A stretch of DNA of 64,000 bases, taken from Psilocybe cubensis. Taxonomy: Eukaryota. The position numbers and the translations under genes were made by a program. Of this stretch, positions 1-64,000 are shown one piece after another. Positions within the stretch are counted from its first letter, which is position 1. Each line of letters begins with the position of its first letter. The stretch spans positions 2,170,001 to 2,234,000 of the forward strand of contig CM039003.1 of NCBI GenBank assembly GCA_017499595.2, in the 5' to 3' direction. The notes under the pieces were generated by a model that made no database searches, had not been told where the DNA came from, and saw nothing but the letters and a program-made list of their open reading frames with translations.

Positions 1-3000
1 TCCTCCCTGGATGGTGTCTGCTTCGGAAATGCGAATCGGTCATTTCCAAACCACAAGACATAACAAGGGGCCGATGTCTCGTCCAACTCGTTTTTTGAAA
101 TCACAACTTTCTGCATTGGAGGCTCTTGGAAACTGCGTTTCACAGTCTTGGCTAGCAATTTTGACCGGGCCAAAATATAGTGGAAAGTCTAGCATCGTTC
201 GCACCCTCGCCAATTATTCTGGACACCGGTTGTGCGAAGTTTTTGTAAACAGCGCTACAGACACGATGGACATTCTAGGAAGCTTTGAACAAGTTGACCT
301 GCGTCGGCGCCTGACCACTTTGCTCGACGATCTTGTTGACGTTATCGACATTGATATTCGCTCGATTGCAGGGTCCAAGGTATTATCTAAATACCGACAC
401 GAGGCTTGTGATTTGCGAAATTCTTGCTATACTACTTCAGATCAAGATTTTCAAAGATTGTACCAAAAGGTGGAAACTTTTATTTCCCGGTTGGTTGCCT
501 TGGGGCCGCCCTCAATAAACCAGTACAAGCGTATTTTTACCTCACTTGCCGACCTTTCTTCTTTTTCCAGTATCGGCCAATTTGAGTGGGTAGACGGCCC
601 TCTTATCAAAGCTATGAAATCCGGAGATTGGATTATGCTCGATGGCGCAAACCTCTGCGGACCCTCTGTTCTGGACCGTTTGAATTCTTTGTGTGAAATG
701 AACGGTTTTCTTACACTCAGTGAACGAGGATTTGTCAATGGTGAAGTCCAGGTTGTCAAGCCGCACCCAAATTTCCGGCTATTTATGTCTGTTGACCCCC
801 ATTACGGAGAGCTCTCTCGAGCAATGCGAAACAGAGGCATAGAAATTGCTCTCATTGATGGCCCCATCTCGGATGATCAACAGATTCTCCAAGATCATTA
901 TCGGCTTCCTCGTGTTTTACCCGCCGCCTCTTCAGGGGGTTATATCTCCCAAATTACTTTGTTTGATGCTGTTCGACGCGGCCTTTTACAGGCTGAAGTG
1001 GAAAGGTCACCACTCTTGACATCCACAGGACGGTGCCTCGACCAAGACTCTGCACTTTCGAATTTGCTTGATCAAGCTCCGAATCTCATATTTTCTTCAC
1101 TCCCAATCAACGTTGAAGTACCGTGGATTCCCTTCCTCTCGCGTACATTAGTGCCGGCCTACATACCTTATGTATTGCGATACGTCTCTCATTCTCGGTA
1201 TCAAATGTCCTGTCAACCCATTTTAGTCGACTTCCTCGAAGCATTCCCTCAGCAAGAATTGCGCCATGCTCTTGCGAATATTCGAACATTTTATTTACAA
1301 CGAAAACAAACTTCGGATGCGTTTTTATTGGCACAGGTTGGAATTACTTCTAATTTGCGCGATATCTTCTCATATAGCCTCTTTTCTTTAGCCTATGGAT
1401 TTCTTTTGGATAGAAGGCACTTCGTTCGAAAAGTCGTTTGGAACCCACGGGGAAACGTTGCGTTCCTTGACTTTCGAAATTCTTAGTCTCAGTGCCGTAC
1501 TATTCATTTCTAAGCGAGAAAACCTTGTTGAGATGGACGAAAGAATTCCCCAGAAAGAGAAAAATATTCAAGCACATCACAGTGTGCTAAAGCTTTCACA
1601 ATATATGATCGACATCTCAGAGCACATAATAAAAAGTGCCTCTGTCATGGACTCCGGCGTGGTGGGTTCTAGCATTAACATTACGCTCTCATGACTAACG
1701 TATGACTCTAGGATTCAGTAAAACTGGCGTCTAAAATACTGGGCTATAGAACACATCTCATAGCTGCCCTCAATTCCTCCGCCTACGATTTTTCTGCCCT
1801 GTATGCTGTGTCGAATTGGCTGCTTGATAACCTCAGCAAATCCCCTCCAACATTCGATTTGTTACTTCAGGAATCTCAAACTCTCCACTCTATTGTCTCC
1901 CTCTCCTCGGGGCGTGGTTTGTTTAATTTATGGTCGAACATGTATATTGAGGAAATGTCTGGGACTATTCTCCAAGATGTTAGGCGTACTGATGAAATGG
2001 CATCTTTACTCAAGCAGTCGTCTGATGTCCCTAGTAAGTGTTAGTCCTAGCGACCACAAAACCACCTTTAATTTTTTTGTTAGATCTTCGACGCCAATCT
2101 TTTGATCTTATGAGTATGGAAACATTACCACCGTCATTAAAATCGCCGAAGTCCACATCATTGCTCGGTTTGAAGAAACTTCTCGACGAGGTGCGTTTAT
2201 CTTCTTCTACATATCCGCCAATGTCTCGTGTTTACTCCATTCATAGTGTTTGGTATCAAATTCCAATGCTAGTATCGCTGGCTCGTTTTATATCGAATCC
2301 AATTCCATACTCCTCGAATTATTTATTGTCGCGTCCAGTGCAACGTTGGGTACCGATAGGCAGGTTAGTTAACACATATTATTTGCTGAATTCTATTAAT
2401 TGCATTCTAGCTTGTGATCAGTTCGATGCAACAAATTCTCAAATTAGCCTTCGATAATGCTGGGACCTCCCTACTTCGTTTAGTCCCATATCAGCATCTA
2501 TTATGGTCCCAAGAAGTGGGTGCAGGTAAGCCCTTGGTTTCTATAAGTTGGAAACATGCCTCGATGCAAAATGTCCAGTGTCTGCGGGATTGATTGCCAA
2601 GGCCCAAATCCGCCTTTTAGAAGGATTGTGGGAGGTGCAACCTCATATACCGGTAATCCCTTTCGTATTTTCACTGCCAAAACTACATCTTACTCCTCGA
2701 TCCAGCAGATATCAGGGCCCTCAATCCTCCTACACCCATTCTCATTGTATAAGATAATTAAAACCTGGTAAGTGGGGATAAGTGGGCAAGAGCGTGCTTT
2801 CTTAATCACTTTTTTTAGTGATATGGGGCAAGTTGATTTGTTGTCATTGGCACAGCATGAATATGCTCTTCACCAACAAGGCCGTTTGGTCGTTTTAGAG
2901 TCCAAGCAAAACACCGACCGCGTGGTACAACTTATCCATCTTTTTTTCCAAACGCTTCATATCGTAAGTAACCAGGTGAATGCGTTCTACTTTTTCGCTC

Positions 3001-6000
3001 ATTCGTCATGAAGGTTGCCACCTCTTTCCGCCCTTCGAGCGATACATCTTATGAGTTCATCAAAAATGTTAAAATTGGAAATAGGACACAACTTCTGGAT
3101 TTCCTTCATCAAATGATGTCCTTGTTGCAAACCTCAAGTGACGAAATCTTTGCCACGTCAATTCGCAGACAATTCCTTCCTTTGATGCAACGTATGTCTG
3201 ACTCAACTCCACTGCAAACCCTTGGTCTGGCCTGGATTGGAGTCAGTCGGGTGCTTTCAGACCTTGCAATCCCTGATACCCCAATCGATCCCGCTGTTGT
3301 ACAGAATTCGAAGTACAACTGGATGCGCAGTGAAGAGGAGACCTTAAATGCCTCAATACGTTTGCATCAGCAACTTGAAAAACTGCTCACCGGAAATCAA
3401 GACAACGATGTTTCAAAACATCTAACAGCGTCTTTGGTGGACATTCGAGCTCAGCTTGAAAAGCTACCGATCTTACCCCCTCGTTCCGACATCTCTCGAT
3501 TACACTTGTTTTGGTCAGAGATTGTTCAATTTCAGACAAATGTTCTGTCACATTCCAAGATTGATGCCCTGATCGATTCTTTTATTCAAAGTAACCAAAA
3601 TGCCTCGTTACGCGAACGAGTCACTCAGGAATCTTTGGCTGGGTTTTATCATCGGTTAGATAGTGTTTACCCCGAATTTGCCGACATCAGCATTCTCCTC
3701 AAGCTTTCTATACAATATATGCGACTGGGGCTTAGACTTGTTGCAGAATCAAACTCTTCCTCAGACAATGTCACTCGAACCAAATGGGTCACATCCCTTA
3801 TTTCATTCCCTACAGCTTGCAGCTCCGATCGTATCATCCGTTGCTTCGGCAATGCAGATACTTCACTGGTACCCGCCAGTCATAACACTCTTCTGACATT
3901 GGCAGCTCTTTCTGTGCAGAATTCCCTAGGGATTCAAACAGGTGCTTATTGGCATCTAGTAGAAACAGCGTATGAACAGATTTTGCGGCTTTGGCTCATT
4001 GATCGCGCGAAGGAAAAACAGCAAATCAGCGACGATAGTACCTTGTATCGGAAATCAAAACTGGACCATCGGGCAGTAACAGACGCAGATTTAGAAGAAC
4101 ACGAATTCCTTTCACTGTTTCCCAACTTCGAAAATGTATTTGATGAAGAAACTCGTCAGCAAGATTCCAACTCTACAAGCCACCCTGGCCTCGTTGTGGC
4201 TACAGATATGGAAACTTTGATTCAAATCCATTATAATCTGATGGATTCTCCACACGGTATCTCGAAAGGCACAATGCGTAATATTTTCCAAAAACTACGT
4301 GATTCTTCTGTGCAAAACCTTTTCATCACCTCTTCGGAATCCCTCCCAGATACATTGGACCGCATTAGTTATCCGTTCCAATTCTCACTTCTACGAGATA
4401 GTATGCTGGCCTTGGAATCGAATCACAAAATGGACAGGTTGTCATATAACTTCTACATGGATAGCAATTACAAGGAACTCAAAAGGGCAGCTTCAGTGAT
4501 CCTTGCTCTCAAGCAAAGGCTTGAGGGTATTTTGGAAGAATGGCCTGATCAAATGGTTGTCAAACACTTGATGGAGAGATGTGACGACATCCTCACAACC
4601 TCATCGAAGACATCTGTCGCCAAAATGCTGTCAATGGTCGAGCAAGTTCTCGTGCAAAGCCAGGATTGGGAAATGTATTCGAATAAAGACAATTCTATCA
4701 AATCCAATCAAGAAGAAATAGTTCGTCTTGTAGTGGATTGGAGGAGATTAGAATTGTCCTGTTGGCAATCCCTCTTAGATTCACAGGCCAAAACGTTCAC
4801 AGACGAACTGTCTGAGTGGTGGTTCCGTTTATACGACGCCGTCATCCGAGGTACTCTAGCAGCTTTCAATCAGGATCTAGAGGATCCTGAACAAGCTGTC
4901 AATCGCTATCTCGACACCCTGATACCATTGCTTGACTCCTTCATTACTTCGAGTCCTCTCGGTCAATTCCATGCAAGACTAAAAATGCTCAACAGTTTTG
5001 AAACTTATATCACAAAGATATTGATACACAAGTCCTCGAAAGAACGCACAATCTTGAGTCGTGTGCTCCGTATCCTTCACGCGACTTATGTCTACCATAG
5101 CCTATTTTCGGAGAATCTTCGCAAGCGATTAGCGGATGAGAAGGCGTCATTGGAATCGGAAGTGAAAGCCTTGATCAAGTTGGCGAGCTGGAAAGATGTC
5201 AACGTGCAAGCACTTAAACAAAGTGCTCAAAAATCACACAGACAATTGTATAAGATTGTGAGGAAATTTCGTGACGTACTCAGGCAACCTGTAACGGAGG
5301 ACCTACAAGTGCAGAGTCCCAGTGACTCTGAACACCAAGCTTTATCTATGGAGGCGCCAATAGATTCGTCATCGTCCATGTCCACATCGAGAGTGTCTTT
5401 GAATGGGCGGCTAAAAGGCTTGAAAACGCCGGATTACCTTGTAAACTTGGAAGTCACTTTCGAAAAATATTCCTCCCTAGTCGAAAACATGTTGCGGCCA
5501 GCTGTTCAGTGTCAATCGGCCCATGCGGTAGACTCTTTCGCCGTCGAGATTATCACAACATCTAAAGATCTAGCGTCAATCACTGTGCCACTAAGTCTCA
5601 CGGCACAGGTCCGACAAAAACATCAAAAGGCATTATTAGTCCGAAAAAGAAAGGCTTTCTCAGATATGCTGAAGGCATTGAAACATGCAGGATTAGCCAG
5701 CAATGTGAAACCTGAAATATTGCGCCAAAACTCAAGCCAGCAATGGGTTCGGGAACAGCCAATCTTGAGGCAGACATCGATGATGGATTTGGATATCCAG
5801 AAAGGAAACATGTACTTTGCGAAACTTTGTGGCACATTGCCGGCTTTACGGGCGTTGCTCCCGAACCATCATGCTGATGTTACCACCCGTGAACTCCAAC
5901 GAGGTTTGATGTTTCTTGAGTCTGGTTTCTCTATGGCTGTCGATCTCAGAGCGCGGTATGTCGAAATAGTACGTTGAAATATGTATACTCATATACTCTC

Positions 6001-7051
6001 TTATAGGTTGGCCAACGCTTTGCCTCATCATCAGAAATTGACAGACACCTTGAAGAGATTGCACGCCTTGAAATCTCATACCGACTTAGTTGTCGCTGGG
6101 CAAAACGTTCTTGCACACGTATCTTCTGTTTATGATCTTCTTTCCAAATGCTCGCATGCTCTCTCGGAACTGCGTGATAATGTGATCATCTTCAATCAGA
6201 TCGACCCACCGGATTCTGGCATAGATAATTTTTTACAGCAAGTTTGTGTCCTTGCGTCCAGTACCGATACAATGTGTGAACGGGTATTTCACGTGCTTGG
6301 TTCCCTGAACTCTACTCCCATATCGTTTTTGACTCAGGGTACGTTTGATCCTTTCGGTTCTACGACAGAAGTTGAAATTAACGTTAAATCTAGATGAAAG
6401 CGGGCTTCTCATGGAAGCTCAAAGGCACATTTCCCGGACCCAGGATGCTATCTCTGGATGGCATAGAGAACAACCCTCGTTTGCTCATTTGCTTTTACCT
6501 ATTCTTCAATGGTTATCGGATCAACATATAGTTCCTCTGGACTCCACAATTTCGGGAGCAGTTGCAAATCCAAATCAAATGCGCGTCGATCAGTTCATTA
6601 GTTCACTCCTTGTTAGTGTTCAAGCCATGGTGTCAAAGGTATCATCAAATACGAGCGGCAAAGAAGAAGAAGAAGCAGAAACTGAGAAATATCTCTTTAG
6701 AGGGTATCAGCTCATACGAGATTGCACCCACGTTCTGAATCTAGAGCGTATCAGTAATCAACTAGATGAAGTTTTACGAGGACTATCTACTTCTGCCGAC
6801 CTTCATGACACCCTTGACAACCTTCTTCCCTTCCTCTCAGTATATCTTCCGCTTGTCGCAGACCAACTCTTTTCCCTCAACAATTGGACTAAATCGATAT
6901 TCAAGCTGGACTTTGTTTTGTGTTCGGTTCTCCAAACGCTCTCCCAACAAGGATTTTGTATACCCCCAGAGAGCGAAGGAAGTGAGGCAGGTGGAGAGTC
7001 TTCCAACGTTCCTGGAGTAGGTATTGGTGAAGGATCGGGGACGGAGAATGT
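1..7051 (+). CDS. MDN1: Midasin (Rea1) AAA-ATPase, portion upstream of the transposon insertion (last AAA module plus helical linker); 5' end lies outside the window; multi-exon
   Basis: ORF 11..1486 has Walker A GPKYSGKS, DILGSFEQVD, FEWVDGPLIKAMKSGDWIMLDGANLC..SVLDRLNSLCE and HPNFRLF..GELSRAMRNRGIE, all midasin AAA motifs. ORF 3008..5977 has the linker motifs WRRLELSCW, WWFRLY and LASWKDVNVQALKQSAQKSH. The frame reads GIGEGSGTENV up to the insertion. Confidence 0.96.
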
Positions 7052-7079
7052 TGTCGGAATTTTCAGGAATGCCTTACAA
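7052..7079 (+). repeat. Left terminal inverted repeat
   Basis: TGTCGGAATTTTCAGGAATGCCTTACAA; 24/28 identical to the reverse complement of 14670-14697. Confidence 0.95.
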
Positions 7080-7679
7080 GGCCGAAAAGGCCGGCAAGGC
7101 CCGGCTAGCCTTGTGATGCCTCCCAATCTGAGAGCGTGCCTAAGAAGTAACCGTGATTGACCTTGTAAGGTAGTGGCTTAGAAGTCTATACATGCCTAGC
7201 AAGGCGTAGGGAATAAGATTAGATTAAAAGACCTTGCTAGGTTGGGCTTGATTCAAAGGGCATCTAACAAATTAAAAGGAAGATGAACGCACTGACATAG
7301 TTTCCAATTGATTAGTAGTCAACGATTGCTTTCAGTAGGAATTGTGTTGAAGTCAAACTTTTATGCACTTACCAAGAACCGAACGCCAGACCTTCAAGAC
7401 AAGACAAACCTACCAATAGCATTGTTACCACTAGACCAAACCTCCTTTCTTAAATTATAGTGTGGCGTTAATATGACACCACATTTTCTGTGCTTAGTCA
7501 ACTGATGTAACCGATCGAGTCCAGAGTCGTCTACTCGGACTTCAATTTTTTCAGACAATCTCAATCGTGAGGGCCGTACTATGCATTGAAAAGCAAAGAA
7601 GTAATCAACCAAACACAGTAGTATGTCCGCCATAATGAGATACACCGGAATGCAAAGTAGTCTAAGTACAGCGTGCCTA

Positions 7680-9678
7680 CTATAATGGTGTAATATTAGC
7701 ACGCTTACTAGAGCGTGTGCTCCGTGTTTTGGCTACAACAGTTGCGTCAGGCTGCACAGGGGCCAACCCCTTCTTTCGACCACGTTTTGGCTTGATTACT
7801 GGTGCTTCAAGTGGAGAAATGCTTGTGGAAGCATTAGGAACAGAGACTGTATTGGAAGAAAGGGGAGGGCTTGTCGGAGTCTGAGTCTTCGGAACTGGGA
7901 GAAATACTGGGAGTGGAGCATTGACCGTGGTATTTGTAACATGGAGTGCAGACTCAAAGGCTGCCGGAGTCGGTTCTAATACCAATGATACATAATGGGC
8001 ATGAGCTAAACGCGTGGGAATCAAAAGACAAGTACCTTCGTCAGTATCAGATCTATCTTCAGTAATATCCTGAGTATTAGATGGCAGGTTCCGAGTGCTT
8101 TGTAGTGGCGGCGCAAAGTCTTCTACATCAGAGTCGGTGTCACGGTCTTCCACATTAACGATAGGACCCGGAATAGAAGTTGTTGAACTAGGAGTTATGG
8201 TTGTTTGTCGACTAAAGTTGGCAATCATCTGATAAACCGGATGCGGAGATGGACTTGACTCGGAATCCGACATCCTGGAATGGCTTGATGTAAGGATTTC
8301 CGTAGGCTGCTGTGTAATAGAAGTAGGAATAATGGGTTTTTGGTGTGGAAAGAGAATATTATCCCAATATTTGAACAGTGAAGCGAGTGATGACTGCTGT
8401 GTAATGAGATAATGCTTGTACATATCGTGTTGAGCAAGATAAAGCCTCCCTGTTGTTGGTCCTACACCACTACTGGTAAATTCACGGTCGTCGGATAAGA
8501 TGTATATAGTCTATATTAGTAGTCAATATCTAGCACTCAATTTATAATACATGTAATAACAAATACATACCGCTGTTGCAGACGCAGCTATCAAGCCTGG
8601 TGTTGTACAATTCATACGACTATCAATATGGGCGCTTGGACTATCTTCCCGTGTTCGAGGCATAATCTCCGCCTTTAAGGCCGATGGCCCTAGAAGAATG
8701 ATTCTTGCCGTCTAAACTAGAGTTTTAGCCAGGTATTATGTATTTTCAGAATTAAATATACTGTACCTTCAAAAGAAAATCACTTTTAAAAAGTCCCAAA
8801 GCGTTGTTGGTGTCAGAATCTGCAAATAAAACTGGGGGAAATGTGTGCGCAGTGTCATTGGGATAAATGAGCTTCCAGATTTCCTTCGTTCCGGTCATCA
8901 CTTTTACACGGTCCGATGCACCAAGCAATGTTTGCACAACCGCATGGGAGCTTAGGCCAAAAGACAATGGTGAGGTGAACAGCTCAGATGGAATGTTTGG
9001 GAAAATAGAAGGCGCAGAGGTCCGAATCTTATTTAGTATTGTTGAACGGCCTTCCGACAAGCCTTTAACGAACTATAGAATAAAGATATATGAGCAAGAT
9101 ATCCTAAACTTGGAAAAAAGATATAAAACGCACCACATTAACTGCCATCTCCACATTCTCACTGATAATTGAATGGTACTTTGCTGGAAAGCATTCGTAC
9201 AATTCCGCAATATTGCCAAGCTTGGATGTATTCTCGTCTTTGTACCGAGCAGATGCATTGTTAGAGCTGAACGAAGGCCTGGGATTTCCAAAGAGTGACT
9301 TGGGAACAATAATACGATAGAAAATGAAATGATATTTAGCAAGACGAATAAGGTCCTTTCGGAGAGCTATTTCGGCTGCGCAATCCGATGTGTCAGAGAC
9401 AGCAGGTCGAACAGCGCCTTTTTTGTTGATCAAGCGCATTTTCAAACTTGCGTTTTCCTCTTTAAGCTCCCGGACCTTTGATTCCAGATTAAAAATGGTA
9501 TCTTGCTGGATCCGACACCTCTGTTTCTATTCATTAGAATCTAGAAAATGCAAAAATACATTAAAATATTACTTACTTGCTCAAGCTCGGCCAATGTTGC
9601 TCCACGGAAAAAAGACGCGCCTGAAATGGATGACTCGCCTGCAACGGAGCTTGGAACAATTGACATTGATGAAGACAT
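7680..9678 (-). CDS. Transposon accessory protein of unknown function (multi-exon; N-terminal coiled coil, S/T/P-rich tail with basic NLS-like end)
   Basis: ATG at 9678 (MSSSMSIVPSS..LAELEQ, then gtaagt donor). Inferred exons include ORF pieces 9104..9445, 8752..9060 and 7680..8423, and the spliced motif TTPGLIAASATA..LSDDREF..GVGPTTGRLY. KPKRGRKK lies near the C-terminus. The gene sits between the TIRs. Confidence 0.75.
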
Positions 9679-9949
9679 GACCAAAGAGTTGTACCAGAGA
9701 GGATATGAGTTAGAATATCAGTGCTGCTACTCAGAAAGAAGAAATTTTGTGTCTTTTAAACAGAAAAGTGAGCCGCACCCTTTCCTCATGTTAAGCGCCG
9801 TGCTATAGCCTTGATATAACATCATTTTCCCACTATGTAAAGGATCAAGCTGAAAATTTAATATAACGTGTACAAAACACAAAAATAGAGCACTATGCAT
9901 GCTTGATTACACTCTTTATTGTATTCTGTTTAATATGTAACAACACTAG

Positions 9950-12900
9950 TTATAATAAAACATGTGTAGTTAATTTTATTGATTTTAACCGCCACCACAT
10001 GTCCGGATCAAGTGAATCCATAACAATAAACTCGTTTGCATCATTTCCAAAGTCTGGAATCAGAAGGCCACCGCGTACTATACTACGTACGTCAATAATT
10101 GCAGAGTTTGTTCGCCTTCGGGCTCGTACTCGGAGAAACTCTAAATCTTTATCACGCCTACGTGCCAAATTTGTGCGCTGATCAACCGGTTCATCAAGTG
10201 GCAGAATAAGAGCAAGCGGCCACTCTGTTTTGTCATCTAATGACACAATAAACATGAACAGAAGTTGTGCAAAGCAGTACTTCTGATGATCAAGTGCCAA
10301 AAGGACGTAATCATTTCGTGGCCGCTTGTGGAAACTTTTGCTAACTCGAACCATATCTCTTTGAGCCGACCAATCAATTTCCGACTGATAATGAATTCTT
10401 GCAAGCTCAAATGGTGTAATCTGTTACACAAGTAAGTTTTGACATGAAAAATAAATAATGCTTAAATTGTTCTTGTAACTCTTACCTTATGATTGGCTTT
10501 TAATCGGATAGTACTTCCAGAAGCTGCTGCAAGGTATTTTCCTGTTTTAATCCGGAAGCGTTCAAATGCCATGTTCTCTTTGAATTGTTTTTCCACATCG
10601 GCAAATGTGATTATTGCTTGAAGTGACCCAATTGAAATGTGACTTTGAGCTCTTTTCTCATTACTTGATCCTGTTAAATGTCAATTTAATAACATTATAC
10701 ATGTACAAACAAATAGACCGTTACCCAATGAATTTCCAAGATTGGAAACTTGTGGTGTAGATATAAGTGATTCTTCGCCGTCCTCTTTGGGCATGTCAAG
10801 ATCATCAATAGCATTGATATCCATGCGAATAATCATTGCAATAAGATCATCGTGGTTCATTTTTAATATCTGTTAGAAGCAAATTTACTAGATCAGACAA
10901 ATAATATTGTACACATGAATTAAAGCACATTCCTGTGGCGCCACATCTTTGAAATTGGTGTGAAAGCGGTACCAGAGCTTAAGCAAGCCATGTGCCTTTT
11001 CATTGGGTTTAGTATTAGAGTTCCGAGTTGCACCTTTTGCAACAATATCTTGAATCATATGGACATGTGAATGGATTTTAGGAAAATTCCAATTTTTGTC
11101 TGGATGGAGTTGAATATATTCCTGGAAATTTTATTGTTGAGAGAATTAATTGGGTCTACATATGAATTGGAGAATGCCTTACCTCAAGAATAGAACAGAA
11201 CTTTGCAAGTTCTTTTTGTAACCCATGTAATGTTGTACTGCTATGAATAATCAAAGATGAATACATATCCAATTCTACAAAGCTTCGCATAAGCTTGAGC
11301 AGACAATATCCACGGTCTGACTTCTCTAGAACATTATGAGATGCATAACAAATGATCTAGAAATCACAGATATATTATATTCACAATTAGTGTCTAAAAA
11401 ATGCATGTGTACCTTTGCTATATCTTCATATTTTGTTCCATCTGCAAATTCTCCTGTCTTAATTATAGATGCAAAGTGATTAAGACCACTCCATCGAGGA
11501 ATTTGATCAAATCTATAAAAGCATAAACCTTATTATTACTTATCCATCAAGAGGTTATATTATCAATGCTTACTGATTGTCAATAATCTCAGCATCTTTC
11601 CTTCCAGAGCTATCAATAATAGCCTTAAATTCTGACCATAAATGATCAGAAAATAGTCCACCATGGTATGCATGTAGTCGATCCCAGGAAAGAGCTTTAT
11701 ATACATCACTCCCATTCATCATCCAAAATACATTCTGTAGGAAATATTAATCAAGAATAATGACATATATAATGCACTATACCTCTACATTTCGTAATCC
11801 ATATTCTTTTAAATAATTCTCCTTATCTTTAGCTGTAAAATTTTGTGCCTCTGTATATATGTGTTTCATTTCTGCTGATGTTCGATAAGGGTATACCGTG
11901 GTAAGATTTGATAAATTTTCCTTTGGAACCAAGCATACAGGACACGGAAAGTTGCTTGTAGCACCACGGGTTAGGGCCATAACACATCTATAAAATAGGC
12001 GCCCAACAGTTTCATTTACTATAACAATTATATTGAAGTAAACTATTACTTACTGCTCTTCATAATCCGCTGATAAAATCAAAATAAAGAAGAATAGCCA
12101 CCGGACAATGTTGTCTGCACACTGTGCATAGTATCCTGTTGTGGCATATTCTTGAACGGACTTAAGAATTTCGTGGAATCCTTTGTGCCAAACAATACGC
12201 TTGAAGTTTACAAAAATTTTCTTTCCTGACTCGCCAGCATCTTCATCAACCTAGAAATCCATATTTGGAGTTTAATACTAAAAAAATTTATAACATTTAG
12301 AATGCTTACAATAGGCAGCCATCCAACTAGGATTCCCCCACCAATACCATCACTGTTTCGAAGATTTGCTGGAAGATTTGCACAGCGAGCAAGCACTGGA
12401 TATGCCTTTGCAGTACCAAAGGTGGATAGCCGAGTTTTGTCTGCATATAGGATAATAAAAAATGGTAATGCACCATTGGGAAGAAGGTTCTAAAGCAGAG
12501 TAGGATGATAAGTATTCTACATTTGTAAAAAGAAAAATATATACATCTACCTGGATGCTCCACCATTCATTTGCAGTCCATGGTTCTCCAATCAACCGGT
12601 CTCGTTTACCGTCATTTTGTTTATAATGCCTTTCAGCAATCCAATGAAACTGTGAAAGTAGAGAAGGATTCTGAAGAAGACTATTGCACCACTCAATTAG
12701 TGGCCGGATATACACTTCATACCCAATTTCATCATTTTGGTATGGTACAAGATATTCCTTTTTCTGGAACTGTACTCCATAGTATTAGTTAGTACAACTA
12801 CAAAATAGAAAAAATATTACGCACTCCAGTTGAACGGTAGCTACGAGCAAGCTCCCAGGTCTTCTCAAGCTCTGATACACTGTCAATTGTAAACTGCTCT

Positions 12901-13611
12901 GGCTTTTCTTTGATTCTGTCAATAAGGGTTAATAAAATCTGCTTTTGCTGCCTATTCATATGTGAGCTAAGTGCAAGTTCTGCCACTTCGAAGTCAAGAC
13001 GTGTCCTAAATGGATGCCACGGGTTGGTACTGGTAGAATGGGGTGTTGGTGACGTTTGATAGGAATTTGGATTATATTGGTGTGTAGGAATGAATTTTGG
13101 TGGCATATTTGCACTTGGATGAAATTCAATGCAGATTTGATGTGGAAGCGGTGGGGGCAAATGATTATTTGAAATTTCATCAAGCATTTGAAGTATAGAG
13201 GATTGATTTGTGACTGGCTCAATTGAATCTTCCGGCTCCATTGAAAGGGAAATATGATGACCATTTAGAGAATCCTGTGTCTCCATTTGAGCCATATCTA
13301 TAGCAGAATAAGAAGCGGTTGTAGAATCCTCATTTGGTATAGCTGGAGAGTGGCTAATAGCAGCATTTAAAATTGATGTATAATGTAGAGAGTCTGTATG
13401 AGTTTTGAATGGTAAATGTCAATAATTAGATTATACACTATGACATACTATTTTCATAAACCCTATTTGCAAAATCTCCAAAAGCATTCTGTGCATCCAG
13501 ACTTGGTGTTTTGCCACTACATGATCGGATATGTTGAGCAATGCCTTGGATGCTAAACATCTTGTTGCATATTGGGCACAATTGGTCCTTTGGCTGGCGG
13601 CGGTTAGCCAT
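9950..13611 (-). CDS. Plavaka transposase (multi-exon, N-terminal C2HC zinc finger)
   Basis: Starts MANRRQPKDQLCPICNKMFSIQGIAQHIRSC. Motifs read from the exons: WHPFRTRLDFEVAELAL, IGEPWTANEWW, IILYADKTRLSTFGTAKAYPVLARCANLP, LILSADYEEQ, FPCPVCLVPK, SWDRLHAYHGGLFSDHLW, IPRWSGLNHF and WNFPKIHSHVH..KGATRNSNTKPNEKAHG. These match the fungal Plavaka transposase pattern. Confidence 0.88.
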
Positions 13612-14669
13612 GTCTTTGAAAGTAAAGAAGATATCAGAAAGAGGAGCAGATAAAGAATTAAATATGATCCAACTGCTTTTATACTATTTTACCAGCATCT
13701 AATATAGAGTGTGCTGGAGATTATTCGTCTCATAGGCCCTAGTTTCATCATTCTGCTGCGCTACATCACTAAGCTACCATAATCAGTTCATCAATTTAGT
13801 CTGCCAGAACATGTATTCTAGTAACCATCTATCAAAATATGTCATAGTATCCAGCACAAAGGTCTTTAAGAGGTTAAAGATTCTCATTGTTGATGATTAA
13901 GGCAGTACTACCATAGTTGTACAGTGCAATATGCATGCAACATACAACAATCAACACCGAGTTACAATGCATCAACTTATGAGATATCAGTCAAATCATT
14001 CTTTCCCATGTATCATGTTCAAAATTAGTCTCTCTTCGTGTGGAATTACTGATTATCCACCGTACCCTAGATTATTTACCTTTGTAGATAGCATGTGCTA
14101 CATAAACAGTTACTTTGGTGAAGACGTAGACGATGTATGTGATTTTCTTCTAAGTCCACTGTGTCGCGTGATCCATGTGACATTCTTCTCACGGCCGTGA
14201 CCCTTTGCTTACTTGTGCTCTATGGCGCACAAACTGCAGGGATATTGACACAGCACTAAAAGTACATAAAATAAAGTGTAAATGATCCACAATGACGTAG
14301 AAAATTGTCCAATTTGATATATCTATACTGACCATCCCTTGAATGCCTGACAACTTTGCACTTGCTGTGTATGTGTGTGACGTTAGTCACAGTCAAGTTG
14401 TAAGGCCTCGTATGGTTGTAATATGGATCAACTTCAACTTCAGTAGGTTTCTTACGGTAGCTTGTACATTTAGCACTCACATTTTCTCAAAATAAATACG
14501 CATTTGGTCCTCTAAATACATTCTATAAATCATTTTCATTTGCCCCTCTTTACAAGTGAGTGACACATGACTTCTATATTTATCTAATCCAACGCAAGGC
14601 AAAAGTCGGCATTCTAAGAGAGCCGAATCACATTAGAAGCCAAATTTTGGCCTAATCTAGGCCCCATCA

Positions 14670-14697
14670 TTGTAAGGCTATCCCGAAATTTCCGACA
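14670..14697 (-). repeat. Right terminal inverted repeat
   Basis: Reverse complement reads TGTCGGAAATTTCGGGATAGCCTTACAA. Confidence 0.95.
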
Positions 14698-17311
14698 GTA
14701 AGCAAGGAAATCGAGGATGAAAGCCAAATCGAGGGTCTCAAAGGCGAGGAAGAGCAGAAGGCACCTGAAGGTGATCATGAGGACGGCGACGCTATTGAGA
14801 TGGATAACGACTTCGGCGGCAAGTTGGAGGATGTACCTGATCCTGCTTCAGACAAAGAAGACGATCGCGACGACAAGGACGACGGAAGCGAGCATGATAT
14901 CGATGAAACTTTAGGTGATCTAAATGATTTAGATACTGATGCTGTCGACGAGAAAATGTGGGGTGACGAAAAAGGCCCTGAAGGTACCGGCGACAAAGAT
15001 GAGAAGACAGATAAAGATCATTCGAAAGAGCAGGCAGGTCCCTCCGAGGTTGTTGCTAAAGAGGGCAAAGAACAGAAGAAGTCCCAGGACCAGGAGAGCG
15101 ATCATCAGCCAGAACCGGAACCGCAAGCGCCGTTGGAAGACCATGAAGAACATCTTGAAGATGCAGGGAACGACGAACCCTCAGATCCCGATGTGAACGG
15201 TGGAAAAATGGATGACTATGTACAGGATGCCGAGACACTTGAATTACCTGACGACATGGATTTGGGGTTAGATGGGGGTGAAAAAGAAGGCGAGGACGAT
15301 TTAACTAAAGATGACGATCCTATGGATGGTGACGATGAAGGACTGCCTGATGATAATGTGACTGAGGGGCTTGAGGATTTTTCCATGGATGACAAAACAA
15401 CGAATACACCTTCAGCCGATGTTTCAAAAGAAGATGATTCAGAACGGAACGATGATAATGACATGTTCTCGGAGGCACCCCAAGGTGTGGATGATGATGA
15501 GGCCAACCGGGAAGAGGGAGAAGATGAGGAAGCGGATGAAAAAGTAGAGGCCGTCGCTCGACCCGACATCTCTCATGACGGCGGAATGGCAGACCCAGGC
15601 GACATCGCTAATCCTGAGGCTGGGGAAAACTCATCTACTGGGGAAACAGGGACATCTCAAGGTGGTTTGGGTCAAGCTGCTTCAAAGAACGAAGAAAAGT
15701 CCGCTAATGTTGACGGGTACGATCAATTTTGTACTATCGATTGAATTTCACTAACATTCGTGTAGATCCTTGGAAGCCACGCAACTTTCGGAAAGCGTGC
15801 CTGAAGATAATGGCGGCACGGGATCTGCGTCGTCTGGTGTTCAACAAGGCCAAAAGGAATCGCAGAACAAATCAAGACCCATTCCAAATCCTTTACGCAG
15901 TCTGGGAGACGCCCTCAAGGAGATCCAACAACGATTTGATGAAATTCTCAATTCTGAATCAATGGATGCTCCCCGAGATAAAATGGGCGAATCAAACGCC
16001 AAGTCTCAGGTTGAATACCTCCTTCCTGAAGATATTGATGACGAGATGCAGGCGTTGGGTCCGGCTGGGGAAGAACAAGTTGCGAAGTTGGATCAGCTCA
16101 CTATCGTGGACGACAACATGGAAGTTGAGGAACCGCCTTTTTCTATGGATGTGGAGCCACCGTTGGTGCCTGAGGTACATGATCAGAGTATTCATCAGTC
16201 ACCTATTGAGGAACAAGAGCCGACTGCTACTGGACGGGAGCACGGAAAGGACGTAGAAGGTGCCATCTTAAAAATAGGTGCAACTCAAGCCGAAGTGTCT
16301 GCTGTTCACGACCCATCTTTGCCAAAGGTGGACGATATTCATGATGAAGACGAGCTTATTGAAACCCAACTTCGTCAATGGAGAGCTGCTGACTACCCTG
16401 AAGATGGAGCGGAGAAGATTTGGCGTCTATATGAATCTCTTACTCATGATCTTGCTTACACTTTGTGCGAACAACTTCGCCTCATCCTTGAACCAACCTT
16501 GGCCACCCGACTGAAGGGCGATTATCGGACCGGAAAACGGCTCAATATGAAGAAAGTCATTTCTTACATCGCCAGTGACTACACCAAGGACAAAATCTGG
16601 TTACGTCGCACGAAGCCAAGTCAGCGAGAATATCAAGTGCTCATATCCATTGATGATTCTCGTTCAATGGCAGAATCCCATTCAGTTCATCTCGCCTATC
16701 AAACGTTAGCTTTGATTTCCAAAGCCCTGAGCCGTCTAGAATCTGGAGACGTGGCAATTGCAAAGTTTGGCGAAACTGTTGATCTGCTCCATGGTTTTGA
16801 CGAAGGCCCTTTCTCAGATCAAGCAGGGACAAAAGTTATCAACGCCTTCCGGTTCACACAGAAGGCCACCAATGTTTTGTCTCTGCTGCAATTAACTTTG
16901 AAAGTCCTTGAAAGTGCAAGAGAACGAAAAGCAATGAGTTCCGCTTCAGCCGCTGACTTGTGGCAACTTCAAATTATTATCTCCGATGGAATGTGTCAAG
17001 ATCACGAAAAACTACGCACTATGTTGCGGAAGGCTGAAGAACAACGGGTTATGATCGTTTTCATCATCCTAGACTCACTTCAAGGGACAAAAACTGAGCC
17101 GGGTTCTTCAAAAGGTGCAACTCATGGGTCGATTCTGTCCATGGACAAAGCAGAGTTCAAAATGGTCGAAGGAAGAATGGAGCTCCAACTGCAAAAATAC
17201 TTGGATTCATTCCCCTTCGAGTACTACGTCGTTCTTCGGGAGGTGGAAGCTTTGCCTGACGTTCTAGCCGGAACATTAAAACAATTCTTCGAGCGCATCT
17301 CTGAGGAATAG
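14698..17311 (+). CDS. MDN1: Midasin C-terminal portion: D/E-rich region and MIDAS (VWA) domain, downstream of the insertion
   Basis: Frame resumes SKEIEDESQIEGL..DAIEMDNDFGG..AVDEKMW. After an intron near 15716-15766 comes LCEQLRLILEPTLATRLKGDYRTGKRLNMKKVISYIASDYTKDKIWLRRTKPSQREYQVLISIDDSRSM (MIDAS DxSxS), IIISDG and YLDSFPFEYY; stop at 17311. Confidence 0.96.
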
Positions 17312-17735
17312 TTGACTTGCACACAAGGGGTCCTATCCAATGCCTGGTAATATATTGTGAAAATCTTGTTGTGGTACGTTGTACGACTCGGAGTAGTATA
17401 CATAAAAGTAATGTATAATATTTGTACAGTAGGTTTAATTCATCTTATCGCAAACTCAAAATGTATTTGAGTTTAAGGGTACTATTTGCATAATTGTCCG
17501 ATAACGAGGCCAGCAACTTGCAGATTCTGACACAATGCGATTACGTAATAGTAAGTTCGGACACAAATCGGCTGCTTTAAATATAAAACACACTCGCTTA
17601 CTACTTCACCTATTCGTAGATGATAGAGGAAGCAACCTCTGGAAGTCATTTTTAGCCAATCCTCCGTACTCTTGCTCCACGACGACTTTCAGGCGTTCCT
17701 CAGATTTATTCCTAAAGCTTAAGTCTCCGAAGTCC

Positions 17736-19917
17736 ATGTCTGCTTCGACGAGTTCTTCACCTACACCGAAGAACAAGACCTTTTCGCCCAAGGACGCTGA
17801 GGTCGAGGAAAGAAAGGGCCTTCTTATTGATGCGGACGAAAACTTGGATGACCACGATGAATACTTTGAAGATGACATCCCAACGACTCGGTCCTCTTGG
17901 TCGCGGAGAAAGATTACGACGACAGCCATTGTGATAATTGGGCTACTGGTGACTGGGGCGCTGGCTCGTACCGTTCTGTTTGGTAGTCCTGGAAGAATGA
18001 CGAACCATTCTGCTTTTTCTGGAGAAGAGCTGCGTTCCAATGGCACGGCCTTGTTCAAACGAACCGTCGTCGTCGTCTCCATTGACGGGTTAAGGTATGT
18101 CATGATGGTAATAATGGTAATTATGTTTTAACTCTTTTTAAAATGGACCACAGGGCAGACTATCTGGACCGAGGTTTCACACCTCATTTACTTGCACTCA
18201 GCAAAAAGGGTCTTCGAGCTAAATCCATGAAACCTATATTTCCAGTAAGTCGCGCATAGTTTACAGAGCAATTATATTCACTCTCAATCACCGGCAGACT
18301 TTAACATTTCCGTGAGTCAATGTTTGAGTAAAGGTACCTTTTCTCATCTACTCTATGTAACATAAAGTAATCATTGGGCTATAATGTATGTCACTTCCGT
18401 CTATTCATGTTAATCTGTTATTGAAGGTAACACAGGACTGGTTTGCATGCCGAATCTCATGGAATAGTAGCAAATGTGACGAACCGTTTGTCTGTATATT
18501 TGGCTCAGCTGATATATCTAGTTAGAACTTCTGGGATCCAGTTACTGGGGAAGAATTCCATTACAATCAAATTAAATCTGCCTGGATTTCATCCTGGTGG
18601 TTTGGAGAACCTGTGAAAAACCATCCCTCTGATTTTTACACTGACATTCACTGACTGTACAATATACCTTAGATGTGGGAAACCGCTGAGAAGGCGGGCG
18701 TGACGGCAGCTAATCTGATGTGGTGGGTACAAAATTTTACCCCCCCCCCCCTCCCCCCCCCTTCCTTTGCCTTGAATGACCTCAAAATAGGCCCGGTCCC
18801 CCAAAAACCACATCTGGATCCTCCGCAACATATTTTGTCCCCTGGAAAGTAAGAAAAACAATCTACAGTATGCTGGTCATTTCATCGAATCTTTCGTAGG
18901 ACAAAGTTCCCCTTGAAGACAAACTGAAGCAAATTCTAAACTGGATTGATCTTCCTCTTGATAAGAGACCACAGCTGATATTGGGTAAGTCGGAAACATA
19001 AACACTTAATTTGAGTATATCTTTACATTTTTTGACACTATTTCAGCCTATGAACCTTCTCTTGACCAAGCGGGTCATGCAACAGGTCCATATTCTGAGC
19101 GGGTTAACGTAAGAACAGAGTTTCATCATAGGATAGGCAACTTGATCAATTTCCATTCTCAGCATACCCTTGTACAAGTGGACGTTTTTGCAAAGGAGCT
19201 TCATGACTCCATCGCCGCTCGCAATCTAACCGATATAGTCGACATCGTTTTTGTTAGTGACCACGGCATGACAGATACCAGTAATCCTGAGCCAGTATAT
19301 ATGGATGACATTTTAGGCAAGGAAGGGATCGCTGCTATCGCTCACGAGGATGGCTGGCCATCAATGGGCCTTCGGTTCCATGAGCACGCTAATTTGTCGA
19401 AGCACCTCGACGCACTTTTAAAGGCTTCAGATAATAATCCGGAGAAGTTTGACGTCTATACCCACGAAACTATGCCCGAGAGATACCATTTTGCGAACAA
19501 TGAACGCATTGCTCCCATATATGTCGTACCAAAGATTGGATATATTCTAACAACACATGCAGAAGGCAATACTGGCATGAGCAAAGGGGTGCGTCAAAGT
19601 AACTCTCGAAAGGTTTTTCTCCTGATCATCAATATTACCAGAATCACGGATACGACAACGAAGAAGTTTCGATGCAGGCTATGTTTGTCGCTCATGGGCC
19701 ATTCTCTCACCAGGCTAAAGCACAGCACCAGCGACGATCAAAAATCGCGCATCTATCTTCTCGAGCTCATGAAGGTTGGCACTCGACTTCGGACGACACG
19801 TATATCATGAATACTTTCCAGAATGTTGAAATCTATAATCTGGTGATGAAACTTCTGGGTATTGAGAACATTGCTAATAACAATGGCACGCTCGGCTTCT
19901 GGGATCAATATCTATGA
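17736..19917 (+). CDS. NPP1: Ectonucleotide pyrophosphatase/phosphodiesterase (type II membrane protein, alkaline phosphatase superfamily)
   Basis: N-terminal TM segment, VVSIDGLRADYL, spliced [69 protein letters not shown] and FQNVEIYNLVMKLLGI. Confidence 0.93.
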
Positions 19918-20363
19918 TCTACATAGTAGCTTTATATTGCGTTGATTGCATATTTATGTTATCCGTTTTGTGGGCAATTATAGACCTTTAATGGATATAC
20001 TTTCAGCACATATCGTCTGAGTGGCATAAGTAATCTGTATCGGATGGAAAGCCCCACTGATTTAATGGATGCCTCTCTCTGACTTAGAGCAAGTGAACAT
20101 GCAAAATAAAGGCATTGACACATTATGTTTTCCGTTGTCTATTCTGTACTCGCCCAATTATGCTGGTTGGGGCAAGGTCAATGCGCTCGGGAACTTCTTG
20201 AATTACTGTATGCTTTGAGATTTATATGATATAACCCATATGTTTCCGTAAGTCTGAAAGCATATAAAATAGCCAAAGAGAAAAGAGTCAACACTACTAC
20301 ACATTCAAGGAGATTCAAAGTGCGAGAAAAGCACGACGACAAGAGATATCGCATCTTGGTCGA

Positions 20364-21358
20364 TCAATGACCATGATCAGCATCGAAAACCATGTGATTG
20401 TCGTGAATTGGTGAAGGGACATAAGCAGCCTCAGGCAAACCACTCTCATCGAGACCCTCGGCCGCTTCGATGATCTCATATAATCTTGAAGCAACTTCGG
20501 GAGGAGGTACACGTCCACCAAGAATGTCCTTGGCGGGTACTGGAGATCCATAGAAATCACGGTTGGCATCTTTCCTTTCGATAAGGACTGTCCCTTCAAG
20601 TGACAGACCAGCGAACAAGCCTAGGATGCATTTAATCTCCCCGTCAAAGATTTAAGCAAAATATACCTAGCACACGCACCTTTCGACTTTGAGTACGAGA
20701 ACATGGGGGCAGGGTGCGCTAACGATGCCTGCACACTTCCCCCTGTTCCTATAGGCCCGGCACTAGCACTAATGTTTCCGCCAATAGTAACGTTGCCTCC
20801 CATCGAAAATGCGCGTACAGCATCTTCACTGTTCAACACAATCACAAAGTCGGTGATATCTGCGCCTATCTGTAAACCCCATCCCACACCCCCTGTCGCG
20901 ATACATGATGGCGCAGACCAAGATCCATCAGGTAGGCGGGCTATGACAAGACCGGATCCTGCTTTCCCTGAGAATACAAATCCGGCTTTAACGACTTGGA
21001 ACACTGCCAGGCCTGATATCCAAGACATATTCAGAAAAAAGACTGTGGAAATAGTCGAATACTCACCTCGTGCCCTTTGCAAAACTGCCTTCGGGATGGC
21101 ATTGAGCGCTGACTCGGGCCTTTCAGGATCAGCTACACTTTTGAAATCAGTGTGCATAATGGTATATCTACAGGTCAGAAACTCACCGAGGAAGCTGTCT
21201 AAGATGTTGGCTGCTTTCTCTGCTTCACCCGGTAGTGAAAAGGTCTGGACAAATTCTCGAGATCCTGAAGCTACTTTGGTCGTGCTAGATTGAACAAATG
21301 CCGTGGCTTGCATCCCAGCCTTCTGTGCGCCCTTACGGAATTTATCAAGCATCGACAT
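20364..21358 (-). CDS. Ysc84/Lsb3-like SYLF (DUF500) actin-binding domain protein, no SH3 domain
   Basis: IPKAVLQRA.GLAVFQVVKAGFVFSGKAGSGLVIARLPDGSWSAPS..GLQIGADITDFVIVLNS..FSYSKSKGLFAGLSLEGTVLIERKDANRDFYG. Confidence 0.92.
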
Positions 21359-21741
21359 GGTGGAGGAAGAGATAAGCAAATTCGACTACGGACAGTGTTA
21401 GGAACAAAAGCAAAGGAACCTGTAAGCGCTACTTTACTCGGCATCCAATGTATTTATCCTTACGTCATCGCTTTCTGACTCCTTGACACCGACTTTGACA
21501 TGATACCAAAATGGAATAACTTCTCCACACCGGTACCATATAAAGAACTTAAAAAATCGACATTTATTCGCAGTCACTTTCAAGGCTTAAGGATTCTTGG
21601 TGGATACATAAGTCAGGCACTGCTAATCATACAGAATAGATCGAGACAAAACAAAGTTTATTGAAAGAACATTTGTTTGCTGGATACGGAGAATTTTGAA
21701 GAATAAATTGGGAATGAACCTTGGTTCGCACATCCAGCTTT

Positions 21742-23968
<2,227 letters not shown>

Positions 23969-25142
23969 CCTTGCTGATTGGAAGACCCAGTCAAAACCAC
24001 ACCGTATTTATACATCTTAGGTCAACCTCGCACTTTGTGGACGTCATGTCCAGGATGGCAACTGCCACTCAGACCTTTCCATCCTTTCCATCTTTAATTC
24101 TAAATAGAAGCACATGGGTACGTGCAGAGGTACTCTGGGCAGTTCGGAGCAAGCGGTCGAAATCAAGGACGTGCAATTTTCTGGTCTTTTGGTACTTTCG
24201 GCGACAGAGGAATTGTTCTCTACCCATTGCGCATGACCCAATCTTGACCAGCCCGGCCGCCTAGCCTTCAAACTCCTTCAAACCGCGTTCTGGCATCAGT
24301 CGCTAATTAGTGTCCTACAACACATGACAGATATCGATGAGCTACCTGAACCTGCCGATTACGAGTGTCCTTCTAAAAGCCTAAAGCGGTGGTCAAACGT
24401 TGATGATGTACTGCACCCGCGTTGGATACCGTTTCGTCGGACATAAGGTATGTAATTCCAAGAAACCAAGAAATTAAAGCCACGCTAGCAAACCGAGGAA
24501 CATTCAGGAAGAAGAGGAGGAAATAGAGTGCAGGGTCGGACATGGTCCCTGATGGGTGTTCCGGGAGTCATTGCACAAGATTTTGCCATGTGGGGCACAC
24601 GCGGGGGATCGATCAACCCCACACGCCCATTTATCGATATCCCCATTTGGTATCACACCATCCAAATTGGACACTGTTGGACTCACTGCCAGTTCTCAGC
24701 CGCTTTCACGCCCCATTGTAGAACTAGTGTTACTTATTGGCTTCAACATCAAAGCTTGTTCTCAAAGATATAATTTCTCCAAAGTTCGTTCATTCGAGGG
24801 AATGAGGTGCAAGGGATATGTAATATAGCCATTGGCGAAAATCCGATTATAGCCTACCCAAACAACCTGGGGCTCATAAAATGATGGACTCGGAGACAGC
24901 AGAGGATGGCCTTGGGTGGAAACGCTCCGTAGTGCATCATACCAAAATGTATAATAAAATTGGTTTGAATTTAAGTGTGTATATTTTAAATACTAAAAGG
25001 ACGAAAGGATACAGATCATACGGCTACAATTGGGACTACCGAGAAAATGTAATAGGCTACACTGATAAACTAGATAGTAACTTCGCTTTCAGAGAAATTT
25101 ATTGAAGGGTCAGACCGCTCAGCACGCGCTAAAACCCATAAC

Positions 25143-27306
<2,164 letters not shown>

Positions 27307-29771
27307 TCAGGGAAATTGTTCAAAGTCCTGAGGATGCCAATCCAGAGTGCAACTGCCTGGTCTTTATACTCGTTCAAATGGTCCTCATAAAGTTTCTTTG
27401 CATAAATTTGAAACTCGGTTGGTAGCGGGCACAAGCAGAACGCGACGGATATTGACAGTATAACTCCGAAAAGAACTTTCGATCGCATGGTGAATGGAGC
27501 TGCGATTAATAGAAGACCGGGGTGGACAGAATGTACCATATTGGCCAGGCGAAATAACCGTCTTGGCTGTTGGTCGCGTTGGTCAACTGACCGTGCAGAC
27601 GGAGTGGAAAGGGTCGTAAAAATTTAGAGGCGAAAATTCGTCGATACAGCAGTCGCAAATAAGAAATTCGTCAAAGGAACTATGGGTGACAAGCTTCTAT
27701 CGATTAAGACCCCGGAAGTGAACCAGGGAGCGTAGTAAATCGTAATGTGGGTGTTAATAATTCGTCTGCTCATCCCACAACTGCCTTTAAACCCAGAAGG
27801 CTGGTGTGGTTCAGGCAAGAAATTTAATTCGCGCGAAGTTGTGCGGAGGTAAACATAGAGTCAATCAAACGGTGAAGGGAGACGATGTGCAAGGATATAA
27901 AGCAATAGGATATGAAGGCGAAGTTATTTGCAAGTTGTATTGTCAGTCGTATGCATGCAAGGGGCCGTGACATTGATGGTAAGCATGGTCACGTAGATTA
28001 CCCACTTCACGTGATGCGTAAATTTGTGACTTCACGAAGTTCGTTCCCGTTCAGTGCGAGGGCTCCCAAATCTCTTCAAGTCTAAAGCTTCAAGCTTCAA
28101 GTTCCCTCTATGTAACTGGTCTTTTAGGGTATTCTATGGCAACTGCACAAAGTTTTTCAATAACCTTCAGGACCTTTCAGAACCTCCAGATCCTTGGAGC
28201 TTTCGGGCTCAATGACATGACACAGTCCGGAACTAACAACCACGTTTCTGCAATTATTCGCTCACGCGCGCGAGGACGGATATCCCATTCTTTTCGGCCT
28301 CTTTTCTTGTATGGTCAAAAAATCTCATTGGACTTTGTATCATATTTCTGCTGTTCTGATGCCCTTTCTATTGGTCCTAATTTCCGTCCGTTTTTCGCAT
28401 TGATATAACCTCCGATTTGTCTGGACGAGGTACTGGCTACGCATTCGTGGTGTCCGAAGCCTCCGAAATCCTAGAATGGACACCCTTGGACATCCTGGCC
28501 TTGCCGCGGATGCAGTCAAAACTCAAAAACTTAGACGGTCCCTCGGGCACAGATACTATAAACAAACCTTGTTTACAAGCGAGTTTCTCCATTTGCCAAA
28601 ACGTGGCACTGATTGCACTGAATACGCCCTTTCTGTAGACTGTAGAGTCTCAGGGCAATTCCACTCTCAATATCTCGTCATGCTTGCCGATGCTATGCAA
28701 TGACATCGTCGCCATGTGCCCACTGATCTTAATAACTGGCGAGATTCACTCAAGGCGCTGCTTCTTTTATTGGATTATAGACTGTTACCCTGCAATACTT
28801 GTTTGCAACCGGCAGTACACTGCAGTACACCTAACCCCCCCTGGTTTGCTTGTTTTGACACCAAACTTTTTGTTCAACTAGGCTTCAAAAGTTGCAGAGC
28901 TTATTACAAAAAATTAGTTTCGGAGGCATGTCAAAGGCTAGGTCTCAGACTAAACTCCCCACAACCCCATCATGTGGGGTACCCCGTATCCATTCGGTAT
29001 TGGTTGGCCCCGCGATCTACTCCGAATGGAATTCTGCTGATACACGGTGTTGACCTATAGATCCCTCTGTTACGAATTTCTGATAGAAAACCTTTTACAC
29101 ATGTGAAATTGACTTGTAGATACCATGATATTACCATTTAGAACCTGAGACTCTCTGGGAGCAATACGGGATCTGCGGAATTGTGAAGCAAGTATTTTGT
29201 AAACACGCGCCGTGTTGCGGTCGTTCTCGCATGTTTACTGTTCAAACAGCCTTGTCAATCAAATAATATCTTTTTGGACGATATGTGTATCGTCCAACTT
29301 TTTTCAAAATTTCTTTCACTGTTCATGGTAATGAAATGTACCATTGAGTTAAGTAGATCACCAATATGAATCATATCATCACACAACGACTTTTCCAAAG
29401 GGTCCATTGGGGTCCAGCAAAGAGCTTGCTAATGCTTTTACGTTTGAAGTTGCAATTTCTCAAAAATCTGAAGCATTCGCTTACAGCCTTTCTCTCAACA
29501 AAACTTTGCAACCATTTCAGTGCGCATATAGCGATGGGCAGCGGATCGAAAACAGGTCTTCCAAATGATTAAATGAAAATTCCCATGGCGGTAAGTGTAG
29601 CTTGAAATGTAAACTTGTTTCGCGTCTGAATGTCAGACCAGTCAGGTGAAGATGTTGCCAAATATATTCAATGTTGTTACCCCACGTGGCTTCGAGGTTT
29701 GCCCTTGGCATGCTTGCCTAACATGTCGAGCACTCCTAGTACTTTCATTCACTATCCGCCATTGATGCAAC

Positions 29772-31329
29772 ATGGTTTTTGGGCTGCTGTGCCTCTTCTA
29801 CATAAGCGCGCTGCTTTTCTTGACAATAGCATCGCCCGTGGAATTGGGCTCGGATCTCAAATTTGAAGCAAAGTCAGACCGTACTTGGCTGTGGGGTTGG
29901 GCCTGGGGTACGGAGAGCACCGTCTCTGTCGTTGATCGCACTCCCGCTGTGTCTTTTCCCTCAAGGCCAGGTGAGCCATTCTCTGAGATGTACTGCGTTG
30001 TGAAATATGGGTTTAAATAGCGGACCTCAATTCCTTTTAGCGGCTTTCGGGGCAGAGATTAATGATCCGCTTCTGGGATATGTTATTCCATTGTCATCAT
30101 TCACTACACCATGTCGAGCATCTTTAAATGCGTCAGATATTACTTTGCCTTTCAATTCTGGATGTCCCGACCTTTGCCTTAACGGCTCTGAACGCCCCAC
30201 CGAGACATGGATTGCACTTGTACAAAGGGGCAAGTGTGAGTTTGTTAAGAAGGTTCGCGAAGCACAAAGGCTCGGTGCGAAAGCAGTAGTTGTCGGTGGA
30301 GAGGATCCAGAGATTTCTGGTTTTCCAGACACCCTGGTTAACATGTACAGTCCGGGTAAGATCAAACCATTCGTTTTCTGGTCGAATAACCATTTAAGAC
30401 CTATCCAATAGAAGATTCTTCAGATATCAAGATATCAGCCACCTACATCAAGTATACAGACTACAAAGAGCTTTTCTCCCTTATATCACATTCAAATACG
30501 ACACACTCTGGCTTGCGTACACTGTCGCTCCTTATTACAGCAGAGTATTCCGCATGGGAATGGTATTCGTGCGTCCCTTTATATAAATAGAAAAAATGAC
30601 TTGACTCAGACCTTTGGTAGGCCCATCATAACCTTCATTATAATTCTTTTGTTGCCTTCAGCTTTGACTTTTATTACGCTCCTCATCCACAGAATCCGTG
30701 CTGCTAGAGCTGCCCAACGCGATCGTGCTCCGGAAGATGTCGTTAGGAATCTTCCGTGGCGCGTTTGGACCGGCAGCGGATGGGAGAAGCATGAGGGCGG
30801 GGAGGATGCAAACGCTTTTCCTGACGTCACCCCTTCTTCCGCCGACCTTGAAGAAGTAGTTGTATCCAAAGACAGATCAACCCCTGAGACGACTGCTGGA
30901 CCTCCTATTGAGGAAAATGCATCCACATCCCTCCCTGCTATACCCCCTGACAACCAGCCTTGGTTTGAGACACAAGTAGAATGTGCTATCTGTCTTTCAG
31001 AATTTGCTAAAGGTGACAAAGTTCGAGTATTACCCTGTCATCACATATTCCACCTTCATGAGGTGGACGAATGGCTTATACAGAGAAAAAAACTGGTCCG
31101 TTGTTTTGTCTTATTCTTGCTTTTTTGTCGTTTCACTTGTCTTTTTTAGTGTCCTGTGTGTAAGGCGGATGTCACTCAACCCAAACCAGAATCTCCTACC
31201 ACCACCACCCATCCGTCTGATAACGACCAAAGTCAAAGCGAGCAACCTCAATCGCTCCGACCCACGCCAACTGCTGATGCCACAGAACGAACCCCTTTGC
31301 TTACGACCCGTCCCGAGGAACATAATTGA
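29772..31329 (+). CDS. PA-TM-RING-H2 E3 ubiquitin ligase (RNF13/RNF167-like)
   Basis: Signal peptide; PA domain WIALVQRGKCEFVKKVREAQRLGAKAVVV; TM segment; RING-H2 CAICLSEFAKGDKVRVLPCHHIFHLHEVDEWL..CPVCK; C-terminal ERTPLL dileucine-like motif. Confidence 0.92.
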
Positions 31330-32915
31330 TATATGAGGTTGATTTTGACGCCGTTTATTAAGACCCTACACGTACCTAATGTAATTATCATCCCTCTTTT
31401 CTTTGTGGCTTTTATGCAGACAGTGTATTACATCTAGCTATCTATACCTAAAACAAAAACGAAGTCTGGTATTCAAATATGCCAGAGTATATTGACCTTC
31501 AACACTTCCGATGACGGATCGATTTTGTTTTTAGCCTGAACTCGTGTAAATCAAGCTTTGGCGAAACTATTCTTTCCAAAATAAGATACTACGGCCAACT
31601 GATCGTGACAGTGTTTGCACAATGGATACTGTAGAAGTTGTTGCTCCATCCGATCGCGAGTCATGGAAGAGAGCGTCCTAAATGACTATCTCACCGAGCT
31701 AGCCAAAGTAAATGGCTTATGGCATTATGATACTGATAAGAACAATCTAGCGAAATCTAGCGACAGTTTTCCCAACTCGAGGCAATACCAGATCTTATCT
31801 TATCAGACCAGTCGCTCTGATGGCTTCCACGTGGCTTTGACAATCCATCACCTGATCGTACTCTTGAGTCTTATTGTTTTCGATGGGCGGTGTTGTTTCT
31901 TTCAAGTTTCCTTATCCATGCTCGTTCATCATATTCTCAGTTTCTTCTATGGTCGTCCTCTCTTACTCATCGGACCGGCTCTGCTACATTCCCGTCTCTC
32001 TTTCCACTCTATCTCACCTAACAACAAATAAAATATCGGTAGCAAATTCTCTGGTCAATAGAAACGACACTTACCTTCATGTCTGTCGGTGGAACAGTTC
32101 CTCACAGTCCCCGGAAGATGTCTCTTTTTATCTATGAAGTCCGAGCAATTCTCAAAGCCTCATTTGTCACAGCAACGAGCAAAAATAAGTCCGGCACCGG
32201 AGTTGCCTGCATGTGGGTGTGTGGGGTGGCAATTGAGTTGCTCATTGGAAGGACGCCATCCTTTCAGCACAAAGAAATCTTCTCTCTTCGTTAGCGAGGC
32301 CCTATTCTGCTGAATTGCTGCTTAATTCAAGTTTATTCGACTATCTTCGAAAGCTTTCCGTCCCCTGATACGGGATTTTTTCTGAGTCTTTGCTGTCGAG
32401 CCCGGACGGCTATGACATGAATAACAATAAGCCCAGGAACCACCGCCCAATTTATTTCCTCAAACAATAAACCATCAAATGTTAGGTCAGAACAAGTTGG
32501 GTGAGTAGGCCTAATGCCGCAAGTCACACCTTACCTCGCGTTTGGTCCTCGTCTTATTGTCTTTCGATCCCAGATTGCTTCTTTTGCCTCTCGCTGAAAT
32601 GCAGGTTTTGATCCAAATTCAACTATTTTCTCCCGAAATGAGGGCACTTTCCTCGTGGGGTCAAACTTTATTGGCAGTCGACTCAATCATGCTTCTATTT
32701 CAAGTTTTGACCTCTTCTCCGTACATGGTCCATCGTTCGGAAAGGATCTCATTGTTGATACTTCCAACTCTTCATTGTCTTTGGGAAACATAAAGTCCAG
32801 CTCGCGTACACTCTTGTTTTTCTTTCCTGATTCCAGTCATTCCCATCTGACATCCATCGCACTTGTTACATTTCACGGCTCGTGGGGAGCCAGTAAACGG
32901 TGTGCCTGCTTAGCC

Positions 32916-34412
32916 ATGTCGAGAAAATCACAATCACAAAAAAAGAGACATAGTACGCTTGCTTGCGCCCCTGATCGTCTGGTGTATTGCTAAAATTCTC
33001 TCTTTATAGCCAAACCATGCAAATTTTTTCAGTATAACAAGTGTCCTCATACAGCTGATGTGTGCGATTTCGCCCACGTCATCGTAAATCCAGTCATTTC
33101 ATTCCCCATCGACACCAACTCAGCATATTGCCGCTACTATTATGCAGGACACTGTGCAAACGGAACGCTTTGTAGATTTCGACACGGACTTGAAGGTGAA
33201 ATACCTGCTACCGCTCTTCCTCGTCTTGTGTCTGATGGGTAAATAGCGCCGGCCGTTCCATTTGATCCTGCAGCAGGAACACCTGATTGGTCTAGCTCTT
33301 CTATAGATGCGGTACGTTATTCTGTAGTTCCTCCTGCATTACCTCCGTTGAATTACGCACAGACAATCCTAAAAAGCCCTCCAGTTACTGCAACTTATGC
33401 ATCTTTTGCTCATAGTTGGCCGTACTCTTCTATGAGTCCCACTATTTCTCCTCCCCCCGTTTCCCCACTTGGAAATTCTTCGTTTTCGTTCTCTGCTCGT
33501 TCTCGTGACTCCATCGACACGGTTTCAACTGCGATTTCAAGCTCGAGCCTGGGATCTGACGAAATTGTAACTGATGATCCACAATACCAGGAGCATCATC
33601 ATTCACATCAATCGCAGGTTCGTGTTGCGGATGATTCACCGGTTATTCACGTCCCCCCATTTCTCCCAATGCCGTACATCAATTCGGCCGGTGGCCTCAC
33701 CCCAACGCACGGATATGATTTTACGTACAATGCAATGCCAGATAATATAAAAGCGAATACTCCTTTTAAATCGAGAAGTTCCAAGTCGTCGCTGAAGAAC
33801 AAGTCACTCAAATACAAAAGTTAGCACTTTCCTATGTTCTATACACGGCGTATCTGATAATGAACTTGATTAGCAAAGCCATGCAAATTCTTCCCAACGG
33901 AGCGGGGATGTCCTAACGGAAATGCATGCACGTTGTGAGTTGAAGTTTTCCAACTGGACACAATCCTTTCGGAAACTGAAAATCTTATGTTACTCAAGTA
34001 TACATGATGAGCCGAGTCCCAGAGTCCCGACGCCTCCTGCAACCAAATCGGCCTCGGCGAAGGAAGATGGTGAAGTGCGGAAAAACTTTGTTCCCATTCC
34101 ATGGCGTGTAATTGGAGGTGGCGTGCGTGTAGGTATTCAGAGAAACGAAGACGAAGACGATCCTGAATCTGACTCTGATGATGCCTACTATCCTCCGGAA
34201 CCGCCACTGTCAAAGAAACCCGCCCCGATAAAGTCAGATACGACATATCGGCCAAGGTCGAATTCAATCCCATCGACTCCTAGCATTACACAAGTCAAAG
34301 TGGATCACGTAGGTTCTTTCTGGTCTTTGTATCTTTTCGACAGGGTTTTCTAACATTTCCATCTCTTCATCAATTACAGTTGTTCTCCGCAGAGTCTCCA
34401 GGAGGGTTGTAA
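32916..34412 (+). CDS. CCCH-type zinc-finger protein (three fingers), putative RNA-binding
   Basis: Spliced fingers TKPCKFFQYNKCPHTADVCDFAH, YCRYYYAGHCANGTLCRFRH and TKPCKFFPTERGCPNGNACT..IHDE; Ser/Pro-rich middle; inferred end LFSAESPGGL-stop. Confidence 0.85.
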
Positions 34413-35007
34413 CTACCCTGGTCTCGATCGCATACCGGCCTCGGCCAACCTTTACGACTGTTTTCATTAACTCCATGTTGCTCACGACCCCTTCGACTTT
34501 CTCTCTCGCAACATCAGAGTACTTTTTGACTGAAGGAATAACTAACTCTTGTATTACTACACGGACTGCCTAAACATCGAATGCAGTACATAGACTAATC
34601 ATATTCAAGCAATACATATTGTCCATTATCTTAGCAGTTGCGCAGTATGTATGTAGAGAAAGAAATCTAGACGGCATAGCCACAATCAAATTGCAGTGTC
34701 ATGGGATTGAATGAATATTATCAGATTAGATGCTGTACACCGGAACAGGTTCTAACCATCTCCGACTTGGTTGTCTCTTGCGGTATGATTGACGTTGCTT
34801 GAGAAGAGCAAGCCATTAAAAGCAATGATGTGTCGTTGTATTGCTGGCCAGGTAGTTGTTCTCGGCGCATTGCTTCAAATTTAAACCAATCTGAGTGACT
34901 CCATTTGCCGTAAGTTGCTGCAGCACGCCATCCGTTGCAGGGAGTCCTTTTATTTATCAGTGATCTTACTTTCTTTTTCTTCCATCCACCTCCCTTCCCC
35001 CATAACT

Positions 35008-36116
35008 ATGCCGAACATCGACTACTCGAAGCCACTTGCTACTCTTCTTAGAGAAAGCACCCATGAAGCTCATGACCAGGTTGCTATGAGCCAAGGTGCA
35101 AAGCTTCTGCTTAGTGGCGGATTGTCTAAGGAGGACTATACTCGGTATTTAATGATGCTCTGGCATGTATACGAGTAAGGCGACTTTCATTCGATTTATC
35201 TGGGACCGTTAACCATTTTTTTACTCGTTTTCAGCGTACTCGAACGGGCGCTGGAGCGCCATGCTACCAATCAATCTCTTGAGCCGACACACAATCCGGC
35301 TCTTCTAGCTCGGGCACCTTCATTGTCTGCCGACATCTCGCACCTCCTTCAAGTCGATGAGGGCTCATGGAAAGACCACCCCATTCATGTACAACTTCTC
35401 TCTGCATCCCTTTCCCCCCTGGACGCGTACTTGAGGCGCTTAGAGGAGCTGTCAAAGTCAAGTGACCCATCTGCCCTTTTGGCGCACTCGTACGTAAGGT
35501 ACCTCGGGGATCTGAGTGGTGGCCAGGTTATTCGCCACACTCTGGCAAAAGCGTACGGTCTTGATGAAAGTACCGGATTAGGCCTATCTTTCTACGCTTT
35601 CAAGGAATTGCGGTCATCGAAGCCTGCTAATCAGGGAGAAATGAAGCGGATCAAGGAGTGGTTCCGAGAAGGGATGAACACTGCTGGTGAACGTGGCGTT
35701 GAGATCAAAAGTGAGGATCGTTAATTATGGATTGCGCATTGAATGAGCTAATTTCATTTCCTTATAGCCGCTGTTGTAGAGGAGGCAAATACAGCCTTCA
35801 AGCTCAATGCAGGGCTCTTTGAACTTCTCGACCGAGACTGGAAAGTGGAGTCAATAGAGAAGGCCAAGACACATGTCGTCTTCGACGCCACACAGCCAAC
35901 AGAGAAGGCATATCCCCTCTCAACAGTTGTCGCTGTTATCGCTGCTGGTACGGAGCTTCTTTGTTTTTGTGAAAATATCTATAGTAACAATATTATCTAG
36001 TCTGCCTTTCCCACTTTGTACTTACCGTTGGAGGGTTCACGGGCGACAAGGGATATGAGAAACTTCTGTCCATCGAGCAATGGTTTGCTTCAATATGGCA
36101 GCAGACCTCTCAGTGA
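35008..36116 (+). CDS. HMX1: Heme oxygenase with C-terminal membrane anchor
   Basis: LATLLRESTHEAHDQV (proximal His), YTRYLMMLWHVY, LLAHSYVRYLGDLSGGQVIR, EEANTAFKLN. Confidence 0.93.
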
Positions 36117-36468
36117 ACCTAGATAGATTATAGACAGGTTTCACCTTTTGCATTTCTCCTCCTTAACGATAACCAACGGTTTATGTGCATATATGTATTG
36201 CCTATATCAGTAAATGTCCTTCCTATATACAATCAACGTTACGACTAGCTGACGGTTGACGAATGTACAATAAATCCAACTTCATGCATAATAAAAGTTG
36301 TCGCTCAGCGGGTGAAAATTTCTTCTAAAAAGTGCGTAACCAGGCAAAATAAAAAATGGATCAAAACCAGAAGGGTTTAGCATCCATCGCTATACGATAA
36401 ACGAGAGCAATCCAGTACTCCGTATCAAGAGTCCGTACATAGAGAAAGTTGTGGTTTAAGCTTTGCAG

Positions 36469-38559
36469 TTAAACTTGATGATGTCCTTGGTGGTATCCTT
36501 GCTGACTTTGGCGATAGCCTTCTTGTCCATTGGGGTATGCAGGATAAGAAGGGTACGACGGGGACGGCGTGTGGGCCTGCTGCTGTTTCGAATATCCATA
36601 AGGAGCAGACAGATCTGCAGTACTTCGCTGGGCTTCTAGCGGGACGTATGATTCCCTAGCAGTTTTCTTCGAGAAGAACGCCTTGAACCCTTTCTTGTCT
36701 CCTGTACTGCCTATGCCACCATCTGATTTCTTACCCCTTTTTCTGCAACAACATTTCCAGATGCACAGGCCGACTGTAAGAATCACAAACGCCAGACAAC
36801 CCACGAAGATATACGGCCAGCGACTCAGGATCATTTCCTGATATTTCTTCTTCTTTTCCTCTGCAGACACGGGAGAATGCACGGTCTCATTTGCAGGAAG
36901 GATCGACCACCGGGGGTCAGAGATGGTGTCGTTACCTCCTAAACGCACTGTGACAAAGTCTTTGCGGGCGGCGACGGGGTCGACAGTAGACATCAATTGC
37001 ATATACGGTTTGTCCTGATCACCTGACGTTCCAATCCATTTTCCGAAGTCCAGAAGAGCATATGTGCTTCGCACTGAATTGTAAATTGAGTTATGTCGTG
37101 CCAGAGGGTGAAACCATAAAACGTACAAAAGCTCATGCCCAAGATCATATCGTAATGTCCAAGTATGCTGAATGCAGACGTGATAGGTTGGAACTTCAAG
37201 GCTTTAGCAAAAAGGCAAACTAGTAAATGGAAATTGCACATACAGATCCGATGCAGACTTTCTTGCCAGTACTATCAACTTGAGCGAAATTATCATCAAC
37301 AACATCCAAAGGATGAATGGGGTAATTAACGCCCCCAAAGTTGAAGGAAATGTTAAGGTATTGACCGCAGGGAAGCAGCCAATATTCGTGTGTTGTATCA
37401 TAGAATGCACCACGAACGCGTCCGTAAATAGCATCTGATACGTCGCGAGGAACTTGAGAAAATGTAAACCTGTTATAACATGGTGCTTTGGTTTAATGAC
37501 AGAAAAATAGAAAGTCGAGACAATACTAACCCACTGTCGATGACAGCAACATATTGGCCATTGGGAGCTTTAGGCACTATAGATTTCATTCGGATGGGTT
37601 GTCCGTCAGGTCCAATGATACCCTGATCTTTATCTGTCAAAGCCTGCCAATGTTGATCTGTGGGCAAAGAATTATGCACTATCCAGGAATAGCGTAATTT
37701 CAGACTTACCAGCTTTCAATATCCTGTTCACGGTCTCAACGTCAAGTTTGGGCATTTTCGTGATATCTTGGAATTTTGGAACGAGTTCAGATATTGTGAA
37801 TTGACCAGTAAAATCTTCGCCTGGGTCGTTCTTCCTGTCAAGAAGGATGGTGATGTAGTTGTCTGTTGAACGATTGCTTTCGAATACATTTTGAAGGAAC
37901 GTATTTCCAGCAGTGGTTTTCTTCAAATTCTTGTAGATTACGCTGCCCTGATTTGGGCCTAATCCAAGGAGGCCATCGTACCCTTGGGTGTGAATATCGG
38001 CAGTAAAGGTGCTAGTATCATTGACCCATACTGTATTCACCATTGAGAATGAATTCAAATTCAGTCCCTATTCAAACGTACGCATAGCTTGCTCTGACAC
38101 AGTCAGGTCGCCCATTGAAACTTGTGTAGTCTGAATGTGACCTGTAATGATGGTCATGAATGAAGCACTTCGAAAGAGATGAACTACGCACCAGAAGCCT
38201 TTCCCACTGCGTATGCTAAAGTAACAGATTTTCCAGTGTCCTTCATTTGCGATGTTGGCGCTGAGTCGGCAAAGTGGACCCATAGGTCTGAACTGTTCAA
38301 TCTAAGTAACATACAACGACAGTCAGTAGACGTGATGAACCCACCTTCCCGTGTCCATGAGGATTGGCATAGTCTTGCCAGCGACAGTCATATTCGTAAC
38401 ATATTGCGCGTTTCCAATATTGCCTAACGCATAGGGAGATCGGCGTCTTGAAGAGGGATTGACTCCATTTCCTACGCGAACTTGAAAAGGGAAAATGTAG
38501 GCATGCACAGGATTGTCGAAGATGGTCAGTAGCAAAGAAAGTGGTATCAAAGAGCGCAT
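36469..38559 (-). CDS. Pepsin-like (A1) aspartic protease with C-terminal TM helix and cytosolic tail
   Basis: Signal peptide; ILMDTGS, YDGLLGLGP, AVIDSGF, MILGMSF; TM WPYIFVGCLAFVILTVGLCIW followed by KCCCRKRGKK. Confidence 0.9.
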
Positions 38560-39505
38560 TCGGACAGGAAACAGATATTAGGGAAAAAAGAGCGGAAAAG
38601 ACAGCAGATGCGACGACGACGATAACAAAACAAAACGAGAGGAGGGTTGGTAGAGTTTAGAATTGGGCTGAATGGACTAGTAACCCAGCTCATAGCTTAA
38701 CTTCGCACGGTCTGCGACCACCCGCTGTGTCTCCGCACGCGATATGTAATTTGTTAACGACTGAAAACAAACATAATTGCTTCATTCGATTCCAAAATGT
38801 CCTGCAATAACTAAAGAATGGCAAAGACATACGCTACGCACAATATCACTTACAACTCATTTCCAAGAAGACTGTGATTTGTTTCTTCCGCCAAAGTTCT
38901 GTTATACATCCCTAATCTCTCCGTTCTCAAACAATCTCCGTTAATAATCAGTCTCAGTCCCGGTGTTTCCTGTGCTTGTCCAGCCTTCTCCGTCTTCCCA
39001 GTTCTTAGAGAGACTCGCCGAGCACTCAAGCCACCTATGCACACACTCTGTGTTGCGTCAGTCCCATGTACCAAGTCCTCCTTCTTGACACTTCCTCTGG
39101 GCTTGGCAGTAGCTCCGATTAAAGCCCTTGTTTAATTTCATACTCCAGCTTTTGGTTTTTGACTTGATACTGCCTAGTCGTTTGTGGTAAGCTTTTCCTC
39201 TCTTTTGCTTTTCTTCACTCTTGGGTCTTGGTCCTCTGCTTGCATTCTCTGCACATCTCAACCTTTCTTTATCAGCTAAACCAAGTGTTCTCGGCACAGC
39301 CAAGCCAGCCTTAGGGATCCTTCTTGGGGTTGTCGTAATCAAACTTGAAAGAGATTTCCTCGGTTATAAGTATGGTACCTCTTGTCTTCTACGGCTTGTC
39401 CGACCCCACCAACGTAGCTGAAGCCTCGATGACTCTCTTCTCTTGATTTACGACTGGTTCAAACATCATTTTTTACAACAAGGTCTCTGGAAGTCGAAAG
39501 CTCGA

Positions 39506-41442
39506 ATGGCATGGTCGTTCGTTGTCCTCCTTTTCTTCGCAACAGCTTTAATCGACAGCGCGATTCAAGCCCTCCATATTCCAATACAAGGAACGCGAGC
39601 ATCCGTTTCTAACTTTCGGCGACAGGCTGGTTCTCTCCGACCGGGTACACTAGCGTTGGTGAATTCCGGTGACATTAGCTATTACGCAGAGATAGTTTTA
39701 GGGAACCAGAGTTTCCGGGTGTTGGTTGATACTGGAAGGTGCGTAACTAATATATTTCGCATTTTAACGTCACTGATCTGTCATCAGTTCCGATCTTTGG
39801 GTGTCAGGGAGTGTTTTGAAGAGCATTGACACCGGAAAAGATGCAGCCATCCAATACGCAGCCAACAAAGTTGAAGGTGGAATCGAATATTTTTGACTTT
39901 GTGCTTCATCGGGTCCGACTAAGCATTTCAACAGGATCTATCAAGCAAGCTACCTTAGAGTTTGCTGGACATGTCGTCCCCGATCAGGCTTTTCGTGAGT
40001 CTACAAAGCTTTTTCAACGATTGTGGGAACATGCCTGAGTAACGACGCCAACCCGTTCATATACTCAGTGGAAATACCTTCAAATTCCGTGAATAAGGAA
40101 GGCCAAGGAATCTTAGGTCTGGGACCCGGCTCAAGCTCTTTTATATCAGATCAAATTGGCCTACCAGGTGGAGCACCGGCCTTGGATCGTATATTCGCTC
40201 AAAACCGCTCTTCACCCAATTACTTTACCATTCTCCTCGGTAGACATCATGGCAAGCCGTATCTTATTTATTTGTTAAAGCAATTCTGATAGGACGTTCA
40301 GATCCAACTGATTCTTTCAATGGGAGTATCACCGTCAGCGAGGTTCTCGAAGATTATAAAGCGATCCTGAACGAACCCAAGCTAAATATTACAACAGTCC
40401 CTGCCAATATGATCGAAGACCAGCATTTACAAGTCCTACTTGACGCTGATGGCCTCATTGGCCCAGACGGACATCCGATTCGTTTTGAGTCCAATGTCAC
40501 GCAGACCGAGAATAGAAAGCAGGCAACCGTAGTTTTCGACTGTGGGTTTACACTGCCTCAGGTTACTCGGTCAGTGGCCTTTTCTTCTCCCCGTAGTGTT
40601 TACGAATTTCGTATTTTTCTAACTGCATAGGCTAACAGTTCGATAGCAGAAGCTATATACGGCAAATTTGTCGGCTCAAAATTCACTCAATTGCCTGGTC
40701 TAGGCGGTGTTTGGGTGTTGCCCTGTGAACAGGAGGTGAATATTACATTTTCTTTCGGGGGAAAATTATATCCAATACATCCTTTGGACATGTCATTGTG
40801 AGTACACCAGTCACATGAGCTATTGGCGAATTTATCGATTGAAAACCCTCAAGTGAACCTTCGGTAGTCAATTTAACAGACTTTCAAACAACGTCGGGAG
40901 AAAGGGGATGTATCGGGACAGTACGTTGGTCGTTCAGCACGTTTGGACTTAGCCTAATATCTATGTTTTGTTCAGTTCCAACCATTTACTTACGACCGAG
41001 GGAGTAATCCGACCTACGACATGGTTCTTGGAATGGCATTCAGTACGTTTTTTGCTTTTGTTTTCAGCTTGCTCATTTTCTGATTTCGTGTAGTGCGCAA
41101 TGTTTATTCTTTATTTGATTACGGAGATTTTATTCAGAATTCAACTTTACTCGAAACGGCGTATGTTCAGTTGCACTCATTAACTGATCCAGCAGAAGGT
41201 ACTCCAACCAGATTATTCACGAGGCATTTCCAACTAATTGATCTTCGGGTATAGCGCATGCGGACTTTGTGTCCGTCCGCTTGGGAGGTGTCGACACGAC
41301 TGGAGATCGAGTTCTTAAAGACGACAATGACGCTCGGAAGAAATCCATCTACTATGTCATTGCTATCGTGGCAGTAGTCGCTATTCTGACTATTGCTGTT
41401 GTGGTTTATTTTTGGCGTAGACGACGGCGAGGCATTCGATAG
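39506..41442 (+). CDS. Pepsin-like (A1) aspartic protease with C-terminal TM helix, divergent paralog
   Basis: Signal peptide MAWSFVVLLFFATAL; VLVDTGS, GILGLGP, VVFDCGF, YPIHPLD, DMVLGMAF; TM YYVIAIVAVVAILTIAVVVYFW followed by RRRRRGIR-stop. Confidence 0.88.
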
Positions 41443-42147
41443 GGCAAGGTTCAAAGGTCAAACCAAATATCCTATTTAAACCTGTAACAGGCAGGGCCAG
41501 GGCAATTTAGCGATGGTCGTACTTGCGGCCCCTAGGTCCTCGGGCTCTCGTGTCGTTAGACTTTTAAGGTCTTTGTTCTGCCGTATATATATCTCCATGG
41601 CATTTACGCCGTTTATGGGTGTAATAATTGACATACATATGCGTATACCATTGTAGTTCTAATCAATGTAATCATAGCCTGCTTTAATTCACGTCCTCGC
41701 GCGCGTTAAACATGGCCGACTATTCCGGACTGACTAATGCATGTACCCAAAGACCGACATGCCGATTTACTATTTGCCGGGTTTGCAGTACAACTACAAC
41801 CTTTGTTTTCCTTGTCTTCAAGACAAAAATGCTCACGTTCGTGGTGATTCCTTCGACATTCGGAATGTTCTGCATGTACGCTACATTACACAGAAACAGT
41901 GTGGAGTAGAGTGCTTCCAAGTTAAGTAATAACTGGTCTAGGGTGGTAACGAGCTAATACAACAGTAAGAATAAAATGATAAAGATAAAGAGAAGGCGTC
42001 GAACTGCGGTTCAACTTTTTTGGAAACGGACAAGTGTGCGGGTATTAGAGTGATGGTATGCAATATGACAAAGACTCGTAAGATAGTTCGTAAGATTGCT
42101 CGTAGGTTTCATAAATAAAAAAAAAAGTGACCGGAAACCATTGTGAA

Positions 42148-43695
42148 TCACCGAGAAGCGAGCTCAAAACTTGAGACGTCGCATGAATCGGTTACCAGCC
42201 TGATTGGAATCGTGATTTGGAGGGCAAGGAGAGGCGACTGCTGTGTAGGCGGTGTCAATGTCAATGAGATGAAATCCTGGAGGAAAATATTAATAACAAG
42301 CACAGCTGTATCGTGCACGATCAAAAAAACATACCTTGACATGGACACTCGTCGCATCGAATCCCCCAGTTACAATATCTTCCGAACATCTCAACTCGCC
42401 CTCCCAATCTACATGCCCCTCTCTGCAGGTCCCCATCGGACATGCGGTTAGATCAGGAGGTATAGCCCGAATTGAGCCCTCCCCTATGATACTGTTTTTG
42501 AATGACTTCAATCCTTTCATCGTGACGGATACTTGTCGTAGCAGAGACACTTTAAGCAGCGGTTTTTCCTCTCCGTATTTTTTGGATGCGACAGTGTTGT
42601 ATGAATCCGCGCTTAGAACTCGCTCGAGCTGAACGGAAAACATCTTCTGGAGCGAGCAGACGTTTCCCGTTAGCTGAACATGGAATGGAATGGTGTCCTT
42701 CAAACCATAGATTCGGGCTCCAGGAATAAATAACTGGAAGAAAGGTCTCAATATCTGCCGAAGGATTTACTGCATAACAATTATTACTTACGTGACAATA
42801 TGTTGGATCCAACTGAACATTTGGACGAGTTTTGAGGGGTGTCACTGCTTGGTACCATTCTTCCGGCGAGGTCTTAACTGCAGAAAAGAAGCAAGGACTA
42901 GGAATGATCGGTCGGTGAGCGCGTGTTCTAGGCACGTAGTTGAAAGGGATCATGATCCTAGAGGAAAATGTGCGGTTAAGTTACGAAGCTTGTTTTTGCG
43001 AAATGAAAAATACGCACTGTTTGGTCTTTGGCCAAATATCCATTTTCTTATACCGTGTCTGTGTGATGACCAGGTGGATGGTGTATGAACATCTCACAAA
43101 CAGGCTGGGGACGTTATAGTGGTTGACGCTGTATGATGGAGGTAGTGGAACTTGTTTGCCCTCAATGGTAAAGGTCGTGGGCAGGATGGCGGAAAACACG
43201 AGTTGTCCAGGACATGTCGGTCTCTCGGTCCGCGAGGTAGAAGGGGAAGACGATTGTGACCATAACTTGTACGCGCTCTCAACAAGCTTGATCGATTCAC
43301 CTCCGGCCTCTGAGATGGTGAGATCCATCTTGCCTTTTATCTGTAAAGAGAACGTCAGCACAATGACTAACAGTAGAAGCTTCCATGTTAACACGCACTT
43401 TTAGAGTAACATCGACAATATTCTCGGTGTGGTCGAAGAACACTGAGCCAGAGATAATACCCTGTCGACCGTATTTAGGAATGGTCGCGCCCTCTTCCTG
43501 ATCATTGAGGACAATAGTGGTTTTACCCGCCCGCTTTATGAAGACAGAATCAGCCGCAGGTCGCGTCGAACGCGTCCGGGGTGTTTGCTCGAGCAGCCGT
43601 TCACCACATGCTAGCTCGAAAGAGTAAGAGGGAGAGGGTATTGACGGGGAGTAGCTGGGTAGCTCTGAGGATGACGCGATGGGGTCGAACTCCAT
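42148..43695 (-). CDS. Arrestin-like (arrestin N-domain) protein of basidiomycete type
   Basis: MEFDPIASSSELPSYSPS; IPKYGRQGIISGSV; FSAILPTTF..PLPPSY..YTIHLVI; IPFNYVPR; IPFHVQL..LLRQVSV; GGFDATSVHVKDFISL. Confidence 0.65.
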
Positions 43696-44497
43696 GGCTA
43701 AGGAGGTGAATATGCAGGTGCAGAAAAGTGGAAACGAACTTCCGTTGGAGACATGGTATTCATAGTGAATGGAAAACACAGATGAGTCACTAGGGGTACC
43801 CTGATTTTACAAACCAGGGTTGGGGGCGATCCAGATTTGCTAGACGCAGGCCAAGTATGTTTACGAAAAGCTGTAACAAAGTCCGAGAGATCGTAAATGC
43901 CAATCCGTGACTGTAGGAGACAACCATGAAACGTGCCTGATGATGCCTTTTACGACTAAACATGGTGAGAAAATGACGACGGACCCTAGATTTCATTGGC
44001 CAGCCCGCTTAGCTCTCTGACTCGATATACCTGATGATCCGTACAGGGAGCAAGTTAGGGAGCACTGCTAATCCTCATTTCAAGAATTTGCTATTCATGT
44101 TCTCCGCTATTCGTCAAGTTTCTCCGATCGACGCAAAACACACTCGACCAGCACGCACAAGAAGACCGGATCATTCAACTTTCCTACGCTAAGTTAGGCG
44201 TCGTAAATAGCAGGCAATGGCAGTAAGGTATCAAAAATGTCCAAGAGTCTTAATACTACAAAAGAATACAGCTGCGTACCAATATGTAACTGATAACAGT
44301 ACGACAAGTGATTTCAAAAATCGCAAAGCAGGTACACTGTCTTGGGAGAATGAATGTTACGGAAAGATAGTGTCACATGCAGTTTGAATCTGCACTTTTT
44401 GGAATTCAAGGTACTGAATTCCATTATCCAGCTGGGTCGGCGGTGGACATTCGAGGAACACCAAGCAGTCCCCAGCCCTGCAGGACCTGCTTAGCAC

Positions 44498-45496
44498 TCA
44501 CTGTTGTCTCGGCGTTGACGTCTGTGGTGTTGATTCCAACCGACTTAAAGTGGCTTCCAGTCTCTGGGCTCTGTCTGCGTTCTCTCTCCCTTCCCTTGCT
44601 TCGCCCCTGCTGACATAACTAAGGCGACTTGGTGTTCTATCTGGACTCTCGGGTGGTGCCTGGCTGTAGGACGAATTAGGTCGTTGTGCCCTAAGACTGT
44701 TCCGTAGATAACCGGCCAATAGAAGAGTACTGCCTCGTGTATTTCCATAAGCAGGTGGAGGTGATACCGCAATAATATGGTCCTCGACGTCTCCGGTCCC
44801 AACTCCGCTCTGTGCTAGTGCAGCCGCATAGGTAGGAAGTGGTGGGCGGTTCCAAGGAGCGAACGCGAGGGCAGTGTCAGGACTCCTGGGGATGTTTCGA
44901 TGACGGGGTAGAATTTCTCCAGGATGAAGATAGCTGTACCGTTCACCTCGCAACCGAAAGAGTCGTCGTTCTAGGTATATGAGTTGCCCGAGAAGCGCAA
45001 GGACGAAAACGACGTGAACAAAGACACTTGTTGACTGTCCTGATGGTGAATTCGAGTCGCCGCTGGAGGATGTACGCATCATGAGCCGTGCTGCAAATAC
45101 CCATCCTACAATTGTCCCAGCGAATATAAATAACTGGATAGTGAAAATAAGCAGGGTGATGAATTGTAGTCCACCAAAAGTCAATGATTTTAGGCCTTTC
45201 GGCGACTTGGTAATAGAACTTGGAGAAGAAGGGGATTCGGAAGAGGAAGGAGAAGGATTTGCCGCTGAGCCAGTGTCCAAGGGAGGTGCCGATGGTGGTG
45301 AATTGTCTCTATCAGCTGGATGTCGCTCAGGAAGACGAGCAAGCCCCGCATCGTCTGCCCGTTCTAAAGGAACATGGACACCCTCAATGTAACCTATTTC
45401 ACCGCGTTTTGACGGCAGTGGTTCTGCCTGTGGGCGCCTTTCAGCCGCGATGGCTGCAGGTTGGGGTTGCTGTATTGATTCTGAAGTTGAAGACAT
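44498..45496 (-). CDS. Uncharacterised two-TM membrane protein with PY motifs (single exon, 332 aa)
   Basis: Intact 332-aa ORF; two hydrophobic segments; APWNRPPLPTYAAAL and PPPAYGNTRGS. Confidence 0.8.
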   Translation of the reverse strand: MSSTSESIQQPQPAAIAAERRPQAEPLPSKRGEIGYIEGVHVPLERADDAGLARLPERHPADRDNSPPSAPPLDTGSAANPSPSSSESPSSPSSITKSPKGLKSLTFGGLQFITLLIFTIQLFIFAGTIVGWVFAARLMMRTSSSGDSNSPSGQSTSVFVHVVFVLALLGQLIYLERRLFRLRGERYSYLHPGEILPRHRNIPRSPDTALAFAPWNRPPLPTYAAALAQSGVGTGDVEDHIIAVSPPPAYGNTRGSTLLLAGYLRNSLRAQRPNSSYSQAPPESPDRTPSRLSYVSRGEAREGRENADRAQRLEATLSRLESTPQTSTPRQQ

Positions 45497-46914
45497 GAAG
45501 AAAGTTGTCGACTACTGTCAGTGAAAAAAGAAGTGAAGCGACCCGCGCAAAAGGAGTGAAATATACAGAAGAGCACTGCTCTCAGTGAACAGGCAAGAAT
45601 GAGCGGGAATCCGGCGACGTATGAAAGCAACGGTGCTGGACGTCGTTGAGACAGGGAGCCAGTCGAACTGCGAGTAGCAGTGTGACTGATTGTTGATGGA
45701 CTTTGAGGTGTGTTACACGCCCATCATTCGTCACATAGTTGTGCATGGCAACAGGAGTACTGAATGGTTGGTGGGCTAGTGAGTTGCCTTAGTGCTGGTG
45801 CTATAACTTTCGTGGACGTTGCAACCCATACAAGCTATTCTCAAGTTCTACTGACGCTGGTGTTGGTGTCTGCAGGTCCAGGGCCGATCAGTGCGCCATT
45901 ATAGCCAAATTTGGGCACGTAGCCATTAATCCATTGATCTTGCTCGTGCTTGTATGAGTATCTAATTATACCACAGGACAAATATCTTCCATAGGATCGT
46001 GCCGAACCTTACACATGTAGCAGTCTGCATATAAGCATGCTTCGCCACTTGCACATTGGGCTTGAGAAAAAAAAATCGACCTCGGATCTTCAGAAAAACT
46101 GTTCGTCCAAAATACCTGCATGAGGAATGGAATGAGCTCCGGTGTGAGGGAGAGTCTAAAGGACCTGGACAGTTAAATAATGTTCTAGAAGCTCACGCCT
46201 CTCCACAGAGTTAGCACCCCAAATCTACGAGATGAAGCAAAGATTCAAAGATACGTGATATTTGAAAATATCTGCACACATTCCAAATTTTGTGCGAGTT
46301 CGCAGTCTCCAAGAAATTCATATGCTCCGCCCTGTCGAGCTCCGTTCCGCTCAATATTTTTAATAGCAAGGTATGCATGCCAGTAAGTGTGGGCGAAGAT
46401 AGACAGTGAGAACATGGAGCTAACGTTGGCAAGCATATTGCTGAGCGGGCCTTTGGTAAGGATGGGGGTTTCAACTCTCAAATCTGAACAGATGAAAAAG
46501 TTCGGGAAATTGACGTCACAGTCAGGTCACTTCATGTTCCGTGAAATACAAATTAATGAGATCCAATGAGGCCAACAGCAGATGCGTTAAACCAACAGAT
46601 TGAACCAGGAACTAGTAGAGGATCTAGGCTGAAGGAAGAAAGGCCCGAACGACCATGACAAATCCACACCTAATTAAGCGCTCCTGCCAACCCCCGGCGC
46701 TTGCTGTCGGAAATTGTCAGCACCAATCCTGAATGGCGATCGTTATTTCATTACAATGTAAGGCGCCATTCTGATTGATCCTGGAATAATCCCAATAGCG
46801 GTGGCGCGCTGATGAGTAATGGCTGCCTAACAGCGAAGTGCATTCGTGATAGCCTGTAATAGTTGACAAAGCATCAGGTTCGGATATGCTGAAGAATAGG
46901 ACCGTTGTGAGCGC

Positions 46915-48857
46915 CTATAAGTCCGAGTCGGCTTTCGGCTCTTCTCGGGGGATAATCTGACCCAAATCAACAACCGTATAGAATGCGAAAGTCTTGACCT
47001 CAGCCTTTGAAGACTTGGATGGTCCGTCTATATCGTTGCTGTCGGCAGGCGCAGGGTCATCTGAGTGGTATGTATAAGATACCAGCATATTGAACTGAAT
47101 TAAAAATTAGGGATCAATCAAATTCGCAAAAGGCGCTCCTGACTCAGACTGACTCACTTTAACGTTCCCTCGAGCTTCTTTGCCAATCACGACCTCTCCT
47201 CCCACCAGGGTAACATTTGCCCGTTTCTCCAACACACCAACAGTTCGAACTTTCCCCCGTGCATCCGTCTCTCTCAAACGCCCCAGATCATCGTCATCGT
47301 CACCAAACATGTCTTCATCGTCCTCATACTCCCAAGCTTCCGCATAAGCAGCGACAGAGAAATGTGAATTTGGCAACGAAATAGCGAAAGGTGGTCGAGG
47401 AGGGGCTGCTTTCTCGGTCGTGCCGTTTTCTTTTGGCTGAACGGTTGAAACGTGGATTCTCTGAACAGACAATCGAACATTTATCTGGTCGTAAAGGGGG
47501 TTACTTAATGCCAGGTGGAATGGATATGTTCTTCCTGCATGCATAGCTCCGGCGTTGCTGTCTTCTACAGCAGTCGATACAGACCTTCCAAGGGATTTCT
47601 TCGCTGCCTCCGCTGTGAGGCGCTGTGCATGAGGTAATGAGACCGTGATTGCTGGCAGGTAGTTAGCGGCTACGAGCTTGATTTTATACCGCACAGACTG
47701 GGCTTTCTGCTCTGGTTTGATCAATATGTGCGTGCAGGCCGGGCATCGTTTAGACCGTTTAGAATGCAAGGGTATTCGTAGAGGCTTGAGCTCGCTGTGA
47801 CCTTATGAGAGCAAAATATAAAGTAGGAAAAGGGCTACTTACCTAGTTTGCAAAGGTGTTACCCAACTATTAACCCATCTCTGCTCGAGGGTCGAAATCT
47901 GTCCAATATCTTCCAAGTGGCTCATAAAATCTACATCTGACTCTCCGCCACCTGTCCCTAGGACACTGGCCTTGGAGATTTCAACACGACTCCGATATTC
48001 TGGCATCTCGTCTTTGTTCACACTTTTATCCTTCCCACTCCCTCTTCCCGATGTAGTCCTCGTCAACGGGTTATATTTGCTAACACCCGGGATATCACGA
48101 GCCAGAGCGGCGGCAGCGGCTGTAATAGAATTCGAATGAGTATGGTGTGAGTGCGCCGTACTGCTTCCATGAGCAGCCGGATGACTGAGGTTTGTAGAAG
48201 AGGAAAGTGATGATGCACGTATGAAAGGCTCAAAGTGTTCCTTCAGACGCTCAAACTCCAACGAATCCGGGGCTGAATCTTCGTATTTCTGCAGCTGCGC
48301 TATTAACCACAGCCAAGTAAGCTGTCCATGTCAAGAATAAGACGCCACGAAATGACGCACCAGCGAGACCTGTAGGTTTCTCGAATGTGATCTTCACTTC
48401 AGCAGAATCCCATCTGCAATGGTTGCAATACAGAAAGAAGGGAGGCTCGTTCAGTGCGCTTATTGGTATTGACAAACGACCATCTCCGGTATCTGGAGGG
48501 TCCGATGGTACCACTGAAAGGGTGTTGCGACAATTCGGACACATGAAGCAATTTCGAGCACATCTAGAGATGACACGCTATTTAAGAACATCAGGCGACT
48601 GAGTATTGTACACTATGGGCTTGCCTGTTCTTTTCAGCGCGTACACTGGCACTTGGGACCTCGAAAAGACAGTTCGGGCAGTAATATGAGCTGACTTCTA
48701 CAGATACGCATCGGTTGCACCGGATCGCGTCACATTCTTCGCAGAAAAAGAGGGTGTGGAGAGGATGAAAACTGTAAGAAGATGATGGTAGATGTGGGGG
48801 TGGTGGGTGCGGTGAGGTTGAAAGACACGAACAATGGTATAGAACAGTTGGAGCCAT
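46915..48857 (-). CDS. DCTN4: Dynactin p62 subunit
   Basis: LFFCEECDAIRCNRCVSVEVSSYYCPNCLFEVPSASVRAEKNRCARNCFMCPNC, YCNHCRWDS, PLRIPLHSKRSKRCPACTHILIKPE, LSNPLYD; last exon ends ADSDL-stop at 46915. Confidence 0.94.
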
Positions 48858-48923
48858 GGAAGTGTACTGTAACGAGTCAGTCAGTGTCCGTCGGATAATG
48901 GACACTTGCACGGCACGTGGGCG

Positions 48924-48929
48924 ACGCGT
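48924..48929. promoter_or_regulatory. MCB-like element (ACGCGT) in the short divergent promoter between dynactin p62 and exonuclease gene 1
   Basis: gcgACGCGTtc, about 140 bp upstream of the ATG at 49066. Confidence 0.4.
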
Positions 48930-49065
48930 TCAAATTTAAAATTAGCGACAGTGGTTCATGTTCTTCATGACTCGGCATGGGGCATTTTTCTCTTCCTTAC
49001 TGTCATCTAGCGCTACTAGTCTCTTTCGCCAAACATACATCTACCGACTTGGGGCTCCAGGTTTC

Positions 49066-51241
49066 ATGCCAAATCAAGGGTCTACTCGGTTTACTCGCAG
49101 TCAAGCTACCAATAGAGGTGTAACACCCAATTCATTCTGCGACATCTTGCAGAATTTGTCTCTCAACGACGATGGTGATTTTTCTCCAAGATTATACTCG
49201 GATTGATTGTTTGACTGTATGATCACTGGACTATAGAAGTAGATATCGGATGGGCCAGGCCGTCTCTTCCGAGATCCAATGGAACTAGACCATCTATCAG
49301 TGAGTGTACTGCCTGCTTAGTCTCAATAAGCTACAACAGTTCTTAGAGTTTCAGGCTATTGAGATCACGGAAAGCAGTCCTTCTCTGGAAACATCAGAGT
49401 TGCATATCTTTGGTGTGACCAAAGTGAGCCCTTAGTCTTTCTGGATTTGGATTGTGTATATTCATAGCGAACATACAGGCTGGCCACTCTCTTCTTGCTC
49501 GTGTTCAGGGTTTCGAACACTATTTCTACTATCCGGCCCCTCCTGGGCTTTTATCACGCGACCTTGATCCTCTCTGTGAATATGTCAATGTTGGTCCTAT
49601 CCGAACATCTCTGTGGAATTAACGAATAAATAGGACCTTGAACCTTAATCGCACAGAACGCCCTAAGCCCCCCAACACGAGCTGTCCCAAATCCTCCGTT
49701 GTCTGTATCATCAATCGACCTCCGACATGAGAAAACTGCCCCTCCTCCTGTGGGACGGGATACACCTTACTTGAGGATTTTTTTAGCAAGACATCACGAC
49801 ATTGATAAAGTCAAAGATATGTTATGCTTCGCTTTTGGTTGTTTCACCTTCTACTTACCTAGTTTCAAACACACTTCTTCACATCGGGTAAATGTCGATA
49901 CCGACAACTCTTTGCAACGCGCGAGGAGTCTCATGAAGCAGTGGTTCCTTATCACCTACGTTTCATGCTAGACACGGGAGTACGTCATTTCTATGAATGG
50001 AAATACTGTGTACTCACAATTTTAACACGTTCGCCTTAGATAAATGCAATGTCATGGCTCAAATTTGTCTCTAATAAATATGACATCGTTCCGGAAACGG
50101 AGAAAATTTCCACTTGCCAATTGGAAGTTGTCCTACAGTACAAGTAAGCCAAACAACATCTATCCCCACAACACTGTGTCGAGTCTTTTATTTAGTGATG
50201 AGCACATCCTGTTGTGCTCTCCGAGGGATAAAGAGGAGCTGTTTGCGCCTCTTCGTATTCTGAGTTACGATATCGAAACACACGTTCCGGCTGATGGCAC
50301 CTTCCCAAGTGCTACGAAGGATCCTGTTCTCCAAATAGGAAACATGGTCACCACCCACGGTAAGATTCTTTTCTGTAATTTTCTCCGATATTAATAGTAG
50401 TGCACAGGGTCGCATGAACCCACTATACGAGCCATATTCACCCTTGGGACATGCTCTCCTATCAATGGGGCAGAAGTGCGATCCTTCAAAACAGAGGCAG
50501 AAATGTTGCTTGCTTGGAGCCAATTTGTGAACGAGGTGGATCCAGATATTATCACTGGATATAACATCACGAAATTCGACACACCATACCTTCTAAACCG
50601 TGCTACAGCGTTGTCTCTGCCCAAATTTGCGCACCTTGGGAGAGTTAAATGTGAGTCGTTACGTTAAAGGCCATTTTGATAGCTCTAAAGGTTTCTATCT
50701 TCGTCATCAGCGTGGCGTCAGACTCTGCCTTACCCATTTATGAAAGTCGAGGAGTTTTCTCAGTGTCCGGGCTACAACGGGCGCTTACTTCTCGACGTCT
50801 TCCAACATATCCGCGAAGGCAATTACTCTGACTTCCAGGGGCCCGGAAAGTCAAAATTAAATTATGTTGCACAAGTGGCACTTTGGGACCAAAAAGAAGA
50901 TCTCCCCTACAAACAAATTCCAATTCTGCAGGCAGGCACTGCTAATGATAGACGAACACTCGCTGTGTATTGTCTGAAGGTGGGCCTTCTCACTTATCAG
51001 CAATGTCAATGATGTAGCTGACGCTTCCTGTCTGGAGGATACATATCTTCCGCTTCAATTGTTCACCATGTATAACCTGTTGGGAAGAGAATCGACCAAG
51101 GCTAAGGAGGCTCATGTCTCTTTGAATTCCAAGCGCAAGAAGCCATTCCTGAAAGATCTTTCGAGAGATTGTCGCAAGGCCCTCAGAGAGGATTATATCA
51201 TCCCAGACTCGAAGCTAAGTTCATTGCTGGACCAAAGATGA
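49066..51241 (+). CDS. Stand-alone DNA polymerase delta-like N-terminal plus 3'-5' exonuclease protein, no polymerase domain; copy 1
   Basis: Spliced WARPSLP..FQAIEI..LHIFGVTKAGHSLLARVQGFEHYFY, VPYHLRFMLDTGINAMSW, STCQLEV, ExoI APLRILSYDIET, ExoII VDPDIITGYNITKFDTPYLLNRA, ExoIII LAVYCLKDTYLP; stop at 51241. Confidence 0.88.
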
Positions 51242-51569
51242 AACTATGATGTACCGCTTCTTGAGAATCAATCGATATTCTGGAAGACATCGCGAACGTC
51301 ATATTCCAGGATACCTGTGGTTGTTCTGTGGTTAGGCTAATTCCCCAACCACAGGAAGATCAGGTTCTTTTATAAATGAATGTAAATATCAAAATTAGGT
51401 AGCCTGATTAATGCATGCAGATCTGTCGCAATTTGAATCAATCTTGCACAATTGGTTCTCCGGATTTGTCTGACTGAATGGTCAATGGCCTATCCAGTGT
51501 AGTATCCAGGTATGTAGTATTAATACCCATGCAACGAACGCATATCATCATATGCATCGTGCACGACGG

Positions 51570-51635
51570 ACGCGTGACCTGTTGCGTCGCATCAATTTCA
51601 CTAAGGCTGACTCGGCTCCGAGCTATAGTACGCGT
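51570..51635. promoter_or_regulatory. Two MCB-like elements (ACGCGT) upstream of exonuclease gene 2
   Basis: ACGCGT at 51570-51575 and 51630-51635, 150-220 bp upstream of the ATG at 51786. Confidence 0.45.
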
Positions 51636-51785
51636 CGACCATACTCGTCGCCCGTGCTAGTTTCTTCTGGAACCCTCCAAGACGCCTATAGGCCAGGAAC
51701 GTTTGGGGGCTCGTGTTAACCAAACTCCATCATCATCAATACCCCAGCTTTTCCCCCGACTGCAAATCGAATTCTAGTACTAGAA

Positions 51786-53900
51786 ATGGCCACAGGTCTT
51801 GCTCCTGCTGCTTCAGTTTCTGATGTCCTGAAGGAACTTTCCGTTAAAGAAAATGGTGAAGAATAAACAAATGTATCTAGACTGTGATTTTGATACTCCT
51901 TTATGAAACAGACGTGCAAAAGCCTTGGGAAAGACCTCCGCTTTCTGCATCCTATGCAGCCAAACCATGCATCAGTAAGTTTGTTGTCGTTGCATTGGCT
52001 ATCAACTTGTGTGTGACGTCCCCAGAATTCCAGAAAATTGACATCGCCGAGAGCAGCTACGACCTGGGATCTCCCGAGATACACCTTTTCGGAATCACTA
52101 AAGTAAGCAATCAATATGTGTCGAATCGGAAGAACATTATTTTGAATTCAGAGCTTGCAGAATGGCCATTCTATTCTCGTACGAGTTGTTGGATACGAGC
52201 ATTACGCGTATTACTTGGTCCCCAAAGGGTTCTCGAAAGATGATCTCGAACCTCTGCGCAACAATCTTAACGTCAGTGCTTGAAGAAATCCGTACTTATT
52301 CCTAAGAGCCATTCATGATTTTATGGGCCTCACACCATAGGAACTCATAGTGGAAAGTTACGAGGAAGTATCTTCCGCCCCTATCTCACGAATTGACCTC
52401 GAGAAGGGGAAAGGAGAACTTTCCTATCTAAAGATTATGGTTTCGGATTATCACGATCTAGAGTGTGTCCAAGATATGCATTGTTCGTTTTTGAAATGTT
52501 GTGCTGGTTTACTTAGTGAGCATTCCAAGGCACAAATCTTCCAATTGGGAAGATGTAAATATCGGGACATGTTCCCTAATCCTCAAAATCCATGCTGGAC
52601 AAGGAGGTATGTGCATTTTTGATCGAAAAGGGTTTTAACCAGCTCGTGGTTGACTTGGGCTCCCTTCTGTCCAGGTCAATGCCATGTCGTGGCTGAAGCT
52701 CACCGCTAAAAAATACAAGATTGTTCCAGCTGAAAACAAGATTTCGACTTGCCAGTTGGAAGTGTCCATCCAGTACGAACGAATAGCTTGATTAGTCTGA
52801 TCATCAACAATTTACTGACGTCGACGTATAGTGACGAGCATATCATGTTGACTTCAGGTCAGGCAGAAATGGGCCCATTGCGTATTCTGAGCTTCGACAT
52901 TGAGACTGACATTCCCGATGATCGTAATGTGTTCCCGACTGCGAGGAACTATCCCATCTTCACCATTGGAAATAGGATATCTACCTACGGTATGCCATTT
53001 TCCTTTAAAACGTTTTTTTAACAAAAAGTCGACCATGCAATTCAGGTCGTGCAAACAGTGACGATGTACAAATCGTGTTTACCCTTGGTTCGTGCTCTCC
53101 TATAAGTGGGGCTACTGTGGTTGCTTGTGAAGATGAAGCTGCATTGCTACTTGCGTGGAAAAGCTTCATAATTGAGGTTGATCCTGACATCGTTCTTGGC
53201 CATAACATCACTAGGTTCGACATGCCGTTTCTTTTGGGTCGAGCCATAGTGCATAATTTAGACGAATTCCCGTACCTTGGACGACTTAAATGCAAGTAAT
53301 CAATTATTATCGCTTGATCGCCAACTGACAGTTTTACGACCAATGGTAGCATTTCGTCAGGTCATGGAAGATCCATATGCGTTACCAGCCTGGAACGCCT
53401 TTGATAAATGTCCGGGATACGTCGGGCGCTTCGTTCTTGATATCTACAAGCATGCCTCGGATATAGGCATAACGGGTCGCGGGAGATCAACGCTAAACAG
53501 TCTTTCAGAGCGATTCCTGAACGACAAGAAAGAAAATCTTTCCTTCGACAAAATTCCGGGTTTGCAAGCCGGCACTGCTGACGATAGACGTACTCTTGCA
53601 ACATACTGTCTCAAGGTAAGTTTTCACTTGATATTCTATCTATGTATGCAAGTAATCAATATTTAATAGGATACGCTACTTCCACTTCATTTGATGAATA
53701 AAATGGAATGCCTGCCTATCCAAATCAAGCAAGCCAGAAAAGCCCATCTTCCATTGAACGCGATGCGCGAGAGACCATCTTTGAAGGACACTTCACAGAT
53801 TTGTCAGAAACGCAAGGCAGAGATAGAGGGTGATTCTAATACTAACTATACTCTCGATGGAGAACGCGCGTTGAAAAGACAACGCTCTGACGCATACTAA
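51786..53900 (+). CDS. Stand-alone Pol delta-like exonuclease, copy 2 (carries an apparent 34-nt deletion; may be a pseudogene or rescued by an alternative donor)
   Basis: WERPPL..FQKIDI..IHLFGITKNGHSILVRVVGYEHY, VNAMSW, STCQLEV, GPLRILSFDIET, VDPDIVLGHNITRFDMPFLLGRA, LATYCLKDTLLP. Intron positions match copy 1; one GC donor at 53292; stop at 53900. Confidence 0.8.
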
Positions 53901-54621
53901 ACAACTTGGCTATGAAATTTTGGCGCTTGGAGTCGTTACATTTAGAATGGATCTCAATTCTGGGCCCTCGAAGTTCTTGATATAACTTTTTATATTGTAC
54001 GGCAAAGGGTACGGTTTACTAGTATATAGGTGAACTATCTTGACCCCAAAGGTACTCATGACGTCATCTACTCGCTTATCTATGTTTCCCACCATCTACG
54101 TAAGCAGCACGCGTACCCGGAACCGGTAATTATGTGCCGACCCGCATTTTTATTGCACCTTCAAGCTTCAAGTTGGCTCTTTCTTAAACACAACCATTTA
54201 TTGTCCGTCGCCGATGCCCGACATGTTTTCCGATGAATTTTGCGCCTCTCCCTTGCAACCTGTTGCTGCTCACTAGAGGCACGTCTCATAAAAAAAGTTA
54301 ACTTTTTGCGTGCAAGTTCGTAGGAAAACTTCATATCTCGGTGTCTCTCAAAGTTGCCCTGCGTCCTACTATGAGCCACTATTTTCTCAGACAAATGTAC
54401 ACTTAGTGCATTTATGTCTTTGTGGTACCAGCATTTAATATGGCTGTTAAGCGCATTTGTGACTCGTATTCTATGACCTTCTCCAAACCTTCCCGTACGG
54501 TCGGCACCGCGAGTCAGTCTTGGTTTTGGGTTACTCTGCCGGCTACCTTCATCCTTCGATTCCCACACATTCCATATAAAAGGACCTCTAACCCCTTGGT
54601 AAGCCTTAACACATCACCCTC

Positions 54622-56274
54622 ATGTCATCCAAGAACACAATCACCCCATTCCAAATCAATATTACCGAGGAACGGATTAGCCTCCTACAGCAAAAGCTCG
54701 CGTTATCGATCCTCCCCGACGAATTAGAGGATGCGGGACGCGACTACGGCGTACCGCTTGCCGATATTCAGCGCCTACTTGCTCGCTGGCAATCTGGGTA
54801 CGATTGGAAGAAACACGAGAAGGAATTGAATCAGGAGTTACCGCAGTTCCAGACGGATATAGACATTGAAGGGCATGGAACCCTCAAAATCCACTTCGTG
54901 CACAAGAAAAGTAATGTGGAAGGAGCCATACCTTTGCTATTTGTCCATGGATGTAAGCTCTTTTATCTCGGCATATTAGCAAGAATAACCTTCTTTTTTG
55001 CAGGGCCTGGCAGTGTGGTTGAAGTCCGCAAAATTTTACCACTCTTAATTCAAGGATCACCTGCGTTTCATGTGGTCGCCCTCGGTTTGCCCGGGTATGG
55101 GTTTTCTGAAGCTCCCAAGAAAAAAGGATTCGCTTTTGATCAATACGCCGAGGTAAATATCTATCGTTATCAACACGGCTACCCTTGTTATTTCTGAGAC
55201 TGATACGCATGCGCTTGAAGGTAGGGAACAAATTGATGATCGCACTGGGATATGATCAGTATGGTAAGTACACTATGATTAGTATGCACTTTTGGGTCTT
55301 ACAAATACACAATACTTCACCTAAATCCAGTAACCCAGGGAGGGGACTGGGGATATATGGTAGGCTAAATTTAGAGCCTGTTTGCAACGATGTTCAGTAT
55401 TTAATGGCTTTTTTTAGGTCACCAGAAGGATTGCCCACCTTTACGGTGGAACGCACTGCAAAGCTTGGCACACTAACTACGAGGCGGCAGAACCTGGTCG
55501 GTTAGTAATCAACGATTGACTGCTACTGTTTGGAGCACAAACTGAAGTGTATGTCTCTTTGGGCGACATAATAACTAGGGTGCCTCCAGAACTCTTTTCT
55601 CAGCCTGCCGAATTTTTCAAGAATCTGAGTCCTGATATCACACCGGAGGAGAAATCAGGCTTGGAAAGATCAGTATGGTTCAGGACACAAGGAATGGGAT
55701 ATTTCATGGAGCAATCCACGCAACCACAAACAATTGGATACAGTTTAGCCGATTCTCCTGTTGGTCTTCTTGCTTGGATTTATGAAAAGCTTGTCAATTG
55801 GACAGATAACTACCCTTGGGATGACGACGAAGGTTTGTCCCGTTTGATTTATTGCACATAGTCGAGGCAATCCTGATGACCAAATTTGTTTGTAGTTCTG
55901 ACCTGGGTATCCATTTATTGGTTCTCAAATGCTGGCCCTGCAGCATCCGCGAGAATCTATTACGAGAGTGTAAGGGAAGCTCCTACTGCTAATCCACTCC
56001 CAACAATTCCACACGGAGCGTCTGTGTTTCCCAAAGATATTTTTGTTGCCCCGCTTTCGTGAGTGTCGTTGTCCTTCATAGTGCAAATTTCAGTCTAATA
56101 AAAATTCATTGTAGATGGACCAAGAGCCCCCACAGAGTATTTGAGACCGCTCATAACAAAGGAGGACATTTTGCAGCCTTGGAATCGCCCGAGGTGCTGG
56201 TAGGTGATTTGAGAAAAATGTTTGCCCAAGGAGGACCGGCATATGGGGTTGTTGAGGGTAAATCAGGATACTAG
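54622..56274 (+). CDS. Epoxide hydrolase (EHN domain plus alpha/beta hydrolase), copy 1
   Basis: [73 protein letters not shown]. Confidence 0.95.
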
Positions 56275-56951
56275 CCCATTTTTTCCGATAAATAAATGGC
56301 GTCAAGAACAACTAAAGAATTGAAGTAAATGTACCTGGTTTGTCGCTCATTGTGCACCAACGTCGCAAATCAGGTGACGTCGTGAGTACCTTTTGGGTAA
56401 TGGAACGTCCCCCGAGCATTTACTCAGCTTCAACTTGTCACGTCAACTTGTATTCAAGGAAGAATTTCCGACGCCATACCCTCATCACTCAAAGTAACTA
56501 AGCTTCAGCTTACCATTCATGCCAAACATAAGCCGTTTTTTCTGGTTCCTACTTCACCAAAAGTTGAAGCTTGGAGTTTCAGCTTAAAGTGGCTTCAAGT
56601 GGCAGCCACTCAAGGCTTCCAAACCTCAACTATCTCAGGCGGACTACCATCCTAGTAAAAAACGATAGGCAATAACTGATTCCAAGATATCGACTTTATT
56701 AGCATGCGTTTTTGATTCATTCTGATTCTTGACATCCTCCCAATAACGCTGCTCAAGCGCAGTTCCAACTTGTCGGCTGTACATCCGGTTGTTGGCGTCG
56801 TTACCTCTCAATTATCTTGTGCGTACTGTATAAATGCACTGGCAGACATTCATGTTCATCCCTTACTGAAACCATGATACGTGAAAATTTCCTCATTCAA
56901 CTTCTCTTTTTTTCAAGTCTTTTCTACTACAGCACCGCGGTAAAAAACCAG

Positions 56952-58587
56952 ATGAACGCTGTGACCAAACCCTTTCAGATCAGCGTCCCGGATAAGAGCT
57001 TAGAACTTTTGAACAAGAAGCTTGCACTGTCGATTCTTCCTGACGAATTGGAGGACGCAGGACGTGACTATGGGGCACCCCTCAGTGATATTCAGCGCCT
57101 ACTCGCCCGCTGGAAGTCTGGGTACGACTGGAGGAGGTATGAAAAGCAAATCAACAGCGAGCTTCCACAATTTCAGACTGAAATCGATGTAAACGGACAC
57201 GGGACGCTCAAGATCCACTTTGTGCACAAGAAAAGTGAGGTTGAAGGCGCTATTCCGTTGTTGTTCGTTCATGGATGTGAGTTTTAAGGTTGATTTTCCT
57301 TTTAAAACGAGAGGATTAATATTCAGCTATACAGGGCCAGGTAGTGTGGTTGAAGTCCGCAAGATTTTACCGCTCTTGATAAAAGGAGGCCCCGACCAAC
57401 CCTCTTTCCATGTTGTCGCTCTCAGCTTGCCAGGGTTTGGCTTTTCGGAAGCTCCCAGGAAAAGAGGTTTTGCTTTTGATCAGTACGCCGAAGTGAAAAG
57501 ATCCTTTACTAAAATTTGATACACAATACTTAGAACGGTTTATTAGGTCGGAAACAAGCTAATGTTGGCATTGGGATACGATCAGTATGGTATATTCTGT
57601 TTTTAGTTTGAATTGTCTATTTAGCGCATTAATTACTTTGCCCTTAGTTACTCAAGGAGGGGACTGGGGTTATATGGTATGTGTGATTCAACCTAGTATA
57701 AATATATATATTTATAGCGAGTTTGTTATTGATGACTATCTGTAGGTCACCAGAAGAATCGGTCATTTATACGGCCGAAACTACAGCAGAGCATGGCACA
57801 CCAATTACGAGGCTGCAGAACCTGGTCGGTCAGTGTTTTAACATCATTAAAACATTTATCAATGCTAACAACTCTTCCACAAACATGTATAGTGTTCCAG
57901 CAGAACTATTTTCAAAGACAGATGAATTTCTAAAGAACCTAGGACCCGAATATACAGCAGCAGATAAGGCAGGCTTAGAAAGAACAGTGTGGTACAGGAA
58001 TCAAGGCATGGGCTATTTCTCGGAGCAAGCTACCCAGCCACAAACGATTGGCTATAGCCTGGCTGACTCGCCCGTTGGGCTTCTCGCATGGATATATGAG
58101 AAACTTGTCAACTGGACGGATGATTATTCATGGGACGATGATGAAGGTAAGTATTTATGCTTTAAATGCAACCCTGACAAATGACGCCCAACTATTGGTA
58201 GTTTTGACGTGGGTATCAATATACTGGTTTTCCACCGCCGGTCCCGTTGCATCTGTCAGGATTTACTATGAAAACAGACACGAAAAGCCTTATATCGACA
58301 TTCTCCCAACGATTCCACATGGCGCATCTGTATTCCCGAAGGATATCTTTGTGGCACCTTTATCGTGAGTCATTACTCTACGGTTTCTGTCTCCTTGAAG
58401 CTGGGTAAACGAACATCGTATTGCAAGGTGGACTGAGAGTCCCTACAGAGTCTTTGCGACGGTGCACCCCCGTGGTGGACATTTTGCTGCCACAGAACAA
58501 CCTGAGAGGCTGGTTGAAGATGTGAGAAGGATGTTTGCCAAAAAAGGCCCAGCGTTTGGTGTGGTTGAGGGTAGAATAGGGTATTGA
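56952..58587 (+). CDS. Epoxide hydrolase, copy 2
   Basis: Same motifs and intron positions as copy 1: [35 protein letters not shown]; ends EGRIGY-stop. Confidence 0.94.
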
Positions 58588-59070
58588 GCAATTGCAGGAT
58601 GGGTGACCTGGAGGGTACTCATGACATCATCTATCTTGAGTTCACAATATTTCATGGACAGCCGGCTTGAGCGGGTCAATGTTTCCTTCTTTTGCCGCGG
58701 TCATCGTTGCCACAAAATCCTTATCTTCATTAGAACTTGACCGGAAAGATACATCAAGCCTTCAAATGTACAGAAAATAATGATTACTCGGGCAATACAA
58801 TGAGCTTAAGATCATGATCAGAATTCAATCCGAGTCATTTTGCGACCCACCTGCCAACTCGATTTGATAGTTTCGATCTCTCAGGAGAACGGTATGCTTC
58901 CGTTTTGCTAAGCTTGATTCGTCATCTACGCCTCAATGTGCCAGAACCATGGTGCAACTCTTAAACAAGTCCATTCAGGATTCTCCATTCCCACACAATC
59001 AAGTATAAAATTATACATGAAACCGACCTTGTCAGATGTGATTCACCCAAGATTCATGACTCTTTCTACC

Positions 59071-60721
59071 ATGGCGTCCAACGTTGTACCAGCGTCAAGT
59101 ATCAGACCCTTCAAAATTCACATCCCAGATGAACGCATCGCTATTTTGCAATATAAACTAGCTTCTGCAACTCTTCCCGACGAACTTGAGGATGCAGGAC
59201 GCGATTACGGCGTCCCTCTTGCGGATATGCAGCGTTTGCTTGGGTATTGGAAGTCGGGATATAACTGGAGGAAACACGAAGAAGAATTGAATACCGAGTT
59301 ACCGCAATTCCAAACCGACATCGATGTGGAAGGACATGGCACACTAAAGCTCCACTTTGTTCATAAACAAAGTGATGTCGCTGGTGCCATACCTTTATTA
59401 TTTGTTCACGGCTGTAAGACTATTGCAGATAAATTTGCGCCTGCTGACTTCATCTGGATATGTTTTATAGGGCCTGGCAGTTTTATCGAAGTGCGCAAAA
59501 TCCTACCTTTACTAATTCAAGGAACAAAGGAGCAGCCCGCGTTTCACGTCGTTGCACTCAGTTTGCCAGGATTTGGCTTTTCTGAGGCGCCTAAGAAAAA
59601 GAGATTCGCCTTTCTTCAATACGCCGAGGTATGCAATGCATTATAATGATTCTGCATGCGATTTTTAAAAAATCAATGCACGAATTCCAACGTTTTTATT
59701 AGATTTGCAACAAGCTGATGCTGTCGCTGGGATATGACCAATACGGTTAGCAAGAATTCACTGTCGATGCCTCGCTATTAACAAAGATATTGCAATCTAC
59801 CCCGGTTTATATAGTCACACAAGGCGGAGATGTAGGATACACTGTGCGTGCCTCTCAAATATGACAAGCAAGAATGCACTGAACATGTTCAGGTAACTAA
59901 AACCATAGCAAGTTTGTATGGAGGGAAGCATAGCAAAGCATGGCACACCAACTATGAAGCGGCACTCCCAGGACAGTTGGTATCGAAATATGTTGAATCG
60001 TGAGTAATGCGCTGAATAAATCACCTCATTCGTTAGGGCCCCGCCGGAGCTACTTTCACAGCCCCTTTCGTACCTCAGAAATTTGGTGACCAGGTATACA
60101 CCAGCTGAGAAAGCAGGCCTAGCCAAAACAGCTTGGTTTAGGGCGGAAGGGATGGGGTATTTTATGGAGCAGACCACCCAGCCTCAAACGCTCGGATATA
60201 GTCTGGCTGATTCACCCGTCGGTCTGTTGGCATGGATCTACGAAAAGCTCGTCAATTGGAGTGACAAGTATCCTTGGACGGATGACGAAGGTACGCTTTG
60301 CGCGGTTTCTTTGTAAAATATCAAAGGCAATTGAATTCTTTGGTAGTCCTCACATGGGTATCAATCTATTGGTTCTCTACCGGAGGTCCCACAGCGTCAA
60401 CAAGGATCTACTATGAAAGAACCAAACAGCAGGTAACCGCACCATTTCCAACAATCCCTCATGGCGTTTCCTTCTTTCCCGAGGAATTATTTAATGTTCC
60501 ACGATTGTGAGCGACATAATTACTTTGATGTGGTACACATGGATCAAACAGTGCATAACAGTTGGACCAGAACACGATACAGGGTGTTCGAAGCTGAACA
60601 TGACAGTGGAGGCCACTTTGCTGCTCATGAGAAACCTGATGAACTAGTTGCAGATTTAAGAAAAATGTTTGGAAGAGGAGGGCCAGCCTACGCCGTCGTC
60701 GAGGGCAAAACAGGCTATTAG
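59071..60721 (+). CDS. Epoxide hydrolase, copy 3
   Basis: [54 protein letters not shown]; ends EGKTGY-stop. Confidence 0.94.
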
Positions 60722-60835
60722 GAACGTGAAGATGACGTGGACGTACTATGAAGGACAAACGACGATTGTCCATTTTCATGGGTAAATGAGCATCCCTCAT
60801 TACATTGTACGTCCTTGGCAATCTCGAAAGACATT

Positions 60836-62102
60836 TTACAACTTTGGCTTTCCTTTCTTCTCGTTAACTTCCATGGGAAGCGTTAGTGCCATTTGTGTAG
60901 CAATAGCGAGACAAAATTGTTCATCTCTCCAGCCATCTACTTCTTGGCCTTCCCCGATGTTTGAAGGCGCGGTCCAGACTTCTACATATGCTTCATGCCG
61001 TCCTTGTGGAGGAGTAACAAAGCGGCCAGAAGAGTATATCCCTACAGTACGAACTGCATGTTTCGAAGAGGGGAGAGGTATTTTGTTCTTAAACTCGACT
61101 GATAGAACCATCGTTGGAAACCAGCTGATAGGAGGGCATAATTATAAGCTATCTAGATCCATATACTCTGTCAACCTGAAACATACCTTGTTGTTAATCC
61201 AGGGCGCTCACTTTTAGGTAGAAGAGTAGGCGTATTTATGCACATATCCACCAAGAAGCACAAAGCGGGATTAGTGATTCTGTCATGTGCATCGTTGAAT
61301 GTGAGCCATGATCCCCATTCCAAACCTCCGCCACCGACGGTCGAGGAGTTTGTACGGTTACCACTATATGCATGGTTTTTGGCACGAAGCTCTGGTTCGT
61401 CTGTCCACGTAACATGGCGGCGAAAACTCCACCTCTGACTCATGGGATTGATGACCGCAGTGGAAGGGTGTGTATATAATGGAAGTCTTCGAGCGTAAGT
61501 CGAAGGAGGATTTAATGTGAGATTCACTTTGTCTTTCGGATGACGTCCAATGATGCCGAATATGAGATGGGTCATGATTTTAACGACACCCTGGGGAGTA
61601 AGGTGTAAGCTTTGTTCATCGCATTGTACAAGTAGGTAAAGTACTAGGCCGTACATCTTGTATCAATTCGGCGGACAAATTCGTGAATCCAGAGCTTGTT
61701 TTCACAGTCCGGACGCATACGGTGTATGAAGAAGTCAAAGTTGTTCTGAGATAATGAGCGGTAACGTGGAGAGGATCGACGTGGGGTTTGGATGATTGAA
61801 ACTGGATGCAGGCTTCCAGGATTAATGCGAGTACGTAGCCTAAATGAAAGCCAAATAAATCATCCGATTCTGATTTCTGCTTGGGCATGATTTCTTACCA
61901 CCGTTTGCCACACTTTATGGTAACAATTTAGCAGGATATCACGATTGATACAAACCTGGAACTCTTGCCTTCCTATCGTCCACTCGGGGTCCACTATACC
62001 AGCGTACAATTGGGCATCTTCCGAGGCATCCCTGGGCGAAGGCAAAAGTTGGACGTCGAAAGGAATGGACTTTGCATTAATCGCTGTTCCGAAGGGAGCC
62101 AT
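60836..62102 (-). CDS. Thioesterase-like (double hotdog fold) protein
   Basis: YAGIVDPEWTIG..ANGGYVLALIL..HVDPLHVTAHYLRT; LCFLVDM; TMVLSVEFK; GRHEAYVEVW..LAIATQMAL. Confidence 0.82.
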
Positions 62103-62620
62103 TGAGAAAAAGTGCCTTCGAATTAATCCAAAACGCCAGAGGAGTAATTATGGGGGAAAGACAAGTTCAACTCCTTCTTTCAGCCAGACATGCCAGACCA
62201 TCATTCCTCGGTGCCCAAGTTGCCGAGAGTCCGAGATATCTCACGCGATGTGAGGTGAGTTCTCGAAGTAGTCATTGATACACTGATGAGAAACGATGTC
62301 GGTCTGGGTCTGGTCGAGTAGGATGCCATGAGCACCGTTGGATCCAAGCTGGATCGTTGGTGGTAAATAACAAGCAGCGTGAATGCCCAATGGTGCTAAT
62401 AAATGGATCGGCATCCATTCGGCTTTATGATGACAGCTCTGTAATTACTTGACTAGATTACGGCTGCGTGTAGAGACTAGCATTTTTTGCCAGCATTGTC
62501 TTCTCTTCCCATCTCTCATGTGTTAACCTGTCGTTTATCACTATCTGTATTTCATGACTATACGAATTCTCCCTTTTATAACGAATCTTTGCATTTGCCT
62601 TAATTGATACGAAACTCGAA

Positions 62621-64000
62621 ATGGCACCTCGAAGAACCCGAGGGCCATTGGTGACCTTTTCAGACTTGGAATTGCAGTCGGTGGAGTCATCTATAGGGTT
62701 CAGCTCACAGACTATCAACATTGATAAGGACGATAAACGGTGGTACCATTATATCCCTCTGTGCGGTGAGTCGACAAGTAACCTCGGAAGGCATCAAGAC
62801 AAATTTCTTGAACTAATTCCTGTCGACAATAGGAACTATAATATTTATACTGGCACCTCAACCTTCTTGGCTTTATGTTCTGGTCGATTTTCACCTCCAA
62901 ACCATGCACCAACCTGTCATATTTTTAACTCATCTCGTGGCGACCTACACGCTTACGTTTATGGCGTTCTCTTCTCTCATTGTCTGCTTGGCTCGCGATC
63001 CTGGTCCTGCAAACGCACCCCCGTCACGCGTGAAAAATGCCAATGGAGAAGAAGCTGAAATGAGCTTAACAGAAGCCTTAATGCCTGATAGAGACTTCTC
63101 TGCCCCTGATAAATGGTGTCGAAAGTGTTGGGTATGCACTATTCGTATCTACCAATGAATTCCGATATGCTCAAATAGACTCTACAGGCTCCTAAAGCAG
63201 AAAGAACGCATCATTGTTCCATATGCAACAGATGCGTTTTGAAAATGGGTGCGCATATTCTCGAAAATTTCGATAATCAACAGTGACTGAACTAATGGCC
63301 TATAGACCACCATTGTCCTTGGATCGGCGCCAAATGCATCGTGCGTTTCTTCTAGCTACCACGCGATAAAGTGTATACTTATAATGAATCAGGGACATCG
63401 AACCTACCCTGCTTTTGTCCACTTTTTGCTATCTGTTACACTCCTATCCATGTATATATCATCAGTATCCTTTAGAGCGCTTTGGTTTGCATTTCATCAT
63501 CCGTTTGTTGTTGTAAGTTCGTCCACTTTAGTGAATTGTCAACCATCTTATCTCCTCTCCTCTCTCAGCATGAATTTACCCCCGTGCACGAACTTGGATT
63601 GGCGTTTGCAGGGGCTGTGTTTACCCTGGTAGTCGGGTCTTTCGCTGCCTACCATATCTACCTTATCTTGTATGCATCATCTATATCTCATGCTTCCCTC
63701 CTTCAAGAAGTCTGATCTTGTCTGTTTAGCACTAATCAAACAACTGTTGAAAACATTGCACCCTTTATGCTCCTTCGGCATCTTCCACCCCTTCCCCGTA
63801 CTGGACATTCCCTTTCTGATCCTCCTTTAGAACCCGAATTATCTTCGGTGCAAAGGAGGATTGTTAAAGATGCTCATGGTCAAATTCTCATATATGATCT
63901 TGGCTGGAAAAAAAACTTCGCGCAAGTATTTGGATGGAACCGGAAATATGGTTGGCTATTCCGCCTCTGGTGTGGGGGTGCATCGTAGGTCATCTTCTGC
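62621..64000 (+). CDS. DHHC palmitoyltransferase (runs off the window end)
   Basis: Spliced WCRKCWAPKAERTHHCSICNRCVLKMDHHCPWIGAKCIGHRTYPAFVHFL; TNQTTVE; YDLGWKKNFAQVFG. Confidence 0.93.

Follow-up and report, generated by a model that had tools for sequence, protein, structure and literature searches.

DNA transposons of the PlavakaA group are defined, in the portions of PMC12730594 that describe them, by a 2-bp target-site duplication (TSD) and 5'-TGT..ACA-3' termini; the word 'Psilocybe' occurs nowhere in the text or supplement of that paper. The host gene considered here encodes the ribosome-assembly factor midasin (MDN1/Rea1), truncation of which has been studied in yeast: according to the part of PMC6624252 concerned with such alleles, Rea1 lacking the MIDAS domain (residues 1-4621) is lethal, and the same protein is not dominant-negative when overexpressed.

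Here, we analyse a 64,000-nucleotide stretch of Psilocybe cubensis DNA (contig CM039003.1; hereafter the window), in which an earlier note had described an intact Plavaka transposon lying within the midasin gene. That description is confirmed by the terminal inverted repeats (TIRs), the GT on either side of the element, a split valine codon and an in-frame transposase gene.

Results

Structure of the insertion

As read from the window sequence, the inserted block is GT-TGTCGGAA ... TTCCGACA-GT, flanked by GAGAAT on the left and AAGCAAG on the right. The element itself is 7,646 bp long (7052..14697), limits that are given both by an empty-site joint in public read sets and by a stand-alone contig in one of these sets (X3) with exactly these coordinates. 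The top inverted repeat in the interval 6500-15500 is an imperfect one that pairs 7052-7079 with 14670-14697 (28 nt, 86% complementary), and its outer ends coincide exactly with the ends of the inserted block. These sequences correspond to the left TIR (7052..7079, plus strand), which begins with TGTCGGAA and holds a GCCTTACAA box, and the right TIR (14670..14697, minus strand); the termini, TGTCGG...CCGACA, fit the pattern TGT..ACA.

The two GT copies of the TSD (7050..7051 and 14698..14699) give a duplication of 2 bp, the length that defines PlavakaA, at the one insertion examined. This clean duplication, reported in the earlier note, is matched in the read sets, where exactly two letters are ambiguous at the empty joint in all four runs compared. 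The note had also placed the element within a valine codon, and its removal does restore ..GEGSGTEN-V-SKEIEDE.. in frame.

The GC content of the element (0.33-0.42 over 9001-14000) is lower than that of the flanks (0.42-0.49). No further copies of the element were found inside the window, where the TIR pattern matched the two ends and one chance site with three mismatches (at 3670), nor were long repeats of the element found within the window. A few CCTTACAA-like boxes are present in the terminal 500 nt of the element.

Transposase gene and family assignment

Protein mapping places a single long gene on the minus strand of the element (7683..13611), the approximately 19-20 exons of which encode about 1,500 aa in an unbroken frame. 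All residues of the UniRef protein P0002 (1,444 aa) map exactly to the minus strand from 13295 to 7683, as 18 blocks; the gaps between them are short and mostly have plain GT..AG ends. The transposase exons are in frame, as the earlier note had judged for those it checked. P0125 also maps exactly onto the element, and P0126 and P0124 provide a first exon (13611-13450, minus strand) that contains a C2HC zinc finger. In the protein, this zinc finger is followed by the Plavaka transposase core and then by a C-terminal DUF6698 region. The Plavaka transposase profile PF18759 matches P0002 well above its curated cutoff (185.7 bits versus 26.3), spanning profile positions 38-322 of 325, and the motifs CPVC and HSHVH occur in P0002 in that order. 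Other Pfam matches are to PF20414 (41.6 bits) and to zf-C2HC_2 (19.6 bits, under its 27-bit cutoff).

The gene product is identical to annotated P. cubensis proteins, and protein clusters list six loci of the annotated P. cubensis assembly whose products share 90% identity or more. Outside P. cubensis, the closest proteins reach only 48-49% identity; as these top matches include no close foreign relative, we reject a recent horizontal transfer from any sequenced species.

Taken together, the TSD, the termini, the PF18759 match and the likeness of the ends to two published consensus sequences indicate a PlavakaA-type element. The earlier note had expected this locus to define the ends and TSD of a poorly characterised family, an expectation that does not hold: a 2-bp duplication with TGT..ACA termini is the signature already in print for PlavakaA (PMC12730594, in its description of these families), so the ends of the family were defined beforehand.

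The interrupted midasin gene

The insertion site is in a midasin exon, just before the D/E-rich linker. The part of the gene 5' of the insertion (2..7049, plus strand) is cut by the start of the window, so that the N-terminal AAA ring falls outside it; it consists of open frames with an AAA_5 match upstream of the insertion (46.2 bits, Pfam), interrupted by introns on the plus strand at 1335-1389, 1661-1710, 2034-2083, 2189-2244, 2362-2408, 2523-2575, 5955-6005 and 6338-6392, each seen as a GT..AG joint in RNA run X10. The part 3' of the insertion (14700..17311, plus strand) extends to the stop codon and comprises the D/E-rich linker, which is an open reading frame (14700-15715, plus strand), an intron whose joint is likewise seen in X10 (15716-15764, plus strand), and the VWA/MIDAS region, where the DxSxS motif takes the form DDSRS in the last midasin exon. 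The VWA profile match (18.6 bits) is under its 23.8 cutoff. This 3' part is 100% identical to the NCBI entry 'Midasin [Psilocybe cubensis]' (P0003), and, among JGI proteins, many of those named 'midasin' share 58-70% identity with the last exon. Midasin is characterised by dynein-like AAA domains, a long linker, a stretch rich in D/E and, at the C terminus, a MIDAS domain with DxSxS, and the features read here point to midasin as the split gene. Since an X10 contig passes through the insertion point, the site is exonic.

Both halves of the gene are open, and an X3 contig that lacks the element shows 0 differences from the window over 3160-7049 and 14698-16645, in keeping with the view that neither half has degraded. 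As had been predicted, the unspliced midasin frame enters the element and ends at 7160, where the first in-frame stop (TGA, 7158-7160, plus strand) follows a valine and 35 element-encoded residues. The interrupted allele is therefore predicted to encode a product that stops 36 residues after the insertion begins, without the D/E-rich linker and MIDAS, and should be null. The importance that the earlier note attached to the MIDAS domain agrees with the literature, in that MIDAS loss is lethal in yeast (PMC6624252, in the part cited above). That this loss is lethal yet not dominant-negative fits a recessive null; by analogy, the filled allele would be a recessive loss-of-function allele, provided that midasin is essential in P. 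cubensis as it is in yeast. In the public P. cubensis annotation, the 875-aa 'Midasin' is a C-terminal fragment only, the first residues of which come from transposon sequence.

The empty site and the element in public read sets

Four public read sets were compared with the window: the DNA runs X3 and X9, the presumed RNA run X10, and the raw reads of X13. A joint from 7049 to 14698, which skips 7,648 bases and includes two letters that fit either side, is present in all four. The earlier note had proposed a search for reads spanning the empty site, and the precise empty site is thus found in every run, in one of them on flanks identical to those of the window. In X3 it is crossed by the contig described above, which is 5,838 nt in length; in X9 it is carried by a 32-kb contig; in X10 it is found in a contig along with 14 other short GT..AG intron joints; and in X13 there are 14 reads with the empty joint, in addition to nine clipped reads whose sequence goes on into the other flank. 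Runs X1, X2 and X4-X7 contain 0.96-0.99 of the query words. No RNA run containing the element was listed among the public read sets.

In X3, the element forms a separate contig without branches (7,646 nt) that matches the window copy at every position, with a depth of 73.3 versus 17.9 for the flanks (approximately fourfold). It has two different left flanks and three different right flanks of its own, and the loose-end consensus strings at its ends are mixtures (agreement 0.6). Its depth is 0 in X9, X10 and X13. The proposal that this is a very recent insertion of an active-looking element is supported by these observations: the site is empty in four runs of four, an identical copy with other flanks stands at about fourfold depth in X3, and the element is absent from the three other runs.

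None of the four runs examined (X3, X9, X10 and X13) shows the filled junction. Because the X3 contig crosses the empty site unbroken, the behaviour expected of de Bruijn contigs suggests that X3 contains little or none of the filled allele. Of eight candidate ORFs that terminate in the tail encoded by the element, none had an exact match in the protein collection (0/8); a gene caller may place the start elsewhere, and alternative starts would be written as M.

Discussion

We consider it likely that the window contains a very recent insertion, and that its source would also have possessed an intact midasin allele. Since the gene is uninterrupted in other read sets, one of which has identical flanks, the locus is best regarded as a very young knock-out allele, not as new biology. 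An autonomous PlavakaA-type cut-and-paste transposon, apparently still active, has inserted into a coding exon of midasin at the start of the D/E-rich linker, duplicating the target GT. This event is very young and limited to a single lineage, given that the same haplotype persists free of the element, that copies are identical and that other strains are without the family. Most probably, the interrupted allele persists because midasin is supplied by an intact one. This might reside in the second nucleus of a dikaryon or, for a somatic insertion, in nuclei elsewhere in the mycelium; we hold the dikaryon to be roughly twice as probable as the somatic mosaic. The assembly, if collapsed, would then have retained the filled haplotype alone. 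A public P. cubensis HiFi assembly was prepared from fruit-body stems with an assembler of the collapsing type, and of the variants found by mapping it to itself 98.2% are heterozygous (PMC8220353), making two genomes in one sample plausible from that assembly, which is itself not tied to the window.

The insertion might alternatively be homozygous, or present in a haploid, and be tolerated because the whole element is spliced out via terminal GT/AG dinucleotides, leaving a small in-frame change in the linker. The target duplication does put a GT at the left edge, the site is in a low-complexity, D/E-rich linker, and in silico there are 19 GT..AG pairs within approximately 150 nt of the ends that give a stop-free, in-frame message, including a pair (7050/14706) that loses only Val-Ser-Lys. 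However, the simplest pair (7050/14698) results in a frameshift and an immediate TAA, and every candidate intron is at least 7.5 kb long, as compared with 47-68 nt for the 14 host introns observed in RNA. Moreover, X10 has zero depth on the element and shares differences from the window flanks (e.g. at 6278, 6858 and 16324) with the element-free X9, and because DNA runs contain exactly the same joint, it reflects the empty allele, not repair at the RNA level. We thus find a tolerated, spliced insertion very unlikely. It is exceedingly improbable that the filled allele is the sole midasin allele, rescued by splicing from the GT of the target duplication to an AG just past the right end; if true, a full-length 7.6-kb DNA transposon would act as a facultative intron in a host with introns of about 50 nt.

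That the filled junction was missing from all four runs, the identical-flank X3 included, and that the candidate tail ORFs had no exact match in the protein collection (only a blank) could also be accounted for if the filled site were an assembly or library artefact, present in no nucleus. A misjoin at a repeat would, however, link flanks of different loci, whereas here a complete element, with the ends of the stand-alone contig, lies in exact register between the two parts of a single exon, and the 2-bp duplication is as expected for the family. A complete element, exact register and a 2-bp duplication constitute the signature of transposition, leaving very little probability for an artefact. 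The split copy would also be dispensable if a second intact MDN1 locus existed elsewhere, which we judge to be extremely unlikely: to our knowledge, midasin is single-copy in known organisms; the one P. cubensis row among 120 matches listed (282-900 aa) to the MIDAS region is the same locus; and raw-read depth in X13 is even over both gene halves, with ordinary heterozygous sites.

For a Plavaka element, the locus pairs a filled site with its exact empty site on a shared haplotype. This pair, together with identical copies and presence or absence at the strain level, makes a good circumstantial case for present-day transposition of a PlavakaA element in cultivated P. cubensis lineages. The element is a candidate for the experimental study of Plavaka transposition, and users of the reference should be aware that midasin is split there by a strain-private insertion. 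No new mechanism is revealed.

The interrupted allele resembles the engineered yeast rea1 allele (1-4621; Ahmed et al. 2019, PMC6624252, as described in the part concerned with it) in that midasin is cut before MIDAS, but would also lose the whole D/E-rich linker and gain 35 foreign residues. A second parallel comes from P. cubensis itself, where McKernan et al. (2021; PMC8220353) reported, from their HiFi assembly, an insertion of 4.6 kb that is specific to one strain and sits at the psilocybin N-methyltransferase gene. Like the element described here, that insertion is kilobase-scale, is located in a gene in the assembly of one cultivated strain and is absent from other P. cubensis DNA or RNA; it differs in being at another locus, and its nature is unstated in the paper.

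Among transposons, CACTA/EnSpm (CMC) elements share with this one related DDE transposases, Cys/His motifs, short TSDs, subterminal structure and long multi-exon genes, but have CAC..GTG ends and 3-bp TSDs, in contrast to the TGT..ACA ends and 2-bp TSD found here (relationship as given in PMC12730594). The closest counterparts appear to be PlavakaA families themselves. In the relevant entries of the supplement to Kojima 2025 (PMC12730594), the consensus sequences of PlavakaA-1_CCO and PlavakaA-1_LB are identical to the element over their first 8 bases (TGTCGGAA), and PlavakaA-1_LB, like the element, also has a GCCTTACAA box inside the TIR. According to the same parts of that source, PlavakaA families encode a transposase in which a Plavaka domain is combined with C(2)C and H(3)H motifs, and lack a TET/JBP gene, as appears to be the case here. 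The P. cubensis element differs from these published examples in its host and family, and in that its insertion is accompanied by an exact empty site on an identical haplotype.

Disruption of the midasin gene

The frames on both flanks of the 7,646-bp Plavaka element (7052-14697) belong to a single plus-strand gene, midasin (MDN1/Rea1), which comprises an AAA_5-containing upstream portion, a 1,001-aa exon upstream of the insertion, the interrupted exon (ending in ..GEGSGTEN at 7049), its continuation from 14700 (SKEIEDE.., leading into an extended D/E-rich stretch), and the last exon, which encodes a VWA-like domain and DDSRS. On the plus strand, 7050-14699 and its borders read GAGAAT-GT-TGTCGGAA...TTCCGACA-GT-AAGCAAG. 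The element ends (7052-7079 and 14670-14697; 28 nt, 86% complementary) form the best inverted repeat within 6500-15500; apart from the ends themselves, a 17-base pattern from them hits a single site, with three mismatches (chance expectation 0.15), and interior GC is 0.33-0.42 vs. 0.42-0.49 in the surroundings. This sequence, the terminal repeats and the empty-site joints described below confirm the earlier note's claim that the element splits a midasin Val codon with a GT/GT duplication. Unspliced, the frame runs through Val and 35 element-encoded residues into a TGA at 7158-7160, the stop that had been predicted; the truncated product would lack both linker and MIDAS domain.

P0003, an 875-aa NCBI/RefSeq ‘Midasin [Psilocybe cubensis]’, matches the last exon with 100% identity and is the sole P. 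cubensis entry among the 120 matches listed (282-900 aa). The first 9 residues of P0003 correspond to an ATG exon within the transposon (14343-14369), and the following residues read through its right inverted repeat (window 14343-14699); the protein is a C-terminal midasin fragment only (the 14700-17311 part), an annotation artefact caused by the insertion. Because P0003 starts with element-derived residues, the public annotated assembly (JR316_ locus tags, 3.62-Mb contig) has the same split gene; the two accession numbers adjoining P0003 are the element's own gene models. The insertion is thus a caution for users of the reference annotation.

Two further repeat arrangements occur in the window: three tandem paralogues at 54610-59646, ∼2.1-2.3 kb apart (repeat blocks 64-88% identical), each with an epoxide hydrolase N-terminal domain (EHN, ∼102-103 bits), and a 169-nt direct repeat (22952-23120 and 26341-26509; 74% identity, 3.4 kb apart) that probably represents two paralogous genes.

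Coding capacity of the element

A query with the element's exons matched P. cubensis proteins in UniRef. One of them, P0002, aligns without mismatch over its full 1,444 residues to 18 minus-strand blocks between 13295 and 7683, bearing out the reading of the transposase as in frame. The gaps between blocks span 48-75 nt, except for one of 340 nt; most are bounded by plain GT..AG, with some shifted by one or two bases because of split codons. P0125 is also exact on the element, and a C2HC zinc finger is encoded by the additional first exon (13611-13450) of the P0126/P0124 models. In Pfam, the encoded protein matches the Plavaka transposase over nearly the whole domain (185.7 bits) and has DUF6698 at its C-terminus; it also carries CPVC and HSHVH motifs. 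The exact mapping, domains and motifs together indicate that the element is coding-intact. Public models of its gene conflict at 9649-9988, one having a 340-nt intron and another a 24-residue block at 9849-9778; the splice pattern between transposase core and DUF6698 varies between these models.

Empty sites in public reads

Four P. cubensis read sets (X3, X9, X10, X13) out of 14 listed were compared with window positions 1-19000, and the empty-site joint 7049->14698, with 2 ambiguous letters, which the earlier note had proposed seeking in reads, is present in all four. X3, a DNA set that may be a source of the window's DNA, shows 0 flank differences and carries the empty site in one 5,838-nt contig joining 3160-7049 to 14698-16645. 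X9 (DNA) has an empty-site contig of 32 kb with 12 flank differences. In X10, an RNA contig runs through the site with 8 flank differences, and this is true RNA, since a further 14 GT..AG joints, 47-68 nt long, occur in it. X13, examined as raw reads, yields 14 joint reads (3 + 11) and 22 variable sites, and 9 clipped reads continue as the opposite flank.

The filled junction was not seen in any of these four sets, a result that tells against the interpretation given below. In X3, element depth is 73.3 vs. 17.9 for the flanks, and the element stands alone as a contig covering exactly 7052-14697 without a single difference, attached to two differing left and three differing right flanks from other loci. 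As the X3 contig is unbroken across the empty site, contig-building behaviour suggests a filled allele that is missing or rare in this set. The listed X3 contigs stop at 1714-1768, 3105-3160 and 16951-17010, with no differing letters reported; they may reflect heterozygous positions at which short bubble contigs had been removed by filtering, in which case X3 would hold two nearly identical genomes.

Age of the insertion and fate of the allele

At 95% identity or higher, the depth of the whole element family is zero in X9, X10 and X13, while sets X1-X7 contain 0.96-0.99 of the query words; presence of this multi-copy element differs at strain level. Six loci listed for the annotated assembly encode proteins that share 90% identity or more with those of the element. 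Several facts point to a very recent insertion by an element lately, and probably still, active: filled and empty haplotypes have identical flanks, the copies do not differ from one another, the annotated assembly has these six loci, and the family is absent from three other runs. To this extent, the earlier interpretation is supported.

A misjoin is very unlikely, since the element is complete, lies in exact register within one exon, shares its ends with the stand-alone repeat contig and is flanked by a duplication of the family's length, all of which argue for transposition. RNA-level removal, by which the earlier note thought the insertion might be tolerated, is possible on paper, with 19 in-frame GT..AG pairs available (e.g. 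7050/14706, which drops Val-Ser-Lys); however, the obvious pair, 7050/14698, produces a frameshift and an immediate TAA, and every pair implies an intron exceeding the usual host length more than 100-fold. A second MDN1 locus elsewhere in the genome would be a further, improbable alternative.

Under transposition into midasin, a recessive null would be expected by analogy: according to a yeast study (PMC6624252), loss of MIDAS from Rea1 is lethal yet not dominant-negative, owing to the nuclear import signal residing in the MIDAS loop, and here both linker and MIDAS are lost. A public P. cubensis HiFi assembly, not tied to the window, used a collapsing assembler on fruit-body stem material, and its self-mapped variants are mostly heterozygous (PMC8220353); a heterozygous insertion could enter the consensus of such an assembly. 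The event is of an ordinary kind, a young transposon knock-out allele, unusually well documented.

Relationship to described Plavaka lineages

As described in Kojima 2025 (PMC12730594), Plavaka comprises two lineages, PlavakaA (2-bp TSDs, termini TGT..ACA) and PlavakaB (TSDs of 2-3 bp, termini CATCA..TGATG); judged by its own termini and TSD, the element appears to fit PlavakaA. The earlier suggestion that it defines ends and TSD for a poorly characterised family does not stand, as these features had already been published there. The word ‘Psilocybe’ is absent from the text and supplement of that paper, and no title on Psilocybe occurs among the 16 listed, as titles only, of 20 papers naming ‘Plavaka’. 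Outside P. cubensis, the closest proteins share 48-49% identity with the element's, and no close foreign relative was found among them. The element is a new family member within a described lineage, and neither its ends nor its TSD adds to what was known: its first 8 bases are those of PlavakaA-1_CCO and PlavakaA-1_LB, and it has a GCCTTACAA box in common with the PlavakaA-1_LB consensus (PMC12730594 supplement).

Follow-up and report, generated by a model that had tools for sequence, protein, structure and literature searches.

Pol delta is the main lagging-strand replicase, and in eukaryotic B-family paralogs (Pol alpha, Pol zeta and the C-terminal half of Pol epsilon) the exonuclease is usually lost. 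The proteins analysed here, encoded by two tandem genes of Psilocybe cubensis, share with yeast Pol3 and human POLD1 the ExoI, ExoII and ExoIII motifs, including the ExoIII cysteine, and the N-terminal SFxxxL motif. In contrast to Pol3 and POLD1, however, the truncated family to which they belong is devoid of the palm, fingers and thumb (PF00136) and of the Cys-rich C-terminus (PF14260), evolves about 2.2 times faster, and is found beside the full-length gene rather than replacing it.

A B-family N-terminal and exonuclease module without the polymerase part is also represented by the N388 fragment of T4 DNA polymerase (1noy), which was reported to have wild-type-like 3'-5' exonuclease activity (PMC6343910). 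This fragment, however, was made in the laboratory by truncating a phage enzyme and is not a natural gene, and its relation to the mushroom proteins is distant (E = 1.3e-4). Separate 3'-5' exonucleases of the DnaQ fold which act on the 3' ends of other enzymes include E. coli DnaQ (epsilon) and mammalian TREX1 and TREX2; stand-alone DnaQ proofreaders are discussed in PMC12926913, and TREX2 was reported to interact with Pol delta, raising accuracy (PMC6009725). While these enzymes are of the DEDDh type and arose independently, the mushroom family is of the DEDDy type, derives directly from a B-family polymerase and has no known partner polymerase. The DEDDh motif, with His as general base, is absent from the family, the ExoIII tyrosine (YCLKD) being present in all rows, and the likeness to TREX1, TREX2 and DnaQ is one of functional analogy only.

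Polymerase genes cut down to part of their functions are a shared theme of the bacterial PolX-like proteins described as lacking the polymerase region (PMC12926913), of Pol zeta, whose exonuclease is inactivated (PMC7544198), and of the C-terminal half of Pol epsilon. These belong to other families or show the opposite loss, whereas the mushroom family keeps the exonuclease. A survey of PolB proteins dropped sequences without a PolB domain as false positives (PMC7544198), and would therefore not have reported the truncated family. Full-text literature searches retrieved no publication describing such a family, and this truncated POL3-like family of gilled mushrooms is apparently undescribed.

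Structure and transcription of the tandem genes

The two genes were located at 49066-51241 (copy 1) and 51786-53900 (copy 2) of the window, that is, the whole 64 kb stretch of DNA that was analysed; the copy 1 ATG opens with the A at position 49066, and the copy 2 stop codon closes at 53900. Their features are as follows.

49066-51241, plus strand: copy 1 gene, ATG to stop, 11 exons, 536 aa
49066-49174, 49237-49299, 49347-49423, 49479-49589, 49657-49816, 49873-49979, plus strand: copy 1 exons 1-6
50040-50143, 50196-50359, 50408-50650, 50711-50979, 51038-51241, plus strand: copy 1 exons 7-11
49817-49872, plus strand: copy 1 intron 5, non-canonical AT..AC (ATATGT...AAACAC), with an RNA joint
51242-51785, plus strand: spacer between the copies, comprising the copy 1 3' UTR, then the copy 2 promoter and 5' region
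51786-53900, plus strand: copy 2 gene, ATG to stop, 11 exons, 509 aa
51786-51855, 51912-51974, 52026-52102, 52161-52271, 52341-52473, 52534-52610, plus strand: copy 2 exons 1-6
52675-52772, 52832-52989, 53046-53291, 53350-53615, 53670-53900, plus strand: copy 2 exons 7-11
52534-52610, plus strand: copy 2 exon 6, about 31 nt shorter (by eye) than copy 1 exon 6

Nine of the ten copy 1 introns were seen as joints in spliced RNA contigs from runs X1 and X2, one contig per run (1612 and 1513 nt) skipping nine introns, and eight of these nine introns are GT..AG. Intron 1 (49175-49236, GT..AG) is inferred, there being no RNA joint, and the 5' end of the gene lies inside an RNA contig covering 48981-49166. 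At intron 5 the joint ran in both X1 and X2 from 49817 to 49875 with a single letter G between, and an AT-AC intron is the sole reading that fits both the letters and a known intron class. The DNA runs X3 and X4 passed through the copy 1 stretch without joints, and two independent DNA assemblies (X3, X4) spanned the whole 5 kb in one piece.

A sequence-only reading of this DNA had taken the pair for free-standing nucleases, a view which transcripts splicing onward into a polymerase domain would have overturned. The copy 1 RNA contigs stopped at 51262 and 51372, 21 and 131 nt past the stop codon, no onward joint to a polymerase exon was seen, and in X1 and X2 no RNA joint connected copy 1 with copy 2. 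RNA depth in the spacer was zero in the 51485-51653 bin in both runs, and below 1 in the 51654-51822 bin.

RNA cover of copy 2 was fragmentary. Joints at 51855/51912 and 51974/52026 in run X2 established introns 1 and 2, while for intron 3 only the donor was seen, a loose end at 52102 running on into the first letters of exon 4; further pieces lay at 53053-53237 and 53685-54000. The other junctions were set by homology to copy 1, so the model is partly homology-built. Its first 348 aa agree with the public model P0018, intron 5 excepted. In exon 6, where there is no RNA cover, use of the ancestral donor GTATGT at 52607 gives 1526 nt with a broken frame and many stops, whereas a shifted donor, GTGCAT at 52611, gives 1530 nt with an open frame; P0018 has the identical junction (RRY joined to VNAMSW). 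The exon 6 deletion replaces the conserved LRFMxD segment.

Domain content and predicted fold

The N-terminal and exonuclease homology to Pol delta read from the letters alone, and the absence of palm motifs downstream, were both upheld, the homology of either gene being to Pol delta alone. When two complete Agaricales POL3 sequences (1065 and 1079 aa) served as tblastn queries, window matches were confined to POL3 residues 72-560, at 49251-51259 and 51926-53831, and POL3 residues 560-1065, the polymerase part, had no match anywhere in the 64 kb window. As anticipated, the profile search returned DNA_pol_B_exo1 (PF03104) only and no polymerase domain (PF00136). PF03104 matched copy 1 at exon 9 (84.1 bits) and exon 8 (27.7 bits, against a Pfam cut-off of 23) and copy 2 at exon 9 (64.7 bits), exon 8 of copy 2 alone falling under the cut-off at 19.5 bits; the P. 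cyanescens ortholog P0002 scored 167.4 bits. No other Pfam family was matched by the window exons or by the orthologs P0002 and P0301.

The catalytic motifs were placed as follows.

50269-50280, plus strand: copy 1 ExoI, DIET (D269, E271)
50563-50580, plus strand: copy 1 ExoII, NITKFD (N351, D356)
50968-51040, plus strand: copy 1 ExoIII, YCLK then D (Y466, D470), split by intron 10 (50980-51037)
52896-52907, plus strand: copy 2 ExoI, DIET (D232, E234)
53204-53221, plus strand: copy 2 ExoII, NITRFD (N316, D321)
53604-53672, plus strand: copy 2 ExoIII, YCLK then D (Y430, D434), split by intron 10

Thus the claim that both copies keep all the DEDDy residues stood, with one correction: the last exon supplies the D of ExoIII, and the motif is whole only after splicing. 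The copies had also been described as strongly diverged with common intron positions, and they were found to be 46.2% identical (228 of 493 aligned residues) and to share the position and phase of 10 of 10 introns, given the partly homology-built model of copy 2. Copy 1 ends in ...RKALREDYIIPDSKLSSLLDQR followed by the stop codon. Its DYIIPD aligns on the POL3 segment GYLVPA / NIVIPN, some 12-15 residues ahead of YEGATVIEP, and the C-terminal alignment thereby confirmed the proposed match to the segment just before YEGATV. The N-terminal SF-x-D-V-L motif of Pol delta (SFADVL) is retained in the truncated family, and a KKRR-like basic patch upstream of it is common to many truncated members and POL3.

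Fold and PDB results rest on P0002, which is 62-63% identical to copy 1, and not on the window proteins themselves. An AlphaFold2 model of P0002, with a 25-sequence family alignment as input, reached pLDDT 86.1 and pTM 0.86 and superposed on yeast Pol3. Foldseek ranked yeast Pol delta structures highest (3iay, 6p1h and 7kc0), at TM(query) 0.77-0.80 and an rmsd of about 3.0 A across about 500 columns. By phmmer against the PDB, P0002 residues 63-527 matched yeast Pol3 113-575 at 35-36% identity (E = 1e-85 for 3iay), and the T4 chain 1noy mentioned above was also among the sequence matches.

Distribution and evolution of the truncated family

A length-restricted search gave 785 matches at E <= 0.001 among 8000 candidates, of which the best 120 were considered. 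With the further representatives below, PF03104-only proteins of about 420-560 aa were present in 35 named Agaricales species among the proteins considered. The best 13 of the 785 after the query all carried PF03104 only, 12 of them being of 469-542 aa and one (P0009) of 890 aa, in which the family part is preceded by about 380 unrelated residues; 11 of the 13 bore an Agaricales species name and lay on contigs of 0.19-3.0 Mb, the range for truncated homologs overall being 0.1-5 Mb. A further 30 representatives were looked up, and species were named for 22. All 20 named proteins scoring higher with the truncated-family HMM than with the POL3 HMM were from Agaricales, except one yeast protein. 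One member of 519 aa lies on a 1730-bp contig, which leaves no room for introns and is probably a transcript.

All members stop at one alignment position, before YEGATV, and the protein end coincides with the boundary between N-terminal domain and palm, soon after the (D/G)Y-x-x-x-D segment, both copies included. Beyond the family-HMM match, the 13 top-ranking members have a tail of 0-16 residues, as do P0121, a fused double, and P0009, the extended protein. Similarly truncated homologs, whose absence from related genomes would have refuted the sequence-only reading, thus exist in many Agaricales with the same end position. That a separate full-length POL3 should accompany the truncated form was borne out in part: a POL3 of full length (1049-1103 aa) occurs in at least 11 of the species with the truncated protein, while the source P. 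cubensis genome itself is not covered by that evidence. PF14260, the C-terminal Cys-rich domain which binds the B subunit, was found in the full-length POL3 rows and in none of the truncated rows.

The truncated proteins proved monophyletic in the phylogeny that had been called for, forming one clade apart from POL3 with SH-aLRT 94 (55 rows) and 95 (57 rows). In the two trees copy 1 was sister to P0002 (94 and 96), and copy 2 was sister to this pair (95 and 96). In these trees the tandem pair is a duplication within the Psilocybe lineage and not ancient, and it predates the split of P. cubensis and P. cyanescens (SH-aLRT 95-96). Independent nearby duplications were found in Psilocybe, Gymnopilus, Coprinopsis, Mycena and Favolaschia.

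Median identity over the same 7 species (21 pairs) was 55.5% for the truncated proteins versus 79.7% for POL3, the truncated proteins evolving about 2.2 times faster, which could partly reflect weak constraint. The ExoI, ExoII and ExoIII residues were nevertheless kept in 28 of the 28 truncated rows checked. In the 25-sequence alignment D273, E275, N355, F359 and D360 were invariant, with Y469 and D473 present in at least 90%. Of 195 POL3 columns conserved at 90% or more, 61 are still conserved in the truncated family, retention peaking around ExoII (14/19, copy 1 residues 301-350) and dropping to zero in copy 1 residues 101-200 (0/12) and in the C-terminal tail (0/12). At the 90% level no family-specific invariant residues were detected beyond those inherited from POL3 (61 of 62 family-conserved columns are also POL3-conserved), and therefore the sequence indicates no specific new substrate. 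Copy 1 keeps 59/60 and copy 2 57/62 of the family-conserved residues.

Proposed activity and alternative explanations

The pair is probably best explained as tandem paralogs of a POL3/POLD1-derived family of free-standing 3'-5' DNA exonucleases, activity and role being inferred. The claim of an old, free-standing family derived from Pol delta is supported by spliced transcripts that stop soon after the coding sequence, the separate clade, the common end point, the presence of POL3 alongside, and catalytic residues that are invariant despite fast divergence. It is envisaged that the gene for the Pol delta catalytic subunit was duplicated and that the duplicate lost the palm domain onward; each protein is a complete N-terminal-domain and exonuclease module of a B-family polymerase. 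By inference, it would act as a metal-dependent DEDDy 3'-5' DNA exonuclease: a 3' end, single-stranded or frayed, would be bound in the ancestral proofreading site by its last few nucleotides, which would be removed distributively. As the thumb and C-terminal Cys domains are missing, such action would not depend on the Pol31/Pol32/PCNA holoenzyme. The basic patch, which many members retain, suggests action in the nucleus, in the absence of localisation data.

Within this explanation we favour copy 1, conserved and more strongly expressed than copy 2, as orthologous to the one family gene of P. cyanescens, and copy 2 as an older, faster-evolving duplicate. When the window was compared with the two DNA runs (X3/X4) of the same organism, copy 1 displayed 6 synonymous and 2 nonsynonymous differences versus 1 and 6 in copy 2 (Fisher p = 0.041, on very small counts); copy 1 looks constrained, and copy 2 looks relaxed or diversifying. 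It could thus be envisaged, as a less likely possibility, that only copy 2 is decaying or neofunctionalising, with a job different from that of copy 1, either drifting towards a pseudogene or under diversifying selection. This nonsynonymous excess favours that view, as do the exon 6 deletion, which breaks the ancestral frame and displaces the LRFMxD segment, and an end branch about twice that of copy 1 (1.23 versus 0.60 and 0.98 versus 0.51 in the two trees). The fragmentary RNA contigs point the same way, with a depth of 5-9 versus 24 for copy 1, contig depth being a poor measure of expression. However, given one shifted donor, the copy 2 frame is open through 509 codons and 10 introns, its DEDDy residues are all intact, its retention of family-conserved residues is within the range of other members, and it is transcribed and spliced at both RNA-covered introns. 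Moreover, its split predates the divergence of P. cubensis and P. cyanescens, which is long for neutral sequence to remain open.

It is improbable that the proteins are not nucleases in vivo and have instead a regulatory or decoy function without catalysis, one option being competition with Pol delta over DNA 3' ends or over the partners of its N-terminal region. While the retained SFADVL motif and basic patch of POL3, and the lack of conserved residues of the family's own, are compatible with such a role, conservation is strongest exactly at the catalytic carboxylates, the tyrosine and the ExoII region, with the N-terminal domain and tail free to vary, and a decoy needs no intact active site, yet it is intact in all 28 rows. 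RNases occur among DEDDy nucleases, and RNA or RNA-DNA hybrids, as for RNase D / Rrp6-type enzymes, could be considered as substrate. This seems very improbable: the 'ribonuclease H-like' label of public annotations names a fold superfamily and makes only a general point, DNA proofreading domains come closest both in sequence and in fold, and no RNA-specific Pfam family was matched. Finally, although the P. cubensis public models are partial and look fragment-like alone, an artefact, whether from a broken assembly, from mis-annotation of one half of POL3 or from remnants of dead genes, is effectively refuted by the contiguous X3 and X4 assemblies, spliced mRNA that ends past the stop codon, an end point shared by dozens of species on contigs of Mb scale (with the 519-aa member inferred to be a transcript) and the absence of the rest of POL3 from the window.

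For a family of free-standing exonucleases derived from Pol delta, a lineage-specific, fast-evolving and repeatedly duplicated nuclear enzyme acting in trans on the DNA ends of other enzymes is allowed by the data and not shown, and we offer it as speculation. One possible role would be genome defence, in which a replicative proofreader, TREX1-like, shortens foreign DNA or that of retroelements from the 3' end; another would be an extrinsic proofreader adding to replication fidelity in long-lived mushroom mycelia. Action in trans fits a divergence roughly 2.2-fold faster than that of POL3 around an invariant active site, the local duplications and the copy 2 nonsynonymous excess.

Among public annotations of the family, partial or fused models are common (P0001, 303 aa; P0018, 348 aa; P0121, a fused pair of 1071 aa; P0009, 890 aa), non-canonical AT-AC and GC-AG introns probably being one cause, and the usual labels, 'DNA polymerase delta catalytic subunit' or 'ribonuclease H-like', mask it. 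The truncated family represents the reverse of the usual loss among B-family paralogs, being a natural, conserved paralog that retains only the proofreading module. If the proteins are active, they would provide a natural experiment on whether a B-family proofreading domain is functional without its polymerase, on whether eukaryotes can have proofreading in trans, and on what drives fast evolution and repeated duplication of such a module in mushrooms.

Gene models and transcripts of the tandem pair

Both genes were modelled from the sequence together with RNA contigs, and the neighbours of the pair are ordinary genes:

47107-48929, minus strand: dynactin p62 homolog (PF05502), flanking the pair
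49066-51241, plus strand: copy 1 gene, 11 exons, 1611 nt coding sequence, 536 aa, from sequence and spliced RNA contigs
51786-53900, plus strand: copy 2 gene, 11 exons, 1530 nt coding sequence, 509 aa, from sequence and RNA contigs
53292-53349, plus strand: predicted GC-AG intron of copy 2 with a GCAAGT donor, no RNA across it
from about 54610, plus strand: epoxide hydrolase gene (PF06441), flanking the pair

The region lies in an intron-rich fungal genome; exon 10 of copy 1 is 97% identical to a protein of Psilocybe cubensis and 67% identical to one of P. cyanescens. Nothing in the immediate flanks of the pair had the look of a mobile element. Public annotation of both genes is partial. The copy 1 model, P0001 (303 aa), omits the ExoIII region and is contradicted by spliced RNA, and the copy 2 model, P0018, reads into the predicted 53292-53349 intron and stops after 348 aa. 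A third P. cubensis family member, P0020 (a 307 aa model), lies on a different contig.

Runs X1 and X2, which come from one study and are labelled 'RNA?', are not on record as RNA and were taken as spliced RNA only because introns are skipped there, while X3 and X4, runs of DNA from the same organism in another study, cross the same DNA without joints and span the entire 5 kb in one piece. The copy 1 contigs of X1 and X2 (1612 and 1513 nt) each skip nine stretches of 47-67 nt, eight of which are GT..AG, and end at 51262 and 51372, 21 and 131 nt past the stop codon (51239-51241). The sequence-only reading had called for spliced models of this kind, with splicing onward into a polymerase domain as a possible refutation; no onward joint beyond the copy 1 stop was present in the X1 and X2 contigs. 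A separate contig (48981-49166) contains the 5' end of copy 1, and intron 1 (49175-49236) is inferred. In copy 2, RNA joints were found at 51855/51912 and 51974/52026; the contig end left loose at 52102 continues into the opening letters of exon 4; and further pieces cover 53053-53237 and 53685-54000 at lower contig depth. Copy 2 is without RNA cover at 52161-53005 and 53344-53681, which is a blank and not evidence.

Intron 5 of copy 1 (49817-49872) is a non-canonical AT..AC intron (ATATGT...AAACAC) backed by RNA contigs of two runs, and its donor is unlike the U12-type consensus. The homologous place in copy 2 (52474-52533, a predicted intron) reads ATATGC...GGCAC, and at intron 5 the public model P0018 uses a GT-AG alternative. 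Several public family models, for example P0006, P0011 and the P. cyanescens ortholog of copy 1, P0002, carry odd insertions or deletions at this position, suggesting that gene predictors fail at the AT..AC intron. Close by, the window has C at 49874, while G is found in both DNA runs and at the junction in both RNA contigs; the C, which is either an allele private to the window or a mistake of assembly, turns codon 174 from GAG (E) into GAC (D). Both DNA runs also carry an 8-base deletion relative to the window at 51541, in the spacer between the genes.

Domain content, end point and structure

The B-family polymerase exonuclease domain (PF03104) was the sole Pfam family found on the exons and on full orthologs. 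DUF6312 matched the final exon of copy 1 at 19.3 bits, below its cut-off of 27, and this match was dismissed. When two full-length Agaricales POL3 proteins (the Pol delta catalytic subunit) were used in tblastn, only their residues 72-560 matched, at the two loci, and residues 560-1065 had no match anywhere in the 64 kb window. This bears out the earlier claim that the genes hold the Pol delta N-terminal and exonuclease domains only, stopping after ExoIII with no palm. As the polymerase and Cys-rich domains were tested for and are absent, the protein is not a DNA polymerase; it belongs to the PF03104 / DEDDy exonuclease domain family.

In alignment, the truncated proteins end where POL3 goes on with YEGATVIEP, a point at which, in the Pol3 structure, the second N-terminal-domain segment passes into the palm. 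With a stop at this boundary, the product would be a complete N-terminal-domain and exonuclease module. Structural evidence was drawn from P0002 (545 aa, 62-63% identity with copy 1) and not from the window's own proteins. P0002 aligned to yeast Pol3 residues 113-575 (E = 1e-85), and its AlphaFold2 model, built on a 25-sequence family alignment, was predicted with confidence (pLDDT 86.1, pTM 0.86). The best structural matches of the model were yeast Pol delta (TM(query) 0.77-0.80, rmsd about 3 A, about 500 columns).

Distribution, conservation and descent of the truncated family

A length-restricted search with P0002 over 8000 candidates gave 785 hits at E <= 0.001, and 120 of them were listed. 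Among these, the 13 best matches after the query carried PF03104 only; twelve were of 469-542 aa and one, P0009, of 890 aa, its family part being preceded by about 380 unrelated residues. Species names were attached to 11 of the 13, on contigs of 0.19-3.0 Mb, and the genera included Galerina, Hebeloma, Agrocybe, Gymnopilus, Pholiota, Hypholoma and Crepidotus, among others. A HMMER search of 1.84 billion representatives yielded more; 378 retrieved proteins were scored on HMMs of the truncated family and of the POL3 N-terminal half, and 46 favoured the former. Thirty of the proteins were looked up and 22 were named; the 20 named proteins favouring the truncated-family HMM were all from Agaricales but one, from the yeast Wickerhamomyces pijperi. 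Among the taxa represented by these proteins are Mycena, Roridomyces, Favolaschia, Dendrothele, Armillaria, Guyanagaster, Coprinellus, Coprinopsis cinerea, Marasmius, Cyathus and Pholiota. Similarly truncated homologs in relatives, whose absence the sequence-only reading had named as a refutation, exist in 35 named Agaricales species, and at least 11 of these carry a full-length POL3 as a second, separate protein (1049-1103 aa, with both PF00136 and PF14260). Paralogs often lie near each other: in C. cinerea three genes have adjacent accession numbers, with splice variants annotated; pairs sharing a contig occur in Favolaschia, Mycena vulgaris and Psilocybe cf. subviscida; and Gymnopilus dilepis P0121 (1071 aa) is a fused two-copy model.

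The catalytic residues of ExoI (D-x-E), ExoII (N-x3-F-D) and ExoIII (Y-x3-D) were intact in all 28 truncated rows, as had been claimed for the two copies, and the 17 invariant columns of the 25-sequence alignment included D273, E275, N355, F359 and D360. In 33 POL3 rows, 195 columns were at least 90% conserved; only 61 of them were still so in the truncated rows, with retention highest around ExoII (14/19) and nil at copy 1 residues 101-200 (0/12) and in the tail (0/12); conversely, 61 of the 62 family-conserved columns were also POL3-conserved. These column counts used 41 truncated rows, including P0242 twice and Pilobolus P0243, and hence carry slight redundancy. Across the same seven species, median pairwise identity was 55.5% for the truncated proteins versus 79.7% for POL3, a p-distance ratio of 2.2. 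Judged from these alignments, the protein is a fast-evolving one whose exonuclease centre is strictly preserved.

The proposed phylogeny was built as two maximum-likelihood trees of 55 and 57 rows, from quick searches in which SH-aLRT was the only support measure. The truncated proteins formed one clade (94, 95) outside the Agaricomycetes POL3 clade (99); their branches are long, and the tree program gave a warning about them. Copy 1 paired with the P. cyanescens gene (94, 96), with copy 2 as sister to the two (95, 96) and P0020 next (94, 85). On these placements the tandem duplication arose within the Psilocybe lineage and probably before the cubensis-cyanescens split, an age that is uncertain because the copy 2 branch is long. 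Duplicates in Gymnopilus and Coprinopsis were independent (99 each). The sampled Agaricales set a minimum age for the family. The depth of its origin is unresolved, since an AU test did not reject a tree uniting the truncated proteins of Agaricales with the POL3 of Agaricomycetes (p = 0.273), and dating the origin from the tree was therefore rejected.

Truncated Pol delta-like proteins were also observed outside Agaricales, in Pilobolus umbonatus (P0243, 541 aa) and W. pijperi (P0345, 593 aa). Both joined the truncated clade in the 57-row tree on long branches (1.10 and 2.34), and the POL3 HMM gave P0243 a better score than the family HMM did. For both proteins, independent truncation, a split annotation and long-branch attraction are possible explanations. 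In Boletales, Leucogyrophana mollusca P0017 (708 aa) and Hygrophoropsis aurantiaca P0034 (728 aa) are POL3-like with part of the polymerase domain. They score as POL3-like and not as truncated family, their species have full-length POL3 as well (P0133 and P0188), and each may be a fragment or a shortened paralog of a different sort.

Copy 2 is read as a functional but derived duplicate, its function being inferred. It keeps 57 of 62 family-conserved residues, as against 59 of 60 in copy 1. Its exon 6 falls short of the copy 1 exon by roughly 31 nt, as estimated by eye: splicing at GTATGT (52607), which corresponds to the copy 1 donor, breaks the frame, and the donor GTGCAT at 52611 leaves it open with loss of the conserved LRFMxD segment, the same shifted junction being present in P0018. 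Relative to X3 and X4, copy 2 has 1 synonymous and 6 nonsynonymous differences versus 6 and 2 in copy 1 (Fisher p = 0.041, on small counts), and between the copies synonymous sites are saturated, as protein identity is only 46%. That copy 2 is decaying remains a live alternative.

Putative activity and roles

The original observation is confirmed and its main inference, an old family of free-standing proteins derived from Pol delta and not an assembly break, is supported; enzymatic activity and biological role are inferred only. The protein would be a stand-alone 3'-5' DNA exonuclease whose targets are 3' ends that are single-stranded or frayed, working presumably independently of PCNA and of the Pol31 and Pol32 subunits. 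A nuclear location is probable, though inferred, because many members retain the POL3 N-terminal basic patch and SFADVL motif; comparison of N-termini for a mitochondrial targeting signal gave no consistent pattern. A laboratory precedent is the N388 truncation of T4 polymerase, whose exonuclease activity is reportedly wild-type-like (PMC6343910). DnaQ and TREX1/2 are functional analogues, but they are DEDDh enzymes of unrelated origin; TREX2 reportedly raises Pol delta accuracy (PMC6009725).

Relatives of bacterial PolX without the polymerase region have been described (PMC12926913), and the main survey of B-family polymerases threw out sequences without a PolB domain (PMC7544198). The accessible part of a fruiting-body review (PMC10282164) has 0 occurrences of 'DNA polymerase' or 'exonuclease'. 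A full-text literature search, which did not cover supplements, turned up nothing published on fungal Pol delta paralogs that lack the polymerase, and the locus tags CC1G_11689 and CC1G_07196 appeared in no main text. Supplementary tables, such as Coprinopsis expression tables, may contain expression data for the family.

Trans-proofreading, trimming of repair ends and defence against mobile DNA are candidate roles, and no data here point to any of them. Fast evolution with recurrent local duplication is as expected of a conflict gene, and relaxed constraint is also compatible. The family is transcribed, spliced and conserved, and consists of the Pol delta N-terminal and exonuclease domains only, its DEDDy site unbroken. 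It amounts to a naturally occurring, conserved offshoot of the replicative proofreader that has no polymerase.
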